Shown here: piece after piece, positions 1 to 64,000 of the stretch | Numbering within the stretch: position 1 is the first letter of the stretch | How the letters are laid out: each line of letters begins with the position of its first letter | Source of the DNA: Candidatus Harrisonbacteria bacterium CG10_big_fil_rev_8_21_14_0_10_40_38 | Lineage (GTDB): Bacteria; Patescibacteriota; Minisyncoccia; UBA6257; 1-14-0-10-40-38 | Reading direction: 5' to 3' | NCBI GenBank assembly: GCA_002773535.1 | Contig: PFAZ01000001.1 | Coordinates: 89,273-153,272, forward strand | DNA length: 64,000 bases | The notes under the pieces: model-generated | The model's database searches: none | The model's input: the letters and a program-made list of their open reading frames with translations, nothing else | Told to the model about the DNA's origin: nothing | Position numbers and translations under genes: made by a program

Positions 1-273
1 AAAATATCCTGAGCCAAGCCGAAGGATAACCTTTAAAAATAAAAAATAATACACTGACATTTTAAGACACATACTCTGTATGTGTCGTAAAATGTATATT
101 GTACGACAGGTAGTATTTTGGTTTAAGCACCCACGTGGATATGCTCTTCCCTAGTTTTAATTGCAAGTCATCAGTCGTCAGTCTTAAGTTGTTAGTTGCT
201 TAACCCACTCACATTCACTATGTCGCATTCTATATTTCACAGCCTTAAGTTGTCAGTCATTGGTCTTCAGTTA

Positions 274-1281
274 TCAGTTCTTCAGTTTTTTACTCGCCCT
301 ATAAAGCCCATACCAGAGCTTATTTAGCGGTAAATCCCACGTACCAGGATATGTAACTATAAAACCGCCAAAACTCTTCTTATAAGCCGTTATACCGCTC
401 CATCTTGGGTTTTGCTCGCTAACACCCCAAAAATCAAATACAGAGCATCCTCGTCGCTTTGCATCCATTATCGCCTGCCATAGTAATAGCGTCGGTGCAT
501 TATACCTTCCAAACCCGCTTGCAGAGGCCGAATATAGATATATTGCCGTCTTTCCGAAGTAAATTATTATCGCCGAAGACAAAACCTTTCCATCTTCCAT
601 TTTCGCAACAAAAAGATCCGCTTCGATACCTCCGCTAAGTTCAAGCACCGATTCGTAGTAAGCTTTTGGATAAGCTTTTAATTTATGTCGCGTGTTTGTC
701 TCGCGAAAAAGTTTCCAGAACTCATCAAAACTTTTTTTCTGGTTGGAAGAAGAAACTGTTTCAATAGTTATATTTCTTTTAAGAGCGGTCTTAATCGCAT
801 ATCGTGTCCCCTGCTCCATTTCCTTAAATAAAACTTTTTCTGATTTTGTCAAATCAATTACAAGAGTATGTTCTGGTTGTGCTTCGATAGATTCGACAAA
901 CCCAAGCGAGCGAAGAGTCTTTATTGCAAATGTCACATTTCCCAAATCAGAAGGAACCGGTTCAAGTCTCAAAAAAATTGTTTCTTTGGATAATTCTTTT
1001 TTTACAAAATCAACAAGCCTCTTTAGGGTTTCTGGGTATTCATTTATTAAAACTGGTCCACGCGGCGCGTAGAGATATCTTTTTTCATAAGGAAGCTTGT
1101 GCTCAGTAATAAGCGCCGCCATCTGTGAACTACCTATTCGCCAGATTTTTCTTCCACGCGCCTCCTGAAAATCTCCCCATTCCCAACTTTGCAAAAAAGA
1201 ACCGCCGTTTTCAGTTACGAACTTGTTCCAGTTATTTTGTTTAGCCGAATCGACATAATAGTGTAAAGATCGTCCCTCCAT
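274..1281 (-). CDS. FemAB-family peptidoglycan interpeptide-bridge transferase (aminoacyl-tRNA dependent)
   Basis: 335-aa ORF with the FemAB/MurM-like fold signature in the translation (WEWGDFQ, YLYAPRGPV); sits in a cell-wall gene block. Confidence 0.7.
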   Translation of the reverse strand: MEGRSLHYYVDSAKQNNWNKFVTENGGSFLQSWEWGDFQEARGRKIWRIGSSQMAALITEHKLPYEKRYLYAPRGPVLINEYPETLKRLVDFVKKELSKETIFLRLEPVPSDLGNVTFAIKTLRSLGFVESIEAQPEHTLVIDLTKSEKVLFKEMEQGTRYAIKTALKRNITIETVSSSNQKKSFDEFWKLFRETNTRHKLKAYPKAYYESVLELSGGIEADLFVAKMEDGKVLSSAIIIYFGKTAIYLYSASASGFGRYNAPTLLLWQAIMDAKRRGCSVFDFWGVSEQNPRWSGITAYKKSFGGFIVTYPGTWDLPLNKLWYGLYRASKKLKN

Positions 1282-1289
1282 GAAAAAAA

Positions 1290-2582
1290 TTAAAGTGGTC
1301 GCGAAACGTACTCAAGCGGGTTTACATCACCACCAACCGGCATAGGACCGCAAACTCTTGTGCCCTTAACTAAGTATGTACTCGTCTCCCAAACAGTAAA
1401 GTGTATATGTGATCCGGTTGCCCAACCGGTTTTACCCATTCGCGCTATAAGCTGTCCACGTTCCACTTTTTGCCCAACAGTTACAAGATACTGTGAAAGA
1501 TGACCATAAAGCGTGGTAAGACCGTTATTGTGTTTTACCACGATGACTTTACCGTAAGCACCTCTTGGACAATAAGCGTCTTGATTTGTTGCAAATATGA
1601 CTTCGCCCGCCTCAGCTGCGTATATATCAGTACCAAGCGGAGCCGCGATGTCTATACCGTTATGCCAATGACCCTTGTAAGTCTGCAGCGCAAAAGCTGT
1701 CTGCCCATATCCTTGACTCAATATGCCGCCATTTACAGGCCACAACAAAACTCCCGGCCTCGGTATTGGCAAAAGATCGGTATCTATTTTTGATCGTAAT
1801 TCCTTTTCATAAGCTTCAATCTCTTTTGCGATTGCCTCTTGTTGTTCAGCAAGCTCTTTTAATTGAGATTGATATTGTTGCTCTTGTGATTTTGTAAGTG
1901 AAAGAAGTTGTTTATGTTCAGTTTTTTGATCCACTACAAGATCTTGTTTGTATTTTAATCCTCGCGTCTCTTGTTCCACATCCTGCTTTTTCTTATTTGT
2001 AAGAGAAAGACTGTCAGCAAGCGCCGTTCTTGCGTCTTCTAGATCACTGATTTCTTTACTCAATCCTTCGTTTATATTTGTAAGTGATTGCACCTCAAAA
2101 ACACTTTCAGCAAGGCTCACATTACGAAGAAATATTGTCAGGTTATTATCGTGATCTCTTTCCTGTAGCTCCCGAAGAAAATTTACAACCGCCTCGCGCT
2201 TTCTTGCCATCTCTTCTTCTTTAGCTGAAATATCAAAAGACAAAAGCTCTATCTCACTCCCAAGTTTATCTATTTTAATCTCGCTGGATCTTATTGTGAG
2301 GGATAGCTGATTAATCTGATAGTCAGATTGTTTTATGGCCTTGTTAAGCGACTGACCCTGTTGTTCTAGTTTGCTTATATTTTCCTGTGTTTTTTGAATC
2401 TGTTTATTTACCTCCTGTAGAGCAGATGTTTTGTCCTCAATATTTTTACGCAAATTTACTACCTCAGGAGAATCTTCTGAAACAGCAAAAACAGGCGCAC
2501 TTACTAGAACAAGTGACAAAATAACCGAAAAAGCCAAAAATATCTTAAAATATGAAAGTTTCATTTTTAGAAATTGATACAT
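1290..2582 (-). CDS. M23 family metallopeptidase with N-terminal signal/TM and long coiled coil (EnvC-like)
   Basis: 430 aa; N-terminal hydrophobic segment, ~250 aa of Q/E/K-rich coiled coil, C-terminal HxxxD and HIH M23 motifs (HWHNGIDIAAPLGT, GSHIHF). Confidence 0.8.
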   Translation of the reverse strand: MYQFLKMKLSYFKIFLAFSVILSLVLVSAPVFAVSEDSPEVVNLRKNIEDKTSALQEVNKQIQKTQENISKLEQQGQSLNKAIKQSDYQINQLSLTIRSSEIKIDKLGSEIELLSFDISAKEEEMARKREAVVNFLRELQERDHDNNLTIFLRNVSLAESVFEVQSLTNINEGLSKEISDLEDARTALADSLSLTNKKKQDVEQETRGLKYKQDLVVDQKTEHKQLLSLTKSQEQQYQSQLKELAEQQEAIAKEIEAYEKELRSKIDTDLLPIPRPGVLLWPVNGGILSQGYGQTAFALQTYKGHWHNGIDIAAPLGTDIYAAEAGEVIFATNQDAYCPRGAYGKVIVVKHNNGLTTLYGHLSQYLVTVGQKVERGQLIARMGKTGWATGSHIHFTVWETSTYLVKGTRVCGPMPVGGDVNPLEYVSRPL

Positions 2583-2617
2583 ACCAATTTAGCAAACGAA
2601 AGACCAGCTGACTAGTT

Positions 2618-4147
2618 TCAAAGTCCAAGATCGCCGCCAATAGACCCTAGTTTTTTAATAGCCACACCAATTCGCGATAAAGTCTCATTCTTTCCCAATA
2701 CATCCATTATCTCAAATGGCCCAGGGGAAGCTTCCTTTCCCGAAAGCGCAACCCTAAGAGGCCACAATACTGCTCCCCTGCCCACTCGATCCGAAATCTC
2801 GGACAAAACTTCTAAAAGTCTATTGGCATTAAACGAATCATCGGAAACATTAGAAATAATTTTCTCAACCGATTCCAATGTTTCGGCAACAACAGATGCT
2901 GGCGCATCCTGCCATATAAGCATCTTAGGCTCATAATCCGGCAGTTCAAAAAAGAAATCCGAAAGCTCTATAAAATCGGTTAATTTTTTCATCCGTTCCA
3001 TGCTAAAAGACAGGAGCCTGTCTATCTGTGATTCAGAAAGACCATCTGGAATAGTTGAAACATTTTTTATAGCCACAAGGAGATCTTTTTGAGAAAGCGA
3101 TTTTATATACTGTGCATTCATCCAATCAAGTTTTTGCCCATTAAACACAGCTCCGGCCTTCTGTACCCTTTCAATTTCAAAAAGTTTTACAAGTTCATCT
3201 TTGGTAAAAATCTCTCTTTCTTCACCGTTTTCATCAGCCGACTGTTCAGCGCTTGGATGCCACCCTAAAAGCGCCAAGAAATTAAATAAAGCCTCAGGAA
3301 GGTAGCCGTCTTTTTTATATTCCGACACCGCGGTGTCAGAAAATCTCTTAGACATCTTTGTTTTGTCCGGATTTAAAATTAGCGGCATGTGGGCATAATG
3401 TGGCACATGAAATCCAAGCGCCTCAATGAGCGCCACTTGTTTTGCGGTATTCGAAAAATGCTCCTCACCACGTATCACATGAGTTATCTGCATTTCAGAG
3501 TCATCAATAACAACAGCAAAATTATAAAGCGGATCATCGAGTGATCTTGCGATAACTATGTCACCGGAAAGTGACAAATCAAAAACGGTTTTTCCACGTA
3601 TCATGTCATTAACCGAAACTTTCGCCTCAGGCATTTTAAATCTAAGAACGGCAGATTCCCCATCTGACATTCTTTTCTCTGCTTCTGATGTAGGAACCCC
3701 TCTACACCTGCCACTATATTTTGGCGGCTGCCCTTGGGTCATCTGGCTCTGCCTCATCGCTTCAATTTCCTCCTTTGTACAAAAACACCAGTATGCATGT
3801 TTTTCCTCGATAAGTTTTTTTGCATACTTTTCATAAATCTCGCTTCTTTCACTCTGTCTATATGGCCCAAATTTTCCCAACTCGTTTTCAGTTTTTAGTT
3901 CCAAGTTTTTAGTTAATTGTGGTCCTTCATCCCAATCAATCCCGAGCCATTCCAAATTTTCCAAGATATTCTCTTCGTATTCTGGAAGAGAGCGTTCCTT
4001 ATCGGTATCTTCTACTCGCACAACAAAAACACCTTCATGTTTTCGTGCATAAAGCCAGTTAAATAAAGCAGTTCTAGCGCCTCCAATATGCAGATTTCCC
4101 GTAGGGCTTGGCGCAAAACGCACTCTTGGTGGCTTACTGGGAGTCAT
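2618..4147 (-). CDS. gltX: glutamyl-tRNA synthetase
   Basis: HIGH motif (PTGNLHIGGART) and KMSKR motif present; 509 aa; carries an ~18-aa LKTKN-type insertion encoded by the heptad repeat (see findings). Confidence 0.9.
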   Translation of the reverse strand: MTPSKPPRVRFAPSPTGNLHIGGARTALFNWLYARKHEGVFVVRVEDTDKERSLPEYEENILENLEWLGIDWDEGPQLTKNLELKTENELGKFGPYRQSERSEIYEKYAKKLIEEKHAYWCFCTKEEIEAMRQSQMTQGQPPKYSGRCRGVPTSEAEKRMSDGESAVLRFKMPEAKVSVNDMIRGKTVFDLSLSGDIVIARSLDDPLYNFAVVIDDSEMQITHVIRGEEHFSNTAKQVALIEALGFHVPHYAHMPLILNPDKTKMSKRFSDTAVSEYKKDGYLPEALFNFLALLGWHPSAEQSADENGEEREIFTKDELVKLFEIERVQKAGAVFNGQKLDWMNAQYIKSLSQKDLLVAIKNVSTIPDGLSESQIDRLLSFSMERMKKLTDFIELSDFFFELPDYEPKMLIWQDAPASVVAETLESVEKIISNVSDDSFNANRLLEVLSEISDRVGRGAVLWPLRVALSGKEASPGPFEIMDVLGKNETLSRIGVAIKKLGSIGGDLGL

Positions 4148-4601
4148 AATTACCCTTTATTTTATAGGGCAAAAGCCATAAATACCATATTGACAAATAT
4201 ATTAAATTATAGTAATATGCAAACAGTTCCAAATCTCACAAATCGACTGGAGATTAAAAATGAGCATCACCGGCAGTATTATTTTTGCCGTTGTCCTGAT
4301 TGCAAGTTATGCTATCCCAATCAGCTTTACTGGATCCCTCTTTTTTAGGATCGGTAAGGCTGAAGAATACAGATCGCTTGAGTTTTTTCTTAAGTTGAAC
4401 CACCGGCAAAAAAAGCAGCAAATGCCCTCAAAAGCGACTCACGTCGCATGGGGCATCGCAATACTGGTTATCCCCTTTATTGCAGCGATTGTTCAGTTAT
4501 ACCTCCTCGGCTTTCAATTTCCTATCTAATAGGAATGGATCCACCTCTTCGACGATCACCCAGTTCCCCCTCTCGTAGGGGGACACTTTTTTATGCCACA
4601 G

Positions 4602-5765
4602 TTAGCCTGTCGCTTTTTGCATTCCACTCACGCTAAGTAAATCACTTGCAATCAAATTTGCCGAATCCGCAATAAAAAACTTTTTACCAGCCGCTTCCAT
4701 AGAGCTCCGCTTTTCTTGATTGGAAATAATCCCCTGAACCTCACTCATCAAAAGCGCCGGTAAAATATTTTCTTCCTCAATAACTATCGCCGCCCCAGCT
4801 CTTTCATACTGATAAGCATTTTGAACCTGATGATTATTTGCGGAAGTTGGGAGCGGTATGAGGATCGCCGGCTTACCAAGAGCCGCGAGTTCAAAAATCA
4901 CTCCCGCCCCCGCTCTCGAGATAACTACATCAGCCGATGAATATGCAGAAAGAATATTATTCGTAAAAAATGGGAAAAATTTATATCTCGCCTTGGTTTT
5001 ATCTAAAAATCTTGCGCTTAAAAACTCATATTGCTGAACATATTGCGTATAATTTTTTGACCCAATCTGGTGAAGAACCTGAAATTTTGATGTTAAAGTC
5101 TCAATGTTTTCCAAAACAAATTCATTTATATGTTCCGCTCCCTGAGATCCGCACAAAAAAAGCACCACAGGTTCGTTCGAATCAAAGCCAAACTCTATCT
5201 TCGATGCCTTGCTTTCCGAAACATTTAACAAATCAGATCTCACAGGATTACCAACTAAATGAGTTTTTTCTTTTGGCAAATACGCGGCAGCTTCCGAAAA
5301 AGAAAGCTCTATAAGTTTTGCAAATTTTGAAGAAAGTTTTGTTGTTAAACCGGGAATAGCATCCGATTCATGAACCACGATCGGCACAGTATAAAATCTA
5401 CACACAGCAACAACAGAAAAAGCTCCCGGGCCGCCTTTTGAAAAACAGACATTGGGCATAAACCAAAATATCTTCCACAATCCCTGAACAACGCTCATCA
5501 AAAAACGGAAAATATCAAAAAAGTTTTGTATATCAAAATACCTCCTCCACTTACTCGGGGTTATGTGAATTACTCTAACACTGGCATTTTCCAGAACTTC
5601 TCTATACTGCTTTGGATCTCCAAAATATCTTATATCCGGCTCATATCCACTCCCGGCTATTTGTTTTTGAAGCGCTTCAGCAACAGCGGCAAGAGGATAA
5701 ATATGTCCGCCGGTTCCCCCACCGGTCAAAAGCACTCTTATTTTTTTCAACTGACTTCTCGCCAT
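4602..5765 (-). CDS. murG: UDP-GlcNAc:undecaprenyl-PP-MurNAc-pentapeptide GlcNAc transferase
   Basis: N-terminal GGGTGGHIYP glycine loop typical of MurG; 387 aa; adjacent to ftsW and mraY. Confidence 0.85.
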   Translation of the reverse strand: MARSQLKKIRVLLTGGGTGGHIYPLAAVAEALQKQIAGSGYEPDIRYFGDPKQYREVLENASVRVIHITPSKWRRYFDIQNFFDIFRFLMSVVQGLWKIFWFMPNVCFSKGGPGAFSVVAVCRFYTVPIVVHESDAIPGLTTKLSSKFAKLIELSFSEAAAYLPKEKTHLVGNPVRSDLLNVSESKASKIEFGFDSNEPVVLFLCGSQGAEHINEFVLENIETLTSKFQVLHQIGSKNYTQYVQQYEFLSARFLDKTKARYKFFPFFTNNILSAYSSADVVISRAGAGVIFELAALGKPAILIPLPTSANNHQVQNAYQYERAGAAIVIEEENILPALLMSEVQGIISNQEKRSSMEAAGKKFFIADSANLIASDLLSVSGMQKATG

Positions 5766-5861
5766 AAAATTTTATTTTTTTACCTGTTTTTTACCTGATA
5801 GACTTATTTATTTAGATTAATTAGTCTCTAAAATTTTAAATTTTGATTTTTTAATTTTAAA

Positions 5862-6974
5862 TTAAGTGTATCTCGATATATTAACAGAAATACCCATCAT
5901 CGTAAGCATTATCGCGAGAGATGTTCCTCCATAACTTATAAAAGGAAGAGGAATTCCAGTGATCGGCACAAGCCCCGATATCGCTGCTATATGAAAAAAA
6001 ACTTGAAGCGATATCAATGCAGAAAAACCAATAAGTAACAACGACCCAAACTGATCTGGTGCGCGCTTTGATAAAATAATTAGTCGAAAAACAAGTACTG
6101 CAAAAAGGATTATCACAAAAGCTGAACCAAGGAACCCAAACTCCTCCGCAATAACTGCAAATATCGAATCCCCCTCCGGCTCCGGCAGATATCTAAGTTT
6201 TGTTGTCGATTGTCCATATCCAACACCTGTAAGACCACCTGATCCTATAGCGTTTAAGGCTTGGGTTAGATGAAATCCTGATGTCTGTGCGTTTTCTTCT
6301 GGATGCAAAAAAGTGAGTACGCGTTCAAGCCTATAAGGTGTCGAATATATAACAGCTGCAAAACCTATAGCAGCCAGAAGTCCAAGCAAAGCAAGATATT
6401 TCATCTTCGCCCCACTCATAAAATACATCGTTATAGCTACAACGAATAAAATAGTCGTCGTGCTGGTTGCGGGTTGTTTTAAAAGAAGTCCGACTATAAC
6501 AGCAGTCACAATCAAAAAGGGTATAAATCCCCTTTTCAGATCCTTTGTCCGGTTTTTATCAGCGCTAAGCCACGCGGCAAGATAAATTATCAAAAAAATT
6601 TTTACTATCTCTGATGGCTGAAAATTAACCGGACCTATCGAAACCCATCTTGTTGCGCCTTTTGCGGTAAGCCCCAACGGGGTAAATACAAGAGATAAAG
6701 CCACGATAGAAGTAATTAAAAAAATTAAAGCAAACTTTGCGTAATATTTGTAATAAATAACGCTCGCCAAAAGGAATCCCAATATTCCCACAGATAAACC
6801 GTTAATAATTTGTCTCTTCAAAAAAAAGTTTGCATCACCAAATTGTGATTTCCCAGTATTAGAAGATGCGCTTGAAAGCATGGCTAAGCCAAAAAGAACT
6901 AGTAGTACAGTGCATACCACTATCACGTAGTCAGGATTCTTCGGTTTTCTATGTCTAATCTTAAACTTAAACAT
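5862..6974 (-). CDS. ftsW: SEDS-family peptidoglycan polymerase FtsW/RodA
   Basis: Polytopic membrane protein of FtsW/RodA/SpoVE type; I place the start at the internal Met (6974) to avoid a 77-nt overlap with the upstream ORF; the tracked ORF extends to 7052. Confidence 0.75.
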   Translation of the reverse strand: MFKFKIRHRKPKNPDYVIVVCTVLLVLFGLAMLSSASSNTGKSQFGDANFFLKRQIINGLSVGILGFLLASVIYYKYYAKFALIFLITSIVALSLVFTPLGLTAKGATRWVSIGPVNFQPSEIVKIFLIIYLAAWLSADKNRTKDLKRGFIPFLIVTAVIVGLLLKQPATSTTTILFVVAITMYFMSGAKMKYLALLGLLAAIGFAAVIYSTPYRLERVLTFLHPEENAQTSGFHLTQALNAIGSGGLTGVGYGQSTTKLRYLPEPEGDSIFAVIAEEFGFLGSAFVIILFAVLVFRLIILSKRAPDQFGSLLLIGFSALISLQVFFHIAAISGLVPITGIPLPFISYGGTSLAIMLTMMGISVNISRYT

Positions 6975-6975
6975 T

Positions 6976-8514
6976 TTATTTAGTTTTTCTAAGAACCATT
7001 CCAGATCTGCCACTTCCAACGAGATCCCCTTTGGACACCTCAACCCTTCCATTTACCAAAACATGTCTTATCTCGCTATCCTTAAAAACTGCAATATCAG
7101 CGAAATAGGTCGGCTTAAGAACACCACGATTATCTATTCCCAAAAGTGAAGCAGGTGTATAGGTTATTTTTTTAATAGCATCCTCGATCGGAACAAGTTT
7201 CATATTTGCAACAATTTCCAAAAAATAAGGAAAAGTCCTCGAGAGCCTGTCGTGTTCCAAAAACCCGTGATCAGTAACACTCGGAGAATTTGATACAATT
7301 ATCGATTGAGAATGTCTCAATCGATGAATTGCAAAATCAATATTAATATCCCTATACAATACAACAGCTTTCATTTTCGTTTCTTTCATCAAGAAAACCA
7401 GAGCCTCTGCGCAAGAAACCCCGTGATTTTTTGCTATCTCACCCAATTTTTTATGAACTAAATATGGAGCGCTCGGAGCATAAGCCACAATAAGACTTCC
7501 GCCATCAAGATATGGAAAGTTTTCTACTAGTTCGTCCTTTATATGGGGTGAAGAAATAGCCGAAAGCATATCTTCCAGTTTTCCTGTCTGTGCAGACAAA
7601 GGCAAAAGACGATAAATAGGGTAAAGACTGAACGGAAACGGATATAAATCAAAATAAATTGGTAAAGTCGCTCCAGCCCCCTCAATAAGCGATATCCCCG
7701 CTTCATATTCCTGTTCAAATCCCAAAATAGGGCGGAAGTGACTTATTAGAGTTCGCGCACCGGTATCTCTAGTGATCTGGATAGTTTCTTTTACAGATTC
7801 CTCTAACTCATTTGTTTCACTTCGGAGATGTGTTGTATAAAGCCCATTATTCTTTGCAGTTACAGCCACAAGTTCTTTTAATTCTCCATACGGAGTCATT
7901 TTTGCGTGAGAGTAACCAAGTCCCGTAGAAAAACCAAACGCGCCCTGAGACATAGCGCGCGAAAGAATATTCTTAAATGAATCAATCTCTTCACGCGTAA
8001 GATCACGCTGCTCACCTCTTGTGATAGCCCTCCTAACTGTAGAGTGACCGACAAGAGTGGCAAAATTCACTCCAATTCCATTAACTTGCAAAACATCAAA
8101 AAACTCGCCAACTGTATGCCAGTTAACATTCACTATTTGAGAACTCATCCACTTTCTCATTGAGATGAGAGATCCGTCTATAAGTGGTGCAAGCGAACCC
8201 CCACACATCCCACCAACAATAGTCGTAACACCTTGTTTCAAAAAACTGCTCTGCGAAGAGTCAGAAAAAATCGTGCCATAATGATCAGAATCGTTATTAA
8301 TATCTATAAATCCGGGCGCAACATATGCACCCATTGCATCAATTACCGTGTGCGCTGATTTTGTAGAAAAAGATCCAATCGCAGATATTCGGTCACGCTT
8401 TATAAGGACATCGGCACGATATGGTGGAACACCGGTTCCATCAACAATTAATCCGTTCTTTATAAGTACCATAAAAAGGGCAAAAAAACTAAACGCCACT
8501 ATGTATTGTAGCAT
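6976..8514 (-). CDS. amidohydrolase-superfamily protein (N-acyl-D-amino-acid deacylase-like)
   Basis: N-terminal LIKNGLIVDGTG...ADVLIKRDRI and metal-binding amidohydrolase pattern; 512 aa. Confidence 0.55.
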   Translation of the reverse strand: MLQYIVAFSFFALFMVLIKNGLIVDGTGVPPYRADVLIKRDRISAIGSFSTKSAHTVIDAMGAYVAPGFIDINNDSDHYGTIFSDSSQSSFLKQGVTTIVGGMCGGSLAPLIDGSLISMRKWMSSQIVNVNWHTVGEFFDVLQVNGIGVNFATLVGHSTVRRAITRGEQRDLTREEIDSFKNILSRAMSQGAFGFSTGLGYSHAKMTPYGELKELVAVTAKNNGLYTTHLRSETNELEESVKETIQITRDTGARTLISHFRPILGFEQEYEAGISLIEGAGATLPIYFDLYPFPFSLYPIYRLLPLSAQTGKLEDMLSAISSPHIKDELVENFPYLDGGSLIVAYAPSAPYLVHKKLGEIAKNHGVSCAEALVFLMKETKMKAVVLYRDINIDFAIHRLRHSQSIIVSNSPSVTDHGFLEHDRLSRTFPYFLEIVANMKLVPIEDAIKKITYTPASLLGIDNRGVLKPTYFADIAVFKDSEIRHVLVNGRVEVSKGDLVGSGRSGMVLRKTK

Positions 8515-8551
8515 TCTATATCTACAAATTTATCCCCAAAAAACAAAGCTA

Positions 8552-9595
8552 TTAGAAAAATCTATTCAGGAAAAATAAAGCCAATCCAAGCGCGCTAAAA
8601 ATTGCCGAAATTATCCAGAACCTCATAGTAACTTGGCTCTCGGGCCACCCTAAAGCTTCAAAGTGATGATGTATAGGGGCGGAATAAAATATTTTTTTAC
8701 CCCTAACTTTTTTTGATAAAAGCTGAACAATGACGGACGCAGATTCAAGTACTAAAATTGGCGCAAAAAATGGCAAAAAAAGAGTTGTGTTTGTTAGCAT
8801 CGCGATAACACCCATGGTTATTCCAAGCGCCATTGAACCGGTATCACCCATAAAAAATTTCGCAGGATTAATATTGAACCACAAAAATGCTAGCAAAGCC
8901 CCTATGACTACACCACCAAAAGTAGCAAGGTCGTATCTCCCAAGGGCAAATGCCACCACGGTAAGCGCAATAAATGCAAAAAGTAATACACCACCGGCAA
9001 GTCCATCCAGCCCATCGGTAACATTAGCCGAGTGAGCGCTTGCAGTGATAATAAAAATAAATAACGGAATATAGAACCACCCGATACTCACCTGTCCTAT
9101 TAATGGCACAACTAATACATCCCAATCAAGTCTATAGAAAAACCAAAGCGCGCCTACGAATGCGAGAGCAAGGTAGAGCACCAACTTATCTCTCATACGA
9201 AGTCCTCCGCCATTTGGTCCAATTCTTTTAATTCCTAAAACATCATCAACCGCTCCAAGAGTCCCTGCAATAACCATAGCCGCAAGCGGCAGATATGTCT
9301 GAGCTCTATCGATAAAATTTAGATAATCCCAAAAACCGCCAAAAATTGCGCTCATCGCCCACAAAAAAAGAGCGATAACCACAACCGTCCCCCAAATCAA
9401 AACCCCACCCATCGTCGGCGTACCCTCTTTCTTTTGGTGTAGTTTGGCAAAAACAGGAGCTTTATCACTGGATCTTATTTGTTTCCCAGCTCTTAAATTG
9501 TTTAGATATTTGATTAAAATAGGCGCAAAAGTAAAAGCAGTCACAAACGCCACCATTGTAAGGGTTAGGATTTTTATTGCCGACAATAAAATCAT
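8552..9595 (-). CDS. mraY: phospho-N-acetylmuramoyl-pentapeptide transferase
   Basis: Polytopic membrane protein with conserved MGDTGSMALG and HHHFE motifs. Confidence 0.9.
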   Translation of the reverse strand: MILLSAIKILTLTMVAFVTAFTFAPILIKYLNNLRAGKQIRSSDKAPVFAKLHQKKEGTPTMGGVLIWGTVVVIALFLWAMSAIFGGFWDYLNFIDRAQTYLPLAAMVIAGTLGAVDDVLGIKRIGPNGGGLRMRDKLVLYLALAFVGALWFFYRLDWDVLVVPLIGQVSIGWFYIPLFIFIITASAHSANVTDGLDGLAGGVLLFAFIALTVVAFALGRYDLATFGGVVIGALLAFLWFNINPAKFFMGDTGSMALGITMGVIAMLTNTTLFLPFFAPILVLESASVIVQLLSKKVRGKKIFYSAPIHHHFEALGWPESQVTMRFWIISAIFSALGLALFFLNRFF

Positions 9596-9597
9596 GT

Positions 9598-10611
9598 TTA
9601 ATAAATTTCAGAAGCCCAATTATAAAGCGCCCGTGTCTCTCCAAACCTATCGTCCGTGCCAAAAACTATTATTAAAAACAAATTATCCCCTTCCCTGAAA
9701 AGTGAAATTAGATTTCCATTTGCATCATCGGTGTAACCTGTTTTTCCACCAACAAAATCAGGTTGACCGACAAATTCATTATTACTCGGTATTGTCCTTT
9801 GAGCTCCAGAAACTATTTCATTTATAGAAACAGATTTATTCGTCGTGTATTCAAATAGTTCTGGGTATTCGCTCAAGATCGTCTGAACTAATTTTGTCAT
9901 ATCGCGAACCGTAGACTGGTTTAAAACAGAAAGCCCCGTCGGATCAGCAAAAGAAGTCTCATTCATTAATAATTCTTTCGCTCTAAGGTTCATGTCATTG
10001 ATAAAACTTTCTCCATCAGAAGAAAGCGCAAGAGCGGAAGCCGCGTCATTACTAGAAATAAGAAGAGAAGCCTTAATGAGATCCTTCACAGAAAAAATCT
10101 CACCGGTACTAAACCCTCCTGCTTCGCCATAAGCCACAATCATCTCGCTTGTAATAGTCACCTGTTTTTCTGGTTGAAATATTTCCAATGAAACAAGTGT
10201 TGTCATTAGCTTTGTAAGAGATGCGAGTGGCCAGTGCTGTTCCGGGCTTTGTTCAAAAAGAACAATGCCATGATTTAGTTCTTTTACAATCGCAGATTTT
10301 CCGTGAAATATCGGTGGGAGATTTGAAGGCAGTATCGGCTGAGGTTTTGCAAATGCAAGAACCCTCGCGCCCGCAGAAAGCTCATAGTTTTTTGGCGGCA
10401 GTAGAGAAAGGACCGGCTCAGGCGTTATATATACCGGCGATGGTGTTTGTAGAGCAGTGTTTATAGTGAGACTTGTCTGTGATACAACTCCCCTCCCATC
10501 AGGGTCAACTCTCCTAGAGTCGCCATTGCTCCCCACTGGACCGAAAGCAACAAGTAAAAAAACGACAAGAACGAAAGCTAAACTTTGTAGATGGAAACGG
10601 CTTAATTTCAT
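9598..10611 (-). CDS. D-alanyl-D-alanine carboxypeptidase (S11 penicillin-binding protein)
   Basis: SxxK (SLTK), SxN (SSND) and KTG (KTGYT) motifs in order; N-terminal signal peptide. Confidence 0.75.
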   Translation of the reverse strand: MKLSRFHLQSLAFVLVVFLLVAFGPVGSNGDSRRVDPDGRGVVSQTSLTINTALQTPSPVYITPEPVLSLLPPKNYELSAGARVLAFAKPQPILPSNLPPIFHGKSAIVKELNHGIVLFEQSPEQHWPLASLTKLMTTLVSLEIFQPEKQVTITSEMIVAYGEAGGFSTGEIFSVKDLIKASLLISSNDAASALALSSDGESFINDMNLRAKELLMNETSFADPTGLSVLNQSTVRDMTKLVQTILSEYPELFEYTTNKSVSINEIVSGAQRTIPSNNEFVGQPDFVGGKTGYTDDANGNLISLFREGDNLFLIIVFGTDDRFGETRALYNWASEIY

Positions 10612-10615
10612 AATT

Positions 10616-11218
10616 CTATTGCGCCTGTTGTGGTGAATTAAAATTTGCTACCACATCACGATATTTTGAATAATCCGGTAAATCTTCAAGTTTTTCTAAA
10701 CCAAGGTGACGAAGAAGATCAAAACTTGCTCTATATGCGTACGCATTGCTTCGCTTCTCATTAGATACTCTCTCTATAAGCCCTCTTAAAACAAGCATTC
10801 TTAAAATAAAACTTGAATTAACACCTCTTATGTATTCGATTGCAGCCCTAGAGATCGGACCTGCATAAGCAATAATAGAAAGCGTCTCAAGTGCCGCAGG
10901 TGTTAGCGTTTCGCTCATCTCATCTGTGACAATCGCTTTTAAAACATGATTAAGTTTTGGTTTGGTTGCTAATTGAATTCTTTCATCGGAAACAAGAAGG
11001 TTTAACCCACGCTCTTGAGATTCATAAATTTTTTGAAGGTGTTCTATTGCAGAATCAACATCTTCCTTAGAAAACCGCATTCCATCTGCAGAAAGTGACT
11101 CATTTAAAACAGATAATATTTTTTTCCGCGCTATTGGTTCACCATACGCAAAAAGGAGCGCTTCAAGCGCCGCCGCAGTGTCCTGTGGGGATTGATTTAT
11201 ATTGGTCTCTTCTGGCAT
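10616..11218 (-). CDS. scpB: segregation and condensation protein B
   Basis: 200-aa tandem winged-helix ScpB-like sequence directly downstream of scpA. Confidence 0.75.
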   Translation of the reverse strand: MPEETNINQSPQDTAAALEALLFAYGEPIARKKILSVLNESLSADGMRFSKEDVDSAIEHLQKIYESQERGLNLLVSDERIQLATKPKLNHVLKAIVTDEMSETLTPAALETLSIIAYAGPISRAAIEYIRGVNSSFILRMLVLRGLIERVSNEKRSNAYAYRASFDLLRHLGLEKLEDLPDYSKYRDVVANFNSPQQAQ

Positions 11219-11271
11219 AGATGCTTATAAAAGTATTGTAACAAAAATACAAAATTCGTGAAGACGCAAGT

Positions 11272-12030
11272 CTAATTTTCCGTTTTTTGCTCTTTTCTCT
11301 TTAAAACGATATCTCCAAAGTGTTCTTCCTGTTCAATATGAATTGAGTGCTCTCTAAAAAGATGAAGCACGGCTAAAAAGAGCGCGATTACCTCCGAGCG
11401 GGTTTTCTGCATCGTTATTGATGCAAAACTGTGCTGTGCCGCATCACGAAATCTCGTCAAAAGCTCCTGAATCTTTTCTTTAAGGCTGATTATTTTAGAT
11501 TTTACTTTTTCCGGCTCGGGAGGAGCTATAACCGATATCATCTCGGCGATCTTGTTTATGTGCAAAGAGAGGTTTGCAATGCTTATATTTGTTGCAGGAA
11601 CAAAAAAAGTCTGTTGACCAAAAAGCGCTAAAAACGATCTCACATGCGCCGCCTCGCCATTAGCCCACATCGAACTTATGTTATTACTTGCCGATTGTTC
11701 AGATGTTTCTTTTCCACCCCTCGCTGAAAATTCTTTATAGATAAGAAGACGCATCTCAAGATCCTTGATGTCTGCCTCCTCGTCTTCATTTAACGAAAGA
11801 GACGGAAGCAGAACTTTTGACTTTAAAAGCACCAACTTTGCCGCCACAACCAGAAAATCAGCAAGGATAGAAGGGTCGATATCCTCTTCGGATTTTTGGA
11901 GGTGATCAATAAAATCCGCCGTCACTGACGCAATGGTGATAGCCGTTATCTCGAGTTCTTTTGTCTCGATTAACTCAAGGAGCTTATCAAGCGGCCCCGT
12001 ATATTCTCGAAGTGATATTTCGTAAGTCAC
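11272..12030 (-). CDS. scpA: segregation and condensation protein A
   Basis: 252-aa kleisin-like ScpA, adjacent to scpB. Confidence 0.75.
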   Translation of the reverse strand: MTYEISLREYTGPLDKLLELIETKELEITAITIASVTADFIDHLQKSEEDIDPSILADFLVVAAKLVLLKSKVLLPSLSLNEDEEADIKDLEMRLLIYKEFSARGGKETSEQSASNNISSMWANGEAAHVRSFLALFGQQTFFVPATNISIANLSLHINKIAEMISVIAPPEPEKVKSKIISLKEKIQELLTRFRDAAQHSFASITMQKTRSEVIALFLAVLHLFREHSIHIEQEEHFGDIVLKRKEQKTEN

Positions 12031-12056
12031 GGATATTTTTTACCCAATTATTAAAT

Positions 12057-13547
12057 TTAAGGCAATGGTAATAGTGAATTCCTCTGATAAATATTTGAAG
12101 GGCTCCACAACATCCAACCGGTTACAGGCGCGCACGGATACAGGTCGTCAACAGTAATCGGTGGCATTGATGTTGATTCCGGTTTTGGAAATTGCGTTGC
12201 GCAAGTAGCAGCATCTCTCCCCGCATCATAAGTCGCCTGCATTTGTTTCCTTATCGTTTCAGGTGTGTATATCGCTCCCAAGTCAAAGCTTTGCAACCAT
12301 GGCCTTAACGTCGCCAAGCGAACTTTTGGTTTCGGCTCTTCGGTCGGTGTCGGGGTTGGTGTTGGAGTCGGAGATGTTGAGCTTGATGGAGACGGAGTCG
12401 GTTCCATGAATTCATCAGGAGTAGGAGTTGGAGAAAGTGTTGGTGTCGGAGTTTGAATTGGGGTAGGAGTTGGCGGCGCGAGCGCTATATATAATTTCCT
12501 AATTCTCTCAACAGCGCCGGAAATAGATTCATACACAACTTCATAAGGATGATCCGCTGGGTTTTTAAAACCTCTAAATCCTGACTGATAATGTGACGGA
12601 TAAACCATGGGAGCAATGTAATCAAAATACGGAAGAGCCGCTTCAAGATACTGCCCTATCCCCAAGTCGTCATAAGCCACAGTAACCAGACCAAACAAAT
12701 CCGCAGAAATGATATCGCTAGAAAGTGTTTTTCTAAGGTATGCAAAAAAAGATTCGATTGTTTTCTTTCTTGCGGTTTTCTGATCCCAAAATGGATATGT
12801 CGCATCAGCGAGATCTCCATCAGAAATAAATCGAATATAATCAAAATTCACTTCATCGATTCCTCTGTCAAAAACCTCTTTGGCAATAGACGCATTATAG
12901 GCCCACGCATCCTCCGAGGCAGGGTCAATCCATGAAAGGCCTTTTCTATCTTTCCATACCCCTCCGGTAGAGAGGCTCTTTATTGCCAAATCAGGCCTCG
13001 CAAGAGAGAGTCTCGGATCCTGAAAAACCGAAAGTCTTCCTATTACATATATACCCTCGTCATGAAACTGTTTTATCAAGCTATTTAAATGAGGTATTCG
13101 CACATCAACTGCGTGATATTTTATTGGCGCCTCAAGTTCAGTGTTGTATAAAACATAACCGGAGTAATCCTTTATATCGATAACAATTGCATTAAGTTCG
13201 GTTTTTTTAATAAGGTCAATAAAATATTGCACCTTTTGCTGATTTCCAGCTGACCATCCGGTCGCATATATAGCCTTTATTATTTTTGGCGGGTCAGAAA
13301 GTTTCTGTTGTGGTTCTATATCGGGTCCGCCCCTACTCCCTAAAACCTGCTCGGCAGGTGATGGGCTTGGACTAGGCGTTGGAGTTGGAGACACCGTTAC
13401 TTCAGGAGATTTTTTAGGCGTTTTTGATGGTATTACATTTTCCGTAGGAAAAACCTCGGTCGTATGTGCCGGAACGTTTGCGTTCGCCAAAAAAAACCCG
13501 CCCAAAACGATTAATGGAAAAAACACAAATACAAAAACCGAACGCAT
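12057..13547 (-). CDS. secreted glycoside-hydrolase-like TIM-barrel protein (DUF4015/GHL-type) with Pro/Thr/Ser-rich linkers
   Basis: Signal peptide; two PTPTPSPSP low-complexity linkers flanking a central domain resembling putative glycosyl-hydrolase-like families. Confidence 0.5.
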
Positions 13548-13611
13548 TACACAAAGTGTAGCGGAAAACCGTTATTCGCTCTATAGGAAAAAAACCTGTG
13601 AAAAACTTTAT

Positions 13612-13641
13612 TTGACAGCAACCGAAAATAAATTGTATGCT
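13612..13641 (+). promoter_or_regulatory. sigma70-type promoter (TTGACA-N17/18-TATGCT)
   Basis: Consensus -35 hexamer with correctly spaced -10-like hexamer upstream of the GC-rich ORF. Confidence 0.5.
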
Positions 13642-13716
13642 ACACTCCAGTTCGTTAATTGAAGAAGAGTGCCACGCGGTTGTGGTATCGAGTTACCCTG
13701 CAAAAGGAGCAGTGTT

Positions 13717-14325
13717 GTGGCGAATCAAGCAAGCGCGACCATCGAAAGCCTCATCCCTCACATCAGCGCAGAAGAAGACTCAGAAATGAGAGATCAGGTG
13801 ATGGAAGTTCTCGCTCCGATTGAGAATCTCGCCGATTCGGAATATATACTCGCAAAAAAGAAGAGTTTCAAAGCCACGCGAGTCAAGGAAGCTATTGAAG
13901 GGTTTAGGGGGGAAACCCTCGACAAGGTTCATGTCATTTCTGTAGGTCAGCGCGCCTTTCATAGAATTATAAGACCGAGATATCTTCTGCTTGTTCGCGA
14001 TAGTGATTATATGAATACAAGGCAGTCCCTAAAAAAGTCAAAAGGCCCAAATGCGCTTTCGCACGTAAACGGTCCACTTCAGGCTCTTATAGATAATTTG
14101 TGGGAGGCCTTTCTAGACCGCTACCAGAAACCACTCGGGGGCAGTACGCTCACCCCAGCTGTCAAATCAACTATCACCCACGTGGTCACCAGCTATGTGC
14201 TGTCTGCAAACGCATGCGACACGAGGAACATGATGCGGTTCGCGCCTCTTCTAGAGGTCATCACGCAATGCATCCCGGTCGCTCATGAAGGCAACTCCAA
14301 AACATGGCATCTCCTGGTAGACTAG
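13717..14325 (+). CDS. hypothetical protein, compositionally GC-rich
   Basis: ORF with RBS AAAGGAG 7 nt upstream of GTG at 13717 (the tracked ORF starts at 13669); GC visibly higher than flanks; terminator hairpin 14349-14376 plus T-run. Confidence 0.5.
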   Translation: MANQASATIESLIPHISAEEDSEMRDQVMEVLAPIENLADSEYILAKKKSFKATRVKEAIEGFRGETLDKVHVISVGQRAFHRIIRPRYLLLVRDSDYMNTRQSLKKSKGPNALSHVNGPLQALIDNLWEAFLDRYQKPLGGSTLTPAVKSTITHVVTSYVLSANACDTRNMMRFAPLLEVITQCIPVAHEGNSKTWHLLVD

Positions 14326-14379
14326 GCACAGCGCCTAGGTTTCACCGCCCCGCCGGCTCGCCTGTATAGCGAGTCGGCA

Positions 14380-14530
14380 TTTTTTTACTAATTTTTCATA
14401 TTTCATGTCGCATTCCACATGCCACATTCCACATTTTACATTCACTATGTCGCATTCCACATGCCACAACCTTAATTAGAAATTAGATTAATTAGTAATT
14501 TTCTCATTCCCCATAATTCATATTTTCGCG
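14380..14530. repeat. intergenic repeat block: two copies of ATGTCGCATTCCACATGCCACA core plus ATTAG hexamer array
   Basis: Core motif at 14404-14425 and 14446-14467; aattagaaattagattaattagtaatt follows; related copies at 215-245 and 59960-60290. Confidence 0.7.
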
Positions 14531-14571
14531 CCATTTTACTTTTTGACATTTAAACCGTAAATTGAATCTGT

Positions 14572-15675
14572 ATGTCAGTAGCCATTTATCGCAAATACAG
14601 ACCAAAAAGCTTTGGAGACCTATTAGGTCAGGAACATATAATAGAAATCCTCAAAAACGCCGCCATAAGAGACCGTATTGCGCACGGCTATCTTTTTTAT
14701 GGCACGAGAGGTAGTGGTAAAACGACAGTGGCGAGAATTTTGGCAAAAGTGGCAAATTGCGAAACTCGCGCAAAAGACAAAAAATTTCACGACAAAGGAG
14801 AACCATGTAACACCTGTCCAAGATGTATCGAGCTAGACGAAGGTCGCGCGCTAGATGTTGTCGAGATTGATGCCGCCTCAAACAGGGGCATAGACGAAAT
14901 CAGGTCACTAAAAGAAAGTGTACGACTCTCCCCCACAGTAGCAAAGCACAAAATTTATATAATCGACGAAACTCATCAGCTCACCAAAGAGGCATTTAAC
15001 GCTCTTTTAAAAACTCTTGAAGAACCACCTGCTCACGCCATTTTTATTCTGGCTACTACAGAATTTGAAAAAGTCCCCGCCACTATCAGTTCTCGCACCC
15101 AAAGATTTCATTTTAAAAAACTCCCAATAGAATCAATCATCAAAAAACTTGAGACTATTTCCAAAACCGAAAAAATGGATATAGAAAAAGATGCCATTGA
15201 GCTTATTGCGGCAGTTGCAGATGGCTCATTTCGTGATGCAGAAACTCTTATTGACCAGATAACATCACTCGAAGACAAAGTCACGGTTGAAAGCGTGGAG
15301 AAGATTATCGGTAAAGTCGGTTTTACAAGAATAGCCGAGCTCGCAGGATTTATTCTCGAAAACGATCTTAACAAATCTCTTGAATACATTGCCACTTTTC
15401 AAAATAACGGATTAAACATTGTAGACCTTGCAAAAGAGCTTATTCACTATCTCCGCCGCGCGCTTGCCCTCAAAGCAGACCCAAAACTCGAAGAAATATT
15501 CAAAAATGACCTCACAGAACGTGAGCGCGAAACCTTAAAATCCCACAGCGAAAAAATAAACCCCGAAAAACACATATCGCTTATACGAGACCTTATTCGC
15601 AGCTATTCGGATATGCGATATTCCCCTTTCGCGAGTATTCCTCTCGAAGTAACCCTCATTGAACATTTGAAGTAA
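14572..15675 (+). CDS. dnaX: DNA polymerase III subunit gamma/tau (short form)
   Basis: Walker A GTRGSGKTT, zinc-module CxxC...C, clamp-loader AAA+ N-terminal domain; 367 aa. Confidence 0.85.
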   Translation: MSVAIYRKYRPKSFGDLLGQEHIIEILKNAAIRDRIAHGYLFYGTRGSGKTTVARILAKVANCETRAKDKKFHDKGEPCNTCPRCIELDEGRALDVVEIDAASNRGIDEIRSLKESVRLSPTVAKHKIYIIDETHQLTKEAFNALLKTLEEPPAHAIFILATTEFEKVPATISSRTQRFHFKKLPIESIIKKLETISKTEKMDIEKDAIELIAAVADGSFRDAETLIDQITSLEDKVTVESVEKIIGKVGFTRIAELAGFILENDLNKSLEYIATFQNNGLNIVDLAKELIHYLRRALALKADPKLEEIFKNDLTERERETLKSHSEKINPEKHISLIRDLIRSYSDMRYSPFASIPLEVTLIEHLK

Positions 15676-15750
15676 AAAACTTGCTCTTTTTAAAATTTTA
15701 TTGTAGAGTATAAAGTAGTACATTAGGTTTTTAAGAAACGGAGGACTCCA

Positions 15751-16074
15751 GTGTCTAATCTTGACTGCGTCAAATGCTCAAGCAGAGGCAATGATCATGT
15801 TTTATGTGTGAGTTGTACTATTGAATTTTTTTCTGCATGGCAAACTCAGCCAATTGCTATTTCTTGTCCAAGTTGTGGAATACATCCCATCGAAGATGAG
15901 CAATTTGAGAAGATATTTCCTACTCACAAACATGACCAAGGAACGCGCATCGCGATTATCTACAAAAAAATTTGCTGTCTGTGTAGTGACTATCCGGAAG
16001 CAAGGTACATTATTCGTGTTTCAAGTCCACGCTTCAAACTATTGAAAAAATCCTCCGAAGAATCCGCTGTTTGA
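15751..16074 (+). CDS. small Cys-rich zinc-ribbon protein (hypothetical)
   Basis: Multiple CxxC pairs (CVKCS, CVSC, CPSC); RBS GGAGG upstream; terminator hairpin 16059-16090. Confidence 0.45.
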   Translation: MSNLDCVKCSSRGNDHVLCVSCTIEFFSAWQTQPIAISCPSCGIHPIEDEQFEKIFPTHKHDQGTRIAIIYKKICCLCSDYPEARYIIRVSSPRFKLLKKSSEESAV

Positions 16075-16107
16075 CAGCGGATTTTCTATTTGAAAAAATA
16101 AACCTAT

Positions 16108-16656
16108 ATGAAAGGAGGTGGTTTCGAAACATATAGGGGTCAGGATCTCGAAATGGATATTTTGGGCGAAAATGTAAAACCCGAAGCAAAATACGACGGC
16201 AAGTATAAACAATTCAAAGAATCCCTTGATTTAGTAAAAGAAAATCAACCGGAAGGTTGGGATCCGAAAGACCCACCTGTAGCACCTACTTCATTTCCTA
16301 GTGATCTTCACTTATTTGTTACTGAAGCTCTGGAAGCTGATGGAGAAAAAGAAGGTAGTTTAAAATTTTTTGATGCGCTTGGTAGTCATTTAGATAAACT
16401 TCACGGCATAGACGCATTTTTTACATACGAAGTTGAAGTAAAAAAGGGACCAAGAAAGGAAGCAGTCGTAACTCTCGATCTTACAGAAAATCCTAAAAAA
16501 GCAGACCGTGGCGCAAAAGCAGACGTTATTTTATATATTCCGGAAGGCGTAAATTACGAAGCAATGACATCAGAAGAAAAAGAAGCTTTTCTGGATAGTT
16601 ATGCAAAAGCCATAGCCGCAGGACTCGAAAGCCAGCTAAAATCTCATGCCGCCTAA
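16108..16656 (+). CDS. hypothetical acidic protein
   Basis: 182-aa ORF; ends at bidirectional terminator 16667-16695 (cccctcgcga...tcgcgagggg). Confidence 0.45.
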   Translation: MKGGGFETYRGQDLEMDILGENVKPEAKYDGKYKQFKESLDLVKENQPEGWDPKDPPVAPTSFPSDLHLFVTEALEADGEKEGSLKFFDALGSHLDKLHGIDAFFTYEVEVKKGPRKEAVVTLDLTENPKKADRGAKADVILYIPEGVNYEAMTSEEKEAFLDSYAKAIAAGLESQLKSHAA

Positions 16657-16716
16657 AAAACAAAACCCCTCGCGATTCTCTCGCGAGGGGTCAGGAAAAA
16701 CACATGGCTTTTCTAC

Positions 16717-17082
16717 CTACATATCTCCGCTTTTAAAAGTACCTCCACCAAAACAATCACCCTTGTCTTCGTCGCCCTTCTCTCCTTTAGAGTCCCTTGT
16801 TTCAGGAAAGTAGTGGATTTCTAGCCGAGTTGTACGGTCCCTGAAAATCTCCGGATAGTACTCGACTATTGCATACTGTTTATTCTTTGATATAACGTTA
16901 TTGAAGATTGAGAACCGTCCATGTTCTGGAACAGCCACTGTCCTTGAAGTCGTGAATTCATCATCATAAGTAAATACACACACACCTTCCGTTTTGTTGT
17001 ATACAAACGAAGTAAACGGAATCCTCTCCTCCACCGCGCAACCGGAAACAACAACAAAGACGAGAACCAGAAGAGTACGCAT
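16717..17082 (-). CDS. putative lipoprotein
   Basis: Signal peptide with lipobox-like VVSGC. Confidence 0.45.
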   Translation of the reverse strand: MRTLLVLVFVVVSGCAVEERIPFTSFVYNKTEGVCVFTYDDEFTTSRTVAVPEHGRFSIFNNVISKNKQYAIVEYYPEIFRDRTTRLEIHYFPETRDSKGEKGDEDKGDCFGGGTFKSGDM

Positions 17083-17173
17083 CTATCGCCTCCTTCAGAA
17101 AGCTTATGTAAGTGCCAAAGTAACTGCCAAGATAGTATCCTATTTTACCAAATTTGTCCAGCCTATTTTTCTG

Positions 17174-17755
17174 TTATAAAAATTTCCTTCGCAAAACTAT
17201 CATCCCCGTAAGTGAGGTGTTCATAAGAACCATCGATACAGGATATAGATAAGTTACCGGGTTAAATGCCCCAAGAGCCGCAAATGCCACAGCAAATTTC
17301 AAACCATTTAAAAAATAAGTTGTAGCAGTTTCCTCATAAGGTCTATAAAAAGCTTTTTTAAATGTAGGGATAAAGCCCAAGATTCCAATTCCTATTGCTA
17401 TCAAAACCGTGAAAAGCGGGTCCTCGGTATATTGCCAGATTCCAATCCCCGAAAAAGCGCCAACAAGACTTACCTGATCAATTACTTTTATCGAGCTCTT
17501 GTTCCAAAAAAAAGCTACAACAGCGATCACAAAGCAAACAACCGCCGTAAGCGCAGTAGCCCAAGTTCCTGTTCCCCCGCCTCGAGACAGTTGTGCAAAA
17601 AATATCGTCCCTGCGAGTATGCTCCATATAAGCCACGAAAAAGGATCTGGCCTTGTTTTTCCTTTAAATAAATCACGAAAATAAAATGAATAGCTGATAA
17701 GCCCTATCGCAATAGTCGAAAAACCCAAGATAGTCGCATATTGAAACATATACAT
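17174..17755 (-). CDS. integral membrane protein (hypothetical)
   Basis: Multi-TM hydrophobic ORF; start placed at internal Met; the tracked ORF extends to 17830. Confidence 0.45.
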   Translation of the reverse strand: MYMFQYATILGFSTIAIGLISYSFYFRDLFKGKTRPDPFSWLIWSILAGTIFFAQLSRGGGTGTWATALTAVVCFVIAVVAFFWNKSSIKVIDQVSLVGAFSGIGIWQYTEDPLFTVLIAIGIGILGFIPTFKKAFYRPYEETATTYFLNGLKFAVAFAALGAFNPVTYLYPVSMVLMNTSLTGMIVLRRKFL

Positions 17756-17815
17756 AGAATAAATTAAGCAAAAAAAAGACGCCACTCTCACGAAGAGGCT
17801 AGGCGTCAAAGAAAG

Positions 17816-18034
17816 GACGGTACACGGCAAGTGAAGTTAAGAAGTGTCTCTTGAAAGAGCGGACGGAGAAGGGCGAGAAACAGGTTGGGTCGTCTCGGGC
17901 CAACTTGGGTCACCCAATAACGCTCCACAAAAGAAATAAGCTGAAATGAGATGGGTTTGAAGTCGAATTAGCCTCAAATCAGCAAAGTGTCTGAAGAAGA
18001 CACAAATACCTCAAAATCCCCTGCCGTGTACCGA
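17816..18034. ncRNA. candidate structured RNA (class unassigned)
   Basis: 12-bp perfect long-range stem CGGTACACGGCA / TGCCGTGTACCG enclosing ~195 nt of GC-enriched sequence with several local hairpins; 380-bp non-coding gap. Confidence 0.3.
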
Positions 18035-18138
18035 ATGTGAAAGTCAAAGAACAGTTCATGAAGTATATTTTCCCCTTAACAAAAAGTCAAATAAAAAACC
18101 AAAGAAACCCAAATACATAATTTCTGGTTTTAGATAGC

Positions 18139-18435
18139 ATGAACAAAAACCCAATCATAAACGCGTTCGCCGCGTCAGCCTATATAGTAGGCATCGTTTT
18201 ATTAATCAATCACATAACGAAAGTACTAAGCGATAATGGTGACAAGCTCATTATTCCAATCCTCATGCTTTCCCTATTCACGCTCTCTGCCGCTGTTATG
18301 GGTTTTATTTTTCTTTTTATTCCAATTCAAATGTACCTCGATGGCAAAAAGAAAGAAGGCGGCATGCTTTTAATAAAATCCGTAGGTGCTTTCGCAGTTA
18401 TCACTTCAATAATTCTTATTGTAGCCCTGGTTTAA
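18139..18435 (+). CDS. small membrane protein (hypothetical)
   Basis: 98 aa, three hydrophobic helices. Confidence 0.45.
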   Translation: MNKNPIINAFAASAYIVGIVLLINHITKVLSDNGDKLIIPILMLSLFTLSAAVMGFIFLFIPIQMYLDGKKKEGGMLLIKSVGAFAVITSIILIVALV

Positions 18436-18453
18436 AAGTGGTATAATTATCTC

Positions 18454-19020
18454 ATGAACCCAAAAAGATTTTTTATCGGCAGAACAATCGGATTATTAGT
18501 TGTATTAGCATTGGTTGGTATTTTTTTTCTCATAAAACCAAGCACAAAAACACCGGACAATACAGACAAAACTGGTATCCAAGGTTATAAAGATGCCACT
18601 TACAATATTGATGGCTTATCAGTAAAACTCGTAAATGGATATGCGGAAGATGAAGCCGCTCCAGATTCTGCTGAAAAAATCATCACAAAATATTTTGGCA
18701 ATGAAGCCAAGGGTGACCTAAATGGCGATGGTCTTGAAGATGTTGTATTCCTACTGACGCAAACATCAGGCGGCACAGGAACTTTTTACTATGTTGTTGT
18801 CGCCACACAAATTCCCGTTAAAAGTATGGGTTACATCGGCACAAACGCAGTCCTTTTGGGCGACCGCATAGCACCACAAACAACAGAAATAAGAGACGGG
18901 AAAATTATCGTAAATTATGCAGATCGCGGCCCAAGTGAACCAATGTCCGCAAAGCCAACAATCGGAGTTTCTAAATATCTCATTATCGAAAACAACCGCC
19001 TCGTAGAAACTCAGCAGTAA
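18454..19020 (+). CDS. secreted/anchored hypothetical protein
   Basis: N-terminal TM anchor, DGxxDxD-like Ca-binding-like motif (GDLNGDGLED). Confidence 0.45.
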   Translation: MNPKRFFIGRTIGLLVVLALVGIFFLIKPSTKTPDNTDKTGIQGYKDATYNIDGLSVKLVNGYAEDEAAPDSAEKIITKYFGNEAKGDLNGDGLEDVVFLLTQTSGGTGTFYYVVVATQIPVKSMGYIGTNAVLLGDRIAPQTTEIRDGKIIVNYADRGPSEPMSAKPTIGVSKYLIIENNRLVETQQ

Positions 19021-19024
19021 AAAA

Positions 19025-19363
19025 TTACTTTATCCTGTTAATCTTCGCCGCTAAGATAAAATCATTTTCCGTTAAGCCACCAATCGCATGAGTCGAATTA
19101 ATAAGCCTTACTTTGTTATAAGAAATATGGATATCGGGGTGATGTCCCTCCTCTTCTGCTAACTCGGCAACAGAGTTTACAAACTTCATAGCCGTCTTAA
19201 AATCATCAAACTTAAAATCTCTCGAAATCTGTTTCGAATTTATTCCAATCTCCCACCCCAACACTTCAGCCATATAGGGTAAAGACTGTTCTCGTGTAAG
19301 CGGCATTACCCCACCCTCACACGGCACGCACTTTTTCTTTAATAAATTATTTTTCACAAACAA
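19025..19363 (-). CDS. pterin-4-alpha-carbinolamine dehydratase
   Basis: E-x-x-HHPD...W signature of PCD/DCoH (EEEGHHPDIHISY). Confidence 0.7.
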   Translation of the reverse strand: MFVKNNLLKKKCVPCEGGVMPLTREQSLPYMAEVLGWEIGINSKQISRDFKFDDFKTAMKFVNSVAELAEEEGHHPDIHISYNKVRLINSTHAIGGLTENDFILAAKINRIK

Positions 19364-19383
19364 ATTTTACCACAATTTCCAAT

Positions 19384-19728
19384 TTACAATTCATAATTTC
19401 TAATTTTTAATTCACGTCTTAATTTCCTATAATCCGGAAAAACCCTCGAAACTAAACCCCAAAACCTCGGCGAATGATTAAACTCTTCGAGGTGACAGAG
19501 CTCATGGACGATTACGTAGTCTCGGAGAATTGCCGGCAGAAAAAATAATTTATAGTTAAAATTCAAATTCCTTTTTTCACTACAACTTCCCCAGCAGGTT
19601 TTTTGATTTTTAATAAATATCCGATTAAAAGAGTGATCATAAATCTGGTTAAAATAGCCAACCCTCTCATGAATCAACCTCCTCGCATCTTCCTTGTATT
19701 TCTTATAATGAAACTTCGTAAGCCGCAT
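19384..19728 (-). CDS. YgjP/DUF45-like metal-dependent hydrolase (HExxH)
   Basis: WGSCS...VHELCHL motif arrangement typical of DUF45. Confidence 0.5.
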   Translation of the reverse strand: MRLTKFHYKKYKEDARRLIHERVGYFNQIYDHSFNRIFIKNQKTCWGSCSEKRNLNFNYKLFFLPAILRDYVIVHELCHLEEFNHSPRFWGLVSRVFPDYRKLRRELKIRNYEL

Positions 19729-19834
19729 ATAACTAAATTTTAAATTATTTTTCTATTTTTATCCCCTGTTGTTAAGTTTTGAAAAAATTCTTTTGCTATA
19801 ATCAATATGATATTACCAACTAACAAATTTTTTT

Positions 19835-20221
19835 ATGTTCAAAATAAAAAAAGAGACAGTCGTTGTAACAACCTCCGCCCTCCTTACAGTTGTTGCCGCG
19901 ATGCATTTATTGAGAATTATTTTTAACGTCGACATTAAGATAAACGGCACAAGTCTCATGATCTGGCCGAGCTACGTTGCTGTTTTAGCTCTAGGATTCC
20001 TCGCAGTTCTAAATCTTGAATCAATAGAAAGAAGGAATAAGACCACTTGGATAAAGTTTATTATGTGGCTCTTTGTACTCGACGCCATCGGGGTCTTCTA
20101 TTCATGGATGAGCAATCTTAGCTACTGGGGCATTTCAAGGAATGGATTCGGAGTAATCACACTTTTTGATGTTTTAATTGTCATCATTCTCGCGACAAGC
20201 ATAAGAAAAGCCAATCGATAA
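19835..20221 (+). CDS. membrane protein (hypothetical)
   Basis: 128 aa, 4 predicted TM helices; followed by terminator. Confidence 0.45.
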   Translation: MFKIKKETVVVTTSALLTVVAAMHLLRIIFNVDIKINGTSLMIWPSYVAVLALGFLAVLNLESIERRNKTTWIKFIMWLFVLDAIGVFYSWMSNLSYWGISRNGFGVITLFDVLIVIILATSIRKANR

Positions 20222-20240
20222 ACAATAACATATCAAAAAA

Positions 20241-20278
20241 CACCTCATATGCCATTAAATATATGAGGTGTTTTTTTA
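20241..20278 (+). terminator. rho-independent terminator
   Basis: acacctcatat...atatgaggtg hairpin followed by T7. Confidence 0.7.
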
Positions 20279-20311
20279 GGAAAAAACCAATAAAGTAAAG
20301 GAAAATTAACT

Positions 20312-20340
20312 ATTGACATAAACAGTATATTATGATAATA
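20312..20340 (+). promoter_or_regulatory. strong sigma70 promoter with extended -10 (TTGACA-N17-TGaTAATAT)
   Basis: Perfect -35, 17-nt spacer, TG-extended -10. Confidence 0.65.
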
Positions 20341-20344
20341 TATC

Positions 20345-20812
20345 CAAGCTCAATAAGAGCACAAATTTGTAAAGTACTTTTTGGAGGAGAATCATGCGCA
20401 AGTCCTGCCCCGTCCCCTTTTGCGACTCTCACACCGATTCGCGACTGAAGCGCCGGCTCCGTGGAAACCACGGAGAACGTCACCGTCGTCGCATCAATCG
20501 CGAGCTGGAAAAATTCATCTCCCTCGCGACGGCCAGGTCGACAGTGCCAGAGGGGGCGAGACGAGTCGCCCCCACACCTCCACCCGCAAGGACGAGAGTC
20601 GCTCGTCTCTTCTCGGGGTTGCGCAGGGTCTTCGCCCTGAGCTAGCCACTACCCCACCAAACCGCCCTACACACTGCAAAGTGTGTAGGGCATTCCATTT
20701 TAAAAAGACTTCAAAATCAGTTATAATCAAAAACAGCGAGATAGATTTTGGGTACTAAACAACCCTCCCCAAGGGGGATAAAGCGCCCATAAATCTATCT
20801 CGGTTTTTTTTG
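20345..20812 (+). ncRNA. candidate novel structured RNA (GC-rich, ~470 nt); alternative reading: 83-aa Arg-rich ORF 20394-20645
   Basis: ~60% GC core in a ~38% GC genome; all three overlapping frames on both strands are open (expected for GC-rich RNA); many hairpins (ccgtgg-aaa-ccacgg, gggggcga...tcgccccc, gccctacacac...gtgtgtagggc); ends at a compound terminator 20737-20811. GGAGGA plus ATG at 20394 keeps a basic-protein reading possible. Confidence 0.4.
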
Positions 20813-20838
20813 ACAAGAATTAAGAAACAAGCTATCAT
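20810..20838 (+). promoter_or_regulatory. sigma70-like promoter (TTGACA-N17-TATCAT)
   Basis: Motif and spacing. Confidence 0.5.
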
Positions 20839-20844
20839 ATCAAA

Positions 20845-21167
20845 TTGTTAGATCTTTGAAAAAAACCGAGGCAGTTGTTTTTAGGTCGTGGATGAATGGC
20901 CTCTTTCACCACCAAGTACTAACTGCCTCGGTTTCCAATGAATCCATAGCACTCTTTCTGTGCTGCCCGTTGTCCTCCCCTCCTCGTAGCGGCGCAGGAA
21001 AAGTGTCTATGGAGTCATACAAGGTCGACAAATAGTTTTCTACGCAGTCCTTAGCACACTCCTCATCTCAAAAGAAGTGCGCAAGAAGATCCTCCGGCGC
21101 AGAATAACCAATTGTTGACCCAGTCCCTCGGTGAATCTCGCCCTTCACCGAGGGGCTCTTTTTTTTC
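20845..21167 (+). ncRNA. candidate structured RNA (~320 nt) ending at terminator 21125-21167
   Basis: Long-range 12-bp stem accgaggcagtt (20865-20876) / aactgcctcggt (20921-20932); GC-rich middle; canonical terminator ccctcggtgaa...ttcaccgagggg plus T9; no credible ORF. Confidence 0.35.
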
Positions 21168-21529
21168 GACAAATATTTGTAAAGATGCTTTAATAAAAAA
21201 AATAGGCTCTGGGCTGGGTTTCGAGCAGCGAATATGGACGATATTCGCCTGCTATAAGAAGCCCGGTCTGGAGCCACCTATCCTTAGACATATTTCCATA
21301 ACAACCAAACCACGGATTTTCACCCCGTGTTTTTTTTGACAAATTATTTCTCTCCCCTTATCAATGCAGAAAAGTTAGGATCATCTGCATATTTTAGAGC
21401 CCTGTCATTTATAAAAAATCTTTCTCTAGCTTCTTCAAAAGTAATGTCCGTATCAATTAGTCCAAGATCATACGCCAACTTATCTGAATCAGCTTAAACC
21501 TCTGCGAATATATAGCTTCAATATAAATA

Positions 21530-21760
21530 TTGTTTTGTAAACATTTCGATGGTATATTGCAAATAGCAAAAATTGACTCTGGGCTGGTCCGTGGTGAACC
21601 TCTAAGTAGAGATTCGTAGCCGTGATCTACCAGCCCAGAGTCACTACATAGTTCCTTTCCATAGCTCGGGGGCAATCAAATGTGTTTATCCAGTGAGGGG
21701 TCTGGCAGAACCCGAAAATAGCTAAATACATATGACCTGTCCCCGGGTCATTCTTTTTTT
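21530..21760 (+). ncRNA. candidate small RNA with 14-bp perfect inverted repeat (promoter TTGTTT-N17-TATATT; terminator 21732-21760)
   Basis: gactctgggctggt (21575-21588) pairs with accagcccagagtc (21629-21642); the arm motif ctctgggctgg recurs at 21205-21217; hairpin plus T8 terminator. Confidence 0.35.
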
Positions 21761-21814
21761 AGAAAACAAAAACGTGACCTACAAAGGCCACGTTTTTTGC
21801 TTATCTACACAACA

Positions 21815-22018
21815 CTAGTTTTCTGGGGTTTCTTCCCACAACTTATCAAACATCGCATTCCATTCGGTCATACTTTCCGGTGTAGCTTTTTCTACCATAT
21901 CTTTATGAGCTTCTTTTGCGTGTTCACTCATTTTTCCGCGTACTTCATCAACTGTTTCGCCGGAAGCTTCAAATGTGCATTCGCCTCCTCCAACTTGAGA
22001 ACATTTAATTGTTTTCAT
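21815..22018 (-). CDS. DUF1059-like small protein
   Basis: 67 aa with MKxxxCxxxGGxCxFEAxGET...HAKEAH pattern; bidirectional terminator hairpins at 21773-21798. Confidence 0.5.
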   Translation of the reverse strand: MKTIKCSQVGGGECTFEASGETVDEVRGKMSEHAKEAHKDMVEKATPESMTEWNAMFDKLWEETPEN

Positions 22019-22159
22019 TTTTATAAATTAGGTTAATCTTTCGACCGGGCAAACATAGCACGAATCAAGTAGATAGTCTATAAAGATATTTTTTTATTGA
22101 CATCGCAAAATTTTCTTTTATTCTTACAACCAGATCATATCCCAAGAAGGAGGTGTGTT

Positions 22160-22816
22160 TTGACAACAGGTCATTTCAGTAGCTGTATTACTCACGATGA
22201 CTGCTGGTGCGAAGCCAAGCGATATTGGCTCTTACTTGCTATAGCTACAGTCATTTTGTTTACCGAAGTGGTTGGAGGTGTTCTGTCGCATAGTCTTGCA
22301 CTTCTTGCAGATGCCGGGCACGTATTAGCAGACACAGGGGCAACCGTTGTCGCAATCATAGTAGCCTATAAGGTAAAAAAGAGTCCGCATGTCGAGTCAA
22401 AAACACGAAAAATCGGCGGTTATATAAACGCCATATTCCTCGGAGTCATTGGGATTTGGATTTTCATTGAAGCAATTGAGCGCTTCTTTAATCCTCATCC
22501 AATTGTAAGCATGACTATGATAGTCGTAGCAATTCTCGGCACCATCGGTAACTATATCCAGCATGCGATAATGGAGTCCGCAAATGCAGAACACGTCACG
22601 CACGAATCCATGAAACTCCATATCCTCTCCGATCTTCTGCAAAGTATTGGAGTTGTACTCGGTGGAGTGATTATATGGGCAACAGGGTGGGATCCACTCG
22701 ACCCAATAATCTCAGTGGTTATCGCAATTTTAATGGCGCGCTGGTCTTGGAGTCTTTTGCTCAAACTGCGATCCGGCAAATATGACAATGGCAGCCACTG
22801 CCACCATCACCACTAA
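22160..22816 (+). CDS. cation diffusion facilitator (Co/Zn/Cd efflux, CzcD-like)
   Basis: CDF TM signature HSLALLADAGHVLAD, C-terminal His-rich tail (HCHHHH); RBS AGGAGG then TTG start at 22160 (the tracked ORF begins at 22097). Confidence 0.75.
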   Translation: MTTGHFSSCITHDDCWCEAKRYWLLLAIATVILFTEVVGGVLSHSLALLADAGHVLADTGATVVAIIVAYKVKKSPHVESKTRKIGGYINAIFLGVIGIWIFIEAIERFFNPHPIVSMTMIVVAILGTIGNYIQHAIMESANAEHVTHESMKLHILSDLLQSIGVVLGGVIIWATGWDPLDPIISVVIAILMARWSWSLLLKLRSGKYDNGSHCHHHH

Positions 22817-22902
22817 AAGTGGTACTTCAAACCTCTAAACCCCCTACCCCCGACACAACCTCGTCGGGGTATTTTTTAACAATCGTTTTACTTTACTATG
22901 TG

Positions 22903-22973
22903 CTGCGGGACCTGGATTCGAACCAGGATACTCGGCTTCAAAGGCCGATGTCCTACCATTAGACGATCCCGCA
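22903..22973 (-). tRNA. tRNA-Gln (anticodon UUG), CCA not encoded
   Basis: Hand-folded cloverleaf: acceptor TGCGGGA/TCCCGCA, D-arm GTCT/GGAC, anticodon stem TCGGC/GCCGA with loop CTTTGAA, T-arm CCTGG-TTCGAAT-CCAGG. Confidence 0.75.
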
Positions 22974-23014
22974 ATAAATTGTTCAACTACTCTACATATA
23001 ATTCTACAAGAATA

Positions 23015-23085
23015 ATGTCCTACTTGCCTCGCCGAACCCAGCTTTGCGAGGGTAGGCGGGCCATTAGACGATCCCGCAATAAATT
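23015..23085 (-). pseudogene. partial duplicate of the tRNA-Gln 5' half plus 5' flank, interrupted by a 37-nt structured insert
   Basis: 25 nt (23061-23085) identical to 22956-22980 and atgtcctac (23015-23023 = 22948-22956); insert 23024-23060 forms nested stems; anticodon/T arms absent. Confidence 0.6.
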
Positions 23086-23160
23086 TATTTTAAACTCTGA
23101 TTTTCCAAAAAAATCTATCATAAAAATTAAGAATCCACAAACAAAAAACTAAACATAAAA

Positions 23161-23198
23161 CCCCACAAACGCTTCGCGCGCTGTGGGGCTTTTTTCAC
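23161..23198. terminator. bidirectional rho-independent terminator
   Basis: ccccaca...tgtgggg hairpin flanked by T-runs on both strands. Confidence 0.6.
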
Positions 23199-23878
23199 CT
23201 TCCAGCATAGAGTCGCCATCTGTAAGAGGGCGTTCCTCTTTTTTCTTCAGTAGACGACATCTCTCTACTGAAAAGTGTCGCCTGTCTCGATATGATATCC
23301 GTACTAAGTACAGGTACGCAATTGTCATGCAGCGTTGTACCAGCAAAACACAGGTTATGGAGGGACGCATGAAAAATCGAAATCGCCGCAATCAATCCTT
23401 CCCAAATATCAAATGGACACCTCTCTTGGTCATTTAGTTTTTCGAGATCATGAGTTACGGTATTCCCCTTCAACGTTCGTCCATCCAGAACATCTACGAG
23501 TATATATGCCTTATTATATGTAGTGGGAGAAACAGTCGAAGAGTAAGACTTATGCTCTGAAGTTTCAGGGAGTGTCGACGTTCCATTAGCCTCGCCTCTT
23601 GTCACTTTATTCATTAAACTCTTTGCAACTTTACCATTTACAACATCAGGGCGAGGCGGCACTAACAGAAACAACCCAGGGAAAAGTTTTTGTCGCAAAA
23701 AACGAATATCTTTGTCAGGAATATGAATATCCGCACCACGCAACCTCTCAACCTGTTCATCAAACAATCTCGTGGGATCAATTCGATTATTTAAAACAGT
23801 CATCCGCTCATTGGTAAGAATCGTTGTCTCGCCTTGCTTTACAACAGTCCCCGATTCTTCCATTGAGTTTTCCTCCAC
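23195..23878 (-). CDS. hypothetical protein
   Basis: 227-aa ORF, no recognisable motif; slightly GC-enriched. Confidence 0.4.
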   Translation of the reverse strand: MEENSMEESGTVVKQGETTILTNERMTVLNNRIDPTRLFDEQVERLRGADIHIPDKDIRFLRQKLFPGLFLLVPPRPDVVNGKVAKSLMNKVTRGEANGTSTLPETSEHKSYSSTVSPTTYNKAYILVDVLDGRTLKGNTVTHDLEKLNDQERCPFDIWEGLIAAISIFHASLHNLCFAGTTLHDNCVPVLSTDIISRQATLFSREMSSTEEKRGTPSYRWRLYAGR

Positions 23879-23954
23879 TTATGTACGTGACAAGGAACAA
23901 AACACTCACACAAAAATGCGAGCAACCAAAATATAACCACTTACCAAAAAAACA

Positions 23955-26900
23955 TCAAGTCGTAAAATCTGTTAGCAAGTCATCTTCAAATTTAATAATC
24001 CCCTTCAAATCTTTTGAGTACGATGAAACATCAGGAAAATCCAAGTTTAGGATTTTTTTGTGCACCGCCGAAATAAGTTTTCTCACTCTTTGAACGTCTG
24101 CGTCTTGCACCATATAAGTCAGAGAAATCATTTTTTTCTTATGTGGTTCAAAGAAATCTATTATTCCTTTTTCTACAAAATGCCGGCCTCCAAAATCTCT
24201 CGAGTTTTCAATAAGTAATTTATAAAATATTAGCTGATATTTAAATCTATGTAGTTTGATCCGTGAATATGGTTCTTTGTCGTCCCAAGACTCAACAGCC
24301 TTTCCAGTTTTAAAATCATGCACTTCAAATGTCCCGTCCTCTTTTTGAACCACTCTATCCAGCTTTCCGGTAAGGTGTGTTTCATCAACCAAAACTCCCT
24401 GATTCTTAAAATCAAGTTCAATCTTGTCGCTAAAATTAAAACTCTTGGCATGCTCTGAATAAAAAGATAAAAGCGCCTTATTTCCTTTTTCTAAAAATCC
24501 CGAAAAATCATGATCCGCTAGCCGCTCTTTCTTGAGAGCATTTTCATAAAGTTTTAAAAGAAGTCCCGAAGACGGAAGCTCTTGTTTCTGTCTGAAGTTC
24601 ACAAAAAACTTTGCCACTGCCTCATGCATTGCCGATCCATAAGAACCCGATGGCGTCTTCGCTTGCGGAAATCTCAAAAAATTAACCAAGAAAAATTTTT
24701 GAGGCCCTCCATCTGAAACATCAAGAAAATTATTAAAGTGAGTAACACTCATCTGATAATCAGTAAGCAAAGCCGATAGCATAGCTTTTTCCTGTGAAAC
24801 AAAAGGAATACGCGTGTAATGAAGCTTCCACTGCGTCTCAAGTATCTCCTCGCTATTTTGTATTTCAGCCGATTCAAAAGAAAGGTTCTCCGGCGTTTCC
24901 TCCTCATCTTCATTTGCTAAAAATCTCAAACGAGAAGAAGCTCGCCCGACATCATTTTTTTCATAAGAAGTAAGATAAAGATTTTTCTTTGCGCGAGTTA
25001 TCGCAACATAAAAAAGACGCAGCTGATCGTCCGTCGTATCCCCCGCCGGTTCAATGGGCAAATTTATCGGGAAAGATATTTTATTTGCCCTACGCGTTCC
25101 CGCCCAAACATCATCTTGGCAGCTCATCACAAAAACTGTTTCAAATTCCAGCCCCTTCGCCTTATGGGCAGTAAGAAGGTGAACCGCCTTTTGTGCCGCC
25201 GCAAAAGGACTCTGATCTGTTATTTGTAGATGATTTTTTTCATGTACATCCACAAACTCAACAAGATCATCGACTTTTAAAAACTGCCCGTGTCGGTACT
25301 CTCGTAACGCGTGGTAAAAAACTCTAAGTCCCGATAAAAATGCGAGATACTCTGATTTTTTCTCATTAAATTTTTCAGCTCCAAAATAATATTTACGAAA
25401 AGGGCTTTTAAATTTTTTCTGCTCACGTTTTTTGTCATGTGTCTCATCATCCTCATCGGTACTGGTAAATGTTCCGTGAGACCCAACAAGGGCGTCCAAG
25501 ATAACTTCAGTCGGTTCATATTTTGCCTGTGCCGCAAGTTCAACAAAAAAGTCGGCAATATTCTGTATTTTTTTATCATCACAATTTTTCATCTCATGGA
25601 ACCACGAGGAATGGTTTTTGTGCTTAGCCACCGAAAGCTCCCACACCGAAAACCTGTCTATTTCCCAAAAAGGAAAACTCAAAATTTCCGGTAAAAGATA
25701 ATCAGACTCCTCCATGTCTTTCCGAAGAAGCAAAGAGACAAATCTCGCCATCACGATAAGCTGGCGTATGTGCGGCTCTATGAGAACGTCTCTCTGCCGC
25801 TCATATGCAACAGGTATAGAAATATCACTCAAATGCGGTTGAAGGGCCTGTAAATCGCTGTGGTGGCGCGCAATGACCGCTATAGAGTCAGGAGACGCTC
25901 CATTCTTCAAAAGTCCCTCGATTTCCTTGGCAATAAAGTCATATTCATGAGAGCTCGTAGTAAGCGATTTACTGACAATATTCCCAATGCCCTTGTCGTC
26001 GCCTGCAGCTACAAGTTCTTTGCTTATTCCCAAAACTTTGTCCTCGAGGCGTTGAGAGCCTTTTTTTATTATGTATCGCGCAAGATCAAGTATGTCCTGT
26101 CTTGAGCGATAATTGTGTGTCAGAGTCACAATCTCCGGATCTCGAAAAAGTTTTTTAAAATTCAAAATATTCGAAACATCAGCCCCCTGAAATTTATAAA
26201 TCGCCTGATCATCATCCCCAACAGCCATGATGTTTGGCCTGCCCTCATGAACTGGCGCGTCAGTTAAAAACTCTATAAGCCGCATTTGCGCATCATTGGT
26301 GTCCTGAAACTCATCAACTAAAATATATTGATACTGTTCCTGAAGTTCATACCTAAGAGACGGGTTTGCCTCGAGTGAAGTAATGACTTCAAGAAGCATA
26401 TCCTCAAAATCATAAAAACCTTTTTCATGTAACGCTTCCCTATATGCGCGATAAACTTCAGCAAGCGCAAAAAGTTTTTCCATATTTACCGAATCTCTCC
26501 ACACACGCGCCCCCTCATCATTTTTTTTCGTCCATGTCTGTTTCCATTTCGAAAGAGGCGCAGTTTTCCCAGTCTCCCGCGCTTCCTCAATTACCCGCCT
26601 TAAGGACTTCGAAATAGAAACCCCTATCGGCTCATATCGAAAATCTGTCTCCGTCTCACCATTCTCTAAAAGCGAATCACACAAAGAAACAAGCGAATCA
26701 ATCTGTTTCATACTAAGCCGTTCATCAAAAACAGAAATATTTTTATTTATCTTTTTTAGGGCATCTTCATCAGCTTTCAATATCTCAAAAAAAATATCCG
26801 GCTCGAGCCCCGCCTTTTTCAGGTTTGAAATAGCCTTGATTGCAGGGTTTAAAAATATAAAACCTTGCGAAGCGTGATACGCTCGGAGCGGATTATCAAA

Positions 26901-27296
26901 AGGAAGGTTTTCAAAAATTTCCTGCATTATCTCGATCTGCGTCAGGGTGTCCGCCGGAGAAAACGAAGCGCCGTTATAAAAATATTCTGGAAACCTTCCA
27001 ATCACATCAACACAAAAACTATGAAAAGTATAAATCGCAGTTGAGTATGCCTTCCTCCCGATAAGTCCGGATAATCTCTCTCGCATTGTGACAGCGGCAG
27101 AATCTGTAAATGTAAGACACAAAATATTGCTGGGGTGAGTGTCCGTCTTGTCGAGTATATTAGCCACTCTCAAGCTCAATATTTCCGTCTTGCCGCTCCC
27201 AGGACCCGCGATAACAAGCACCGGCCCCTCGATAGCTGAAACAGCCTTTTTCTGCGCCTCGTTTAAATTCGCAAACCTTGTCTCAAAGTTTTTCAT
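23955..27296 (-). CDS. UvrD/PcrA-family helicase fused to C-terminal PD-(D/E)xK (RecB/Cas4-like) nuclease domain
   Basis: Walker A AGPGSGKTE, helicase motifs (TFH, DEFQD, VGDDDQAIY, TAHKAKGLEF), C-terminal D...EVHDFKTGK nuclease-like motif; 1113 aa. Confidence 0.8.
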   Translation of the reverse strand: MKNFETRFANLNEAQKKAVSAIEGPVLVIAGPGSGKTEILSLRVANILDKTDTHPSNILCLTFTDSAAVTMRERLSGLIGRKAYSTAIYTFHSFCVDVIGRFPEYFYNGASFSPADTLTQIEIMQEIFENLPFDNPLRAYHASQGFIFLNPAIKAISNLKKAGLEPDIFFEILKADEDALKKINKNISVFDERLSMKQIDSLVSLCDSLLENGETETDFRYEPIGVSISKSLRRVIEEARETGKTAPLSKWKQTWTKKNDEGARVWRDSVNMEKLFALAEVYRAYREALHEKGFYDFEDMLLEVITSLEANPSLRYELQEQYQYILVDEFQDTNDAQMRLIEFLTDAPVHEGRPNIMAVGDDDQAIYKFQGADVSNILNFKKLFRDPEIVTLTHNYRSRQDILDLARYIIKKGSQRLEDKVLGISKELVAAGDDKGIGNIVSKSLTTSSHEYDFIAKEIEGLLKNGASPDSIAVIARHHSDLQALQPHLSDISIPVAYERQRDVLIEPHIRQLIVMARFVSLLLRKDMEESDYLLPEILSFPFWEIDRFSVWELSVAKHKNHSSWFHEMKNCDDKKIQNIADFFVELAAQAKYEPTEVILDALVGSHGTFTSTDEDDETHDKKREQKKFKSPFRKYYFGAEKFNEKKSEYLAFLSGLRVFYHALREYRHGQFLKVDDLVEFVDVHEKNHLQITDQSPFAAAQKAVHLLTAHKAKGLEFETVFVMSCQDDVWAGTRRANKISFPINLPIEPAGDTTDDQLRLFYVAITRAKKNLYLTSYEKNDVGRASSRLRFLANEDEEETPENLSFESAEIQNSEEILETQWKLHYTRIPFVSQEKAMLSALLTDYQMSVTHFNNFLDVSDGGPQKFFLVNFLRFPQAKTPSGSYGSAMHEAVAKFFVNFRQKQELPSSGLLLKLYENALKKERLADHDFSGFLEKGNKALLSFYSEHAKSFNFSDKIELDFKNQGVLVDETHLTGKLDRVVQKEDGTFEVHDFKTGKAVESWDDKEPYSRIKLHRFKYQLIFYKLLIENSRDFGGRHFVEKGIIDFFEPHKKKMISLTYMVQDADVQRVRKLISAVHKKILNLDFPDVSSYSKDLKGIIKFEDDLLTDFTT

Positions 27297-27301
27297 AAAA
27301 A

Positions 27302-28000
27302 CTAAAGCCCAATTTTCTTCTTAAAAGTTTCAAGTTCCTTGCCCTCGATTTTTCGATAGCTTCCTTCTTTAAGTCCGCCAAGATTGATGTTTAATATTCT
27401 TATCCTCTTTAAGTCAGCAAGCTCAACTCTTAGGGCAGAACACATTCTCCTTATCTGATGTTTCTTTCCTTCAGTTAAAATAATTTTAAATGAATAACTT
27501 CCAATCACAGACACAGTACATGGTTTTGTCACATACCCCTCGATATTCACTCCTGTCTCCATTCTTCTTTTAAAATTCGAAGGAAGCTTTGTGCTCGTTC
27601 TCACGACATATTCCTTGTCGTGTGTGTATTCCGGATTCAAAAGCCTATCAGTCACCCGCCCGTCATTTGTGAGTATGATAAGCCCGTGAGAGTCTTTATC
27701 GAGTCGTCCCACAGGAAACACTCCTCTTATAGGGAAAACGCCGCCTATATCCTCCTGATTTTCTTCTGCAGAATGAGTAACTATCCCGATAGGCTTATTG
27801 TATGCAAAATAAACAAGCGAGCTTGTATCCACTCCGCCCTTCACGTGTACATCATCATCTTCGTTCACCTTGTCACCTAAAACCGCCTCGCGTCCATTTA
27901 TAAAAACACGCCCTGCTTCTATAAGTTCATCAGCGCCTCTTCTCGTAGAATATTTCTTCCACGCCAGATATTTATTTATCCTCATCGGAAACTTTTCCAT
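27302..28000 (-). CDS. rRNA pseudouridine synthase (RsuA/RluB family)
   Basis: S4 domain N-terminus plus catalytic GRLDKDSHGLIILTNDG motif. Confidence 0.8.
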   Translation of the reverse strand: MEKFPMRINKYLAWKKYSTRRGADELIEAGRVFINGREAVLGDKVNEDDDVHVKGGVDTSSLVYFAYNKPIGIVTHSAEENQEDIGGVFPIRGVFPVGRLDKDSHGLIILTNDGRVTDRLLNPEYTHDKEYVVRTSTKLPSNFKRRMETGVNIEGYVTKPCTVSVIGSYSFKIILTEGKKHQIRRMCSALRVELADLKRIRILNINLGGLKEGSYRKIEGKELETFKKKIGL

Positions 28001-28036
28001 AGTGATAATTATGCATCAAATCCGTACTTTTTATAC

Positions 28037-28283
28037 TTGACAAAATAGTAACATATATGATAAACTACATATCAGAAAATTCATCAAAAAACAGCGTCAT
28101 ACCTGAGGTTTTTAGCGAAAGCCAACTGCGATAACTCTTGATTAGACTATAGCTAATCAAGAGTCGCAAAAAGCAACCTTTCAGGGAGTCGCTGTAGAGG
28201 CCCGCTCCAAGGTGAGTGGGCCCAACTTCTTTATTGCCAAAAAATTCGAGAAATGTTTAAATAGACTCTCGTGCGGAAAAAAT
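28037..28283 (+). promoter_or_regulatory. promoter (TTGACA-N18-TAAACT) plus ~200-nt structured 5' leader of typA
   Basis: 11-bp hairpin ctcttgattag/ctaatcaagag (28136-28164) and ggccc...gggcc hairpin in leader. Confidence 0.4.
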
Positions 28284-30077
28284 ATGAGCAACATAAGAAA
28301 CATAGCCATCATAGCCCACGTCGACCACGGAAAATCAACACTGGTCGACGCTCTTCTTAAACAGACTAAAACCGATCTCGGAAAGTCTGCCGGAGGAGAA
28401 CTTATCATGGACTTTAACGAGCTCGAAAGAGAGCGCGGTATTACGATTTTTTCAAAAAATGCATCCGTTGAATACAACGGCGTAAAAGTAAACATTATAG
28501 ACACTCCCGGTCACGCTGATTTCGGTGGTGAGGTTGAGCGTGTTTTAAATATGGCCGATGGCTCACTCCTCCTCGTAGACGCGCAGGAAGGCCCAATGCC
28601 ACAAACTCGTTTCGTTTTAAAAAAAGCTCTCGAGCTAGGGCATAAGATAATCGTAGTCATAAATAAAATCGATAAACCAAGCTCCAGAGTCAATTATGTT
28701 TTAGAAAAAGTCATCGAGCTCTTTGTTGAACTTGGAGCCACAAACGATCAGCTCGACTTCCCTATCCTCTACGCCGCAGGAAAACTTGGCATAGCGGGAA
28801 CTACGCCTGATATAAATGAAATGAAAGGCATCGAACCGGTTTTGGAAACCGTTATAAAACACGTCCCCGCCCCAAAGGCAAATAAAGAAGAACCGTTTCA
28901 AGTTATGGCAGTTTCAATCCAATACGATAACTACAAAGGCCGTCTCGCAATCGGCAGAATCATAAGAGGGACAATCGCAACCGGCTCACAAGCAGTTCAC
29001 ATCACGCGTGATGGCAAAAAGAAAAATTTTAAAATCACGAGCATTATGACTTTCCGTGGTCTCCAAAAAATGGAAATCGAAAAATGCGAAGCGGGAGACA
29101 TCGTCGCCATCTCTGGCGTAGATGACATCATGATCGGCGACACTATTGCAGATCCCACAAATCCGGAACAGCTCACTCCCATAGCCATAGAACGTCCGAC
29201 AGTCAAAATGATTTTCAGCGTAAATAACTCTCCTTTTGCAGGTCAGGAGGGAGAATTTTGCACTTCACGGAACATCCGCGAGCGTTTAAACAAAGAACTC
29301 GACAATGATGTCGCTTTGGATATTCTAAGCGGTTCATCCCCTGACGAATTCATCGTAGCCGGACGCGGAGAACTTCACCTTTCAATACTTATCGAAAAAA
29401 TGCGTCGCGAAGGATACGAGCTACAGGTTTCCCGACCAGAAGTTATTTTTAAAGAGGAAAACGGCAAAACCCTCGAGCCATATGAAGACGTATGGATCGA
29501 AGCTTCCGAAAAATATTCTGGCATGATTATCGAAAAAATGAGCATGCGAAAAGGAGAAATGAAAAACATGAGTGTAGAAAACAGCATGGTCTCATTTCAC
29601 TTCTTTATTCCTACACGCGGACTCATCGGTTTCAGAAACGAGTTTATGATTGAAACAAAAGGAACCGGACTTGCGAATACACTCTTTTCTGGATATTTCC
29701 CAAAAAGAGAAGACATCATCACAAGCCCCCACGGTTCACTTATTGCCCACGAAACAGGCACGACAACCGCCTACGCTCTTTTAGGCTCACAGGAACGCGG
29801 TGTAATGTTTGTCGAGCCGGCGGAAAAAGTATACGAGGGGCAGATAGTTGGTCAAAACGCAAAAGCGGAAGACTTAGTCGTAAATGTCTGCAAAGCAAAA
29901 CAGCTCACAAACTTCCGAGCAAAAACAGACGCAGTTACAGACGACCTCGTTCCAAAAAGAGAAATGTCCCTCGAACAGGCGCTCGAATACATCGGTGATG
30001 ACGAGCTTGTAGAAGCAACGCCAAAAAACATCCGCCTCCGCAAAAAAATCCTCAAAAACTCATTGAGAAAAAAGTAA
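28284..30077 (+). CDS. typA: translational GTPase TypA/BipA
   Basis: G1 [22 protein letters not shown]; EF-G-like domain order; start at [10 protein letters not shown] (the tracked ORF begins at 28212). Confidence 0.9.
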
Positions 30078-30095
30078 GCGTGATATAATAGCGTC

Positions 30096-30368
30096 ATGAG
30101 TACAAGATATAAAAAAGTTTTTTTTATCGGTTTTGCGATAGGTTTCTTCGGATTTTTTATCATGACCCTCGGGCTTATAAATCGCCCTATCGAAATAATA
30201 GCTAGTGTTTTTCTCGCTCCGACAAGATTTGTTTTAAGCCCAATAAGAGACTCGCTCGCAAACGTCGAGGGAATAATCAACGTCATAACCTTTGCTGTCA
30301 TGACAGGCGGCATTTATGGGCTCCTCGGTATCGGTCTAAGTTACCTTTCGCAAAAAATTAAAAAATAG
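30096..30368 (+). CDS. small membrane protein (hypothetical)
   Basis: 90 aa, two TM helices. Confidence 0.4.
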   Translation: MSTRYKKVFFIGFAIGFFGFFIMTLGLINRPIEIIASVFLAPTRFVLSPIRDSLANVEGIINVITFAVMTGGIYGLLGIGLSYLSQKIKK

Positions 30369-30623
30369 AAAATGAAAAAATTTTTAATCATATTTTTTAT
30401 ATTAGTTATGATCGTTGTGGCAATATTTGTAATCAATAGATTATCCAGAGAGGCCGGCCCCGTCTTTGAGGACATTCAAGTTAAGCAATAAAAAAAAGTG
30501 CCCCCCGTCTGTCGCTTCTCAACACAAGAAGCTATCTCCACATCTCAACTCCCGGTTCGATCATTGGGAAGCTAACGACGAAAAACAGACAAGGGGCAAT
30601 CCTAAATTAAAACAAATCAAAAA

Positions 30624-31199
30624 ATGAGTAAAGTGAAAAACATCATGCGCTGCCCTTGGGTTCCTGACAAAAATCAGGAATATATTGATTATCATGACAA
30701 AGAATGGGGCGTGCCGGTGAAAGATGACGCAAAAATTTTTGAATTTCTAGTACTTGAAAGCGCGCAAGCTGGGCTCTCGTGGGCGATCGTATTAAAAAAA
30801 CGCGAAAATTATCGCAAAGCTTTTGCAAGCTTCGACCCCAAGAAAGTGGCAAAATTTTCCGAAAAAGAAATAAATAAACTCCTTCAAAACTCCGGCATCA
30901 TACGAAATCGCGCAAAGATAGAGGCGGCAATAACAAATGCAAAAAGATTTTTAGAAATTCAAAAAGAGTTTGGAACATTTTCCAAATACATGTGGCAGTT
31001 CGTAAAAAATAAGCCCATAAAACATAAGTTTAAAACCCTAAGAGATTATCCGGAAAAAATAAAAGAAGCAGAAGTCTTCTCGGCAGACCTCAAAAAGCGC
31101 GGGTTTAAATTTTTAGGACCCGTAATCTGCTACGCGCACATGCAGGCAATTGGCATGGTAAACGACCACACAACAAACTGCTTTAAATATAAAAAATAG
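30624..31199 (+). CDS. tag: DNA-3-methyladenine glycosylase I
   Basis: RCPW...YHDKEWGVP Tag signature and zinc-snap cysteines/histidines. Confidence 0.85.
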   Translation: MSKVKNIMRCPWVPDKNQEYIDYHDKEWGVPVKDDAKIFEFLVLESAQAGLSWAIVLKKRENYRKAFASFDPKKVAKFSEKEINKLLQNSGIIRNRAKIEAAITNAKRFLEIQKEFGTFSKYMWQFVKNKPIKHKFKTLRDYPEKIKEAEVFSADLKKRGFKFLGPVICYAHMQAIGMVNDHTTNCFKYKK

Positions 31200-31242
31200 C
31201 AAAAATCATAAAAACTTGTTAAGGTATATGACGCAATAAAAA

Positions 31243-31923
31243 ATGGATTCTGAAGGGAAAAAATACAGTGGAAAAGAGTTGTGGAGCATTGGCATAGCAA
31301 CTATATTGGTTGTCGCGGCCATATTTTTGGTTGCGCTTTTCAAAACAAACGAAATCCCCAGCGAAAACATAAACACTTCAGATTGGGAAACATACGAAAG
31401 TCCGGAGTTCAATTTTTCTATTCGATACCCTAAAGATTGGCAAATATCCGAGTTTCCCGAAAATCCGATCTCACCAACTTTCAATATTTATCCAAAAAAC
31501 ATTACAGACGATCCCCCATTTAACCACTTCAATTTAATTCCAAATGTTTCAATATTCCCTCAAGGCGTTCCCACAGAAGGCGTCATAGGGACAAATGTTC
31601 CAAGTGATATAATATTTTCTGAAGAAACAAACAGAGCAATAGATTTTCTTATGGAAAACGGCAAAAGCTGGGCCACTTACACCTCTTTTCTTAATCTCCC
31701 AAAAAACTGGAGTTCTGACGGGTTTGTATGGGCAAGAGTAAAAATAACCGACTTTTCAGTAAGTTGTGAAAGAGATGGTAGAGAAATAAATCTTACGGAA
31801 TGTAATACTTTTACAGGCCACGACCACTATATTTATCGAGGTGAAACAGATGAAGAAGTAAGAAAAATCGAAGAAGCGATGCTAAAATCTTTTAAATTTT
31901 TAAAAGAAACAAACAATCAGTAA
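31243..31923 (+). CDS. anchored/secreted hypothetical protein
   Basis: N-terminal TM anchor; no motif recognised. Confidence 0.45.
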   Translation: MDSEGKKYSGKELWSIGIATILVVAAIFLVALFKTNEIPSENINTSDWETYESPEFNFSIRYPKDWQISEFPENPISPTFNIYPKNITDDPPFNHFNLIPNVSIFPQGVPTEGVIGTNVPSDIIFSEETNRAIDFLMENGKSWATYTSFLNLPKNWSSDGFVWARVKITDFSVSCERDGREINLTECNTFTGHDHYIYRGETDEEVRKIEEAMLKSFKFLKETNNQ

Positions 31924-32222
31924 CAAAATAAACTTCTCAAGCGTTATAGAAAGTAGAGAGTGATGGAAACGAGCGATCCGAAATTATTTTCAGAGAATTC
32001 AGAAAAAATTTCCATGCAGCCGGACTGTGGCATAGAATTTTAGTGGGCCTTACCAGAGCTCACTCCTCCCAGGAGTAAAGGGGGAAGTCACGCGGTGACG
32101 CACCGCAAAATTAAACCCACCACCTGGGGAAAAAGGCAAAAAAAGACCACAGACACGCTGAAGGGCGCAGCACATGCGCTCTTTTATATTGGCTAAAAAA
32201 TAAAAGCACCTCATTCCAACAT

Positions 32223-32840
32223 TTAGGAAGAAGTGCTTTTTTTGGGTACAATTTTTGACCGCGGATTCTGCCAACGCGTTCTTGCTCTTCGATTTTCCGA
32301 GATTTTTAAATCATTTTTTTCTAGCCACTTCGGATGCTGTAAGCCTATTCTACGAATCGCCCTCAATCGCACAAAGCTTACATATCGATGAGTCAAAGAA
32401 AGAGAGTGGCCTATCTCGATATCAGAAAGACCGGCAAGTCCAAGTTCGAATACTGCCCTAGCATTCCCTGGTTTTGCTTTTTGAATTAGAGAATTCACTA
32501 AGTCACAATCAATTACATGCTTTTCATCAGAAAAACCACAAGAAATATCAGACCCCCCTTCAAGCGGCTCCGTAACCAGTTTAGCCAAACATTCACTCTG
32601 TCGAAGGTATTCTAATATCCGATTTTTCACAACCCCAAAAACCCAAGCGAAAACTGTTTTCCTGAAATCACCACCTCCGAGTCTCTCAAGAAATCTTGGA
32701 AGAGATTTAGTAATCTGCAAAAAAATATCTTGAAAGACATCATCGCGGTCACAAGGTGTTGTAGACTTATTGATCCTTGACCAGACAAAATCAGTATGAT
32801 TCTCCCAGATAAACTCAAAAACCTCATCACGCGTCGCCAT
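32223..32840 (-). CDS. RNA polymerase sigma factor, sigma-70 family (likely ECF-like)
   Basis: Region-2-like DVFQDIFLQI and region-4 HTH (LSDIEIGHSLSLTHRYV); bidirectional terminator at ~32200-32245. Confidence 0.6.
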   Translation of the reverse strand: MATRDEVFEFIWENHTDFVWSRINKSTTPCDRDDVFQDIFLQITKSLPRFLERLGGGDFRKTVFAWVFGVVKNRILEYLRQSECLAKLVTEPLEGGSDISCGFSDEKHVIDCDLVNSLIQKAKPGNARAVFELGLAGLSDIEIGHSLSLTHRYVSFVRLRAIRRIGLQHPKWLEKNDLKISENRRARTRWQNPRSKIVPKKSTSS

Positions 32841-32917
32841 TTCTACCCCTCCTCAAATTGTCAAAGAAAAACGCCTATAAAATAGAAAACTTTAAAGCGA
32901 ATTAAATTGTAACAAAA

Positions 32918-34114
32918 CTATTTTGCTCTTTTCAAATAAGACCCCCTAATAGCTCTATGATACGATATTGCAAACCTATGCGCCTCATCGCGTACTGCGA
33001 CAAGATTTTTTTCAGAAAAACCGGAAGGAATACTCCCAACAAATTCATTCTTCTTTCGTTTTGGGCCTTTTGCTATGCCAATAATAGGCACTTTAACACC
33101 CGCCTCCCCGATTATCTCCCGAGCCGCATTTACCTGTCCTATCCCACCATCTATCAAAACAAGATCAGGTATAGGCCAGTCAGAATGAGAAAATCTTCTT
33201 CGTAAAACTTCTTTAAGCATCCCGACATCGTTCGACTGGCGTATAGTTCTTATCTTAAATTTCCTATATTCGTTTTTGTTAGGTTTCCCACCGCTAAAAA
33301 CAATCATAGACCCGACCGCAGAAGTTCCAGAAATATTCGATATATCATAACCCTCGATTCTGGCATTAGAAAGCTCTTCTCCCGTATCCAGGCCATCCTC
33401 ATTTATAAGAGCAACATCCTGAATGTGCCTTAGCGCAAATATTTGTTTTCGCAACTCCCCCGCTTTTTCAAATTCGAGGCTGTCACTCGCTACTTTCATA
33501 TCCTTTTCAAGACTGGTTATAAGCCTTCGTTTTTTGCCCTGAAAAATAAGTTTTATATTCTCAATATTTTTCTTGTAGTCTTTTTTAGAAATAGCGCCGA
33601 CACACGTCCCTGGGCAAAGCCCTATTTGATAATCAAAACACGCCTTTCCGTCGCCGGCTTTGTGCATAGAATACGGAAAAATTTTTCGTAGCATGTGAAG
33701 TACAAGTCTTATGCTCCTACCAGAAAGAAACGGACCAAATCTAGTTCCTGTAGCTAGACTCTTTCCTCTCACAAGTAAGATTCTCGGAAAATCCTCACGT
33801 GTAAACTCGACATACAAGAAACTTTTATCATCCTTTTCCAAAACATTAAATGGTGGCTGATATTTTTTGATAAGATTCGCCTCCAGTATGAGCGCCTCAA
33901 GAGCCGTATCGGTTTCTTCAAAATCAATAGACTTTATTTGAGAAACCATTTTCTCAATTCGCGCAGACTGTGGGCGCGAAAAATAACTGGATACTCTTCT
34001 TCTTAGGTTTCCAGCTTTACCAATATACAAAATCCGTCCTTTGGTGTCCTTCATAAAGTACACCCCGGGGTTTTCGGAAATATGAGAATAAATTTTTTTC
34101 TTATCTTCTTTCAT
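32918..34114 (-). CDS. uvrC: excinuclease ABC subunit C (short form, 398 aa)
   Basis: GIY-YIG motif (GVYFMKD...ILYIGKAGNLRRRVSSY), UVR coiled coil, RNase H-like endonuclease region; no C-terminal HhH region is evident in the 398-aa ORF. Confidence 0.7.
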   Translation of the reverse strand: MKEDKKKIYSHISENPGVYFMKDTKGRILYIGKAGNLRRRVSSYFSRPQSARIEKMVSQIKSIDFEETDTALEALILEANLIKKYQPPFNVLEKDDKSFLYVEFTREDFPRILLVRGKSLATGTRFGPFLSGRSIRLVLHMLRKIFPYSMHKAGDGKACFDYQIGLCPGTCVGAISKKDYKKNIENIKLIFQGKKRRLITSLEKDMKVASDSLEFEKAGELRKQIFALRHIQDVALINEDGLDTGEELSNARIEGYDISNISGTSAVGSMIVFSGGKPNKNEYRKFKIRTIRQSNDVGMLKEVLRRRFSHSDWPIPDLVLIDGGIGQVNAAREIIGEAGVKVPIIGIAKGPKRKKNEFVGSIPSGFSEKNLVAVRDEAHRFAISYHRAIRGSYLKRAK

Positions 34115-34177
34115 AAAACCTCTCCACGATTATAACAACATACCCCTCCGAGCAGCACTGCTCAAAGGGGTACTAGA

Positions 34178-34537
34178 TTACGTTCGAAATTGTCTTCGGT
34201 CAATCCAAGAACGGAAATCCATTTCTCGCTTCGATAAATCCGCAGATATAAATGAATAAACATGACAATCAATTGCGCGATCCAAAGCAACATTCTCTCC
34301 GTAACAAATAGCGAACTCATGCTCTTTCTGAAAAACATAACAGCCTGAACACTCAAGAATATGAGTTCCGATAACAACACGTTCATCGTCAAGATTTATT
34401 ATGCAATGCTCAATCGTCAGTAAATATCCTGCGACATTTACATTGTGATTCAACCCCTTGGCAATCACACTAATTTCACAAAGATTGGCTTCGGCGCACA
34501 ACCTGCTAAAAGCTTCAAAGTTAGGATTCTCGTCCAT
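34178..34537 (-). CDS. hypothetical protein
   Basis: 119-aa ORF, Cys/His-containing, no motif. Confidence 0.35.
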   Translation of the reverse strand: MDENPNFEAFSRLCAEANLCEISVIAKGLNHNVNVAGYLLTIEHCIINLDDERVVIGTHILECSGCYVFQKEHEFAICYGENVALDRAIDCHVYSFISADLSKREMDFRSWIDRRQFRT

Positions 34538-34885
34538 GCGAGTTCTCCAAAAGTGGGTTTGAAAAGAACAACGGCAGTCTACATAAAATTAAAAACATTG
34601 TAAATATCCACACATAAAAATTTGCGATAATTTAGTAAAAAAGTTAATCTGAAATCAGCATTCGGACATAAGGGAGGCGGTCTCAAAAATCTAAAAGCAG
34701 CAAGAAGGAACCCCTCCTTTATCGATACCCTCGCCGAGACATGCTAGATCTCGGCGAGGGGTTTTCTTTTTTTAAAAAAACCGCGCCCATATTTTCAGTT
34801 ATTAGTCGTCAGTCGTAAGTTCCTAGTCGCTACCCACTAACCCATCTAATTCCTAGTGGCTTAAATTAGTTTTCAGTTTTCTGTT

Positions 34886-37468
34886 TCAAGTCTTTAGTAT
34901 CCTCCTAAGATATTCCCCCGTAAAACTTTTCCCTGTTTTAGCTATCTGCTCTGGCGTCCCTTCCGCAATTATTTTTCCTCCCTTGTCTCCTCCTTCGGGC
35001 CCAAGGTCAATGACCCAATCAGCAGATTTTATTACATCAAGATTGTGTTCGATAACAACAACGCTGTTTCCACGCTCAACAAGCCTGTTTAAAACATCAA
35101 GGAGTTTTTGAACATCGGCAAAATGAAGTCCGGTAGTCGGTTCATCAAAAAGATAAATTGTTCGGTGCGTATCACGCTTTCCAAGTTCCGCAGAAAGCTT
35201 AATGCGTTGCGCCTCACCGCCAGATAATGTCGTCGCAGATTGTCCAAGTTCAAGATAGCCCAAGCCAACTTCTTCTAAAATTTTAAGCCTGTCGTGCAAC
35301 CAAGGAACATCATAAAAAAAAGTTACAGCCTCCTCAACGGTCATTTTAAGAACCTCATGAATATTTTTCCTATTCTTATCTTTCCCTCTTCGATCAAGAC
35401 CGGAAGTAGTCGATGGGCCATAAGTAACTTCTAAAGTCTCGCGGTCAAATCTTTTACCACGGCAAACATCACACTCAACATAAACCGTTGGTAAAAAATG
35501 CATTTCAATCGCGATTACTCCATGTCCCTCGCAGTTTTCACATCGCCCTCCTTTTACGTTGAAGCTAAATCTCCCCGGTTTATATCCTCTCACTCTCGCC
35601 TCTTCAGTAGAAGCAAAAAGATCACGAATATACGTCCACGCGCCTACGTAAGTTGCAGGGTTTGATCTAGGCGTCCTTCCGATCGCCGACTGATCAATGT
35701 TTATAACCCGATTCAAATTCTCCAGACCGGAAAGTGAGCTCATCTCCGCTGTCTTATATTTTGTATAGTTAAATTTGTTTGAAAGCGAACGATAAAGAAC
35801 GTCATAAAGAAGAGTGCTTTTCCCAGAACCAGAAACACCCGTTATAGCCACAAATCTTTTAAGAGGTATCTTTGCGGTAACTCCTTTCAGGTTATTTATA
35901 TTAATATTTTTCGCTACTAAAAACGGATGATCTTTCTTTAGCTTCCTCCTTTCAGACGGAACAGCTATCATCTGTTTTCCACGAAGATAATCAAGTGTCG
36001 GTGAATGTTGCTTCGTATCTTTCAAAAGCGCTGGCATCGGCCCAGCAGCAACCACGTGTCCTCCGTGAACACCAGCTCCGGGCCCGATATCTACTAGATA
36101 ATCAGATGCCCTGATTGTATCTTCGTCGTGTTCAACGACAAGGATTGAGTTCCCAAGATCACGAAGTTCTAGAAGCGTATTTATTAGTTTTGCGTTATCT
36201 CTTTGGTGTAGGCCAATGGTCGGTTCATCAAGAACATAAAGCGCTCCAACAAGTCGGGAGCCAATCTGCGATGCCAACCTTATTCTCTGCGCTTCACCTC
36301 CAGAGAGAGTCCCCGCCTTTCGGTTTAAAGTAAGATACTCAAGCCCAACATCGTACATAAACTTAAGTCGGCTCTGAATCTCGCGAAGCGGAACCTCTGC
36401 AATAGCGAGTATATTTTGCGCATCCTGCTGCCTCTTCAATGAAAACTTCTTTTTAAAAGATTCAAAAAATTCAGTCGCCTCCGATATAGAAAAACCCGTA
36501 ACCGAAGCAATATTTTTTCCATCAATTAAAACATTTAACGCTTCAGGCTTTAGTCTTCGCCCCTCGCATGCTTTACAAATATTATCCGAAAAAAGATCTT
36601 CAGTCCCAAGACCGTGGCAAGTTTCACATGCTCCAAATGGACTATTAAATGAAAAAAGTCTCGGTTCGATTTCCGGAAAAGAAAATCCATCTCTAGGACA
36701 AGTAAACTTTGTCGAAAAAGACGCTTCGCGATCAGTCACGATTGTCGCAACTCCTTTGCCATATTTGAGCGCATTCTCAACTGCCTCCGAAACGCGCAAA
36801 CGACTATCCTTACTCGAAAAGTCGAGCATGCCGGGCATCCTATCTACCACAAGCTCAATCGTATGCATTTTATATCGCGCGATATCTATCCTGTCATGAA
36901 GCGAAATATATTCCCTATCAATCCTCGCTTCCGAAAAACCGGCATTCAAAAGATCATACAAAAGCTGAAAGTGTTCACCCTTTCGGCCCTGAACAACCGG
37001 CGCCAAAATAACAAGATTTTTTCCTTTGCCGGTTTTTGCAAAATCAATCGCAATATCCACTATCTCCTCGTTTGTAAGCCGCCTTATCTCTTCTCCGCAA
37101 TCAGGGCAGTGTGGAACACCGGCGCGAGCAAAAAGTACCCGAAGATAATCATATATCTCGGTTATCGTAGCAACTGTAGAACGAGGATTTGCGCTATGAC
37201 TTTTTTGGTCAATGGAAATTGCAGGCGAAAGCCCCTCAATCTCATCAACATCGGGTTTATCAAGCTTTCCTAAAAATTGCCTCGCATACGCAGAAAGCGA
37301 CTCAATATATCGCCTCTGCCCTTCGGCAAAAATTGTATCAAACGCAAGTGAAGACTTCCCAGAACCAGAAAGACCCGTAAACACAACCAGTTTATCCCTC
37401 GGAATCTCGAGTGAAATATTTTTCAGGTTATGTTGCCGCGCTCCTTTGATTTTGATTTTATTTTGCAT
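34886..37468 (-). CDS. uvrA: excinuclease ABC subunit A
   Basis: Two ABC ATPase modules ([18 protein letters not shown]), LSGGE signatures, zinc-finger CxxC pairs; 860 aa. Confidence 0.9.
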
Positions 37469-37635
37469 ATCACTTATTCGTTAATTCATTATTCTTAATT
37501 CATAATTCAAAAAACTTAATCTACTAAATTAAGAACAAAAAATATAGATTTTATTCCTTTACACCACAGAATGACCCCAATCCGTCTTTAGGGGTTGTCA
37601 CAAAAAGTAACACAAAATCCGCTTATCGTAAAACC

Positions 37636-38403
37636 CTACAAAACAAAAATCAAAAACAAAATCGCAACCAAAATGCGATAAACTCCAAACGCCTTAAAGT
37701 CGTGTATCCGCACAAATTTTAAAAGAAATCTTACCGAAATAAGCGCGAATACAAACGAAACCACAAACCCGACCCCAAGCATCAAAAACTCATTAAAACT
37801 AAAATCAAACCCGCTCTTCAGTAAATCAAATCCCGTCGCCGCCGCCATAGTGGGTACCGCAAGGAGAAACGAAAACAAAACCGCCGCCTCACGTGAAAGC
37901 CCTAAAAACCTCGCGCCTATTATTGTAGCGGCGGATCGTGAAACCCCTGGCACTATAGCGAGCGATTGAATAACCCCAATCAAAACCGCGTTTGGATATT
38001 TCAGTTTTTCAATCTCCTCGCCTACTTCTTTTTTCTTCAAAATATTTTCAAGAAATATTAAAACCACTCCACCAATCAAAAGCGCAAAAACAACTACATA
38101 AGCACTGCCCAATAAAAATCCTTTTACAAAAGGATATAAAATAAACCCAATAATAGCAGTCGGCAAAAATGCGAGCGCAATTCTCACAATCGTTTTTTTA
38201 TCCTGAAAAAGATATTTTGGAAACAAAACCACAACTGCGAGGATGGCTCCAAGCTGTATCGCTATTTCAAATGAACTCAAAAACTCGCTTGAGGGAATCG
38301 TCAAAAGTTTTGAAGCAAGTATCAGGTGTCCCGTAGAAGATATCGGCAAAAATTCCGTAAACCCTTCGATAATCGCCAAAACAATCGTATAAAAAATATT
38401 CAT
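37636..38403 (-). CDS. uppP: undecaprenyl-diphosphate phosphatase
   Basis: EGFTEFLPISSTGH BacA signature, polytopic membrane protein. Confidence 0.85.
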   Translation of the reverse strand: MNIFYTIVLAIIEGFTEFLPISSTGHLILASKLLTIPSSEFLSSFEIAIQLGAILAVVVLFPKYLFQDKKTIVRIALAFLPTAIIGFILYPFVKGFLLGSAYVVVFALLIGGVVLIFLENILKKKEVGEEIEKLKYPNAVLIGVIQSLAIVPGVSRSAATIIGARFLGLSREAAVLFSFLLAVPTMAAATGFDLLKSGFDFSFNEFLMLGVGFVVSFVFALISVRFLLKFVRIHDFKAFGVYRILVAILFLIFVL

Positions 38404-38532
38404 AACTAAATTATAACCAAATTAAAATCATAAAAATAACTAACTCTACACAGAAAGCGCATCTCGCCCACACTCACCTATCACTCACTTTTTTTATCAC
38501 CTTTTTCACCAACCATTATCCATTTCCACTCA

Positions 38533-38568
38533 CCTAACAATTTTTGACGATCGTCAAAAATTGTTAGG
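38533..38568. promoter_or_regulatory. 36-bp perfect palindrome CCTAACAATTTTTGACGATCGTCAAAAATTGTTAGG upstream of uppP
   Basis: Perfect dyad symmetry; near-identical copy at 39980-40015. Confidence 0.7.
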
Positions 38569-38679
38569 TAAATTATTAAGTAAGCAGTAAAAGATTAAAA
38601 ATCTAAAGTTGGCAAAATAAAAAAAGAATCGCCCCCTAAATCGGGGGCGTCCTAAAAGCGAGTAAGTGATTTTTCCGAA

Positions 38680-38877
38680 TCAGTGGGTGGTTCCTCGAGA
38701 CCGAGCATCCTCTCTACACTTTTTGCGAAGAAATCTGAAAAAATCTTTCTCCTCGCTTTCGTCAAGATCAACAGCTATTCGATCAGCTTCGTCTATCAAA
38801 GCCTCCGCATCAATATCACTTCTCTTCATAAAAGCATCGATTTCCGCACAGGCATCTTCTAGTCTATTGCTTGACAT
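38680..38877 (-). CDS. small acidic hypothetical protein
   Basis: 65 aa; terminator hairpin 38625-38665 after stop; shares C..ID..D pattern with upstream small ORF. Confidence 0.4.
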   Translation of the reverse strand: MSSNRLEDACAEIDAFMKRSDIDAEALIDEADRIAVDLDESEEKDFFRFLRKKCREDARSRGTTH

Positions 38878-38908
38878 ATCAAGCTCCTTTCGGCTTTGAG
38901 GAAAATCA

Positions 38909-39115
38909 CTATTTTCCTTTTGGCTTCGGAAATTTTTCTGACATCAGTTTTTTAAAGGTTTGGAAAACAATTTCTTCATATTTCCCAAACTTTTTCATAA
39001 TTGCATCAATACCATCAATACATGAATCGCGAGTAGCACCCACTTTTTCAAACATTGCGTGAACCGCGTGAATCGCTCTTTTCTTCATAGAATCACCCAT
39101 CAAAAACCTCCTCAT
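38909..39115 (-). CDS. small hypothetical protein
   Basis: 68 aa; operonic with flanking genes. Confidence 0.4.
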   Translation of the reverse strand: MRRFLMGDSMKKRAIHAVHAMFEKVGATRDSCIDGIDAIMKKFGKYEEIVFQTFKKLMSEKFPKPKGK

Positions 39116-39220
39116 CTCCTTTCATTGAGTGCTATCCGTTTCTCTTTCATCCTTTTCTCGAGAGACGGAATGTAGTAGGAAAGAATCTCAAGTGGAGTGG
39201 CAACGAGCCACTGCCACAAC

Positions 39221-39661
39221 TTATCCCTGAAGCTCCTCTTGAAAGTCAAAGGGAATCACAGCAACTCTTATTCTCCCAAACACACGCCTTGCAAGAAACT
39301 CCACCTTAAAAGCACGAATGCTATCACAAAAAATCAATACACAGATATCGTCTGGGACGAGATATTTTTGAGCAATCGCCGCCCTCACAATCACGTTTGA
39401 GCCGGTCAAGTTACCCAACGTTGTTACCGCTCCTACCTCCTCAACAATCTCATTACTAACGCCGCAACGCTGAAGAACATTCTTCATCAGTCCTGCTTCA
39501 GAAACACTCGATGTTGCAATATTCGTAAGCCCGCCGGATACAACAACAAAGTCAATTTCACTTTCATTGTATTTGATTATATCGCCGGCATTCCTCAAAT
39601 ATGCTTCATATTTCTCAGTAAGATGACACCCGTATCCGCAGACAATCACGACTTTTGACAA
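39221..39661 (-). CDS. DUF218 (YdcF/SanA-like) domain protein
   Basis: VVIVCGYG...VVSGG pattern typical of DUF218; TTG start. Confidence 0.45.
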   Translation of the reverse strand: MSKVVIVCGYGCHLTEKYEAYLRNAGDIIKYNESEIDFVVVSGGLTNIATSSVSEAGLMKNVLQRCGVSNEIVEEVGAVTTLGNLTGSNVIVRAAIAQKYLVPDDICVLIFCDSIRAFKVEFLARRVFGRIRVAVIPFDFQEELQG

Positions 39662-39744
39662 GACTCTCTCCCTTCAGGAAAGAAGAAAATGTAAAAACTG
39701 CTAATTTGAAAATAAAATAAATCAAAACATTTGTAAATAATACA

Positions 39745-39949
39745 AAAACAAAAAAAGCCGCTGCTAGAAATTGAAACGCCAGTCCCCAAAACAAGCTCGG
39801 CACTCACTTTGAGGTGTTTCAATCTCTAGCAACGACGGAGCTATTACAAGTGACAGTTCGCGACCCCGTTTAGGCGCGGAATTACCTAACAGAGAAACTA
39901 TCACCTGTAACAACAAACACCATACTAATCAATAGAAAAAAATTGTCAA
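39745..39949 (-). promoter_or_regulatory. minus-strand promoter (TTGACA-N17-TAGTAT) plus leader containing a 19-bp-stem hairpin followed by a U-run (attenuator or small RNA)
   Basis: -35 TGTCAA at 39944-39949 and -10 at 39922-39927 on + coordinates; stem 39759-39777 / 39816-39834; U-run 39745-39757. Confidence 0.45.
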
Positions 39950-39979
39950 CTACCCCAAAAAAACCACACCCAAACACCA

Positions 39980-40015
39980 CCTAACAATTTTTGACGATCA
40001 TCTAAAATTGTTAGG
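39980..40015. promoter_or_regulatory. second copy of the 36-bp palindrome (34/36 identical)
   Basis: CCTAACAATTTTTGACGATCATCTAAAATTGTTAGG, immediately upstream of the DUF218-operon promoter. Confidence 0.7.
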
Positions 40016-40018
40016 TAA

Positions 40019-40050
40019 AGAAAAACGCCTCAGAACAAGTCCGAGGCGTG
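40019..40050 (-). terminator. rho-independent terminator of the 40077-40631 gene
   Basis: gcctcggacttgttctgaggc hairpin plus U-run on minus strand. Confidence 0.6.
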
Positions 40051-40076
40051 AAGGCCATCGCAGAAAAAACCAAAAA

Positions 40077-40631
40077 TCAAGAATTGAGATCAACACACTC
40101 TTCTGGAACAAAATACCAAACATCATCCTCACATGATCCAACCAAGAGTAGTCGCCCGCCATTGATGGTAACTATGAGTCCGGGATCAGTATCGCATTTA
40201 CTTTTATCACCAACCGAGCCATTTTGCACTTGAATGTACAACTCTGGGGGCGCTACCAACGAAAACATACCCTCCGCACCATCATCAGATGAAAAACCCG
40301 CCCTGAAACAAACAATGGGAATAGACAAACTAACACACCCACGATCCCACATATAACGTGCAAGTTCTCGTTCATCCTCTTCAGATTCTTGATTCCCTTC
40401 ATGTTGCTGATTTGAACTATGTATATCATTGAACGCCGCTTCAATCAGAACCGATTTCGAAATCGACTCACAAGGCGTATCCGTAAAAAGATACGGCATT
40501 GCAAGTTTGATTGTTTCCAAAATAACCTGATCAGTTTCGGTCATAAGAAGCAGACCCAATTTTGAATTACGTTCATCTCGCGCAAGACGGGCAATGGCCG
40601 GCCAGTTCTTGTAAAGTTTTTGCCACGACAT
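40077..40631 (-). CDS. hypothetical protein
   Basis: 184 aa, acidic, no motif. Confidence 0.4.
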   Translation of the reverse strand: MSWQKLYKNWPAIARLARDERNSKLGLLLMTETDQVILETIKLAMPYLFTDTPCESISKSVLIEAAFNDIHSSNQQHEGNQESEEDERELARYMWDRGCVSLSIPIVCFRAGFSSDDGAEGMFSLVAPPELYIQVQNGSVGDKSKCDTDPGLIVTINGGRLLLVGSCEDDVWYFVPEECVDLNS

Positions 40632-40867
40632 GTCTCTCTCCTTCGTATTTCTGGTTTTTCAAACAACAAACAACCAAAAAATTATACACAAATAAAAATT
40701 CTTGTAAATCCCTCATCCTTCTCCCAATCTCTCAAAGCATTAAGAAAAGCCCAACCTTTCTCGATAACAAAACATATATTTTAAAACCTCGGGCTGGCAA
40801 CGGGGTCAAATATCTCGATCGGAACGATCTTTTATAAATAGAGGAGGGTTTTAAAATATATGTTTTG

Positions 40868-42955
40868 TTACAAACCTCTCCCTTTGCTTTTCTTAATCAA
40901 AACTCTCATTTCGTCTCTCAAAATCGCAGCTAGCTCAAAGTCCAGTTGCTTCGCCGCCTCCTTCATTTCCAATTCTTTTTCTTTGATTAGTTTTTCGATA
41001 GCAGTTTTTGATTTCGGCATCGGTTTCATTTCAAAACGAAGCACATCTTCCGCCAACTTACCCTTTTCATCATATTCAGGAAGAATATCCTTAACAGCTT
41101 TAATAATTGTTTTCGGCGTAATGCCATGTTTCTTGTTATATTCCATCTGCAATTTTCTCCTTCTATCGGTTTCTCTTACAGCTCTTTCGATTGAACCGGT
41201 TATACGATCAGCATAAATCACCACTTCACCGGCAACGTTTCTTGCCGCGCGCCCAATAGTTTGAATGAGCGATGTTTCACTCCTCAAAAATCCTTCTTTG
41301 TCAGCATCTAAAATCGCCACCAGTGAAACTTCTGGCAAGTCTAATCCCTCACGAAGCAGGTTTACACCAACAAGCACATCAAAATCCCCTCTTCTAAGCG
41401 CGGTTAATATTCTTATCCTATCGAGTGTTTTCACGTCACTATGTAAATAAGCAACCTTCGGCTTCAAGTTTTTAGTTTTTAGTTTTAAGTTCGCAAGATA
41501 TTCCGAAAGATCTTCAGCCATCTTTTTTGTAAGCGTCGTAACTAAAACTCTTTCTTTTTTTCCAACCCTCTCTACGATCCTTTCGATCAAGTCATCTATC
41601 TGACCCAAAACCGGCCTCATGGTAATTTTTGGATCAACGAGCCCGGTCGGCCTGATAATCTGCTCAACAACCTGACCCGTTCGCGTGTTGCTTGTCACTT
41701 GCCGCTCGTAAGGTCCCGGTGTAGCCGATGTATACACAATATTCGAAACTCTCTTTAAAAACTCATCAAATTTCAAAGGCCTGTTATCCGCCGCAGAAGG
41801 CAGTCGAAACCCATATTCTATTAAAGTCTTTTTACGAGAAGCATCGCCTGCGTGCATTCCCTGGATCTGCGGCACAGTTACGTGAGATTCATCAATAACA
41901 GTCAAAAAGTCGGGTTTTCCGTCCTTTGTTTTTGGAAAATAATCCAAAAGCGTATCTGGCGGCGCTCCGGCAGCTCTCCCTGAAAGGTGACGCGAATAGT
42001 TTTCAATTCCATTACAATAACCAATCTCGTTTATCATCGCGATATCAGCCTTAGTTCTTCTTTCAAGTCTTTCTGCTTCAAGATATTTTTTTTCTTTCTC
42101 AAATTTTACGAGCTGCGCTGAAAGCTCCTTTCGTATAGCAGCAACAGCTCTTTGCCTATCATCTTTTTGAGTAATAAAATGCTTTGCGGGAGAAATTATG
42201 AGTTCTGGTATTAATGGAGTTTTACCGGGTTGAAAACCAGCAACAGGATCAACCTCAAAAATTTTCTCAATTACGCCATCGTGAGTTTTCACAAAATAAA
42301 TCAACTCTCTGTCAGGAGGCATTATTTCCCATTGATCACCCCTAAGACGAAAACTTCCACGTTTTAAGTCGGCAGATGTCCTCGTAAAATGAAGCTCGAT
42401 AAGTTTGCGGGCAAAAGACGCTCTATCAATCTTATCGCCCTCTTTAAAATGAAAAATGTTTTGCGCATAAACTTCCGGCGCGCCAAGTCCGTATATGCAC
42501 GAAACCGAAGCGACAACTATCACATCACGTCGCGTGAGAAGCGCAGTCGTAGCCGCATGTCGCAATTTATCAATCTCATCGTTTATCATCGCCTCTTTTG
42601 CGATATATGTGTCCGACATCGGCATGTATGCCTCCGGCTGATAGTAGTCGTAGTATGAAACAAAATAATGAACCGCGTTATTCGGAAACAATTCCCGAAA
42701 CTCATTGGCAAGCTGTGCCGCCAAAGTTTTATTGTGAGCGATTACAAGAGCCGGTTTATTTATTTCCGCTATCACGTGCGCCGCAGTGAAAGTTTTTCCG
42801 CTTCCGGTAACACCAAGAAGGATCTGATTTCGCAGATTTTTTTTGATACCAGAAACCAAAGCGGATATCGCTTTAGGCTGATCCCCAGCCGGTTTGTTTT
42901 TTGATTCAACACGAAACATAAGGAGAAGAATACTGATATTACTGAATAATATCAA
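40868..42955 (-). CDS. uvrB: excinuclease ABC subunit B
   Basis: Walker A GVTGSGKTF, helicase motifs, beta-hairpin region, C-terminal UVR domain; contains NLKLKTKNLKPK heptad-repeat insertion. Confidence 0.9.
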   Translation of the reverse strand: MILFSNISILLLMFRVESKNKPAGDQPKAISALVSGIKKNLRNQILLGVTGSGKTFTAAHVIAEINKPALVIAHNKTLAAQLANEFRELFPNNAVHYFVSYYDYYQPEAYMPMSDTYIAKEAMINDEIDKLRHAATTALLTRRDVIVVASVSCIYGLGAPEVYAQNIFHFKEGDKIDRASFARKLIELHFTRTSADLKRGSFRLRGDQWEIMPPDRELIYFVKTHDGVIEKIFEVDPVAGFQPGKTPLIPELIISPAKHFITQKDDRQRAVAAIRKELSAQLVKFEKEKKYLEAERLERRTKADIAMINEIGYCNGIENYSRHLSGRAAGAPPDTLLDYFPKTKDGKPDFLTVIDESHVTVPQIQGMHAGDASRKKTLIEYGFRLPSAADNRPLKFDEFLKRVSNIVYTSATPGPYERQVTSNTRTGQVVEQIIRPTGLVDPKITMRPVLGQIDDLIERIVERVGKKERVLVTTLTKKMAEDLSEYLANLKLKTKNLKPKVAYLHSDVKTLDRIRILTALRRGDFDVLVGVNLLREGLDLPEVSLVAILDADKEGFLRSETSLIQTIGRAARNVAGEVVIYADRITGSIERAVRETDRRRKLQMEYNKKHGITPKTIIKAVKDILPEYDEKGKLAEDVLRFEMKPMPKSKTAIEKLIKEKELEMKEAAKQLDFELAAILRDEMRVLIKKSKGRGL

Positions 42956-43160
42956 AAACCTTTTCCCTGCTTGTAAAACCAGATACTAGCTGAACAGATG
43001 ATTTAGAAACACCAAAAAAATCAGCAAGCGCGGCAGCTATTGCCCTATTCGCCATTCCCTGACGCGGAGGTTCTGATACATAAACAGAAAAATGCGTGTC
43101 GTCATTTTTAACCACACGCTCATTTTTTGAATTCGGAGTTGCTCTTACAAATATTCTCAT
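42939..43160 (-). CDS. DUF167 (YggU-like) protein
   Basis: 73-aa sequence with ...A.PRQG.AN.A......FGV pattern of UPF0235. Confidence 0.55.
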   Translation of the reverse strand: MRIFVRATPNSKNERVVKNDDTHFSVYVSEPPRQGMANRAIAAALADFFGVSKSSVQLVSGFTSREKVFDIIQ

Positions 43161-43588
43161 CAGCGTATACCCGTATCACACTCTAAAACCAAATCGTCTA
43201 TAGGAGAGGCTTCTTCGACCAATATTTCTTTTGGTCTACAAAGAGGAAGTACAGCCCCACCAGCAGGTGTAAAGACATATCTACCAGGTTCAAGCTTTAT
43301 AGAAAACCTCCCACGGTAATCAGAAAATATTTCTTGTGAAAAATTATAACAGCTATCATCCCTGACACACGAAATGCTTCCAGTAACCAAGATAGATGTC
43401 TCATACGCCTCATCAGCACAATTTGTCTCGTCGCCCGCTCTTTGAACTGGGCACGATGGTCCTAAAACAATCTCACCCGAAACAGAAATCAGAGAGGAGG
43501 TTGGCGCGACAGTTTGCTTTGGAAAAAAGAAATACAAAAGAAATCCGCAAACAACAACTAAAAATAAAATTATAAAAAACTTATTCAT
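43160..43588 (-). CDS. secreted hypothetical protein
   Basis: N-terminal TM/signal; Cys-containing. Confidence 0.4.
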   Translation of the reverse strand: MNKFFIILFLVVVCGFLLYFFFPKQTVAPTSSLISVSGEIVLGPSCPVQRAGDETNCADEAYETSILVTGSISCVRDDSCYNFSQEIFSDYRGRFSIKLEPGRYVFTPAGGAVLPLCRPKEILVEEASPIDDLVLECDTGIR

Positions 43589-44004
43589 AAATCACTCTTT
43601 TTAGAAGAAGGATCAAATGAAAGACAAACGGAATTTATGCAATATCTTTTCCCTGTTTTAGTCGGACCATCGTCAAAAAGATGCCCCAAATGACTTCCGC
43701 AGTTCTTACAAATAACTTCCGTTCTATGCATCCCGTGACTATTATCTTCCCGAAGCTCAACATGTTCGAGATTTGCCGGTTCATCAAAGCTCGGCCAACC
43801 GGTTCCAGAATCAAATTTTGCACCAGATGAAAAAAGCTCCGCTCCGCATGCAGCACACTTATACATTCCAGTTTCATGCACGTTCCAAAATGCACCAGAA
43901 AAAGGACGTTCGGTTCCTTGTTTGCGCATCACTTCATACTGATCAGGTGATAATTTCTTTTTCCACCCTTCTTCGGTTTTAGGAAGTTTTTCCTTTTCTT
44001 CCAT
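43585..44004 (-). CDS. msrB: peptide-methionine (R)-S-oxide reductase
   Basis: Two CxxC zinc pairs (CAACGAE, CKNCGSH) and GWPSF / RTEVxC catalytic motif; start at MEEKEK (the tracked ORF extends to 44154). Confidence 0.8.
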   Translation of the reverse strand: MEEKEKLPKTEEGWKKKLSPDQYEVMRKQGTERPFSGAFWNVHETGMYKCAACGAELFSSGAKFDSGTGWPSFDEPANLEHVELREDNSHGMHRTEVICKNCGSHLGHLFDDGPTKTGKRYCINSVCLSFDPSSKKSDL

Positions 44005-44006
44005 AA

Positions 44007-44210
44007 TTACTTTTTTGGTCGATTTGCCACCATAAAAATGTAAATAATTTCCAGGACACCCAAAGTATTCACAAGAAGAAGAGCCACAAACCATGCGAGA
44101 TCTTTTCTTCTTCCTGCTTTCCATAAAGCGACACCCTTCCACGGCAAAGTCCACACAACCAAAGCTGCTATTAGAAACGGATGAGACGCCAAATATTGCC
44201 CAATAAGCAT
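44007..44210 (-). CDS. small membrane protein
   Basis: 67 aa, two TM helices. Confidence 0.4.
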   Translation of the reverse strand: MLIGQYLASHPFLIAALVVWTLPWKGVALWKAGRRKDLAWFVALLLVNTLGVLEIIYIFMVANRPKK

Positions 44211-44254
44211 ATCCTTATTATGGCACTAAACCATGAAATTAACAATAAGAAAAA

Positions 44255-46435
44255 TTACGGACTCCAAGCACAATCATAAGTAGTATATGTATCATCTTCA
44301 GGGGTCGCAGTATTATTGTCGCACTTAAACGTACATGTATCATTTTGCGTACATACAAGTTCATCATCTGCTCCACATCCATCAACAATCTTGCAGTCAG
44401 CAGTAATCGCAGCAAGGCATTTACAAGGCTTTGGAGTTGGAGAAGAATCGGGTCGTCGCCACCCCTCTATGTCATCATCAGGTCCAACCGGTGGAAGATC
44501 CCCATCGAGATCAATCGCCCAAGAACAACCGGGGATATTAACATCTGGTTGATGACCCCTAGTCTCACTCACGCACGCATCATATCCATCACCAAATCTT
44601 TTCCAACTATCTGGCACGGAAAAATCGCATACCTCATGTTCTCTCGTGCTTCCGGTTTTTAAATCAATCTGCTTATTACCACAGTTGCTGGTTGAGAAAC
44701 AGAAATTATCAAACCTCGCATCACCGCTAAAATTCGCATTATAGTAACAATGATTTACAGAATCGGAATGCGGATATTCATATGCGAACCCGCAAGTACT
44801 TCCCACGGGTGGAGGATCATCACGATAAACAACATCTACGCATCCGTTTGCCGGATCATGATTATCGAGACAAGAAAGATACGTCCCGCCCTCCTCACTA
44901 AACTTATTTTGAAAACTCCCTCCGGATAAAGGTATGTCATTAAAACCTTGCCAGAAAAAAAGTTCACACTTCTCATCCAGCCTTACAGGATATTTCGTAA
45001 CATCTCTTTCAAGTTGAGCATCACCACACCTGTCTCCAGGGTTCGATCCACCTTCTGGTGGGCTTACAAAAAAGCCAGGTAAACCCAAAAATTGAGGGAA
45101 ATCCCAAGCAGCATAAGCTTTTAATCTACACGCTTGTTCTCTTACAAGCGTAGGAAAAGGCGAGGGATAAAGTGGATAACTCGGATAAAGCATGTTATTT
45201 ACATCAAGTCCGTGAGTATATAGAGAAAAATCTTTCCAATGCTGCAGACCTAAGCCATGAGATATTTCATGAGCTAAAATCGTGCTTCTTCCTATCAGAT
45301 ATTGATCCTCATCATCAATATAGCCACCTTCGGGTGGATAAAAAACAAAATTATGAACACCTGAATTTTCATCAACCAAGCGCGCGCTATCATATTCCAA
45401 GGCATCAAAAGAAATTATGCCAACATTTTTAAGCGGAAAATAATATCCATAAATCGAAAAATCTCCACGAGAATTAAGAATGTCATCAACAACAAAAAAT
45501 GGCACTGATGGATAAAGGTCAAAACCAGATCTAATCAACGAAGCATCCGGTATAAACGGCTGAGTAACTCCGACTCCATGATATCTACTCGAGTCATTAG
45601 CATACATTACTGGTCCAAAGCCGGTATCAAACGACTGTATTGGTGGTATAGGCCCCATGTCCACTAGTCGTATATTTGTAATCTCAACATCAATTGGCCT
45701 TTGGTTAAATCCATACGGCTCAAGAGACCTCCTAAAAATTTCGGTCACACGTTCAACAACACTCTGCATTTTCGAAACTTTTTCTCGAAACGTATACTCT
45801 CCCAAATCAGGTGTTCCATAGTACGGAAACAAAAGTGAAATAGGTATAGTGATTCTAGTTCGTGAGTCGGAAGTAAGATCAAATTCTTTCTCAGAAAAAC
45901 CATTCATTTTCGACACGTCCTTAACGAGCGAAAACAAATCTCGCGGTTCCGTGTACACAAACCGCTCAGGATATTGAGAAGGATCTTTTTCGCCAGTAGC
46001 GGTAAAATTTGTAGAAGCCCTGCAATACCCACTCGATGTCTGAAGAGTCGTAGAAATTGTGTGTTTCCCTATCGGCCAACCGATATTCGACAATTTTGAA
46101 AAATTAACAGACGAGAAAAGATCATCTACCAGCTCTTCAAACGGATAGAATGTCCCATCAATAGAAATATTTACTATTTTTGAGATAAGTGGGTTTGATC
46201 CAGATCGAGAAATTGCCGAAACAGAAAACTCGCCAACAACATCTGTGTCTTGATTAATTTCCGCGCCAGAATGTGGCGAAGAAAATATGCATTTTACAGG
46301 AGGTGATATTTGAGCAAGTAATGTCAAAGAATCAGGTGCATTAAATCCAAAACCGTTAAAAAAAACAAAAACACTGGACAACAAAAACAAAATCCCTACA
46401 AAAACATATCCGACGCCAAGTGCCCGATTTCTCAT
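44255..46435 (-). CDS. secreted metzincin-type zinc metalloprotease with Cys/Asp-rich C-terminal region
   Basis: Signal/TM N-terminus; HEISHGLGLQH (HExxHxxGxxH); C-terminal ~200 aa rich in C and D. Confidence 0.55.
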   Translation of the reverse strand: MRNRALGVGYVFVGILFLLSSVFVFFNGFGFNAPDSLTLLAQISPPVKCIFSSPHSGAEINQDTDVVGEFSVSAISRSGSNPLISKIVNISIDGTFYPFEELVDDLFSSVNFSKLSNIGWPIGKHTISTTLQTSSGYCRASTNFTATGEKDPSQYPERFVYTEPRDLFSLVKDVSKMNGFSEKEFDLTSDSRTRITIPISLLFPYYGTPDLGEYTFREKVSKMQSVVERVTEIFRRSLEPYGFNQRPIDVEITNIRLVDMGPIPPIQSFDTGFGPVMYANDSSRYHGVGVTQPFIPDASLIRSGFDLYPSVPFFVVDDILNSRGDFSIYGYYFPLKNVGIISFDALEYDSARLVDENSGVHNFVFYPPEGGYIDDEDQYLIGRSTILAHEISHGLGLQHWKDFSLYTHGLDVNNMLYPSYPLYPSPFPTLVREQACRLKAYAAWDFPQFLGLPGFFVSPPEGGSNPGDRCGDAQLERDVTKYPVRLDEKCELFFWQGFNDIPLSGGSFQNKFSEEGGTYLSCLDNHDPANGCVDVVYRDDPPPVGSTCGFAYEYPHSDSVNHCYYNANFSGDARFDNFCFSTSNCGNKQIDLKTGSTREHEVCDFSVPDSWKRFGDGYDACVSETRGHQPDVNIPGCSWAIDLDGDLPPVGPDDDIEGWRRPDSSPTPKPCKCLAAITADCKIVDGCGADDELVCTQNDTCTFKCDNNTATPEDDTYTTYDCAWSP

Positions 46436-46503
46436 ATAAAAATTATAGCAAAAAGAGCACTACCCAAACTGTGGAATAGTGCCCTTTTTGTAAAACAAAT
46501 GTC

Positions 46504-46740
46504 TTAATGAGGCATTGGAGAGCCCATTCCGGAGCCCTGCCCCTTCCCGCACATCTTGCAGTCTTTCTTATGAGTAAAGAGCATTACAAGCGCAGAAAGA
46601 CCAACTAAGATATAAATGATTGTAGCAACTGTTGAACCAAGAATTGATGCGAGATCCCAACTGCTAAACAAACCAACTAGAAGCCAATTTAACCCTCCAA
46701 TTACAAGAAGGATAAAGGCTACCATGTGAAGACCTTTCAT
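46504..46740 (-). CDS. DUF378 membrane protein
   Basis: GGLNWLLVGLF...DLV motif; start at MKGLHM (the tracked ORF extends to 46869). Confidence 0.5.
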   Translation of the reverse strand: MKGLHMVAFILLVIGGLNWLLVGLFSSWDLASILGSTVATIIYILVGLSALVMLFTHKKDCKMCGKGQGSGMGSPMPH

Positions 46741-46851
46741 AGATGATAAAATGAAAAAGTTAACTATATCGACCTTGATGGTTTTATCTATTAATTGTAA
46801 ACCACAGCGCGAATCGTTACAAAGAATTATCCACAGTGATATAATAAAATC

Positions 46852-47256
46852 ATGACAAGTCTCTGGCACGTAAAAGTGGGCATACTTCTCTTAAAGATAG
46901 GTATCGCATCGGTATTTTTTTATGCGGGCATCGCTTCCTTCCTAGATCCTCTTTCATGGGTTGGATACTTCCCTCACTGGCTTCGCGATCTTTTTCCAGA
47001 AGCTCTTTTGTCTACTGGCTTTTCAATTTTTGAGATCGCGCTTGCGCTTTGGGTTTTATCAACTTGGAAAACAAAATACGCCGCTTTAGTTTCAACTTTT
47101 ACTCTAGTTGGAATCATAATCGCTAACATGAATCTTATCGATATCCTATTCAGAGACTTGGCAATCCTCTTTAGCTCGCTCGCGCTCTTTATGCTCTCAC
47201 CAACCCAAAAAACGATAAGCCATGAACACGCAGGAGAAAAAGTCAGCGAAGCCTAA
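46852..47256 (+). CDS. DoxX-family membrane protein
   Basis: Four TM helices, DoxX-like. Confidence 0.5.
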   Translation: MTSLWHVKVGILLLKIGIASVFFYAGIASFLDPLSWVGYFPHWLRDLFPEALLSTGFSIFEIALALWVLSTWKTKYAALVSTFTLVGIIIANMNLIDILFRDLAILFSSLALFMLSPTQKTISHEHAGEKVSEA

Positions 47257-47286
47257 AGGTCGCACAAAAAATCTTTTAAAATAAAT

Positions 47287-47751
47287 ATGTCTACACGCTT
47301 TTGGACACTCTTCGGAATCATAATAGTTGCAGTTGTTGCAATTATCGCGTTAAGCGGAAACACCACGCCAAAAAATAACGAATCAATGGAAGAGATTTTA
47401 AATAATACCGTTCTGGTAAATCTCGCAACGCAAAATAATTCAGGTGAAACTGGTACGGCAGCAATTGTTGAAGAAAATGGAAAAATCAAAGTACTGGTGA
47501 ATATTTCAGGATCACCGGAGAATGACCAACCGATGCACATACACGAAGGCACATGTGAAAGTTTAGGACCAATTAAATGGGAATTAAACCCGATAAAAAA
47601 TGACGCATCGGAAACCATGCTCCCTATTTCAAAAGAAGAAATAAAAACTAATCTGCCACTCGCCATAAACGTTCACAAATCACAATCTGAACTCAAAGAA
47701 TATGTAGCATGCGGAAACATATCATCTGATATGTTCATGATGGAAAACTAA
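47287..47751 (+). CDS. anchored protein with Cu/Zn-superoxide-dismutase-like or CHRD-like domain (uncertain)
   Basis: HIHEGTC and VHKSQSELKEYVACGNI resemble SodC copper-site and C-terminal motifs. Confidence 0.35.
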   Translation: MSTRFWTLFGIIIVAVVAIIALSGNTTPKNNESMEEILNNTVLVNLATQNNSGETGTAAIVEENGKIKVLVNISGSPENDQPMHIHEGTCESLGPIKWELNPIKNDASETMLPISKEEIKTNLPLAINVHKSQSELKEYVACGNISSDMFMMEN

Positions 47752-47818
47752 TTTTTTTAAAAAAGAAAAAAGGCGGTACCAAAAACTTGGTACCGCCTTG
47801 CCATTTGGCAAAAAAGAA

Positions 47819-49285
47819 CTAAAACGCTACAGGCCAGACCACCCTCGCATCACCCTGCTTATCAATGATGAAAAGGCTATCCACTCCGCTACCGACACGC
47901 TGTTCGGGAAATTCTACCCTGCCGTCTTCATTTGTCACACCATCGACAACAAAAATCTCCTCTTGAGCCCCAGGACGTACGACATACATCCGAAGCTGGA
48001 GGTTTTCGATCGACGGATGCGACTGCACAGCGACGGAATAAAACGAGTCTTTTTGATCGATTTCCAGTTCAAGCCCGTCGATCCCCGAAGCAGGAATTCC
48101 AAATATCGGCAGATATCCTCGAATATATGCGTTTTCGATGTCACCGCCGACAAAATCTCTCACCGCGCGAACTCCCTGCGCTATTCCATATCCATCACTG
48201 GAAAAAGATCCGTACAACTCACCACTCCTATCGGAGAGCAAAAAGTGGTTACATGTCTTATCCTTCAGACTCGACACGAAATCACGCATTTCATCCCACA
48301 CAGTCCAAAATTCCTGCGAACCTTTTGTAGCCTGACCGATAGGCAGAGACAATGAAAGCACTTCGCTTGCCCATGCGAGAGAAAGCGCGCTCATCATATA
48401 TCCGCCAATCCAGGCAGAATTAAGTACACCACCGGGCGTGTCCCGCACGTATTCACGAACAGTGTCCATCATAAACATCGTCGCGCTGTACACAACGAAA
48501 TAAGAATCAATGACATATTCCTGAAAAGGGTTGTGGCCCAAATTGGAATAAAATGCATCAAGTCCTTCAATTGTAGGCGGGTCTCTGCCCAGTACCAATG
48601 CTAATGAATCGTTCATTGCAAGAAACGCACGATCCACTTGAGTGAGATTGAAACTCCAAAAACTTGGAGACCAACCATTGTACCTCCCAAACCGAGTCGG
48701 TGAACCAGACATCGCCGCAATGATCACACCATCCAAGTACTGAGCTATCTGAACACCCTCAGCCAATCGGACAAGAGTGTTTTCCGAATGGAGATCGCGA
48801 TCAGTCGCGATTTCCAACTGGCTCGTATCCGAAAGTGCTTCGAGTGCTGCAAGCTGCAAACCGGTCACTGCGGCAAACGACGGAAATCCATCCCCCCACT
48901 CATTGATCGTTTCGCCTTCAGTTATACGAAGCGTCATCCGTTCAGAAAGACTTTCTCTGTCACCGTCATGTCGAACAACTCTAAGAAAAGCATCTCCAGG
49001 AAGAAACCCGTAGTCCAGAGTCAATCTACCCAAAGGTGCGATTGCCTCCAGTCGATCACGCCGGGAGTCCACTCTCGTGGGCACCCGCACCGAGATGTCG
49101 CCGAAGTCGTACTCAACTTCGTATTCTCGGTTCGGATCGAGGTTCTCAACCTTGATCTGAATCAGAGAGAAAGGCCCTGCCTCTCCTGTAATGAGTTGTG
49201 ACTTCAGAGTAGCTTCAGGAGAGCTTGATCTCCCGCTCTTGCATCCAGAAGTCAAAACAACCAAAAATATCAAGAAAAATCTCAC
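47819..49285 (-). CDS. lipoprotein, hypothetical, GC-rich
   Basis: Lipobox LTSGC; GC visibly ~50% against a ~38% background; terminator after stop at 47772-47800. Confidence 0.5.
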   Translation of the reverse strand: MRFFLIFLVVLTSGCKSGRSSSPEATLKSQLITGEAGPFSLIQIKVENLDPNREYEVEYDFGDISVRVPTRVDSRRDRLEAIAPLGRLTLDYGFLPGDAFLRVVRHDGDRESLSERMTLRITEGETINEWGDGFPSFAAVTGLQLAALEALSDTSQLEIATDRDLHSENTLVRLAEGVQIAQYLDGVIIAAMSGSPTRFGRYNGWSPSFWSFNLTQVDRAFLAMNDSLALVLGRDPPTIEGLDAFYSNLGHNPFQEYVIDSYFVVYSATMFMMDTVREYVRDTPGGVLNSAWIGGYMMSALSLAWASEVLSLSLPIGQATKGSQEFWTVWDEMRDFVSSLKDKTCNHFLLSDRSGELYGSFSSDGYGIAQGVRAVRDFVGGDIENAYIRGYLPIFGIPASGIDGLELEIDQKDSFYSVAVQSHPSIENLQLRMYVVRPGAQEEIFVVDGVTNEDGRVEFPEQRVGSGVDSLFIIDKQGDARVVWPVAF

Positions 49286-49398
49286 CTCTCACCTCCTCGT
49301 ATTTTGCGAAGCATTCGCTTTGTTAACGACCAAACTGGTATATATAATACATTATTTTATATGGATTTGTCAATATTAGAAAAAACAACCGCATTTGA

Positions 49399-49427
49399 CA
49401 AGAATCTCAATATCTATTACTATATAC
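49399..49427 (+). promoter_or_regulatory. sigma70-type promoter (TTGACA-N17-TACTAT)
   Basis: Motif and spacing upstream of the surface-protein gene. Confidence 0.5.
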
Positions 49428-49473
49428 AAGCTAACAAAAACCCCAAAAAAAGGTTATATATTAATGAAAAGAC

Positions 49474-52023
49474 ATGAAAAAAACTAATAATTTATTCACA
49501 AAATTAGCTGCTATATCCCTCGCGATAGGGGTATTGGGAAGCGCTATCCCAGTAGTAGCAATCGGCCTTCCGGAGGTTCAAACCTTGCCAGCAACAGGCA
49601 TTACTTCAGATAGCGCAACACTAAACGGTCACGTACATCAAACAAGAGCCAGCGACCTCTTGGTTTGGTTTGAATATGGCGAAACAGAATCACTTGGGAA
49701 ATCAATTGGCGACAAAACAGTTAACTGGCCCGATTCCGAAGACGCCAACTGGAGCGCATTAATTTGGAATCTAAAACCAAACACAACCTACTATTTCAGA
49801 GCAGTTGCTCAAAACGACCTTGGAACTAGCAGAGGAAGCTTAATGTGGTTTACGACTGGTGCGGGATCTCCCCCATCAGGTGATAAGCCAAATGTAAATA
49901 CAAAATCAGCAACCAATATTACAACTTCAGCCGCAACACTTAACGGTGAAGCAAAACCAAACGGCTCATACACAGACGGTTGGTTCGAATGGGGTACAAC
50001 TTCAAACCTTGGAAATACAACAAATAGTCAATCGCTCGGAAATGGTTCATCTTTCGTTCCCTTTTCATTCAGATTAAATAATCTTCAAAGCAATAAAACA
50101 TATTACTTCCGCGCCGTAGCAAGAAATTCCCATAGCACATCTCATGGAACAACTTTCGAGTTTAATACAAATAACGATGGCGGAGGTAGTTCAAGAACAC
50201 CAACCGTAGAAACTCTTTCTGCGGATAACATCACCGGACACGAAGCAAGACTAAATGCCGACGTAAATCCAAACGGTAGCAGAACTTATGTTTGGTTCGA
50301 ATGGGGTGAAGTCGCAAAAAACAACCACTCACAGGAAAGAGATATCGGAAGTGGCACAAGTTTCGAACGTGTTTCTGAAACAATCACAGGTCTTAAAGCA
50401 AATACAAATTACAACTTCCGCGCAGTTGCAAGAAACAGCAACGGAACAACTTACGGCAATACAAAATATTTCACAACAAACAATGACGGGAATATCGACA
50501 AGCCAACAGTCAGAACAAATCCTGCAACAGATATATCAAGCTATTCAGCCCGCCTTCAGGGAACAGTAAATCCTAACGGAAATCAGACAAACGTTTGGTT
50601 CGAATATGGAAAAACCAGTTCATTCGGAAGATCAACCGGATATCAATCAGTAGGCTCTGGTAGATATGACATCGATGTTTCCTCATATGTTTCTGACTTG
50701 GAAATAAACACAGTTTATTATTTCAGAGTTGTCGCTTCAAACAGCTACGGAACAAGTTATGGTCAAACACGAACATTTGTCACAAATCAGGACGGAGGAG
50801 AAAGTTATCGCGCTCCAACTGTCTACACAACAAATGCAACTGGCGTAACCAGAGATTCAGCCATACTTAACGGATCCGTAAATCCAAACGGAGCCACTAC
50901 AAGAGCATGGTTTGAATGGGGTTATACAGCTTCACTCGGCAACAGAACTTCTTACCAGAATATTGGTGGAGGTACTAGTTCATTTACCGTAAGCGCGCCA
51001 ATATATAATCTCTCCGACAATACAACTTATTATTTCAGAGTTGTTGCAGATAATAACTACGGAACAAGCTATGGAAGTATTTATAGTTTTACAACCGGAA
51101 CTGGATCAAATTCCTTAGCTCCATATGTAACAACGCTTTCACCATATAGCGTCCTTACAAATATCGCAGGAGTAAAAGCGAACATTAATCCAAACGGCTC
51201 TTACACAGACGGTTGGTTCGAATGGGGTACAACGCAGTCTCTCGGTCAGAGAACAACAAGAGTTTCTGTTGGAAGTGGAAATTCATATACAGAATTAACC
51301 TCTGTACTGTTAAATCTCTCCCCTAATACCACATATTACTTCCGAGGTGTTGCACAAAATTCATACGGCACAGGATATGGCGCAATTATTTCCTTCACAA
51401 CACAAGGCGGAGGTACAACTCCTCCCCCATCAGGTGGTGGAACGGGAAGCGGTATCATTGGCCCAACACTTACACTCACATCATCTCTCGATAAGAGCGA
51501 AGTAAAAGTTGGAGAAGAGTTGATCTATAAACTCATGCTCAAAAATACAAGCTCAACTCACTCTCTTCGAAATGTAAAAGGAACGATTAAAGTACCGGAA
51601 ATTGTAAGCTTCCTTTCAGCAAACGCAATGATGATGATAGAAAATCCTGAAGAAATATCATTTAACATCGACAGATTAACTCCACTCGGGGAAAACGAAA
51701 TCCAGATAAAATTCAGAGTAAACGAAAAATCCAAAAACAATGACGATTTAACAATCCAAACCGAGATCAAATATTCAGACGCGCTCGGAAGAAGTTATAA
51801 TGTCAGCACATTTGCTACAGCAAAGGTGCACGGAGGTATCGGCCTACTCGCATCAATCAGCGATCTTTTCACTGGAGCAAGTATTTCCCTCGGATGGTTC
51901 CTAGTAATCCTCTTGTTACTCATCATCCTCGGGATAGCATACAGCCAGTGGAATAGACGCAAACTTGAATCAATTCTCTATCAAAACCCCCCGCCTCCTC
52001 CTCCACCTATTCGTGAAGCATAA
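49474..52023 (+). CDS. cell-surface protein: signal peptide, ~8 fibronectin-III-like repeats, DUF11/CARDB-like domain, C-terminal TM anchor and poly-Pro tail
   Basis: Recurring NPNG...WFEWG...YYFRAVA.N..G.S.G motif (FN3-like Y.FR.VA.N signature) about every 100 aa; TM WFLVILLLLIILGI; ends PPPPPPPIREA. Confidence 0.7.
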   Translation: MKKTNNLFTKLAAISLAIGVLGSAIPVVAIGLPEVQTLPATGITSDSATLNGHVHQTRASDLLVWFEYGETESLGKSIGDKTVNWPDSEDANWSALIWNLKPNTTYYFRAVAQNDLGTSRGSLMWFTTGAGSPPSGDKPNVNTKSATNITTSAATLNGEAKPNGSYTDGWFEWGTTSNLGNTTNSQSLGNGSSFVPFSFRLNNLQSNKTYYFRAVARNSHSTSHGTTFEFNTNNDGGGSSRTPTVETLSADNITGHEARLNADVNPNGSRTYVWFEWGEVAKNNHSQERDIGSGTSFERVSETITGLKANTNYNFRAVARNSNGTTYGNTKYFTTNNDGNIDKPTVRTNPATDISSYSARLQGTVNPNGNQTNVWFEYGKTSSFGRSTGYQSVGSGRYDIDVSSYVSDLEINTVYYFRVVASNSYGTSYGQTRTFVTNQDGGESYRAPTVYTTNATGVTRDSAILNGSVNPNGATTRAWFEWGYTASLGNRTSYQNIGGGTSSFTVSAPIYNLSDNTTYYFRVVADNNYGTSYGSIYSFTTGTGSNSLAPYVTTLSPYSVLTNIAGVKANINPNGSYTDGWFEWGTTQSLGQRTTRVSVGSGNSYTELTSVLLNLSPNTTYYFRGVAQNSYGTGYGAIISFTTQGGGTTPPPSGGGTGSGIIGPTLTLTSSLDKSEVKVGEELIYKLMLKNTSSTHSLRNVKGTIKVPEIVSFLSANAMMMIENPEEISFNIDRLTPLGENEIQIKFRVNEKSKNNDDLTIQTEIKYSDALGRSYNVSTFATAKVHGGIGLLASISDLFTGASISLGWFLVILLLLIILGIAYSQWNRRKLESILYQNPPPPPPPIREA

Positions 52024-52121
52024 ATAATTCACATAGCGCGAGGATAGGAAAAATGTGATAACATAAAAAAGATTAATCACAAAAGGTCAAAAACACAAAA
52101 GGTCAAAAAAATAAAAAAAAT

Positions 52122-52607
52122 ATGCAGCAAAAAACAGTAATAACAATGGTCATCGCTGTCTTAGCCGTAGGAGCAGTCGTATTTTTGAGCAAACAAAGCC
52201 CGGAAGTCGCAACTACAGGTGATAGTAATAACGAAGCAAACATTGTGGATATATACAACACAGCAACAGAATTAAAAGTAGAAGATATCACAGTCGGAAA
52301 TGGAGCAGAGGCCACCAACGGATCAACTCTCACAGTTAACTATGTCGGAACACTCGCAGACGGATCAAAGTTTGACAGTTCATATGACAGAGGCGTTCCA
52401 TTCGAGTTTACACTCGGAGCCGGCCAGGTTATCCCAGGATGGGATCAGGGCATGGAGGGCATGCACGTTGGCGGAAAAAGAAGACTCACGATTCCAGGAT
52501 CACTCGCATATGGTCCAAATGGAGTCCCAGGAGTCATTCCCCAGAATGCAACTCTCATCTTCGAAGTTGAATTGATTGATGTATTAGCTGAGCCAAAAGC
52601 TCTCTAA
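52122..52607 (+). CDS. FKBP-type peptidyl-prolyl cis-trans isomerase
   Basis: FKBP core [39 protein letters not shown]...LIFEVELI; N-terminal TM. Confidence 0.8.
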
Positions 52608-52624
52608 ACACACGCAAAATAAAA

Positions 52625-52993
52625 ATGGAGACACCCGAAAGAAAAGAAGAAAAAACATCTTCACACGTATCTTTTGAAAGGTGGAAATCTCTAGACATCC
52701 GCGTCGGAAAAATTTCCGGCGCGGAACGCGTTTTAGGCTCTGAGAAACTTATAAAATTAGCAGTAGAAACAGGGGAAGACGAATTTCCGTCTGGTCGCTG
52801 CATCGTAGCCGGCATTGGTTTAAAATATGAACCGGAAAATCTTATCGGCAGAGAGGTAACAATTATAGCCAATCTCGAACCAAGAAAACTCATGGGCATA
52901 GAAAGTCAGGGAATGCTTCTTGCGGCGAACGACGACGGGCCAGTGCTTCTTATACCAGAAAGAGAAGTTCCCCCTGGTTCAAAAATCTCGTAA
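52625..52993 (+). CDS. tRNA-binding domain protein (CsaA/Myf/EMAP-like)
   Basis: OB-fold tRNA-binding signature (LDIRVGKI...ERV.GS.KL..L.V.TG...R.IV.G). Confidence 0.65.
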   Translation: METPERKEEKTSSHVSFERWKSLDIRVGKISGAERVLGSEKLIKLAVETGEDEFPSGRCIVAGIGLKYEPENLIGREVTIIANLEPRKLMGIESQGMLLAANDDGPVLLIPEREVPPGSKIS

Positions 52994-53862
52994 TGACGAA
53001 CTTTTTAAAAAAACTTTTTTTTATAATCTTTATTGCCGTCTCAATCGGCGTTTTTTTATTTATTCTCAAAAACACAGATGATGTTGCAAAAAATGTAAAT
53101 GAAAAAGTAATCCCAGAAATAAAAAATATCACAACTAACGTTGAAGAAAGAATTAAATCAGCTCCCCCGCTCCGCGCAATCAAAGAAGCGATTTCAAAAA
53201 CAGAATTAACGATAAATGGTGTAATACAATTTACAAATGACGCAAGAACAAATGATAGAAAGAAAATCCTTGAGGAAAACCAACTGCTAGACTTAGCAGC
53301 CCAAAGTAAAGTAAATGACATGTTTGAAAAACAATATTTTGAACACGTCGGACCTGATGGACGCGATGTTTCCGATTGGACACATGATGCAGGTTACGAA
53401 TACATATCAATTGGCGAAAATCTCGCTCTCGGTAATTTTGAGGGCGACAAGGATCTAGTAGATGCCTGGCTTGCAAGCCCCGGTCACAGAGAAAATATTT
53501 TAAACAGCGGGTTTACTGAAATAGGAGTTGCTGTTAAAGAAGGTTTTTATGAAAGTAAAAAAACATGGCTGGCAGTACAGGTTTTTGGACGCCCCGCATC
53601 TGATTGCGCAAAACCAAGCGATGATAAAAAAGAACAAATAGAAAGCAATGAAAAAAAATTAGATAATATCCAAATTCAAATCAATTCAAAACGTCAGGAG
53701 ATAGAAAATTCATCAAGAAAATGGGGTGCCTCCTATAATGAACTCGTCAAAGAGTATAACAACCTTGTAAACGAATATAATTCCATTTTAGACGACCTAA
53801 GGATATTAATAGATACATATAACACAGAGGTAAACACATTCAATACTTGTATTAAATCGTAA
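52993..53862 (+). CDS. CAP/SCP (PR-1-like) domain protein with N-terminal anchor and C-terminal coiled coil
   Basis: DLVDAWLASPGHRENIL and GVAV CAP motifs. Confidence 0.6.
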   Translation: MTNFLKKLFFIIFIAVSIGVFLFILKNTDDVAKNVNEKVIPEIKNITTNVEERIKSAPPLRAIKEAISKTELTINGVIQFTNDARTNDRKKILEENQLLDLAAQSKVNDMFEKQYFEHVGPDGRDVSDWTHDAGYEYISIGENLALGNFEGDKDLVDAWLASPGHRENILNSGFTEIGVAVKEGFYESKKTWLAVQVFGRPASDCAKPSDDKKEQIESNEKKLDNIQIQINSKRQEIENSSRKWGASYNELVKEYNNLVNEYNSILDDLRILIDTYNTEVNTFNTCIKS

Positions 53863-53898
53863 TAGAAATTTACCTCATAAATCTTGTAATATTAAAAA

Positions 53899-55107
53899 AT
53901 GAACAAAAAATCAACTGCAATTTTTATATCATTGTCGATTTTGATTTTACTTGGTCTTGCGGGAGGTTTGTTTTGGGAAAAAATAAAAGGTCTCGTTCCC
54001 GCCATACTTCCAAGTCCAGAAGATATTACAAAACTTGAAACCCTTCCCTTAAATATTCCTAATAGATTTCAAATTTCTATTTTTGCAAAAAATCTCAATG
54101 AACCACGAGATATATATATAAACCAAAATATTCTTCCAAACACGATCCTCGTAAGTGACACAAAGGATGGAAAAATTATCGCTCTTAAAGACACAAATAA
54201 AGATAACGTAGCAGATGAAAAAATCTTTATCCTTGAAAATTTAAAGAGTCCCCACGGCATCGAAATACAATGTAACAATGAGAAAAACTGCCTGCTTTAC
54301 ATTGCCGAAAGCGGAAAACTGACAGAGTACACATTCGACCCAAATTCTTTGAAAGCAATCTTTAAAAGACAGCTTGCAGAATTACCCGATAGTGGCATTC
54401 ATTTCACGCGATCACTTCTATTTTTACCGACACCAAATAATAACCGCTTACTGGTTTCAGTCGGCTCCTCATGTAACGTTTGTAATGAAAAAGACGACAG
54501 GCACGCAAAAATTCTAGTAATAAACGTAAACAATAAAACCCCAAAACTTGAACCTTATGTAACAGGTCTTAGAAACAGTGTTTTTATGATTACTGACAGC
54601 AAAACCAAAAAAGTCTATGCAACCGAAATGGGACGCGACCTTCTAGGCGACATTACGCCACCAGATGAAATAAATATAATTACCGAATCAAAAAACTATG
54701 GCTGGCCAACATGCTATGGAAAAAACATACACGATACAGAGTTTGATAAAAACACTTACATTAGAAACCCATGCATGGAACCATTTGAAACCGAAAGCTT
54801 TATAGACATTCCGGCCCACTCTGCGCCCCTAGGCTTGGAATTCACCCCAAAAAACTGGCCAAAAGAATATGAGGGACTACTTGTTTCCTATCACGGCTCA
54901 TGGAATAGATCTGTTCCAACTGGCTATAAAATCGTTCTTTTTGATATAAACAACCCAAATAAACCATCAATCGATATAGTAGGCGGTTGGCTAAAAGACA
55001 ATGGAGCTATCGGCAGGCCAGTGGATATTGAAAAATATGATGATAACTCCGTACTTGTATCAGATGATAAATCGGGCGTAATCTACAAACTGACATATGG
55101 AAAATAA
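53899..55107 (+). CDS. PQQ-dependent soluble sugar dehydrogenase-like beta-propeller (YliI/SGDH family)
   Basis: NYGWPTCYG motif and propeller-like repeat organisation; N-terminal anchor. Confidence 0.55.
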   Translation: MNKKSTAIFISLSILILLGLAGGLFWEKIKGLVPAILPSPEDITKLETLPLNIPNRFQISIFAKNLNEPRDIYINQNILPNTILVSDTKDGKIIALKDTNKDNVADEKIFILENLKSPHGIEIQCNNEKNCLLYIAESGKLTEYTFDPNSLKAIFKRQLAELPDSGIHFTRSLLFLPTPNNNRLLVSVGSSCNVCNEKDDRHAKILVINVNNKTPKLEPYVTGLRNSVFMITDSKTKKVYATEMGRDLLGDITPPDEINIITESKNYGWPTCYGKNIHDTEFDKNTYIRNPCMEPFETESFIDIPAHSAPLGLEFTPKNWPKEYEGLLVSYHGSWNRSVPTGYKIVLFDINNPNKPSIDIVGGWLKDNGAIGRPVDIEKYDDNSVLVSDDKSGVIYKLTYGK

Positions 55108-55813
55108 CCCGAAAACAACAATTGTTATCTGCACATATAACGAATCAAAAAATATCGTCCCTCTCATAGAAGAAATCGAAAAGCTTAATGTCGTAAATCA
55201 CGATTATGTGATTATAGACGACAATTCACCTGACAAGACAGGAGAAATTATAGAAAACCTGAAAACCAAATACCCAATCACCCCAATACACCGCAAGAGC
55301 AAACTCGGCCTCGGTTCCGCATACATCGAAAGTTTTAAAAAAATTATCGAAAAAAATGAAGCAAACTATATAGTCCAGCTCGATGCTGACTGGTCACATG
55401 ACCCAAATACCATTCCCAAACTTATCGAAAAAATGACGGACTTTGATCTGGCTCTCGGATCCAGATATATTCCGGAAGGAAAAATAGAAAACTGGAATTT
55501 TATTCGCCGCACAATCAGCTCGTTTGCAAACTGGGGCGTAAGAAAAGTTTTAAAAGTTCCATACCACGACTTAACAGGAGGTTTCAAATGTTACAAAAAA
55601 GAGGTTTTAAAAAAGATCGATTTAAACTCCATAAGCTCTACCGGATACAATTTTCAAATCGAAACCACATACCTTGCTCATTTGGCAGGATTTAAAATAT
55701 GCGAAATCCCTATCACATTTACAGAACGCCGCGATGGAGAATCAAAATTTAATATTGGAATAATGCTTGAAAGTTTTATCAAAGTTCTAAAGCTAAGGAA
55801 AAAGCATGAGTAA
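55097..55813 (+). CDS. family-2 glycosyltransferase, polyprenol-phosphate mannose/glucose synthase-like (DPM1/ArnC type)
   Basis: VICTYNE...DYVIIDDNSPD...QLDADWSHDP DxD-containing GT-A fold. Confidence 0.7.
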   Translation: MENNPKTTIVICTYNESKNIVPLIEEIEKLNVVNHDYVIIDDNSPDKTGEIIENLKTKYPITPIHRKSKLGLGSAYIESFKKIIEKNEANYIVQLDADWSHDPNTIPKLIEKMTDFDLALGSRYIPEGKIENWNFIRRTISSFANWGVRKVLKVPYHDLTGGFKCYKKEVLKKIDLNSISSTGYNFQIETTYLAHLAGFKICEIPITFTERRDGESKFNIGIMLESFIKVLKLRKKHE

Positions 55814-57530
55814 AAAATTTCATAAATACGCACTAATCAGCATTCTTGTAGTTTCAGCAATACTTCGAATATGGAACTTAGGACTCGGTGATCCAATAAA
55901 CGACGAAGTTCTCATTGCTTTTAGAGCTCTGGGCCTTATTGATTTTGATGCGGCAGAATTTCAAACAACTCCTTTCGAATGGTTCGATATAGCAAACGGA
56001 ACCATATCTCACTCTGGAATCCCATCTTGGGCAAAATTTTCTTTTCATGACCACCCACCATTTGCCTTCTGGATTCAACACATATTCCTAACAATTTTCG
56101 GTACGGCTGTATGGGCCTTCAGGCTCCCTTCAGCGCTATTTGGTATTGCATCGGTATACTTACTTTATAAATTAGGAAAGTCTCTTTTCAACAAAAACAT
56201 AGGCCTTCTATCAGCCCTTTTTATAGGTATTACAGTAAACCATGTTCACATGTCTAGGGTTGGCATGCAGGAAGCATATGTCATATTTTTTATCATCCTC
56301 ACAGCTTATCTCTATACGCTTTCCATAAATAAAAACCCAAAGTGGTTTATTGCCGCAGGTATTTCAATGGGATTCGCATTTCTTACGAAATATACAGCTT
56401 TCCTTCTTATTCCGTGGCTTATTATCCATCTTGCGATCTCGAAGCCAAGACTTTTTAAAAACAAAAATCTCTGGATAGGAATTCTTTTATCAATCACTGT
56501 TTTTTCGCCGGTGATTTTGTACAATCTCGCTCTCTACAACGCTACAGGGCACTTTGATTTCCAGTTTTCATATCTTTTTGGACAGCATCCGGAAGTTTGG
56601 CAAAAAGCGCCGGGAAAAGAAATTGGCTCTGTTGGCAATCGTTTTTCCAATTTCTTTGCGTGGATAAAAGACATCAATTCCCTCCCCTATCTCATCTTAG
56701 GTTTTTTGAGTTTTCTCTGGATTGGTTTTGAATGTGTAAAAAAAAATAAACGCGCCCCCAAAGAAAAACTTTTTATCCTTTTAGGCGCCCTGATAACATT
56801 TCTATATATTATTTTTATCACCGGCCCCGCATATAGATTCCTATCAATGCTAACCCCATTCTTCGCCATATTTATCGCGCTCGGAATAGAAAAACTACAA
56901 ACGCTGATAAAAAAAGAGTTTCTATTTAAAGGCATTTTGGGAATTTTTATTGCATTTGAATTATTAAACACAGCAAACAGCCAACTACTCGCCTACCCAA
57001 AAGAATCAAACATACTTTTTACAACTAAAATCCGTGACGATAAATACAGTTGGGGCTATAACGAACTCGAAACTTTTCTAAAAACCGAACTACAGGAAAC
57101 CTACCCCGCAGTGATCTTTAATAAAAAATATGCATTTTTGGAAAACTTGCAGAAAATCGGTGTAACTAGAGCAAAAGTAAAAAACTATAAATCCTACCCC
57201 GCTCTCTTCATATACGACCACGACATTTTTAATTTTGCCCAACTTTGGAGCTATGACAGAAGATTTATGTATGAAGGCTGGCCGTTCATTCCCACAGAAG
57301 AGTATTACAAACTCCTCGAACAATACGGACAGGATTATCTTAAAAAATCAGGATTTCATAATTATTATTTTATTATTCCAACAAAAGCGCTCGAACTTCG
57401 ACGCATGACCCCGATTACAACGCTCGGCCCCGCCCTCGAGGACGAACTTATCTCACAAGGAAAAGAACCAATAGAAATAAAAGATCCTAAGGGAGATACG
57501 GTTTTTCATGTGTATAAATGGTCTGATTAG
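55806..57530 (+). CDS. PMT/ArnT-family (GT39/GT83-like) membrane glycosyltransferase using polyprenol-phosphate sugar donors
   Basis: Polytopic N-terminal domain with first-loop DE motif (DPINDEV), large C-terminal soluble part; overlaps the GT2 gene by 8 nt. Confidence 0.65.
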   Translation: MSKKFHKYALISILVVSAILRIWNLGLGDPINDEVLIAFRALGLIDFDAAEFQTTPFEWFDIANGTISHSGIPSWAKFSFHDHPPFAFWIQHIFLTIFGTAVWAFRLPSALFGIASVYLLYKLGKSLFNKNIGLLSALFIGITVNHVHMSRVGMQEAYVIFFIILTAYLYTLSINKNPKWFIAAGISMGFAFLTKYTAFLLIPWLIIHLAISKPRLFKNKNLWIGILLSITVFSPVILYNLALYNATGHFDFQFSYLFGQHPEVWQKAPGKEIGSVGNRFSNFFAWIKDINSLPYLILGFLSFLWIGFECVKKNKRAPKEKLFILLGALITFLYIIFITGPAYRFLSMLTPFFAIFIALGIEKLQTLIKKEFLFKGILGIFIAFELLNTANSQLLAYPKESNILFTTKIRDDKYSWGYNELETFLKTELQETYPAVIFNKKYAFLENLQKIGVTRAKVKNYKSYPALFIYDHDIFNFAQLWSYDRRFMYEGWPFIPTEEYYKLLEQYGQDYLKKSGFHNYYFIIPTKALELRRMTPITTLGPALEDELISQGKEPIEIKDPKGDTVFHVYKWSD

Positions 57531-57653
57531 GGCATGTTATAATACACAAATAATGCTATTCAAAACCAAGGGTTTAAAAACGCAACTAATAATATTAGTT
57601 GTAATTTATTTGATTTTGATAGGCATTTACTACTACGTAAGACATCTATAAAA

Positions 57654-59384
57654 ATGCCAAAGAAAAAGACACCAAAATTCATCTTCATAACAGGCGGCGT
57701 AATGTCCGGAGTCGGCAAGGGCATAGCCGCCTCTTCTATTGGCAAGATAATGCAGGCGAGGGGTTTTAAAGTAACCGCTTTAAAAATCGACCCTTACGTA
57801 AACGTAGACGCCGGCACAATGAATCCCACAGAGCACGGAGAGGTTTTTGTATTAAGCGACGGCACAGAGTGCGATCAGGACATGGGAAATTACGAAAGGT
57901 TTCTCGAGTGTGAACTCACAAGCGCAAACTATATAACAACCGGTAGTATATACCAGCGCGTTATCGAGAAAGAAAGAAATCTCGAATATCAGGGAAAGTG
58001 TGTTGAGGTTGTTCCACATATTCCACTCGAAGTTATTGATAAAATTGAGAACGCAGCAAAACTTGCCGGAGCAGATATTGTCATTACAGAAATTGGCGGA
58101 ACAATTGGTGAATACCAAAACATTCTATTTTTGGAAGCTGTAAGGATGATGAAATTAAAAAGTCCCGGCCACGTTGCGACAGTTCTTGTCAGCTTCCTGC
58201 CTCTACAAGGAAAAGACAGCGAGTTAAAAACAAAACCAACCCAATACGCAGTAAGAAGTCTAAACAGCGCCGGCATACAGCCAGACATTATTATAGCAAG
58301 AGCATCCGTTGCGCTTGATAAAAAACGAAAAGAAAAAATTGCTTTTAACTGCAACATGGAAGAAGCCGACGTTATATCAGCCCCAAACGTTGAAAATATT
58401 TACGAAGTTCCTCTAAATTTTGAACGTGAGAAATTAAGCGCGAAACTGGTTAAAAAACTAAATCTAGAATCAGATAAAACTGATTTAAAATCATGGAAAA
58501 CTCTTGTTCGAAATACAAAAAATCCTAAAAAAACACTTCAAATAGGAATTGTTGGAAAATATTTCGGTACGGGCAATTTTACTCTAGCCGATTCATATAT
58601 TTCAGTCATCGAGGCCATACGCCATGGAGCGCAAGCAAAAAAAGTAAAAGCAGAAATCACTTGGGTTGATTCCAGCAGCTTTGATCCAAAAGAAAATAAA
58701 TCATGGCGCAGTAAAATTAAATCTCTAAATAAATTTGACGGTATCCTCGTACCGGGAGGTTTTGGCAGCAGGGGTGTTGAAGGGAAAATTAAGACGATAC
58801 AGTTTGCCAGAGAAAATAAAATCCCATATTTGGGACTTTGCTATGGAATGCAGCTTGCAGTCGTAGAGTACTCACGAAATGTTGCCGGGTTAAACAAAGC
58901 GCACACCGTAGAAGTTCACGAGAATACCCCACATCCCGTCATTGCGGTTCTTCCCGAACAGGAATTAAACATAGAAAAAAAACGCTATGGCGGAACCATG
59001 CGCCTAGGAACATATAAAGCGGTTTTAAAAGAAAAAACACTTGTTCACGGAGCATACAAAAAATCACACGAATCAAAATCTTCAACCCTTAAATCAAAAG
59101 TTTTCAATTCAATTATTGATGAACGACACAGACACAGATATGAAGTTAATCCGGAGTATGTCGAGATACTCGAAAAAAACGGTCTCACTTTTTCAGGAAC
59201 ATCAGAAGACAAGCGCCTCATGGAAATCATCGAACTCCCAACAGAAATACACCCATTCTTCGTAGCCACACAATTTCATCCCGAATTCAAATCAAAGCCA
59301 TTATCACCACACCCAATATTCGAGTCATTCATAAACGCCAGCATCGAATCAAACAAGATAAAATTGCACAAGACAAACAAATAA
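57654..59384 (+). CDS. pyrG: CTP synthase
   Basis: N-terminal synthase domain (FITGGVMSGVGKG) and C-terminal GATase (GLCYGMQ, HPEF). Confidence 0.9.
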   Translation: MPKKKTPKFIFITGGVMSGVGKGIAASSIGKIMQARGFKVTALKIDPYVNVDAGTMNPTEHGEVFVLSDGTECDQDMGNYERFLECELTSANYITTGSIYQRVIEKERNLEYQGKCVEVVPHIPLEVIDKIENAAKLAGADIVITEIGGTIGEYQNILFLEAVRMMKLKSPGHVATVLVSFLPLQGKDSELKTKPTQYAVRSLNSAGIQPDIIIARASVALDKKRKEKIAFNCNMEEADVISAPNVENIYEVPLNFEREKLSAKLVKKLNLESDKTDLKSWKTLVRNTKNPKKTLQIGIVGKYFGTGNFTLADSYISVIEAIRHGAQAKKVKAEITWVDSSSFDPKENKSWRSKIKSLNKFDGILVPGGFGSRGVEGKIKTIQFARENKIPYLGLCYGMQLAVVEYSRNVAGLNKAHTVEVHENTPHPVIAVLPEQELNIEKKRYGGTMRLGTYKAVLKEKTLVHGAYKKSHESKSSTLKSKVFNSIIDERHRHRYEVNPEYVEILEKNGLTFSGTSEDKRLMEIIELPTEIHPFFVATQFHPEFKSKPLSPHPIFESFINASIESNKIKLHKTNK

Positions 59385-59450
59385 TCTAAATCTGCCAGCC
59401 CAAACAAAAACCCCATAGCGAAACGCATGGGGTTCTGCAAACGTACGACA

Positions 59451-59636
59451 TCATCGTAAAAAGTTTGTTGAAAAAAGGAACAATGAAGCAGACAAAACAA
59501 AAATACAAAAAACAAGAAAAAGGAAAGACACTGTTTCAGAAAAACGTTTACTAGAATAATCAGAAGCTCCGAAATACCAAACACCGATCACTGCCAACGC
59601 CGCTACAATCGCTTCAATCAAATATTCCGTTTTCAT
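59451..59636 (-). CDS. small membrane protein
   Basis: 61 aa, two TM helices, RBS AAGGAGAG upstream, terminator 59405-59440 downstream. Confidence 0.45.
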   Translation of the reverse strand: MKTEYLIEAIVAALAVIGVWYFGASDYSSKRFSETVSFLFLVFCIFVLSASLFLFSTNFLR

Positions 59637-59659
59637 TTTTCTCTCCTTCTTTAATCAAC

Positions 59660-59900
59660 GAAAAAAATAAAAAAGAGTCTAGTCGGGACCTTAGCACACA
59701 CCACAAGGGAGCCCAAATCCTCCGTCAATGTGCGCGTTACCCGACTAGACTCAGCTAACCAAATATTACCACGCAGAAATCTTATGTCAATTAAAAACCC
59801 CTCGTCTCCGCAAACGCAGAAACGAGGGTGTGGCCTGACGTGCTTTGGCTAGACTTTCCAGTCTCAAGAGACTGGTCTCGGCAGGTCACGCACTTATAAT
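59660..59900. ncRNA. candidate structured RNA (class unassigned)
   Basis: 13-bp perfect stem gagtctagtcggg (59675-59687) / cccgactagactc (59740-59752); further GC-rich hairpins to 59890; 650-bp gap before pgk. Confidence 0.3.
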
Positions 59901-59939
59901 AATAGCAATTTAAAATATATTGTCAATACCTGTTTTTTT

Positions 59940-60285
59940 TCATTAACTAGATCAATTAGTCGTTACATGTCGCATTTAACATTCCACAATCTTCAGTATT
60001 TAGTTTTCAGTTTCAAGTTTTCGGTTTTTAGTTGTAAGTCTTAAGTCTTAAGTTTTCGTCTTCGGTCATTAGTATTTGGAATTTATTTGTAATTTGGGAT
60101 TTGGAATTTAATTAGGTCAATTAGATTAATTATCATGCCGAAGGCAGATCCTCCTCCGGAGGAGCAATTAGAAATTAGTCGTTAGTCTTCAGTTATTAGT
60201 TTTTAGTTGCTAGTTGCTAGTCTTTAGTTGTAAGTTGTAAGTCACATTGTTTTACATATAACATTTCACATGCCACAATATTGTT
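59940..60285. repeat. intergenic repeat block: AGT-heptad arrays, ATGTCGCATT...CCACA core copies, ATTAG array, 14-bp palindrome CTCCTCCGGAGGAG
   Basis: Runs of 7-nt units tagtcgt/tagtctt/cagttat/tagtttt/tagttgc...; core motif at 59964-59990 and 60255-60285. Confidence 0.7.
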
Positions 60286-61404
60286 ATGAACTTTCTAAGC
60301 AAAGCAAAACAATCAGCTATAAAAAATAAAACATGCATCCTTCGTGCTGGCTTCGACATACAAAATAAAAATGAAACACTCCGTCTCGAAGCCACTCTTC
60401 CCACACTCAACCTTCTTTTAAAAAATGATGCAAAAATTATTATTATCGCTCACCGTGGCCGACCAAAAAAAACATACTCTTTAGGAAAAAAAGTAAAAGC
60501 AAATAAAGACGAAACCCTCGCTGTAACACTTCCCTACTTTAAAAAAAATCTTAAAACCCAAATAACCCTCGTTTCAGATTTTAATCTCAAAACCCTTAAA
60601 GAAAAAATCAAAAAATCAAAACCTAAAACAATCTTCCTTCTCGAAAATATCCGACTTATTAAAGGCGAAGAAAAGGCAGACCCAAAGCTCGGCAAAGCCC
60701 TTTCAGAACTTGGAGATTTTTATATAAATGACGACTTTGCCGCAGCACACAGGTCAAACTCCTCAATAACAGAGATTCCAAAACACATACCATCCTATGC
60801 AGGTCTTCTTCTCGAAGCTGAAATAAACGCACTCAGAAGAGCAACCAGTAAACCCAAAAAACCGTTTGTTGTAATCGTAGGCGGAGCCAAAGTGCCGGAA
60901 AAAATTTCCGTTGTCGGAAAGCTACTGCCAACAGCCCAAACATTCCTCATCGGCGGCATAGTGGCTACAACATTTCTAAAAGCAAAAAACCTTGATATCG
61001 GCAAGTCAAAATTCGATAAAGAAATGATACAAGCCGCTCAAACTCTCGAAAAAAGTAAAAAAATAATTTTACCCGCAGATTATGTCGTTCACAATGACGA
61101 GATTCAGGACATAGGTCCCGGAGCAATAAAAATCTTCAGCACAGAAATTAAAAAAGCATCAACAATCCTCTGGAATGGCCCCATGGGACACTTTGAAGAT
61201 AAAAGATTTAGAAAGGGTTCGGAAATGATTGCGAGAGCAATAGCAAAGAGTAAGGCATTTTCACTGATAGGCGGCGGGGAAACAACAGAATTAATTAGGG
61301 AATTAAAACTTCAAAAGAAGGTTGGCTTTCTCTCAACTGGAGGCGGAGCTATGCTCACCTATCTCGGAGGCGGAGCTATGCCAGCGCTAGAAGCTCTTGG
61401 ATAA
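60286..61404 (+). CDS. pgk: phosphoglycerate kinase
   Basis: N-domain RAGFDIQ...AHRGRP and C-domain nucleotide-binding motifs; 372 aa. Confidence 0.85.
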   Translation: MNFLSKAKQSAIKNKTCILRAGFDIQNKNETLRLEATLPTLNLLLKNDAKIIIIAHRGRPKKTYSLGKKVKANKDETLAVTLPYFKKNLKTQITLVSDFNLKTLKEKIKKSKPKTIFLLENIRLIKGEEKADPKLGKALSELGDFYINDDFAAAHRSNSSITEIPKHIPSYAGLLLEAEINALRRATSKPKKPFVVIVGGAKVPEKISVVGKLLPTAQTFLIGGIVATTFLKAKNLDIGKSKFDKEMIQAAQTLEKSKKIILPADYVVHNDEIQDIGPGAIKIFSTEIKKASTILWNGPMGHFEDKRFRKGSEMIARAIAKSKAFSLIGGGETTELIRELKLQKKVGFLSTGGGAMLTYLGGGAMPALEALG

Positions 61405-61441
61405 AAGGACAAATTTCTAATTGATCTAATTAACCTAAAAA

Positions 61442-61798
61442 ATGAACAAGAAATTTGATCTTGAAGAAAGAACTGCAAGGTTTGGGGAAAATGTTATTAA
61501 ATTCTGCAAAAAAATTCCCAAAACCCCTATCACAACACCACTGGTTACACAATTAATAAAATCCGGAACAAGTGTTGGCGCAAATTATTGTGAAGCAGAT
61601 GACGCAGAAAGAAGAACGATTTCCGACATAAAATAGGAATCTGCAAAAAAAAAGCTAGGGAAAGTAAACATTTTTTAAGAATGATAAACACTACAAATCC
61701 AGAATTAAAAGATGAGCTAGTAATATTATGGCCAGAAGCAAAAGAATTAAATCTTGATTTCAATAAAATTTATCAACGATTAAAAGAAAAAAAGTAGT
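61442..61798 (+). pseudogene. four-helix-bundle protein (23S rRNA intervening-sequence protein family), frameshifted
   Basis: N-terminal half in frame to 61636 (ends EADDAERR); the C-terminal half (KNDFRHKIGICKKKARESKHFLRMI...) continues in the -1 frame to 61798; the shift falls in the A-rich run gaaagaagaac. Confidence 0.5.
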
Positions 61799-61849
61799 TT
61801 AGAAATTGGTTATTAGAAATTAGGTCAATTAGAGCAATTAGATTAATTT

Positions 61850-62689
61850 ATGAAAAAAATTATCATTCTCTTCCATGGAAATTGTCACGATGGTTTCGGA
61901 GCCGCATGGGCAGCATGGAAAAAATTCGGCGCCAAAGCAGAATACATTCCAATCCTTCACAACGATCCTCCACCAAAAGGATTAAAAAACAAAAAACTAT
62001 TTTTTCTTGATATCACCTATAAAGGTGAGATATTGGACAAAATAATAAAAGAAAATGACGTTACGATTATAGATCACCATGTAAGCGTAAAAGAAGAAAT
62101 TAAAAAAGCTCCTAATCATGTCTATGGCGAAAAAAATTCCGGATCAGTTCTTGCGTGGCAATATTTTCATCCAAATAAAAAAGCACCATGGCTTCTTCGC
62201 TATGTTGAAGCAGGAGATCTCTGGGATTTTTCACTTCCAAATTCAAATGAGGTTCGTGTCGCTATAGAAACAAATCCTATGGAATTCAAAAAATGGAACA
62301 GGATGCAAACAGAAATCGAAAATCCGCAAAAAAGAAAGACATATATTATTCAGGGAAAAGCGATTCTTACATATAGAGATTCAGAGGTAAACGAACTCGC
62401 AAAAAACGCAGATGTAGGCATTTTCGATAAAAGAAAAATTTGGATTGTAAATTCAGCAACAGAAAGATCAAAAACAGGCGCAGTGCTCGCAGCAAAAAAA
62501 TTTCACATAGCTCTAATCTGGAACAGAGTTGGAAACCAAATCAGAGTTTCTCTTCGATCAGATAGTCATGTTGACGTCTCAAAGATAGCTCAAAAATATG
62601 GCGGCGGGGGCCACAAACAGGCAGCAGGGTTTACCCTAGACGCCTCAAAACCCCTCCCGTGGAGATATGTCAAAAGAGAAAAGAGATGA
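61850..62689 (+). CDS. DHH/DHHA1 phosphoesterase (NrnA-like nanoRNase/pAp phosphatase)
   Basis: DHH-type motifs (HGNCHDGFGAA, IIDHH) and DHHA1 GGGGH. Confidence 0.65.
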   Translation: MKKIIILFHGNCHDGFGAAWAAWKKFGAKAEYIPILHNDPPPKGLKNKKLFFLDITYKGEILDKIIKENDVTIIDHHVSVKEEIKKAPNHVYGEKNSGSVLAWQYFHPNKKAPWLLRYVEAGDLWDFSLPNSNEVRVAIETNPMEFKKWNRMQTEIENPQKRKTYIIQGKAILTYRDSEVNELAKNADVGIFDKRKIWIVNSATERSKTGAVLAAKKFHIALIWNRVGNQIRVSLRSDSHVDVSKIAQKYGGGGHKQAAGFTLDASKPLPWRYVKREKR

Positions 62690-62813
62690 GCGAAAAAAAG
62701 AAAAAAGGAATTTGATCATTATTTAAATTAATTTTAAACTTTACAATGTCATTTTCCATTTTGATTTTTCCATTTTAAACTATCCCTAATTCATTCTTCA
62801 TAACTCATAACCC

Positions 62814-63239
62814 ATGATTCACAATTCCCCTCTCATCATCTATACAGACGGCGGCGCCAGAGGTAATCCCGGTCCTGCAGCGATTGGATATGTTATTGGC
62901 GAAAAAACCTATGGCGAAGCAATAGGCTCCGCAACAAACAATATTGCCGAATACAGCGCAGTAATAGCAGCCCTCAAAAAAGCAAAACTTCTAATCGGAA
63001 AAGACAAAGCAAAAAAAACCGATGTTAAAGTCAACATGGACAGCGAGTTAGTTGTCCGCCAAATGAACGGAGAATATAAAATCAAAGAACCAGAACTCCA
63101 AAAACTATTCATTGAAATCTGGAACTTAAAACTCGACTTTAAGTCTGTCTCCTTTTCACATATCCCAAGAGAGCAAAACCGCGAAGCAGACAGACTTGTA
63201 AACGAAGCTCTAGATAAAGAAAAATCAAAGTTGTTTTAA
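62814..63239 (+). CDS. rnhA: ribonuclease H (type 1)
   Basis: DGG...NN.AEY...D...REQN..AD catalytic DEDD arrangement (TDGGARGNPG, NNIAEY, MDSELVV, REQNREADRL). Confidence 0.75.
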   Translation: MIHNSPLIIYTDGGARGNPGPAAIGYVIGEKTYGEAIGSATNNIAEYSAVIAALKKAKLLIGKDKAKKTDVKVNMDSELVVRQMNGEYKIKEPELQKLFIEIWNLKLDFKSVSFSHIPREQNREADRLVNEALDKEKSKLF

Positions 63240-63244
63240 TAAAA

Positions 63245-63432
63245 TACTGCCTACGTCATAAGACGCAGGCAGCACTACCTCTCTCGCCGAGAGGCAAGGC
63301 TGAAGCGGGTTAGGCTTCAACGAGACGCTGGATCACCTCTCTTTCAACGAGACCAAGGTTGCTTTTTAGACGAACCATAGGCGTCTCCTTGTCAAGAAGC
63401 GAATCCACATTTCTGTTTGAGCAACAGAAATG
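63245..63432 (-). ncRNA. candidate small RNA (~185 nt) with own -10 box and intrinsic terminator
   Basis: Minus-strand TATAAT (+63444-63449) then 5' hairpin (63408-63432), GC-rich stems (cctctc/gagagg, gaagc/gcttc, gagacgc/gcgtctc), terminal hairpin 63248-63273 followed by U-run. Confidence 0.35.
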
Positions 63433-63450
63433 CTTCAAACAAAATTATAG

Positions 63451-63505
63451 CATAAAATAAAAAATCACCTCGTCTTCGACTTTTTCAAGTCAAAAACAAG
63501 GTGAG
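63451..63505 (-). terminator. rho-independent terminator of the small peptide gene
   Basis: tcacctcgtcttcgac...gtcaaaaacaaggtga hairpin plus U-run on minus strand. Confidence 0.55.
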
Positions 63506-63530
63506 TATTCCGTTTGACTGCTTTAAAAAG

Positions 63531-63632
63531 CTAATCAAACCGATTTATCAAAAAACGAATCAAAAAAAACAGAGTCACTACCAAAACTGCAAACAAAAGA
63601 AAAACGAGAACAAAAACCATTCCGAAAGACAT
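63531..63632 (-). CDS. tiny hydrophobic peptide (33 aa)
   Basis: RBS GAGGAG 7 nt before ATG; MSFGMVFVLVFLLFAVLVVTLFFLIRFLINRFD; terminator follows. Confidence 0.3.
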   Translation of the reverse strand: MSFGMVFVLVFLLFAVLVVTLFFLIRFLINRFD

Positions 63633-64000
63633 CGATTTTTCTCCTCAAAAAAAGCGAGACATACACCTTCACTCTATGTGTGAATCTTCCTCCCAATATT
63701 TATCCTTTAAAGAGTTAAGGAGCCAAAGAACAATACCCATCAAGACCACTAAGACTGAACCTACAACAAACTCCATAAGACACCTCCAAAAAAACCAATC
63801 AACAATATAATGAATAGAAATATATAAAAAGTAAAGTAAATAACAAAAAACCGCTGGAAATTCCAGACGGTTCTTTGTTGTCGGTAGCCTATAAGCCGGA
63901 TTCTGTTTTACCTCGCCGAAGATCTAGCGAAGGCGGATTTTATCTCGCCCGCAAAACTTGGATAGATAAACGATAGCCATCTATCTAGCCCTGCAATTAC

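Follow-up and report, generated by a model that had tools for sequence, protein, structure and literature searches.

Why should a truncated copy of a tRNA gene, split by a GC-rich hairpin, stand directly in front of the intact gene in a bacterial chromosome? The question is raised by a locus within a 64,000-nucleotide stretch of DNA, hereafter the window, in which the proteins neighbouring the locus are those of Candidatus Harrisonbacteria bacterium CG10_big_fil_rev_8_21 (CPR/Parcubacteria). The single tRNA gene in these 64 kb lies at 22902-22973 on the minus strand and was called by ARAGORN as tRNA-Gln(UUG). A match to Rfam RF00005 of 66.8 bits (E 2.4e-12; gathering threshold 29) confirms this identity, which had been proposed in a preliminary description of the DNA. 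The parts of the locus, each with the basis of its assignment, are as follows.

22902-22973, minus strand: intact tRNA-Gln(UUG), with U1-A72 and G73 and without an encoded CCA (ARAGORN, RF00005).
22974-22980, minus strand: AATTTAT, the 7-nt 5' flank of tRNA-Gln, which together with nt 1-18 makes up repeat copy 1 at 22956-22980 (repeat search).
22981-23014, minus strand: A/T-rich 34-nt spacer TATTCTTGTAGAATTATATGTAGAGTAGTTGAAC, containing a -10-like TAGAAT (sequence).
23015-23023, minus strand: GTAGGACAT, a copy of tRNA nt 18/19-27 (sequence and comparison with the cassettes described below).
23024-23060, minus strand: imperfect palindrome CCCGCCTACCCTCGCAAAGCTGGGTTCGGCGAGGCAA, 37 nt, 68% GC, between G18/G19 and U20 of the D-loop (sequence, folds).
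23061-23078, minus strand: TGCGGGATCGTCTAATGG, a copy of tRNA-Gln nt 1-18 (repeat search).
23079-23085, minus strand: AATTTAT, a copy of the 7-nt flank (repeat search).
23087-23092, minus strand: -10-like TAAAAT, 8 nt upstream of the fragment (read by eye from the sequence).
23160-23187, minus strand: terminator hairpin of the upstream orphan gene, itself at 23198-23863 (sequence and scan).

The upstream copy reproduces part of the tRNA gene exactly. The segment 22956-22980 is identical to 23061-23085 over 25 nt, and ATGTCCTAC (23015-23023) also equals the tRNA segment 22948-22956; both had been reported previously and were found again in the sequence. The two copies agree at 34 of 34 positions, and the 17-mer GCGGGATCGTCTAATGG occurs exactly twice in the window, compared with 0.08 occurrences expected from shuffles. 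The preliminary description had the tRNA followed by its partial copy; the copy is real but the order is reversed, as the gene is encoded on the minus strand and the copy precedes it, in the tRNA orientation and with 105 nt from start to start. Likewise, the 25-nt length of the repeat holds but its division into 8 nt of flank and tRNA nt 1-17 does not, since with nt 1 placed at T22973 the repeat comprises 7 nt of flank and nt 1-18. The 37-nt insert also stands, with the refinement that the extra DNA consists of 37 nt plus one ambiguous G. The same AATTTAT flank also precedes the fragment in one of the loci from other genomes considered below (L057).

The upstream partial copy holds tRNA nt 1-27 only. 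It is not called a tRNA by ARAGORN, nor by Rfam even at E<1, and no 3'-half, anticodon-arm or other tRNA-Gln piece was found elsewhere in the 64 kb. A split or intron-containing tRNA is ruled out, the 3' half being absent from the window. Three more metagenome assemblies, each independent, contain the region at 100% identity (four assemblies in all, representing one Harrisonbacteria species), which shows that the arrangement is not an assembly artefact.

The TAAAAT box at 23087-23092 may be the promoter of a whole unit made up of fragment, hairpin, spacer and tRNA; a consensus promoter scan made no call near the element, the TAAAAT box included. The terminator hairpin at 23160-23187 marks the upstream limit of the tRNA unit, and a promoter/terminator scan places the same palindrome on the plus strand at 23171-23189. 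The orphan gene upstream encodes a 222-aa protein with no homologue but itself among 5.8 billion proteins. The adjacent UvrD/PDDEXK helicase has best relatives of at most 57% identity, and the loci of these relatives have neither shared gene order nor a tRNA-Gln gene nearby. The databases contain no close relative of the species, such as the empty-site comparison suggested previously, or a dating of the event, would call for.

Computed folds of the insert reproduce the nested stems described previously, CCUAC/GUAGG around CCUCGC/GCGAGG, together with a GCGGG/CCCGC stem. The fold stability of the window element is unremarkable: the 76-nt RNA has a minimum free energy of -24.9 kcal/mol (z -1.6), and folding the insert as DNA gives z values of -1.7 to -1.9. 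When the whole 196 nt are folded, the 5' strand of the upstream copy pairs with the 3' acceptor strand of the real tRNA. As a matter of speculation from these models, GCGGG and UAGG may, by pairing locally with the insert, block such an acceptor-strand misfold during transcription.

Integrative elements classically betray themselves by a partial duplication of a tRNA gene, and the preliminary description had accordingly read the locus as a scar of mobile-element integration or excision with cargo on the 3' side of the tRNA. Under such a reading the locus would be an integrase-type island attachment site, and the CDF exporter, the DUF1059 gene and an ORF-free stretch would be its decayed cargo; the orphan status of the adjacent 222-aa gene is in keeping with it. 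Yet Pfam annotation of the called genes within about 10 kb on either side of the tRNA revealed no integrase or recombinase, there is no other tRNA fragment in the 64 kb, and the two copies lie just 105 nt apart on the 5' side. With no integrase and no second repeat, nothing supports the CDF and DUF1059 genes as cargo. The ORF-free stretch itself (20220-21815) contains several apparent non-coding units bounded by promoters and terminators, one of which is 60-63% GC with a fold z of -5.8; it has no Pfam or Rfam match and is not evidently decayed cargo. In homologous loci the extra DNA occupies the interval from the partial copy to the tRNA, not the side beyond the tRNA 3' end. Taken together, these findings largely refute the island reading and leave it very improbable. 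What survives of the earlier interpretation is more general. The partial copy is indeed a footprint of DNA inserted at a tRNA gene, and the involvement of the 5' half is unusual, given that integrase-type elements use the 3' part. A search for the 37-nt insert elsewhere, suggested previously, yielded no second copy in the 64-kb window with up to 3 mismatches allowed, and none in the viral contigs searched. A phage attachment site was also considered and rejected; the only viral match to the tRNA 5' half is a complete phage tRNA-Gln in a tRNA array (L013), which shows only that tRNA-Gln 5' sequence is widely conserved.

Within the window alone, a slipped or tandem duplication of the tRNA 5' region combined with a chance palindromic insertion, of no wider meaning, would suffice to explain two perfectly matching copies. 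It is contradicted by recurrence: at least 12 loci, spread over several phyla, share the layout and have the hairpin at an identical nucleotide position. As an explanation it is hardly credible. These loci came from two kinds of search, one by nucleotide pattern and one by protein profile. The pattern GGGATCGTCTAATGG-N(10-40)-TAGGACA was scanned against 185,579 species-representative genomes, the source genome not among them, and gave 5 matches where about 2 were expected by chance. Four of the five lie upstream of a tRNA-Gln gene on the same strand, and the matched segment is not itself a tRNA gene.

L015, Bdellovibrionales MAG: no ORF.
L016, Saccharibacteria MAG: no ORF, but an ORF stub.
L017, unclassified MAG: GIY-YIG ORF.
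L018, Staskawiczbacteria: GIY-YIG ORF.

The scan pattern fixed the tRNA-like flanks, so that conservation of the flanks in L015-L018 is partly by design. The gaps of these four loci each hold a GC-rich hairpin that starts with CCC and otherwise differs in sequence, at the same D-loop position. The fifth match (L014, Shewanella), which has no hairpin and no tRNA, was discarded as a chance match. L017 and L018 each have an ORF whose ATG comes within 2 nt after TAGGACA; it encodes 80-84 aa made up of a GIY-YIG domain alone, matches PF01541 (E about 1e-15) and ends 24-73 nt before the tRNA. The hairpin position is shared by the window, L015-L019, L050, L055 and L057. Locus L015 additionally has hairpins in the T-loop of 3' fragments.

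A profile built from the L017 and L018 ORFs retrieved 681 relatives of about 80 aa, hosted by CPR, Saganbacteria, Margulisbacteria and others, with many of them on very short contigs. Genomic context was examined for 10 of the 681 homologues, and all 10 lie just 5' of a tRNA-Gln gene (eight: L017, L018, L019, L032, L040, L050, L055 and L057) or of the tmRNA gene (two: L029 and L054). Every one of the eight tRNA-Gln cases has a 5' fragment, at least one GC-rich hairpin and TAGGA(CA) ahead of the ORF. The two tmRNA cases are located between smpB and the tmRNA gene, and there the hairpin abuts the tmRNA 5' end. This protein-based retrieval agrees independently with the sequence scan. The proteins form two subfamilies, A and B, and in all 10 intact cassettes a hairpin type designated H1 accompanies subfamily A and another, H2, accompanies subfamily B.

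The cassette protein consists of the nuclease domain alone, with PF01541 covering about 70 of its 80-84 residues and no DNA-binding domain beside the GIY-YIG domain. It scores 21.5 bits against TIGR01453, a model of group I intron endonucleases, below the cut-off of 56. The best annotated match is yazA of B. subtilis, at 42.6% identity. On the cassette-family profile, however, YazA-type genes (L009, L010, L012) reach 52-62 bits versus 127-144 for the cassette proteins, and in related CPR genomes the YazA-type genes belong to ordinary operons, where neither a tRNA fragment nor a hairpin is present. Among annotated phage and plasmid records, the cassette protein had weak YazA-like matches only, with no tRNA context.

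The hairpins of the cassettes are 62-81% GC in genomes of roughly 40% GC, and their pairing is almost all Watson-Crick, with hardly any G-U. Across loci whose nucleases are about 70% identical the H1 and H2 stems are invariant, variation being limited to internal-loop positions. The inner 16 nt of H1 stand in opposite orientations in L054 and L029, at one and the same tmRNA site, and in L040 hairpins are nested inside hairpins. Stem invariance, the scarcity of G-U pairs, the two orientations and the nesting point to a palindrome maintained at the level of DNA rather than to a selected RNA helix. ARAGORN miscalls a tRNA from one hairpin arm in L040. A second hairpin is present elsewhere in the fragment of L032. 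The H1 sequence is found as well in two unrelated viral contigs, both of them GC-rich and both lacking a nuclease gene and a tRNA.

Hairpins that behave as discrete units, nested in L040, placed at another fragment position in L032 and in the T-loop of 3' fragments in L015, and in the case of H1 found apart from any GIY-YIG gene or tRNA in the viral contigs, might be autonomous palindromic repeats of the REP/MITE kind. Such a repeat would insert at the D-loop GG/TA, here within a duplicated tRNA-Gln 5' segment, and GIY-YIG genes would neighbour tRNA-Gln for separate reasons. This explanation is unlikely, as the type of hairpin tracks the nuclease subfamily in 10 of 10 intact cassettes, the window hairpin is single-copy in 64 kb, and the locus with the closest hairpin, L016, retains an ORF stub.

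The boundary between local and travelling sequence can be located in the Saganbacteria locus L050. There, nt 1-18 of the fragment are those of the local tRNA variant GCCGGATCGGCTAACGG, and the hairpin is identical to the L017 hairpin at 37 of 37 positions and is followed by TAGGACA, versus TAGGCCA in the local tRNA. Local nt 1-18 joined to a non-local TAGGACA place the boundary at G18G19/U20 of the D-loop. TAGGACA, which equals tRNA nt 19-25, follows the hairpin in all cassettes, and where an ORF is present the AGGA within it is likely to act as the ribosome-binding site. Fragments of subfamily B keep GGGATCGTCTAA despite 2-4 differences in the adjacent tRNA (L018, L019, L057), which implies that the fragment is part of a conserved unit or is separately constrained. 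Sigma-70-like promoters are found just upstream of the fragments in L018, L032, L040, L050 and L017 (TTGTCA-16-TATAAT in L032; TTGTAA-17-TAAAAT in L018 and L040; TGCTATAAT in L017 and L050). With promoters in this position, a single transcription unit seems to run from the fragment through the hairpin and ORF to the tRNA.

The same promoters, and the retention of GGGATCGTCTAA where the adjacent tRNA differs, would also be expected of an RNA leader with a function. Such a leader might, for example, imitate the 5' part of tRNA-Gln and thereby govern how the precursor or the nuclease mRNA is processed or how stable it is, and selection would retain it even without the ORF. The starts of the inserts can pair with the acceptor 5' strand, L015 having A:T instead of C:G, and the cassettes persist as long as housekeeping genes, both of which suit a leader. 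It is less easily reconciled with the H1 and H2 stems, which show no compensatory changes, contain almost no G-U pairs and, for H1, are found in either orientation at one site. The unremarkable fold z-score of the window also speaks against it, as does Rfam 15, which detects no family besides tRNA in the window region or in L015-L018. A selected leader of this kind is accordingly regarded as quite unlikely.

How does the window relate to these cassettes? It has the copy of nt 1-18, a GC-rich palindrome at the D-loop site and TAGGACA, but no ORF of about 80 aa; the position of the GIY-YIG ORF in intact cassettes is taken by the 34-nt spacer, and a six-frame profile search of the window found no GIY-YIG member of the cassette family. 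Neither H1 nor H2 resembles the window hairpin; the only hairpin that does is that of L016, with which the window hairpin aligns at the same position (global alignment p about 3e-4 from mononucleotide shuffles, a significance inflated by palindromy, since a match of one arm implies a match of the other). L016 has an ORF-less layout like that of the window, and its 43-nt spacer consists of ATG followed by GGCAATGAGTTTAAAAAGATTATTAAAAGTTAA, which agrees with the 3' end of the L040 ORF at 25 of 28 nt, 0 of 2000 shuffles being as good. The L016 spacer is demonstrably an internally deleted stub of a B-type ORF. For the window, the spacer segment TAGAATTATA agrees at 10 of 10 positions with sequence from the 3' end of the L018 ORF, a similarity that is not significant against shuffles (p=0.16) and is only suggestive of an ORF remnant.

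With the ORF absent and the remnant similarity not significant, the window is filed with L016 and L015 as an ORF-less derivative. Its hairpin is a weak palindrome (z about -1.8), which counts against a cassette origin. Even so, the feature in the window is rather probably an ORF-less relic of a tRNA-Gln-linked GIY-YIG/palindrome cassette, and its placement as a more decayed derivative, drawn from its architecture and by analogy with L016, is held with moderate confidence. As it stands today, the relic is probably a 105-nt structured leader on the pre-tRNA-Gln with no function of its own. What has been observed directly is how the cassette is built, that it recurs in several phyla, that hairpin type and nuclease subfamily are inherited together, and that ORF-deleted derivatives occur.

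A mechanism may be proposed from the order of the parts. An intact cassette comprises a promoter-proximal copy of tRNA-Gln nt 1-18, a GC-rich palindrome at G18G19/U20, TAGGACA, the GIY-YIG ORF of about 80 aa and finally tRNA-Gln; the functional tRNA-Gln lies within 4-90 nt of the nuclease ORF in intact cassettes. Such a unit could be a selfish, or formerly selfish, element of the homing type. Its nuclease gene would use the tRNA-Gln promoter, and RNase P would free the downstream tRNA from the long precursor. By analogy with SegB of phage T4, the nuclease would break a tRNA-Gln locus free of the cassette, and repair would copy the cassette in, the tRNA-derived sequences serving as homology arms. 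The palindrome would split the D-loop site in the truncated copy and might pair co-transcriptionally with the GCGGG and UAGG of that copy; we propose that, so paired, the copy cannot compete with the 5' strand of the real tRNA. Once a cassette is fixed its ORF would decay. In the window, about 240 nt of ORF would have been lost, leaving the fragment, the hairpin, GTAGGACAT and the 34-nt spacer.

Homing-like spread of this sort is the favoured interpretation, argued mainly by analogy, and several findings have to be set beside it. The syntenic pairs L050/L055, L029/L054 and L019/L032 all keep the cassette, with nuclease identities of 68-73%; among the neighbouring genes of these pairs, SmpB is 73.5% identical, IF3 77% and others 37-55%. 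A nuclease as conserved as its housekeeping neighbours implies long vertical residence under purifying selection, and a cassette retained in this manner could have been domesticated or could have a host function. The tRNAs downstream of intact cassettes keep an unbroken GG/TAGGACA, which fits poorly with a simple model of target protection by the hairpin. Vertical residence, the intact putative target site and the lack of a DNA-binding extension all weigh against a purely selfish element. A more specific possibility, entertained tentatively, is that the cassettes represent an undescribed type of element in which a domain-only GIY-YIG nuclease and an invariant GC-rich palindrome, present in either orientation, form a propagating pair. 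The nuclease would act on the palindrome or its cruciform, or on the tRNA gene, and the tRNA-derived 5' segment would provide both promoter capture and homology. The hosts of the element would be CPR, Saganbacteria, Margulisbacteria and others, where it would occupy G18G19/U20 of tRNA-Gln genes and the 5' end of tmRNA genes; the window would show its terminal, gene-less stage.

The instance in the window is itself of modest interest; it led to an architecture that recurs in several phyla. If the reading holds, a GIY-YIG and palindrome module is widespread, and has gone unremarked, across CPR and several other uncultivated phyla, and the parasitism of rRNA genes in CPR would extend to tRNA and tmRNA genes, the cassette being a kind of nuclease-gene parasitism of structured-RNA genes. 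It would also make sense of one class of tRNA-Gln "pseudogenes" and of spurious tRNA calls, give a reason for the contig breaks at cassette loci and offer biochemistry a very small nuclease, possibly with a defined DNA target. For annotation, the 80 nt between the two repeats would be labelled a relic, and the CDF and DUF1059 genes would not be labelled island cargo. The literature covered contained no description of a GIY-YIG/palindrome cassette at tRNA-Gln or tmRNA; most subscription journals lay outside this coverage, so an earlier description is possible, and the architecture is best called apparently undescribed.

Several known systems share features with the cassette. Integrase islands at tRNA genes use the 3' part of the gene, depend on a tyrosine or serine recombinase and measure kilobases; the islands and prophages that use such sites were reportedly treated by Williams in Nucleic Acids Res in 2002. 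In both cases a partial tRNA direct repeat flanks the insert and the functional tRNA is preserved. Here, in contrast, it is the 5' part that is repeated, no recombinase is present and the insert measures about 0.3 kb, or about 80 nt in the window. Among the short, imperfect, GC-rich palindromes of AT-rich genomes are REP/BIME sequences, the GC clusters of yeast mitochondria and the Rickettsia palindromic elements. Genes, RNA genes among them, serve as insertion sites for palindromes of this type, which may be nested and are found in either orientation. The cassette hairpins are likewise short, GC-rich and imperfectly palindromic, are nested and occur in either orientation, but the hairpin of the window is single-copy in 64 kb, and the hairpin families are tied to a nuclease subfamily, to one nucleotide position and to one tRNA species. 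The YazA/YhbQ proteins (UPF0213) are of the same size and fold class as the cassette protein, from which they differ in that cassette proteins score far higher on the family profile and are encoded in the context of a tRNA fragment and hairpin.

Closer in host range are the insertions described in 16S and 23S rRNA genes of CPR bacteria, which encode GIY-YIG proteins, are not group I or group II introns and are situated at the tops or bases of stem-loops (PMC11270868). The authors of that study judged them to be sporadic rather than spread by homing, and tRNA is mentioned nowhere in it (PMC11270868). The host group is the same, and in both cases GIY-YIG ORFs lie in or beside structured-RNA genes; the cassette, unlike the rRNA insertions, is tied to tRNA-Gln or tmRNA in 10 of 10 contexts. 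The nearest mechanistic parallel is segB of phage T4, a free-standing GIY-YIG homing endonuclease gene in a tRNA cluster (PMC2330249). The cassette gene, too, lies beside tRNA genes without an intron, and the proposed manner of spread is alike, namely cleavage of a cassette-free tRNA region followed by repair that would co-convert flanking tRNA sequence. Unlike SegB, the cassette proteins are predicted nucleases of about 80 aa with the nuclease domain only. The cassettes are carried by bacterial chromosomes rather than phages, the copy in the window being without its gene, and are set apart further from segB by what invariably comes before the gene, a truncated copy of tRNA-Gln that a GC-rich palindrome splits in two.

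In two loci the ORF of about 80 amino acids encoding a GIY-YIG nuclease, which at tRNA-Gln genes follows a tRNA-Gln 5' fragment, a GC-rich hairpin and TAGGACA, lies 5' of tmRNA. Both have the order smpB, GIY-YIG (subfamily A), tmRNA gene, with synteny extending into infC and rpmI:
L029, 1501-2241: smpB, GIY-YIG, tmRNA
L054, 1501-2283: smpB, GIY-YIG, tmRNA
In both, H1, the palindrome type accompanying subfamily A, is fused to the G residues with which the tmRNA begins, and its orientation is opposite between the two loci. The core of H1 is also present, at 30/30 nt, in two GC-rich IMG/VR contigs, with neither a GIY-YIG gene nor a tRNA near it in either contig:
L052, 797-826: H1 core
L053, 2313-2342: H1 core
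The L052 copy lies immediately upstream of GGAATG start contexts, which themselves recur together with different small palindromes.

Fragments and hairpins are also found downstream of the tRNA in loci linked to tRNA-Gln. The ORF-less locus of a Bdellovibrionales MAG (L015) carries the following:
L015, minus strand at about 4720-4915: two tRNA-Gln 3' fragments (T-arm plus acceptor 3' strand), lying downstream of tRNA-Gln CUG
Both contain a GC-rich hairpin in the T-loop, inserted past GGTTCG. In L019 and L032, too, the tRNA is followed by fragments of the tRNA 3' terminus, and in L018 by an incomplete second hairpin copy. Two further features concern tRNA calls, in the tRNA-Gln-linked locus L040 and in a related, Parcubacteria-like contig with a YazA-type gene (L012):
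L040, 1846-1986: second tRNA-Gln-like gene with a 65-nt nested double hairpin in the D-loop
L012, 833-908: tRNA call with a four-base anticodon (ctta), left without an identity by ARAGORN
In the L040 gene the 5' and 3' acceptor strands fail to match, and the ARAGORN call at 1910-1983 builds its acceptor and D-arm from one arm of a hairpin; such reading of hairpin arms as tRNA arms probably gives rise to false tRNA annotations.

Around the tRNA-Gln of the window lie the following features:
23198-23863, minus strand: 222-aa gene, immediately upstream of the tRNA unit
22848-22869: hairpin that serves as terminator of the CDF exporter gene, which is convergent (on the plus strand, CCCCGAC...GTCGGGG with a T-run)
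The 222-aa gene has no Pfam domain and matched only itself among 5.8 billion proteins. The terminator hairpin, 33 nt past the 3' end of tRNA-Gln, lacks a U-tract when read on the tRNA strand.

The 1.6-kb stretch at 20220-21815 has no credible ORF, Pfam match or Rfam match. Since its several TTGACA boxes each stand directly past a T-run terminator, the sequence suggests four to five short plus-strand transcription units. Its features include:
about 20345-20705, plus strand: unit 1, GC 60-63% (roughly 40% in the genome), folding z = -5.8
20394-20645: Arg-rich 83-aa ORF inside unit 1, preceded by an SD
20667-20700: strong terminator hairpin closing unit 1
21208 and 21579: motif CTCTGGGCTGG
21577-21650: perfect 14-bp hairpin
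Unknown small RNAs or a GC-rich gene of foreign origin are candidate explanations.

Comparison with a phage tRNA array in an IMG/VR contig bears on the tRNA itself:
L013, 6475-7186: tRNA array (Met, Thr, Pro, Gln)
Because its tRNA-Gln and that of the window are exactly alike over their first 26 nt, the comparison shows that the 5' half of tRNA-Gln is widely conserved.

Follow-up and report, generated by a model that had tools for sequence, protein, structure and literature searches.

Near-identical palindromes at the borders of a DUF218 module between uvrB and uvrA in an uncultured Harrisonbacteria genome: possible junction sites rather than envelope operators

Paired operators that repress by DNA looping are known from the deo, gal and lac operator sets. 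Such operators are near-identical dyad sites located hundreds of base pairs apart around a promoter or an operon; they are 16-21 bp long and imperfect, and each has its cognate repressor. Paired palindromic sites are also found in elements integrated at Xer/dif sites (IMEX), for example in the gonococcal genetic island, which lies between a good and a degenerate dif copy. A dif site has ~28-31 bp, with two 11-bp arms and an asymmetric 6-8-bp centre, and is recognised by a Xer recombinase; in the chromosome, it is located at the replication terminus, at which the GC skew switches sign. Known recombination core sites usually have an asymmetric spacer. Palindromic intergenic repeats of the REP type are usually imperfect and G+C-rich, with tens to hundreds of copies and a RAYT gene, and MITEs are at least ~50 bp long and have target-site duplications. 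Finally, an integron cassette usually contains one promoterless ORF, and orphan genes are common as cassette cargo. The attC sites of integrons carry the R-box consensus RYYYAAC/GTTRRRY, in which the AAC/GTT triplets are conserved (PMC5027507; PMC4889954); in the folded strand, three features remain unpaired, namely extrahelical bases, the central spacer and a variable terminal structure (20-100 nt). In the literature searched, we found no documentation of integrons in CPR bacteria.

We analyzed a pair of palindromes (PAL1 and PAL2) in a 64,000-nt stretch of a contig (hereafter, the window) from an uncultured member of Harrisonbacteria (CPR), and our tentative best guess is that they look more like module junction sites than like operators of envelope genes. 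The sequence CCTAACAATTTTTGACGATCGTCAAAAATTGTTAGG at 38533-38568 is perfectly self-complementary, and the copy at 39980-40015 is identical to it in 34 of 36 positions, with both differences (40000 G>A and 40003 A>T) located in one arm, beside the dyad centre. The palindrome and its copy reported in the first-pass annotation are thus borne out by the direct sequence check, and none of 100 dinucleotide shuffles gave a match. The full repeat unit is slightly larger than the 36 bp reported there, namely 42 nt, with 95% identity between the copies (40/42), and contains a dyad of 38 nt (ACCTAAC...GTTAGGT) with zero loop. The C on one flank of the dyad and the AAA on the other are the same in both copies, so that the copies represent one unit repeated in direct orientation. 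PAL1, with arms of 19 nt and no loop, is the longest perfect palindrome of the window; the remaining perfect hairpins have arms of at most 13 nt and loops of 3-8 nt, and in shuffled sequence the arms are at most 11 nt. We found no further copies or half-sites in the window and ~20 kb of flanking sequence (contigs L023/L026, ~84 kb in total), using thresholds of at most 9 mismatches in 36 positions and at most 4 mismatches in 18 positions; therefore, PAL1 and PAL2 are a local pair, not obviously a dispersed family. It should be noted that the 10-mer at the outer end of the palindrome has a lone third copy (Table 1); this was noticed post hoc, and ~0.12 chance occurrences are expected per window.

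Table 1. Features of the uvrB-uvrA interval and its borders (positions in the window)
Feature	Position	Strand	Remarks
uvrC	32918-34114		follows uvrA
uvrA	34886..37468	-	downstream border of the variable interval
uppP/bacA (undecaprenyl-diphosphatase)	37636..38403	-	third unit of the interval; Pfam BacA E=1e-69; NCBI name UppP
PAL1	38531..38572	.	42-nt unit, perfect 38-nt dyad 38532-38569
Terminator-like hairpin ending the DUF218-68-65 unit	38630..38649	-	7 G-C pairs and T-run
Gene of 65-aa orphan protein, acidic	38680..38877	-	no family match
Gene of 68-aa orphan protein, basic	38909..39115	-	predicted three-helix bundle, AF2 pLDDT 77
DUF218 gene, frameshifted	39112..39661	-	Pfam PF02698 E=1e-8
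Structured RNA, ~170 nt	39745..39915	-	two long hairpins, with U7 after the second
Lone third copy of the PAL outer-end 10-mer, TTACCTAACA	39882..39891	+	inside hairpin 1 of the structured RNA
Sigma-70-like promoter, TTGACA-N16-TAGTAT	39922..39949	-	consensus match only, 10/12
PAL2	39978..40019	.	second 42-nt copy, two substitutions (40000, 40003)
Terminator-like hairpin of the 184-aa unit	40025..40049	-	10 pairs and T-run; T-tract extends into PAL2
184-aa orphan gene (module 1)	40077..40631	-	AF2 model unusable, pLDDT 37
Promoter-like site of the 184-aa gene, strong	40708..40681	-	TTTACA-N16-TATAAT, 11/12 consensus
IR106	40765..40870	.	106 nt; perfect 24-nt inverted arms, 58-nt loop
uvrB	40868..42955	-	Pfam annotation; upstream border of the variable interval

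Here, uvrB and uvrA are separated by three self-contained units (the 184-aa gene, then the DUF218 module, then uppP), and the palindromes bracket exactly one of them, the DUF218 module. This module of 1.45 kb includes a promoter-like site 30 nt inside PAL2, the ~170-nt structured RNA, the DUF218, 68-aa and 65-aa genes, and a terminator located 61 nt before PAL1. In the minus-strand sense, 9 nt separate PAL2 from the preceding terminator stem of the 184-aa gene, and 30 nt separate it from the TTGACA -35 hexamer that follows; PAL1 lies 61 nt past the terminator of the 65-aa gene and 129 nt 5' of the ATG of uppP, so that the earlier estimates of ~30 bp between the second copy and the promoter and of ~130 bp between the first copy and uppP agree with the measured distances. 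Each palindrome is indeed located upstream of a transcription unit, and the assignments of uppP/bacA and of the DUF218 family are confirmed by Pfam (Table 1). Except for these two, the genes of the interval are orphans, according to Pfam, PADLOC, NCBIfam, PHROGs and PDB searches; Foldseek gave no significant fold match for the AlphaFold model of the 68-aa protein, a generic bundle of three helices. Long perfect inverted repeats (IR106, PAL2 and PAL1) are found at three of the four unit borders; they account for 3 of the 8 perfect inverted repeats with arms of at least 13 nt in 64 kb, and are clustered in 2.4 kb. IR106 abuts uvrB, and the first triplet of its arm is the TAA stop codon of uvrB. 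The GC content, GC3, strand skew and codon usage of the module genes are all similar to those of the neighbours; therefore, nothing in the composition points to a recent foreign origin.

Several details of the module had to be corrected. The spacer of the TTGACA/TAGTAT promoter is 16 nt, not 17 nt as claimed previously. The promoter-like site itself stands; however, it does not lead directly into the DUF218 operon, as the structured RNA comes first and ends ~80 nt ahead of the DUF218 start. The fold of this RNA is strand-specific (sense, -80.3 kcal/mol, z=-8.8, versus antisense, -43.7 kcal/mol, z=-3.6), and none of the Rfam families matches it; it is a small RNA in its own right or else an attenuator-type leader of the DUF218 operon. 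The family identity of the DUF218 gene is likewise retained, whereas its ORF is not intact: a frameshift interrupts it, giving a 146-aa ORF (39661..39221) and 44 C-terminal residues in another frame (39249..39112). The two frames jointly match full-length homologs (alignment to P0122 and P0123), the stop codon of the second frame overlaps the ATG of the 68-aa gene (ATGA), and the frameshift region is identical across all assemblies. The frameshift suggests that the module itself is decaying. This corrected anatomy of the locus, in which long inverted repeats partition the variable gap, the DUF218 gene is frameshifted and the strongly structured RNA of ~170 nt is unclassified, is the most useful practical output of the analysis.

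As single-stranded DNA, PAL1 folds with -16.2 kcal/mol (z=-8), the same on either strand, and PAL2 with -12.1/-11.4 kcal/mol; in the folded PAL1, pairing over 19+19 nt is perfect, is interrupted by neither a bulge nor an internal loop, and leaves only the 4 bases at the centre unpaired. Such Watson-Crick-only symmetry, equal on both strands, as opposed to the strand-specific neighbouring RNA, is read as a property of DNA: the symmetry of the palindromes acts at the DNA level, not at the RNA level. It is accordingly very improbable that they serve to terminate, process or stabilise transcripts, such as read-through RNA into uppP. Each copy does come after the 3' end of a gene, one of the two changes in PAL2 still gives a G-U pair in the sense transcript, and hairpin 1 of the small RNA contains a stretch (UGUUAGGUAA) with complementarity to the 5' arm of the palindrome when transcribed. 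However, both copies are located past good terminators, so little transcription is expected, and the stem is devoid of G-U pairs and equally stable on both strands, unlike the neighbouring RNA structure. A U-run after the hairpin is absent on either strand (on the minus strand, the letters after the stem are GTGAGTGG or GTGGTGTT; on the plus strand, they are TAAATTAT or TAAAGAAA), which argues against an intrinsic terminator; this candidate was rejected also on account of the A+T-rich stem and of the terminator scan, which did not call the palindromes. In an RNA-family search of the window, the only match above the threshold was a tRNA elsewhere, with nothing relevant to the locus; below the threshold, the palindromes gave generic microRNA-hairpin matches only.

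The uvrB-uvrA interval was then compared in relatives with UvrA identity of ~74-75%. In one of them, uvrB directly abuts uvrA (L029); in two others, a single unrelated gene lies between them (a 436-aa gene in L030 and S30AE in L031); and in L021, there are five genes. Thus, the interval is hypervariable among relatives. The L021 gap also contains a DUF218 homolog (44% identical), which suggests that the DUF218 gene may be an old resident of the interval; if this is the case, the 95% identity of the palindrome copies would require selection or gene conversion, rather than recency. The closest DUF218 homolog, on another metagenomic contig (L022), adjoins a gene of the Bac_transf family, the members of which are undecaprenyl-phosphate sugar transferases. 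No site comparable to the palindromes was found 5' of the DUF218 genes in L021 and L022. The databases searched contain no close relatives, the nearest non-self matches being 60% identical for UppP and 75% for UvrA, and the closest UppP homolog is in an unrelated, non-CPR gene context. At a contig end in L030, a serine recombinase gene is surrounded by an inverted repeat of 151 nt, which is not comparable to the palindromes.

The first-pass annotation interpreted the palindromes as candidate operators of a common envelope-stress regulator. Some support for the functional part of this proposal comes from E. coli, in which the DUF218 protein ElyC has been linked genetically to undecaprenyl-phosphate supply (PMC3879167). 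Together with the L022 synteny, this makes the pairing of DUF218 and uppP reasonable, and the DUF218 operon and uppP plausibly both concern the undecaprenyl-phosphate lipid carrier; the shared envelope-stress regulon did not fare as well. The half-site search in ~84 kb, including the upstream regions of mraY, ftsW, murG, femAB and an M23 peptidase gene, produced no other envelope-gene site. The geometry is inconsistent, as well. For PAL2, the centre precedes the inferred start of the TTGACA-N16-TAGTAT promoter by ~83 nt, whereas for PAL1 it lies ~135-145 nt upstream of the TATAAT before uppP, the one good -10 element of that upstream region (both promoters are predicted from the consensus); hence, a dyad site is present upstream of each unit, and the spacing to the promoters is not consistent. 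No transcription factor, and no HTH or other DNA-binding family, was identified nearby by Pfam (30 ORFs), PADLOC, NCBIfam, PHROGs, a PDB sequence search or AlphaFold with Foldseek, and these searches did not reveal a recombinase either. With no further sites, no consistent geometry and no nearby regulator, the reading as an envelope-regulon operator is not supported.

A narrower version of this proposal, in which a dimeric or tetrameric factor binds both palindromes and co-regulates only the DUF218 operon and uppP, maybe by looping the 1.45 kb between them, is a rival reading that we consider unlikely. It would account for the perfect dyad, for the location of both copies upstream of transcription units of the same strand, and for the finding that the gene behind the perfect copy, uppP, is intact and the operon behind the mutated copy is frameshifted. 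The position of PAL2 relative to the inferred start is one that is used by activators, the inner core TTGAC-N4-GTCAA presumably resembles CRP/FNR-type boxes, and the plausible link between DUF218 and UppP (see above) points in the same direction. Furthermore, if DUF218 is an old resident, the near-identity of the copies implies selection on the sites. Conversely, a 38-bp perfect dyad and an identity extending over 42 nt far exceed what selection on operators normally keeps. Operators under selection usually diverge more than 40/42, and looping operators, which the pair resembles in its arrangement, are about half as long, imperfect and accompanied by a repressor, whereas among the neighbours of the palindromes no regulator was identified. 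The unequal promoter distances of PAL1 and PAL2, the ~84 kb without another site (upstream regions of cell-wall genes included) and the lack of anything comparable 5' of the L021 and L022 DUF218 genes count against a local operator pair too, and the promoter on the PAL2 side first makes a terminated structured RNA, so that control of DUF218 would be indirect at best. The high identity (40/42), the sharp edges and the unrelated intergenic surroundings of the two copies look instead like common descent of one unit. If the palindromes were operators, they would be among the first cis-regulatory sites proposed for undecaprenyl-phosphate lipid-carrier metabolism in CPR bacteria. A comparison by eye with the LexA/Cheo, CIRCE, BirA, CodY, WalR, parS and hix sites gave no fit in spacing or orientation.

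Alternatively, the unit may belong to a small REP- or MITE-like family with back-to-back terminal inverted repeats, a member of which landed twice in junk-tolerant intergenic DNA; its effects would be at most incidental, such as cruciform formation or insulation of transcripts. We regard this as rather doubtful. The palindromes are similar to such elements in being short, intergenic, palindromic, sharp-edged and close to gene 3' ends, and terminator-proximal intergenic DNA, in which both copies reside, is usual for REPs. The near-identity of the copies suggests recent spread, a different MITE-like element (IR106) is present in the same interval, and other dispersed intergenic repeat families are present in the genome. 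Two copies per 64 kb would be consistent with a family that has a few dozen members in a genome of ~1 Mb; the copies were counted in ~84 kb of this genome, the organism being absent from the scanned collections. However, the two copies in these ~84 kb are only 1.4 kb apart, exactly around one transcription unit. Target-site duplications are not visible at the edges, no RAYT, Y1 or other transposase is encoded nearby, and none of the other genomes and metagenomes scanned contains a related sequence. The imperfect, G+C-rich structure, the high copy number and the RAYT gene that are usual for REPs are all missing from the 84 kb, and the palindromes have neither the length nor the duplications of MITEs.

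The scans were performed with the arm pattern CTAACAATTTT-N10-14-AAAATTGTTAG, which had 4 matches in 185,579 species genomes, 8 in JGI metagenome contigs and 1 in viral contigs. All of these have unrelated centres and flanks, and are attributed to chance. It should be noted that these scans missed the JGI contigs known to carry the palindromes; the organism is therefore not in the collections, and the negative result says little. The core TTTTTGACGATCGTCAAAAA had no match in viral contigs, and the whole segment from PAL1 to PAL2 had no BLAST match in plasmids or phages.

The reading we favour, with somewhat less than even confidence, is that the palindromes are protein-recognition sites of a recombination or mobility type, with one copy at the left and the other at the right junction of a single inserted 1.45-kb module. 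We start from the repeat, its perfect symmetry, its position at the module borders and the variability of the gap among relatives. The high identity, the sharp edges and the equal asymmetric flanks fit one unit duplicated in direct orientation. The first-pass annotation had mentioned cassette mobility as a second reading of the direct repeats; given the variable uvrB-uvrA gap and a module with its own promoter-like site and terminator, this fits better than the operator, whereas mobility as such was not seen in the form of variants. As a whole, the earlier interpretation is supported in part. Under the junction reading, the module may have entered the uvrB-uvrA gap by recombination between a palindrome on the incoming DNA and one already in the chromosome, which would leave a hybrid palindrome on each side, similar to attL and attR. 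Strand exchange, near the CGATCG centre, would be carried out by a dimeric recombinase that is encoded elsewhere and contacts both 19-bp arms. The PAL2 substitutions beside this centre would break the match between the partner sites, and the module is probably frozen in place.

A similar arrangement is seen in IMEX, namely a recombinase-free segment between two direct palindromic copies, of which one is perfect and the other has mismatches near the centre that would hinder excision. The IMEX recombinase acts in trans, and the module would require the same. The palindromes could be read as two arms around the CGATCG centre; however, they are longer than dif (38 bp) and fully symmetric, and no Xer gene was seen in the sequence examined. 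The full symmetry of PAL1 counts against junction sites, as it provides no directionality for a recombinase. A terminus dif site was rejected: all 4-kb windows from 1 to 64000 have a negative GC skew, with no change of sign. The general layout also resembles attC sites and CALIN (cassette arrays that lack an integrase), with palindromic sites between units of the same orientation, no integrase nearby and orphan cargo genes, and the dyad ends ACCTAAC/GTTAGGT of both copies fit the R-box consensus (a post hoc observation, with a chance of ~1e-3 for a fixed register). Despite these 7-mers, an integron attC site was rejected on structure, because the palindromes, with 38 nt fully paired, have none of the unpaired features of attC. 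Similarly, an integron or CALIN was rejected because no Phage_integrase-type protein is encoded in the window and its 10-kb flanks, and the unit is not a promoterless single ORF but contains three ORFs and an RNA gene behind a promoter-like site of its own, with two sites only. No integrase, resolvase or transposase gene was found in the same range. The failure of the defining tests of attC and of terminus dif, the best-known cassette systems, counts against the junction reading. We consider it improbable that these features reflect a minimal cassette system of CPR bacteria, with 38-bp perfect palindromes, an attC-like AAC/GTT core and a recombinase acting in trans, that inserts modules into a uvrB-uvrA-uvrC hotspot; in such a system, shuffled modules may each bring their own promoter and terminator, and the sites may dispense with the unpaired features of attC.

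If the palindromes are recombination junctions, they would represent a route for the gain and loss of accessory modules in a very small CPR genome that depends on a host, at a fixed hotspot within a conserved DNA-repair cluster, with a recognition site that matches no described family. The results come from one locus of one clonal population with no close relatives, and their general significance is modest. Contigs encoding the exact UppP, DUF218, 184-aa and 65-aa proteins were recovered from at least 8 samples and are 99.99-100% identical; no deletion, inversion, circle junction or alternative location was detected among them. An invertible segment was rejected, given that a single orientation was found in 14 of 14 loci (at least 8 samples) and no invertase was seen; it should be noted that assemblies show the majority orientation only. 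In two assemblies, the sequence is split inside PAL1, which is an assembler effect of the perfect palindrome.

The window carries a 36-mer, CCTAACAATTTTTGACGATCGTCAAAAATTGTTAGG (38533-38568), that is self-complementary throughout, and a copy at 39980-40015 that differs from it at two positions, so the perfect palindrome and near-identical second copy described in the first-pass annotation are confirmed. The true repeat unit is 42 nt long (95% identity between the copies, PAL1 and PAL2) and contains a 38-nt dyad, ACCTAAC...GTTAGGT. Because the asymmetric flanks are identical as well, PAL1 and PAL2 are direct repeats of a single unit. The arms of PAL1 measure 19 nt with a loop of 0, and the window holds no longer perfect palindrome; its other perfect hairpins have arms of at most 13 nt and loops of 3-8 nt, and hairpin arms in shuffled sequence reach 11 nt at most. 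Shuffled sequence yielded zero matches to the pair. Both substitutions in PAL2 are located in the same arm, adjoining the dyad centre. The palindrome pair is real, non-random and unusual.

Features of the PAL locus, listed from high to low window coordinates (all locus genes are on the minus strand), and the uvrB-uvrA interval in the window and in contigs of four relatives
Feature	Position	Strand	Remarks
uvrB	42955..40868	-	first gene of the locus
IR106	40765-40870		106 nt, perfect 24-nt inverted arms, 58-nt loop; directly 3' of uvrB
Promoter-like TTTACA-N16-TATAAT	40708..40681	-	strong; precedes 184-aa orphan gene
Terminator of 184-aa gene	40049..40025	-	followed by PAL2
PAL2	39978-40019		42-nt unit
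Promoter-like TTGACA-N16-TAGTAT	39949..39922	-	30 nt past PAL2
~170-nt structured RNA	39745-39915	-	two long hairpins, U7 at end
Second promoter-like site	39737..39709		weak; between structured RNA and DUF218 gene
Spacer before DUF218 ORF			~80 nt, A+T-rich
DUF218 gene	39112-39661	-	followed by 68-aa ORF, then 65-aa ORF
Terminator after 65-aa ORF	38649..38630	-	61-nt spacer, then PAL1
PAL1	38531-38572		42-nt unit
uppP		-	separated from PAL1 by 129-nt spacer
uvrA, 119-aa ORF, uvrC		-	past uppP, in that order
uvrB-uvrA gap, window	37469-40867		6 genes; three self-contained units
uvrB-uvrA, L029	8999-9001		uvrB abuts uvrA, uvrC next; 0 genes between
uvrB-uvrA, L030	7689-8999		1 gene (436-aa orphan)
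uvrB-uvrA, L031	8524-8892		1 gene (ribosomal S30AE family)
uvrB-uvrA, L021	3304-7016		5 genes, one a DUF218 homolog

We compared the uvrB-uvrA interval with that of four relatives whose UvrA proteins are 74-75% identical; judged by gene content across these five Patescibacteria, the gap behaves as a gene-insertion hotspot within an ancestral uvrB-uvrA-uvrC cluster. Long perfect inverted repeats (IR106, PAL2 and PAL1) mark three of the four unit borders in the gap of the window; they are three of the eight perfect inverted repeats with arms of at least 13 nt in the window, and all lie within 2.4 kb. IR106, which has a single copy in the window and looks like a MITE, includes the TAA stop codon of uvrB as the first triplet of its arm. 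The variability of the interval, the border repeats and the sharp-edged 42-nt identity favour PAL copies as insertion junctions of the DUF218 module, i.e., the segment between PAL2 and PAL1: the module would have been inserted at a PAL site, leaving PAL copies as junctions. Cassette mobility, the alternative offered in the first-pass annotation, thus does better than its regulon reading but is unproven, and we propose only tentatively that the PAL copies may be cassette boundaries or recombination junctions. Confidence in this reading stays below one half because PAL is neither an attC site nor a terminus dif site, no recombinase gene was found within ~84 kb, the composition of the module is not anomalous, and a DUF218 homolog is present in the same interval of L021. 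The gene could, therefore, be an old resident, in which case the near identity of the PAL copies would need selection or gene conversion.

The dyad ends of PAL match the R-box consensus of attC sites, RYYYAAC/GTTRRRY (PMC5027507); however, attC sites are defined by extrahelical bases, an unpaired central spacer and a 20-100-nt variable terminal structure (PMC4889954), all of which PAL lacks, and the bracketed unit is not the promoterless single ORF of an integron cassette. An attC site was ruled out on these two grounds, and a terminus dif site was ruled out because GC skew keeps one sign. PAL could also, though less probably, belong to a selfish, REP/MITE-like palindromic family, as its copy count covers ~84 kb and the genome carries other dispersed intergenic repeats. 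Counting against such a family, the two copies bracket one unit exactly, with no transposase and no target duplication. As a new instance of a known general kind, the pair would be a short, symmetric site of DNA recognition, duplicated so as to flank the module; it falls in no described family. It should be noted that a single locus from a single clonal population underlies these conclusions.

The palindromes had been interpreted as operators of a common envelope-stress regulon. A search for further copies and half-sites, which tolerated 9 mismatches in 36 and 4 in 18, found nothing beyond the known pair in the window and its flanks of ~10 kb per side; these ~84 kb include mraY, ftsW, murG, femAB and an M23 peptidase gene. 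The distances to the nearest promoter-like sites are unequal (about -83 and about -140), and searches of the neighbouring genes with Pfam, NCBIfam, PADLOC, PHROGs and PDB sequences detected no transcription factor. The regulon is left unsupported by these three results. The model of the 68-aa protein is a generic three-helix bundle, for which structural search gave no significant match, and that of the 184-aa protein was unusable. The claimed envelope link between DUF218 and uppP is itself reasonable, since the DUF218 protein ElyC is genetically linked to undecaprenyl-phosphate supply (PMC3879167) and a Bac_transf gene follows the DUF218 homolog on another metagenomic contig (L022). A local operator pair at PAL1 and PAL2 consequently stays a live rival, if a rather doubtful one.

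Each PAL copy has a good terminator just upstream of it. Their stability is the same on both strands, the stem contains no G-U pairs, unlike the adjoining structured RNA, and no U-run follows on either strand; an RNA-hairpin role is unlikely on all these counts. Most likely, a symmetric protein would recognise PAL as DNA, either double-stranded or extruded.

PAL2 does lie ~30 bp before a promoter, as claimed, but the structured RNA comes first after that promoter, ahead of the DUF218 ORF. This RNA folds at -80.3 kcal/mol in the sense direction (z=-8.8) versus -43.7 in antisense (z=-3.6); G-U pairing thus underlies the structure, which is a real RNA feature of the sense strand. Rfam contains no match to this RNA, which may be either a small RNA or, as an attenuator or riboswitch-like element, the leader of the DUF218 operon. 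The PAL outer-end 10-mer, TTACCTAACA, has a solitary third copy within hairpin 1 of the RNA (39882-39891; chance expectation ~0.12 per window), which reads UGUUAGGUAA in the transcript and is complementary to the 5' arm of transcribed PAL.

The DUF218 gene contains a 1-nt frameshift near 39240. Its 146-aa ORF aligns to homologs of 186 and 213 aa as far as '...IPFDF', and the remaining 44 C-terminal residues, which homologs P0122 and P0123 conserve, lie in a different frame; the stop of that frame and the ATG that starts the 68-aa gene overlap (ATGA). Because the region is identical in all assemblies, the frameshift is real in the population; the gene is either a pseudogene or subject to programmed frameshifting.

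Locus contigs from at least eight samples are 99.99-100% identical, with constant order and orientation, and show no deletion, inversion or relocation of the locus. Two Logan contigs (L002 and L007) end within PAL1, at window positions 38540 and 38561, and PAL2, with its two mismatches, was assembled through; these ends are an assembler effect of perfect palindromes that is mistakable for a structural breakpoint. The best non-self database matches (UppP, 60%; UvrA, 75% identity) indicate no close relatives. Pattern scans across collections of genomes, metagenomes and viruses turned up nothing but chance matches with centres unrelated to PAL, a weak negative, since the collections do not cover the organism and the genome and metagenome scans missed known carriers (Ga0066649_10000424, Ga0210050_1013979).

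In the relative L030, most of the gene for a large serine recombinase, located at the contig end and 2 kb downstream from uvrA, is enclosed by a 151-nt inverted repeat (13427-13577 / 15139-15289, 99% complementary); this is an invertible segment or else an artefact of assembly. Elsewhere in the window, 7-nt periodic runs (AGTYNNN; CATTCCA/CATGCCA) are a dispersed intergenic repeat family (~166-282, 3883-3917, 14391-14484, 34797-34902 and 59953-60293), partly common between loci (211-248 vs 14438-14475, 87% identity). The region ~19100-22050, without ORFs of at least 150 aa and with several long-armed hairpins (20235-20276, 20863-20934, 21574-21643), could harbour small genes or non-coding RNAs. 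In an 849-aa ORF (49474-52023) with faint fn3-like Pfam matches, a repeat of ~306-312 nt (~100 aa) occurs at least five times in tandem.

Follow-up and report, generated by a model that had tools for sequence, protein, structure and literature searches.

A polyprenyl-phosphate sugar synthase encoded beside a membrane glycosyltransferase raises the question of what the two enzymes do together and which acceptor receives the sugar. In the window (the whole 64,000-nucleotide stretch of DNA analysed here), a first-pass annotation had described such a pair, a GT2 enzyme overlapping a 574-aa transferase, and had proposed that it O-glycosylates Pro/Thr-rich (PT) linkers of secreted proteins in a Gram-positive-like host, as in Actinobacteria. 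We found both open reading frames (ORFs) where they had been placed, on the plus strand and with Pfam matches that agree: GT2 (55097..55813, 238 aa; PF00535 Glycos_transf_2, 2.6e-25) and the membrane glycosyltransferase, hereafter GT-C (55806..57530, 574 aa; PMT_2, 5.7e-33; PMT, 2.6e-16). The genes overlap by 8 nt (ATGAGTAA), and AAGGA, a Shine-Dalgarno-like motif, lies upstream. The framing of the host had to be replaced: the DNA, with a GC content of about 40%, comes from a CPR/Parcubacteria metagenome-assembled genome (MAG), Candidatus Harrisonbacteria, which is neither an actinobacterium nor a classical Gram-positive. The source organism is a tiny groundwater bacterium. Identical GT2 and GT-C proteins are already recorded from a Candidatus Harrisonbacteria MAG, and the pair is an ordinary system of an already annotated kind, with a well-known pathway type.

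Upstream of the pair, the stop of a gene for a membrane-anchored, GSDH-like beta-propeller protein (53899..55107, plus strand, 402 aa; Pfam GSDH, 2.2e-11) shares 11 nt with the start of GT2. Elsewhere, L006, the closest relative, is the only locus in which this gene adjoins GT2; in L008 and L040 it lies about 10 kb or less away. The GSDH-like protein is probably context and not part of the glycosylation system.

GT2 is a DPM1/Ppm1-type synthase by homology

The assignment of GT2 as a DPM1/Ppm1-type polyprenyl-phosphate hexose synthase of GT-A fold is well supported by sequence comparison; its predicted donor is GDP-mannose. Its closest solved homolog is the Pyrococcus dolichyl-phosphate mannose synthase PfDPMS (5mlz; 1e-36 over aa 5-232), ahead of ArnC (1.4e-7 to 3e-5) and the GtrB-like sll0501 (4.5e-4). 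Of the earlier label "DPM1/ArnC-type", the DPM1 half therefore stands; the ArnC half does not, with matches near 1e-7 and no transmembrane (TM) domain in GT2, which consists of a catalytic domain and interface helices only.

Crystal structures of PfDPMS define the donor and acceptor-phosphate residues, and the DXD metal site, the Arg117/Arg131/Ser135 triad and A-loop Arg202/Lys208 are stated to be conserved among bona fide DPMSs (PMC5526996). Of 13 key residues of PfDPMS, GT2 keeps ten (E12, D39, D89, D91, H94, R117, R131, S135, R202 and K208), and these do not vary when the window protein is aligned with 36 orthologs (37 sequences in all). The DXD motif corresponds to D96/D98 in GT2, the acceptor-phosphate triad to R123, R137 and S141, and the A-loop residues to R211 and K217. 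The departures from PfDPMS are Q93 to Ser, F177 to Tyr and K178 to Asn.

NCBI names the exact protein dolichyl-phosphate beta-D-mannosyltransferase, and database names also include polyprenol monophosphomannose synthase. GT2 reached no NCBIfam equivalog cutoff; its top matches, archaeal AglJ (1.5e-17) and a haloarchaeal dolichyl-phosphate hexose transferase, fall far below theirs. The sugar that GT2 loads is probably mannose. Weighing against mannose are the changes at Q93 and K178 and the range of sugars handled by DPM1-like folds, such as GlcNAc in the case of GacI; scans of the window also found no GDP-mannose pathway gene.

GT-C combines a PMT-like catalytic core with a family-specific domain

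The AlphaFold2 (AF2) model of GT-C (pLDDT 90.8, pTM 0.92) confidently predicts a membrane glycosyltransferase of the GT-C_A fold. Foldseek matched it to AglB (4e-10, the top match), ArnT (9e-9), STT3 (about 1e-7) and Pmt4 (1.7e-6). Structure prediction had been suggested earlier as the way to distinguish GT39 from GT83; it delivered the fold with confidence, but GT39, GT83 and GT66 are not told apart by the Foldseek scores. Eleven TM helices with N-in/C-out topology are predicted from AF2 secondary structure and hydropathy, and the positive-inside rule fits this arrangement at all five cytoplasmic loops.

Judged from sequence, GT-C is a PMT_2-clan protein whose clade is restricted to Parcubacteria, with full-length homologs at 35-48% identity in CPR MAGs. 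PMT_2 is found in 36 of 36 family members and PMT in 35, and the C-terminal four-TM module of GT39, PMT_4TMC, in none of the 36. The NCBIfam Pmt equivalog NF058602 (PrMnsylTfPmt) aligned only to aa 69-172 of GT-C and gave 25.7 bits where its cutoff is 800, and a weak match to Agl23 likewise lies far below cutoff. Searched against the PDB, the family profile is marginally nearer ArnT (2.5e-6) than Pmt1 (5e-3), and ArnT is the only sequence match of the single protein (E 1e-3). GT-C qualifies as a member of neither GT39 nor GT83.

A DE motif, Asp33-Glu34 (55902..55907, plus strand), lies in the first extracytoplasmic loop, both residues being invariant in the 36 family members, and was matched to known DE motifs by its sequence and its position directly after TM1. 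This motif is the catalytic hallmark of GT-C enzymes, with equivalents at D77/E78 of ScPmt1, D113/E114 of ScoPmt and D55/E56 of ArnT (PMC8698208, PMC7801869). Loop 1 also carries His81-Asp82-His83-Pro84-Pro85 (56046..56060, plus strand), which HMMER aligns to "FEKPP" of ArnT; H81, D82 and P84 are invariant in the family, in which at least 90% of members keep H83. His83 falls at the position of ScoPmt H159 and ArnT K85, which are equivalent to each other, and the substitution H159K inactivates ScoPmt (PMC8698208). GT-C therefore carries the loop-1 DE and (V)HPP motifs of GT39, with their essential His, and has His83 instead of the Lys85 found in the E-K-P-P motif of GT83. Together with D33 and E34, residues R106, E156, K195 and R344 are invariant in the family, and D33, E34, H83, R106, E156, K195 and R344 correspond to D113, E114, H159, R182, D233, K302 and R510 of S. 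coelicolor Pmt. In the latter enzyme, D113, H159, D233, K302 and R510 are essential, and E114A and R182A still complemented (PMC8698208). With its DE motif, a His at the ArnT Lys85 site and 11 predicted TM helices, the core is PMT/TMTC-like rather than ArnT-like.

Beyond the core, an alpha/beta extracytoplasmic domain of about 180 aa forms the C-terminus (aa 394-574; 56985..57527, plus strand; AF2 pLDDT 80.5). We found no PDB fold match for this domain (best Foldseek E 0.013, TM <0.37), and ArnT was not returned. Its profile retrieved 341 clusters from 1.84 billion representative proteins. The domain is specific to this GT-C family and is a candidate acceptor-recognition module, probably helping to hold the acceptor.

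The pair recurs in distant Parcubacteria and probably forms a two-step pathway

[quoted passage not shown] A GT-A synthase and a GT-C are thus encoded together, as in a multi-component system, and the data support a translationally coupled module that recurs in distant Parcubacteria. DUF2079, a multi-spanning membrane protein that we take to be GT-C-like, adjoins GT-C in 25 loci and sits between GT2 and GT-C in 19 of the 38, a placement that suggests that one lipid-linked donor serves more than one transfer. In L007, L033, L069, L074, L081 and L082, GT-C is flanked by GT4 clusters and second GT-C paralogs, and the pattern of DUF2079 and GT4 clusters fits glycan assembly. Small multi-TM ORFs in the window gave no GtrA match as a dedicated flippase, and the recurrent neighbour clusters, annotated in part, showed no obvious family resembling a flippase; one may be encoded elsewhere in the genome.

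Coupling and recurrence support the pathway that had been proposed from the pair, and a generic two-step lipid-linked sugar route to extracytoplasmic glycosylation is, in our judgement, highly probable. GT2, soluble or peripheral at the cytoplasmic face, would load a polyprenyl phosphate, in all likelihood undecaprenyl phosphate, with a hexose that is most likely mannose drawn from GDP-mannose, giving polyprenyl-P-mannose. Some flippase would then carry the lipid-linked sugar across the membrane, and the 11-TM GT-C would act as an inverting transferase that hands this one sugar to an acceptor near loop 1. Catalysis would involve loop-1 Asp33/Glu34 with His83, Arg106, Glu156, Lys195 and Arg344, and the C-terminal domain, outside the membrane, would probably aid in holding the acceptor.

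The window also carries peptidoglycan genes (FemAB, M23 peptidase, MurG, FtsW, MraY, D-Ala-D-Ala carboxypeptidase and UppP/BacA). The undecaprenyl-diphosphatase UppP/BacA (37636..38403, minus strand; Pfam BacA, 9.6e-70) would let the cell recycle C55-P, the likely lipid acceptor of GT2.

Candidate acceptors in the window and related loci

As described previously, the window encodes a secreted glycosyl hydrolase-like protein with PT linkers. This putative glycosyl hydrolase (12057..13547, minus strand; DUF4015, 9.8e-86) has a signal-like N-terminus and two PT/PS tracts, one near aa 40-65 and the other near aa 357-402, and is the sole PT-tract protein of the window. It is a putative acceptor that lies 42 kb from the GT2/GT-C pair, and we found no linkage of it to GT-C in other loci. 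An FN3-like surface protein of 849 aa (49474..52023, plus strand; Fn3-type Pfam matches) is a weak candidate. The N-terminal signal and C-terminal TM anchor fit its earlier description as a surface protein, but we counted six clear repeats of about 104 aa, ending in "YYFR/YNFR", and not eight. It is rich in Thr, Ser and Asn, with many N-x-S/T sites, and contains no PT tract.

The first-pass annotation had suggested looking for co-occurrence of the pair with PT-rich secreted proteins. PT tracts proved rare: a survey of the window and 1.34 Mb of related loci found them in 6 of 1248 ORFs, and the DUF4015 protein is unlinked elsewhere. In about nine related loci, a Ser/Thr/Gly-rich secreted protein of 1000-1250 aa adjoins GT-C, and Ig/FN3-type surface proteins occur near the pair in several loci.

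Protein, glycopolymer or lipid as acceptor

Because the catalytic core of GT-C is PMT/TMTC-like and not ArnT-like, we favour the Ser/Thr hydroxyls of secreted or surface proteins as acceptor, and we hold the full explanation that includes them tentatively, as slightly less likely than not. O-mannosylation of PT linkers by GT-C is plausible; given 25.7 bits against 800, the missing PMT_4TMC, the rarity of PT tracts and the unlinked DUF4015 gene, it is not established. The same chemistry could instead serve a cell-wall or membrane glycopolymer or glycolipid, such as a teichoic-acid-like polymer, a secondary cell-wall polysaccharide (SCWP) or a lipomannan-like lipoglycan, and such an acceptor is possible and nearly as likely as a protein. 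PMT_2-domain GT-Cs of Firmicutes (GtlB, GttB, GtcC, CsdD/F and GtsC) modify LTA, WTA, rhamnan and SCWP and not proteins (PMC8035078), and the DUF2079 proteins, GT4 clusters, second GT-C paralogs and scarce PT tracts described above would all suit a glycopolymer. Against it stand the PMT-type His in the GT-C core, a GT2 of DPM1/Ppm1 type rather than the TM-bearing GtrB/CsbB type, and the lack of teichoic-acid or polysaccharide genes near the pair in the window; we know of no wall glycopolymer reported from Parcubacteria, whose envelope is called unclear (PMC5220378).

It is improbable that GT-C, like AglS, adds a terminal sugar to a glycan already on a protein instead of starting O-glycosylation on the peptide. 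Archaeal AglS uses Dol-P-Man made by AglD, and several observations recall such a system: the best NCBIfam matches of GT2 (AglJ and the haloarchaeal hexose transferase), the weak Agl23 match of GT-C, AglB as its top fold match, GT4 clusters and large surface proteins adjoining GT-C in some loci, and the N-x-S/T sites of the FN3-like protein. The NCBIfam scores are all far below their cutoffs, however, and the window showed neither an STT3/PglB oligosaccharyltransferase nor a gene of PglL type. We give almost no credence to ArnT/ArnC-like modification of lipid A, or of another lipid, conferring cationic peptide resistance. ArnT is the best PDB sequence match of GT-C and shares its layout, in which a soluble domain at the C-terminus follows the TM core; yet GT-C has His at the Lys85 equivalent and 11 predicted TM helices against 13, its C-terminal domain did not return ArnT, and its partner is DPMS-type (1e-36, against 1e-7 for ArnC), with 238 aa and without the TM helices of ArnC. 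An ArnC-type partner in an arn operon, as expected for GT83, was considered and rejected, with a DPMS-type GT2 and no arn or lpx genes in the window scans. Pfam scans of about 58 window ORFs found no lipid A or LPS genes, as had been noted before, and a curated Parcubacteria genome is reported to lack them (PMC5220378). The earlier judgement that protein or a wall polymer is a more plausible target than lipid A is upheld by the DPMS-type partner, the His at the Lys85 site and this lack of LPS genes.

Within the protein reading, a more specific version, which we consider rather unlikely, would make GT-C a CPR-specific protein O-mannosyltransferase family whose C-terminal domain selects surface or S-layer-like proteins or pilins and which, with the often co-encoded DUF2079, builds short O-mannosyl glycans on the surface of these episymbiotic ultrasmall cells. 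If true, the Candidate Phyla Radiation would gain its first defined pathway of protein glycosylation, one that might be relevant to host attachment.

Comparison with known systems

ArnC/ArnT (GT83) shares with the present pair the GT-C_A fold, a soluble domain at the C-terminus, the Asp of loop 1 and a conserved Lys (K203 in ArnT, K195 in GT-C), and differs in the loop-1 Lys85, the TM count, the partner synthase and the lipid A acceptor, none being evident here. In the Firmicute systems CsbB/GtcA/YfhO, GtlA/GtlB, YkcC/YkcB and CsdC/CsdD, a GT-A synthase acts first, its product is flipped and an outside GT-C completes the transfer; as here, the GT-A and GT-C genes are adjacent and many of the GT-Cs have a PMT_2 domain (PMC8035078). 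Their GT-As are of the GtrB/CsbB type, with C-terminal TM helices and UDP-sugars, whereas GT2 is DPMS-type without TM helices; their acceptors are teichoic acids or polysaccharides, and their GtrA-type flippase was not found in this window.

Among protein-modifying systems, the GT39 of the Firmicute Caldicellulosiruptor bescii (Cbes_1864, 556 aa) must be present for secreted glycoside hydrolases to be glycosylated on their Thr/Pro linkers (PMC6151902). Likened by function and size, it is a non-actinobacterial GT-C that parallels the DUF4015 scenario, but it adjoins its substrate genes, whereas the sole PT-linker protein here lies 42 kb off and is not syntenic elsewhere. Eukaryotic TMTC1-4 resemble GT-C at clan level, in an 11-TM PMT-clan core with a C-terminal lumenal domain and a His-containing loop-1 motif; they use Dol-P-Man, and their non-catalytic lumenal domain is thought to engage protein substrates (PMC7801869). 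That domain is made of TPR repeats, in contrast to the compact alpha/beta domain of GT-C, which has no fold match.

The actinobacterial Ppm1 and Pmt (GT39; M. tuberculosis Rv2051c/Rv1002c, S. coelicolor) offer an analogy that is a lead, not a result. GT-C scores 25.7 bits against 800, lacks PMT_4TMC and has an extra 180-aa C-terminal domain; ppm1 and pmt are separate and unlinked in Actinobacteria, whereas the genes here form an overlapping operon. Both systems pair a soluble DPM1-type synthase with a GT-C, which in each case is an 11-TM, N-in protein (as predicted for ours) with DE, His-Pro-Pro, an Arg after loop 1, an acidic residue in loop 3, a Lys in loop 5 and an Arg in loop 9.

A donor synthase and a membrane glycosyltransferase overlap in one unit

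The pair consists of GT2 (55097-55813, + strand), a 238-aa glycosyltransferase (Pfam Glycos_transf_2, 2.6e-25), and GT-C (55806-57530, + strand), a 574-aa membrane protein that matches both PMT_2 (5.7e-33) and PMT (2.6e-16); the first-pass annotation had placed both ORFs exactly. The two genes overlap by 8 nt (ATGAGTAA), and an AAGGA motif lies 5' of the GT-C start. Scans for Rfam families, tRNAs, promoters, and terminators gave no informative signal around the pair, with one tRNA-Gln as the only hit. The GC content of the window is ~40%. A 402-aa GSDH-like gene precedes GT2 and runs 11 nt into it; we rejected it as a component of the system, as it adjoins GT2 only in the nearest relative (locus L006; L numbers denote related loci from other genomes). 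Both genes of the pair are already named accordingly in public annotation. The pair had been framed in terms of a Gram-positive-like envelope and of Actinobacteria, a framing that needs correction: the two exact proteins are deposited for a MAG of Candidatus Harrisonbacteria, which belongs to the CPR/Parcubacteria and not to the Actinobacteria or the classical Gram-positives.

The best solved relative of GT2 is the dolichyl-phosphate mannose synthase of Pyrococcus furiosus (PfDPMS; 5mlz, 1e-36 over aa 5-232), while ArnC matched at only 1.4e-7 and the GtrB-like sll0501 at 4.5e-4. Residues were mapped through the 5mlz alignment, using sites from the PfDPMS crystal complexes (PMC5526996). GT2 retains E12, D39 (guanine contact in PfDPMS), D89/D91 (DXD), H94, R117/R131/S135 (acceptor phosphate), and R202/K208 (A-loop), all in PfDPMS numbering and with roles as described for that enzyme (PMC5526996). 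These residues are invariant in 37/37 sequences, comprising the window protein and 36 Parcubacteria orthologs; GT2 deviates from PfDPMS at Q93 (Ser), F177 (Tyr), and K178 (Asn). The protein ends after the interface helices and has neither the TM domain of type III DPMS nor the TM hairpin of ArnC and GtrB, a layout that we take to resemble human DPM1 or the catalytic domain of mycobacterial Ppm1. GT2 reached no NCBIfam equivalog cutoff; NCBI names it dolichyl-phosphate beta-D-mannosyltransferase and its homologs polyprenol monophosphomannose synthase. Judged by its sequence, mannose is the best inference for the donor sugar of GT2.

GT-C belongs to a distinct clade of the PMT_2 clan

An AlphaFold2 model of GT-C, built with 36 homologs, reached a pLDDT of 90.8 and a pTM of 0.92. 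Searched against the PDB with Foldseek, it returned AglB (4e-10), ArnT (9e-9), STT3 (~1e-7), and Pmt4 (1.7e-6), as well as PglB, ALG9/12, Pmt1/2, and Emb. Structure prediction had been proposed as a way to tell GT39 from GT83, and it delivered the fold and not the subfamily: because only GT-C_A enzymes were found, and with similar scores, the GT-C_A fold of the model is certain, and structure does not separate the two subfamilies. At the sequence level, the family profile matches ArnT (2.5e-6) and Pmt1 (5e-3) only remotely, and GT-C scored 25.7 bits against the NCBIfam Pmt equivalog, whose cutoff is 800. An N-in/C-out topology with 11 TM helices agrees with secondary structure, hydropathy, and the positive-inside rule, with basic residues in 5/5 cytoplasmic loops.

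Residues were also compared with S. coelicolor Pmt (ScoPmt). GT-C D33/E34 occupy the positions of ScoPmt D113/E114, and H83, within H-D-H-P-P, that of ScoPmt H159 and ArnT K85; all three are invariant or near-invariant in the family, and the ScoPmt H159K mutant is inactive (PMC8698208). R106 corresponds to ScoPmt R182 and ScPmt1 R138, E156 (in S-R-x-G-x-Q-E) to ScoPmt D233 (in S-R-Y-I-L-L-D), and K195 to ScoPmt K302 and ArnT K203, and R344, in the TM9-TM10 loop, is matched to ScoPmt R510 by topology alone. The ScoPmt residues at the matching positions are conserved and mostly essential (PMC8698208). Since invariant or near-invariant residues of GT-C fall at positions conserved in ScoPmt, its catalytic core is, at these positions, PMT/TMTC-like and not ArnT-like.

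The C-terminus of the family is a 180-aa alpha/beta domain, predicted to be extracellular (pLDDT 80.5 when modelled alone). Foldseek against the PDB found no significant fold match for it (best E 0.013) and gave no clue to the acceptor. Its profile, run against 1.84 billion representative proteins, recovered 341 clusters only; full-length matches were mostly of 540-620 aa, and shorter ones look like fragments. The domain is specific to the GT-C family. GT-C differs from GT39 in its equivalog score and in the PMT_4TMC module, found in 0/36 family members, and the pair differs from GT83 at the Lys85 position and in its want of an ArnC-type partner. By the tests run, GT-C falls into neither GT39 nor GT83; it forms a separate clade within the PMT_2 clan, restricted to CPR and equipped with a C-terminal domain of its own.

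Distribution and neighbourhood of GT-C in related loci

Full-length GT-C homologs, sharing 35-48% identity, are present in various Patescibacteria MAGs, among them Harrison-, Sung-, Niyogi-, Giovannoni-, Ryan-, Taylor-, Nomura-, Buchanan-, and Doudnabacteria. Many MAG records that hold a GT-C of this Parcubacteria type bear the title 'uncultured Candidatus Saccharibacteria', 'Gammaproteobacteria' or 'Micrarchaeota archaeon' (L006, L013, L014, L017-L019, L023, L025, L056, L078, L080, and others), probably taxonomic mislabels from automated submissions.

We clustered the neighbours of GT-C in 82 non-redundant loci. GT2 lies upstream on the same strand in 38 of these: in 19 it directly adjoins or overlaps GT-C, and in the remaining 19 a divergently oriented DUF2079 membrane protein (PF09852, 8.4e-80; 465-508 aa) sits between the two (L007, L013, L015, L019, L024, L025, L035-L037, L039, L050, L051, L054, L055, L057, L059, L062, L070, L076), and in 6 further loci DUF2079 adjoins GT-C without a visible GT2 (L016, L033, L043, L046, L060, L063). 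DUF2079, which we take to be GT-C-like, appears uncharacterised; a literature search pairing it with 'glycosyltransferase' found nothing. Given where it sits, a single lipid-linked donor may supply two membrane transferases. A class I SAM-dependent methyltransferase (257 aa, Methyltransf_11 8e-19), often present where GT2 is not adjacent, lies directly upstream of GT-C in 7 loci (L011, L020, L027, L052, L058, L064, L065) and within 6 kb in 18; sugar methylation is a possible role.

In ~9 loci, GT-C is adjoined by a secreted protein of 1000-1250 aa, rich in Ser/Thr/Gly, together with a 235-aa TPR membrane protein (at L069 3557-7297, L082 5434-9066, L081 111-3173, L072 85-3411, L007 29-3337, L059 12903-16538, L076 12971-16717, and L077 11678-12286). 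The secreted protein has no Pfam match; several members carry a signal peptide, a coiled coil, and a Cys-flanked region resembling a peptidoglycan-binding domain. The TPR protein is encoded next after it, often in company with GT4 clusters and a second GT-C paralog. The secreted protein may represent an S-layer-like glycoprotein encoded beside its glycosylation locus. The window contains no homolog of DUF2079, the large S/T-rich protein, the TPR protein, the SAM methyltransferase, or the GT4 neighbours. A ~540-aa neighbour lies near GT2 in L050, L062, and L070, three loci closely related to one another, and is an Ig-domain surface protein in L062, the one scanned. Several genomes carry two GT-C paralogs, sometimes in one locus (L038/L041 and L014/L049, each from the same assembly; L069, L074, L007), so the family may serve more than one acceptor or donor.

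Candidate acceptors

Two window proteins had been put forward as surface substrates. The secreted GH-like protein with PT linkers is indeed present, as a DUF4015 putative glycosyl hydrolase (12057-13547, - strand) with PT/PS tracts at ~aa 40-65 and 357-402. The FN3-like surface protein (49474-52023, + strand) is also there, with six clear ~104-aa repeats in place of the eight claimed, then a C-terminal TM anchor and a cytoplasmic poly-Pro tail (PPPPPPPP); it contains no PT tract. Most of its repeats carry N-x-T/S sites (e.g. 'NTTYYFR', 'NGSYTDGWFEWG'). Two ORFs without Pfam matches have a hydrophobic N-terminus, at 44255-46435 (-, 726 aa) and 47819-49285 (-, 488 aa, with a lipoprotein-like 'LTSGC' motif). 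Within the window, GC peaks at 48-50 kb (0.458 vs ~0.40).

Among ~58 window ORFs, Pfam identified the peptidoglycan genes FemAB, M23, MurG, FtsW, MraY, and D,D-carboxypeptidase, as well as UppP/BacA. Between MraY and FtsW in the MraY-FtsW-MurG cluster, a slot we assume is normally held by MurD, lies a 512-aa ORF (6976-8514, -) with a weak C-terminal amidohydrolase match only; an amidohydrolase-like gene also stands beside FtsW and MurG in a distant Parcubacteria locus (L004 10625-10956).

The same Pfam scans found no lipid A or LPS genes, upholding their reported absence from the window. Lipid A is a very unlikely acceptor, and the earlier preference for protein or wall polymer holds: the donor synthase is DPMS-type, GT-C has His where ArnT has Lys85, and a curated Parcubacteria genome was reported without lipid A/LPS genes (PMC5220378). 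A protein acceptor, on Ser/Thr of secreted or surface proteins, is favoured by the PMT/TMTC-like core and by the TMTC-like layout, in which a non-catalytic domain facing outward comes after the catalytic core (PMC7801869). The glycosylation of Thr/Pro linkers on secreted hydrolases by a C. bescii GT39 (PMC6151902) points the same way, as do the PT-linker hydrolase in the window and the large S/T-rich or Ig/FN3 surface proteins that adjoin GT-C at certain loci. A glycan or lipid acceptor is favoured by Firmicutes PMT_2 GT-Cs that decorate LTA, WTA, and rhamnan (PMC8035078), and by the frequent companionship of DUF2079 and GT4 clusters. The co-occurrence expected between the pair and PT-rich proteins was also rare, which speaks for the glycan or lipid reading: PT tracts occur in 6/1248 ORFs across the window and 1.34 Mb of related loci, and the DUF4015 protein shows no synteny with the pair in other loci, just one of which has a homolog, at 5 kb from GT-C. 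A tentative idea, which we consider rather unlikely, is that surface proteins are O-mannosylated by a pathway specific to CPR, possibly with DUF2079 taking part.

Proposed pathway and comparison with known systems

These data support the standard polyprenyl-P-sugar two-step pathway. GT2 would make polyprenyl-P-hexose, probably mannose, in the cytoplasm; a separate protein would flip the lipid-linked sugar, and GT-C would move it onto an acceptor outside the membrane. C55-P is recycled, as shown by the UppP encoded in the window. A search of the small membrane ORFs in the window yielded no GtrA flippase.

The envelope structure and formation of CPR/Patescibacteria were called unclear in one genome paper (PMC5220378) and their glycosylation has been described as unexplored (PMC11623550); our search for literature linking Parcubacteria with mannosyltransferases found nothing relevant. 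Because the GT-C clade is widespread in Parcubacteria, often stands beside a Ppm1-like synthase, and has a unique outward-facing domain, it offers a concrete, experimentally tractable entry to their surface decoration. What that decoration is matters for episymbiont-host recognition and for phage receptors. As a type, the pathway is textbook material and is already reflected in the gene annotation, and thus the pair would add a new principle only if its acceptor turned out to be unusual. Functionally, the pair belongs to a well-known kind of system, resembling the Ppm1/Pmt of Actinobacteria and also the multi-component transmembrane glycosylation systems of Firmicutes.
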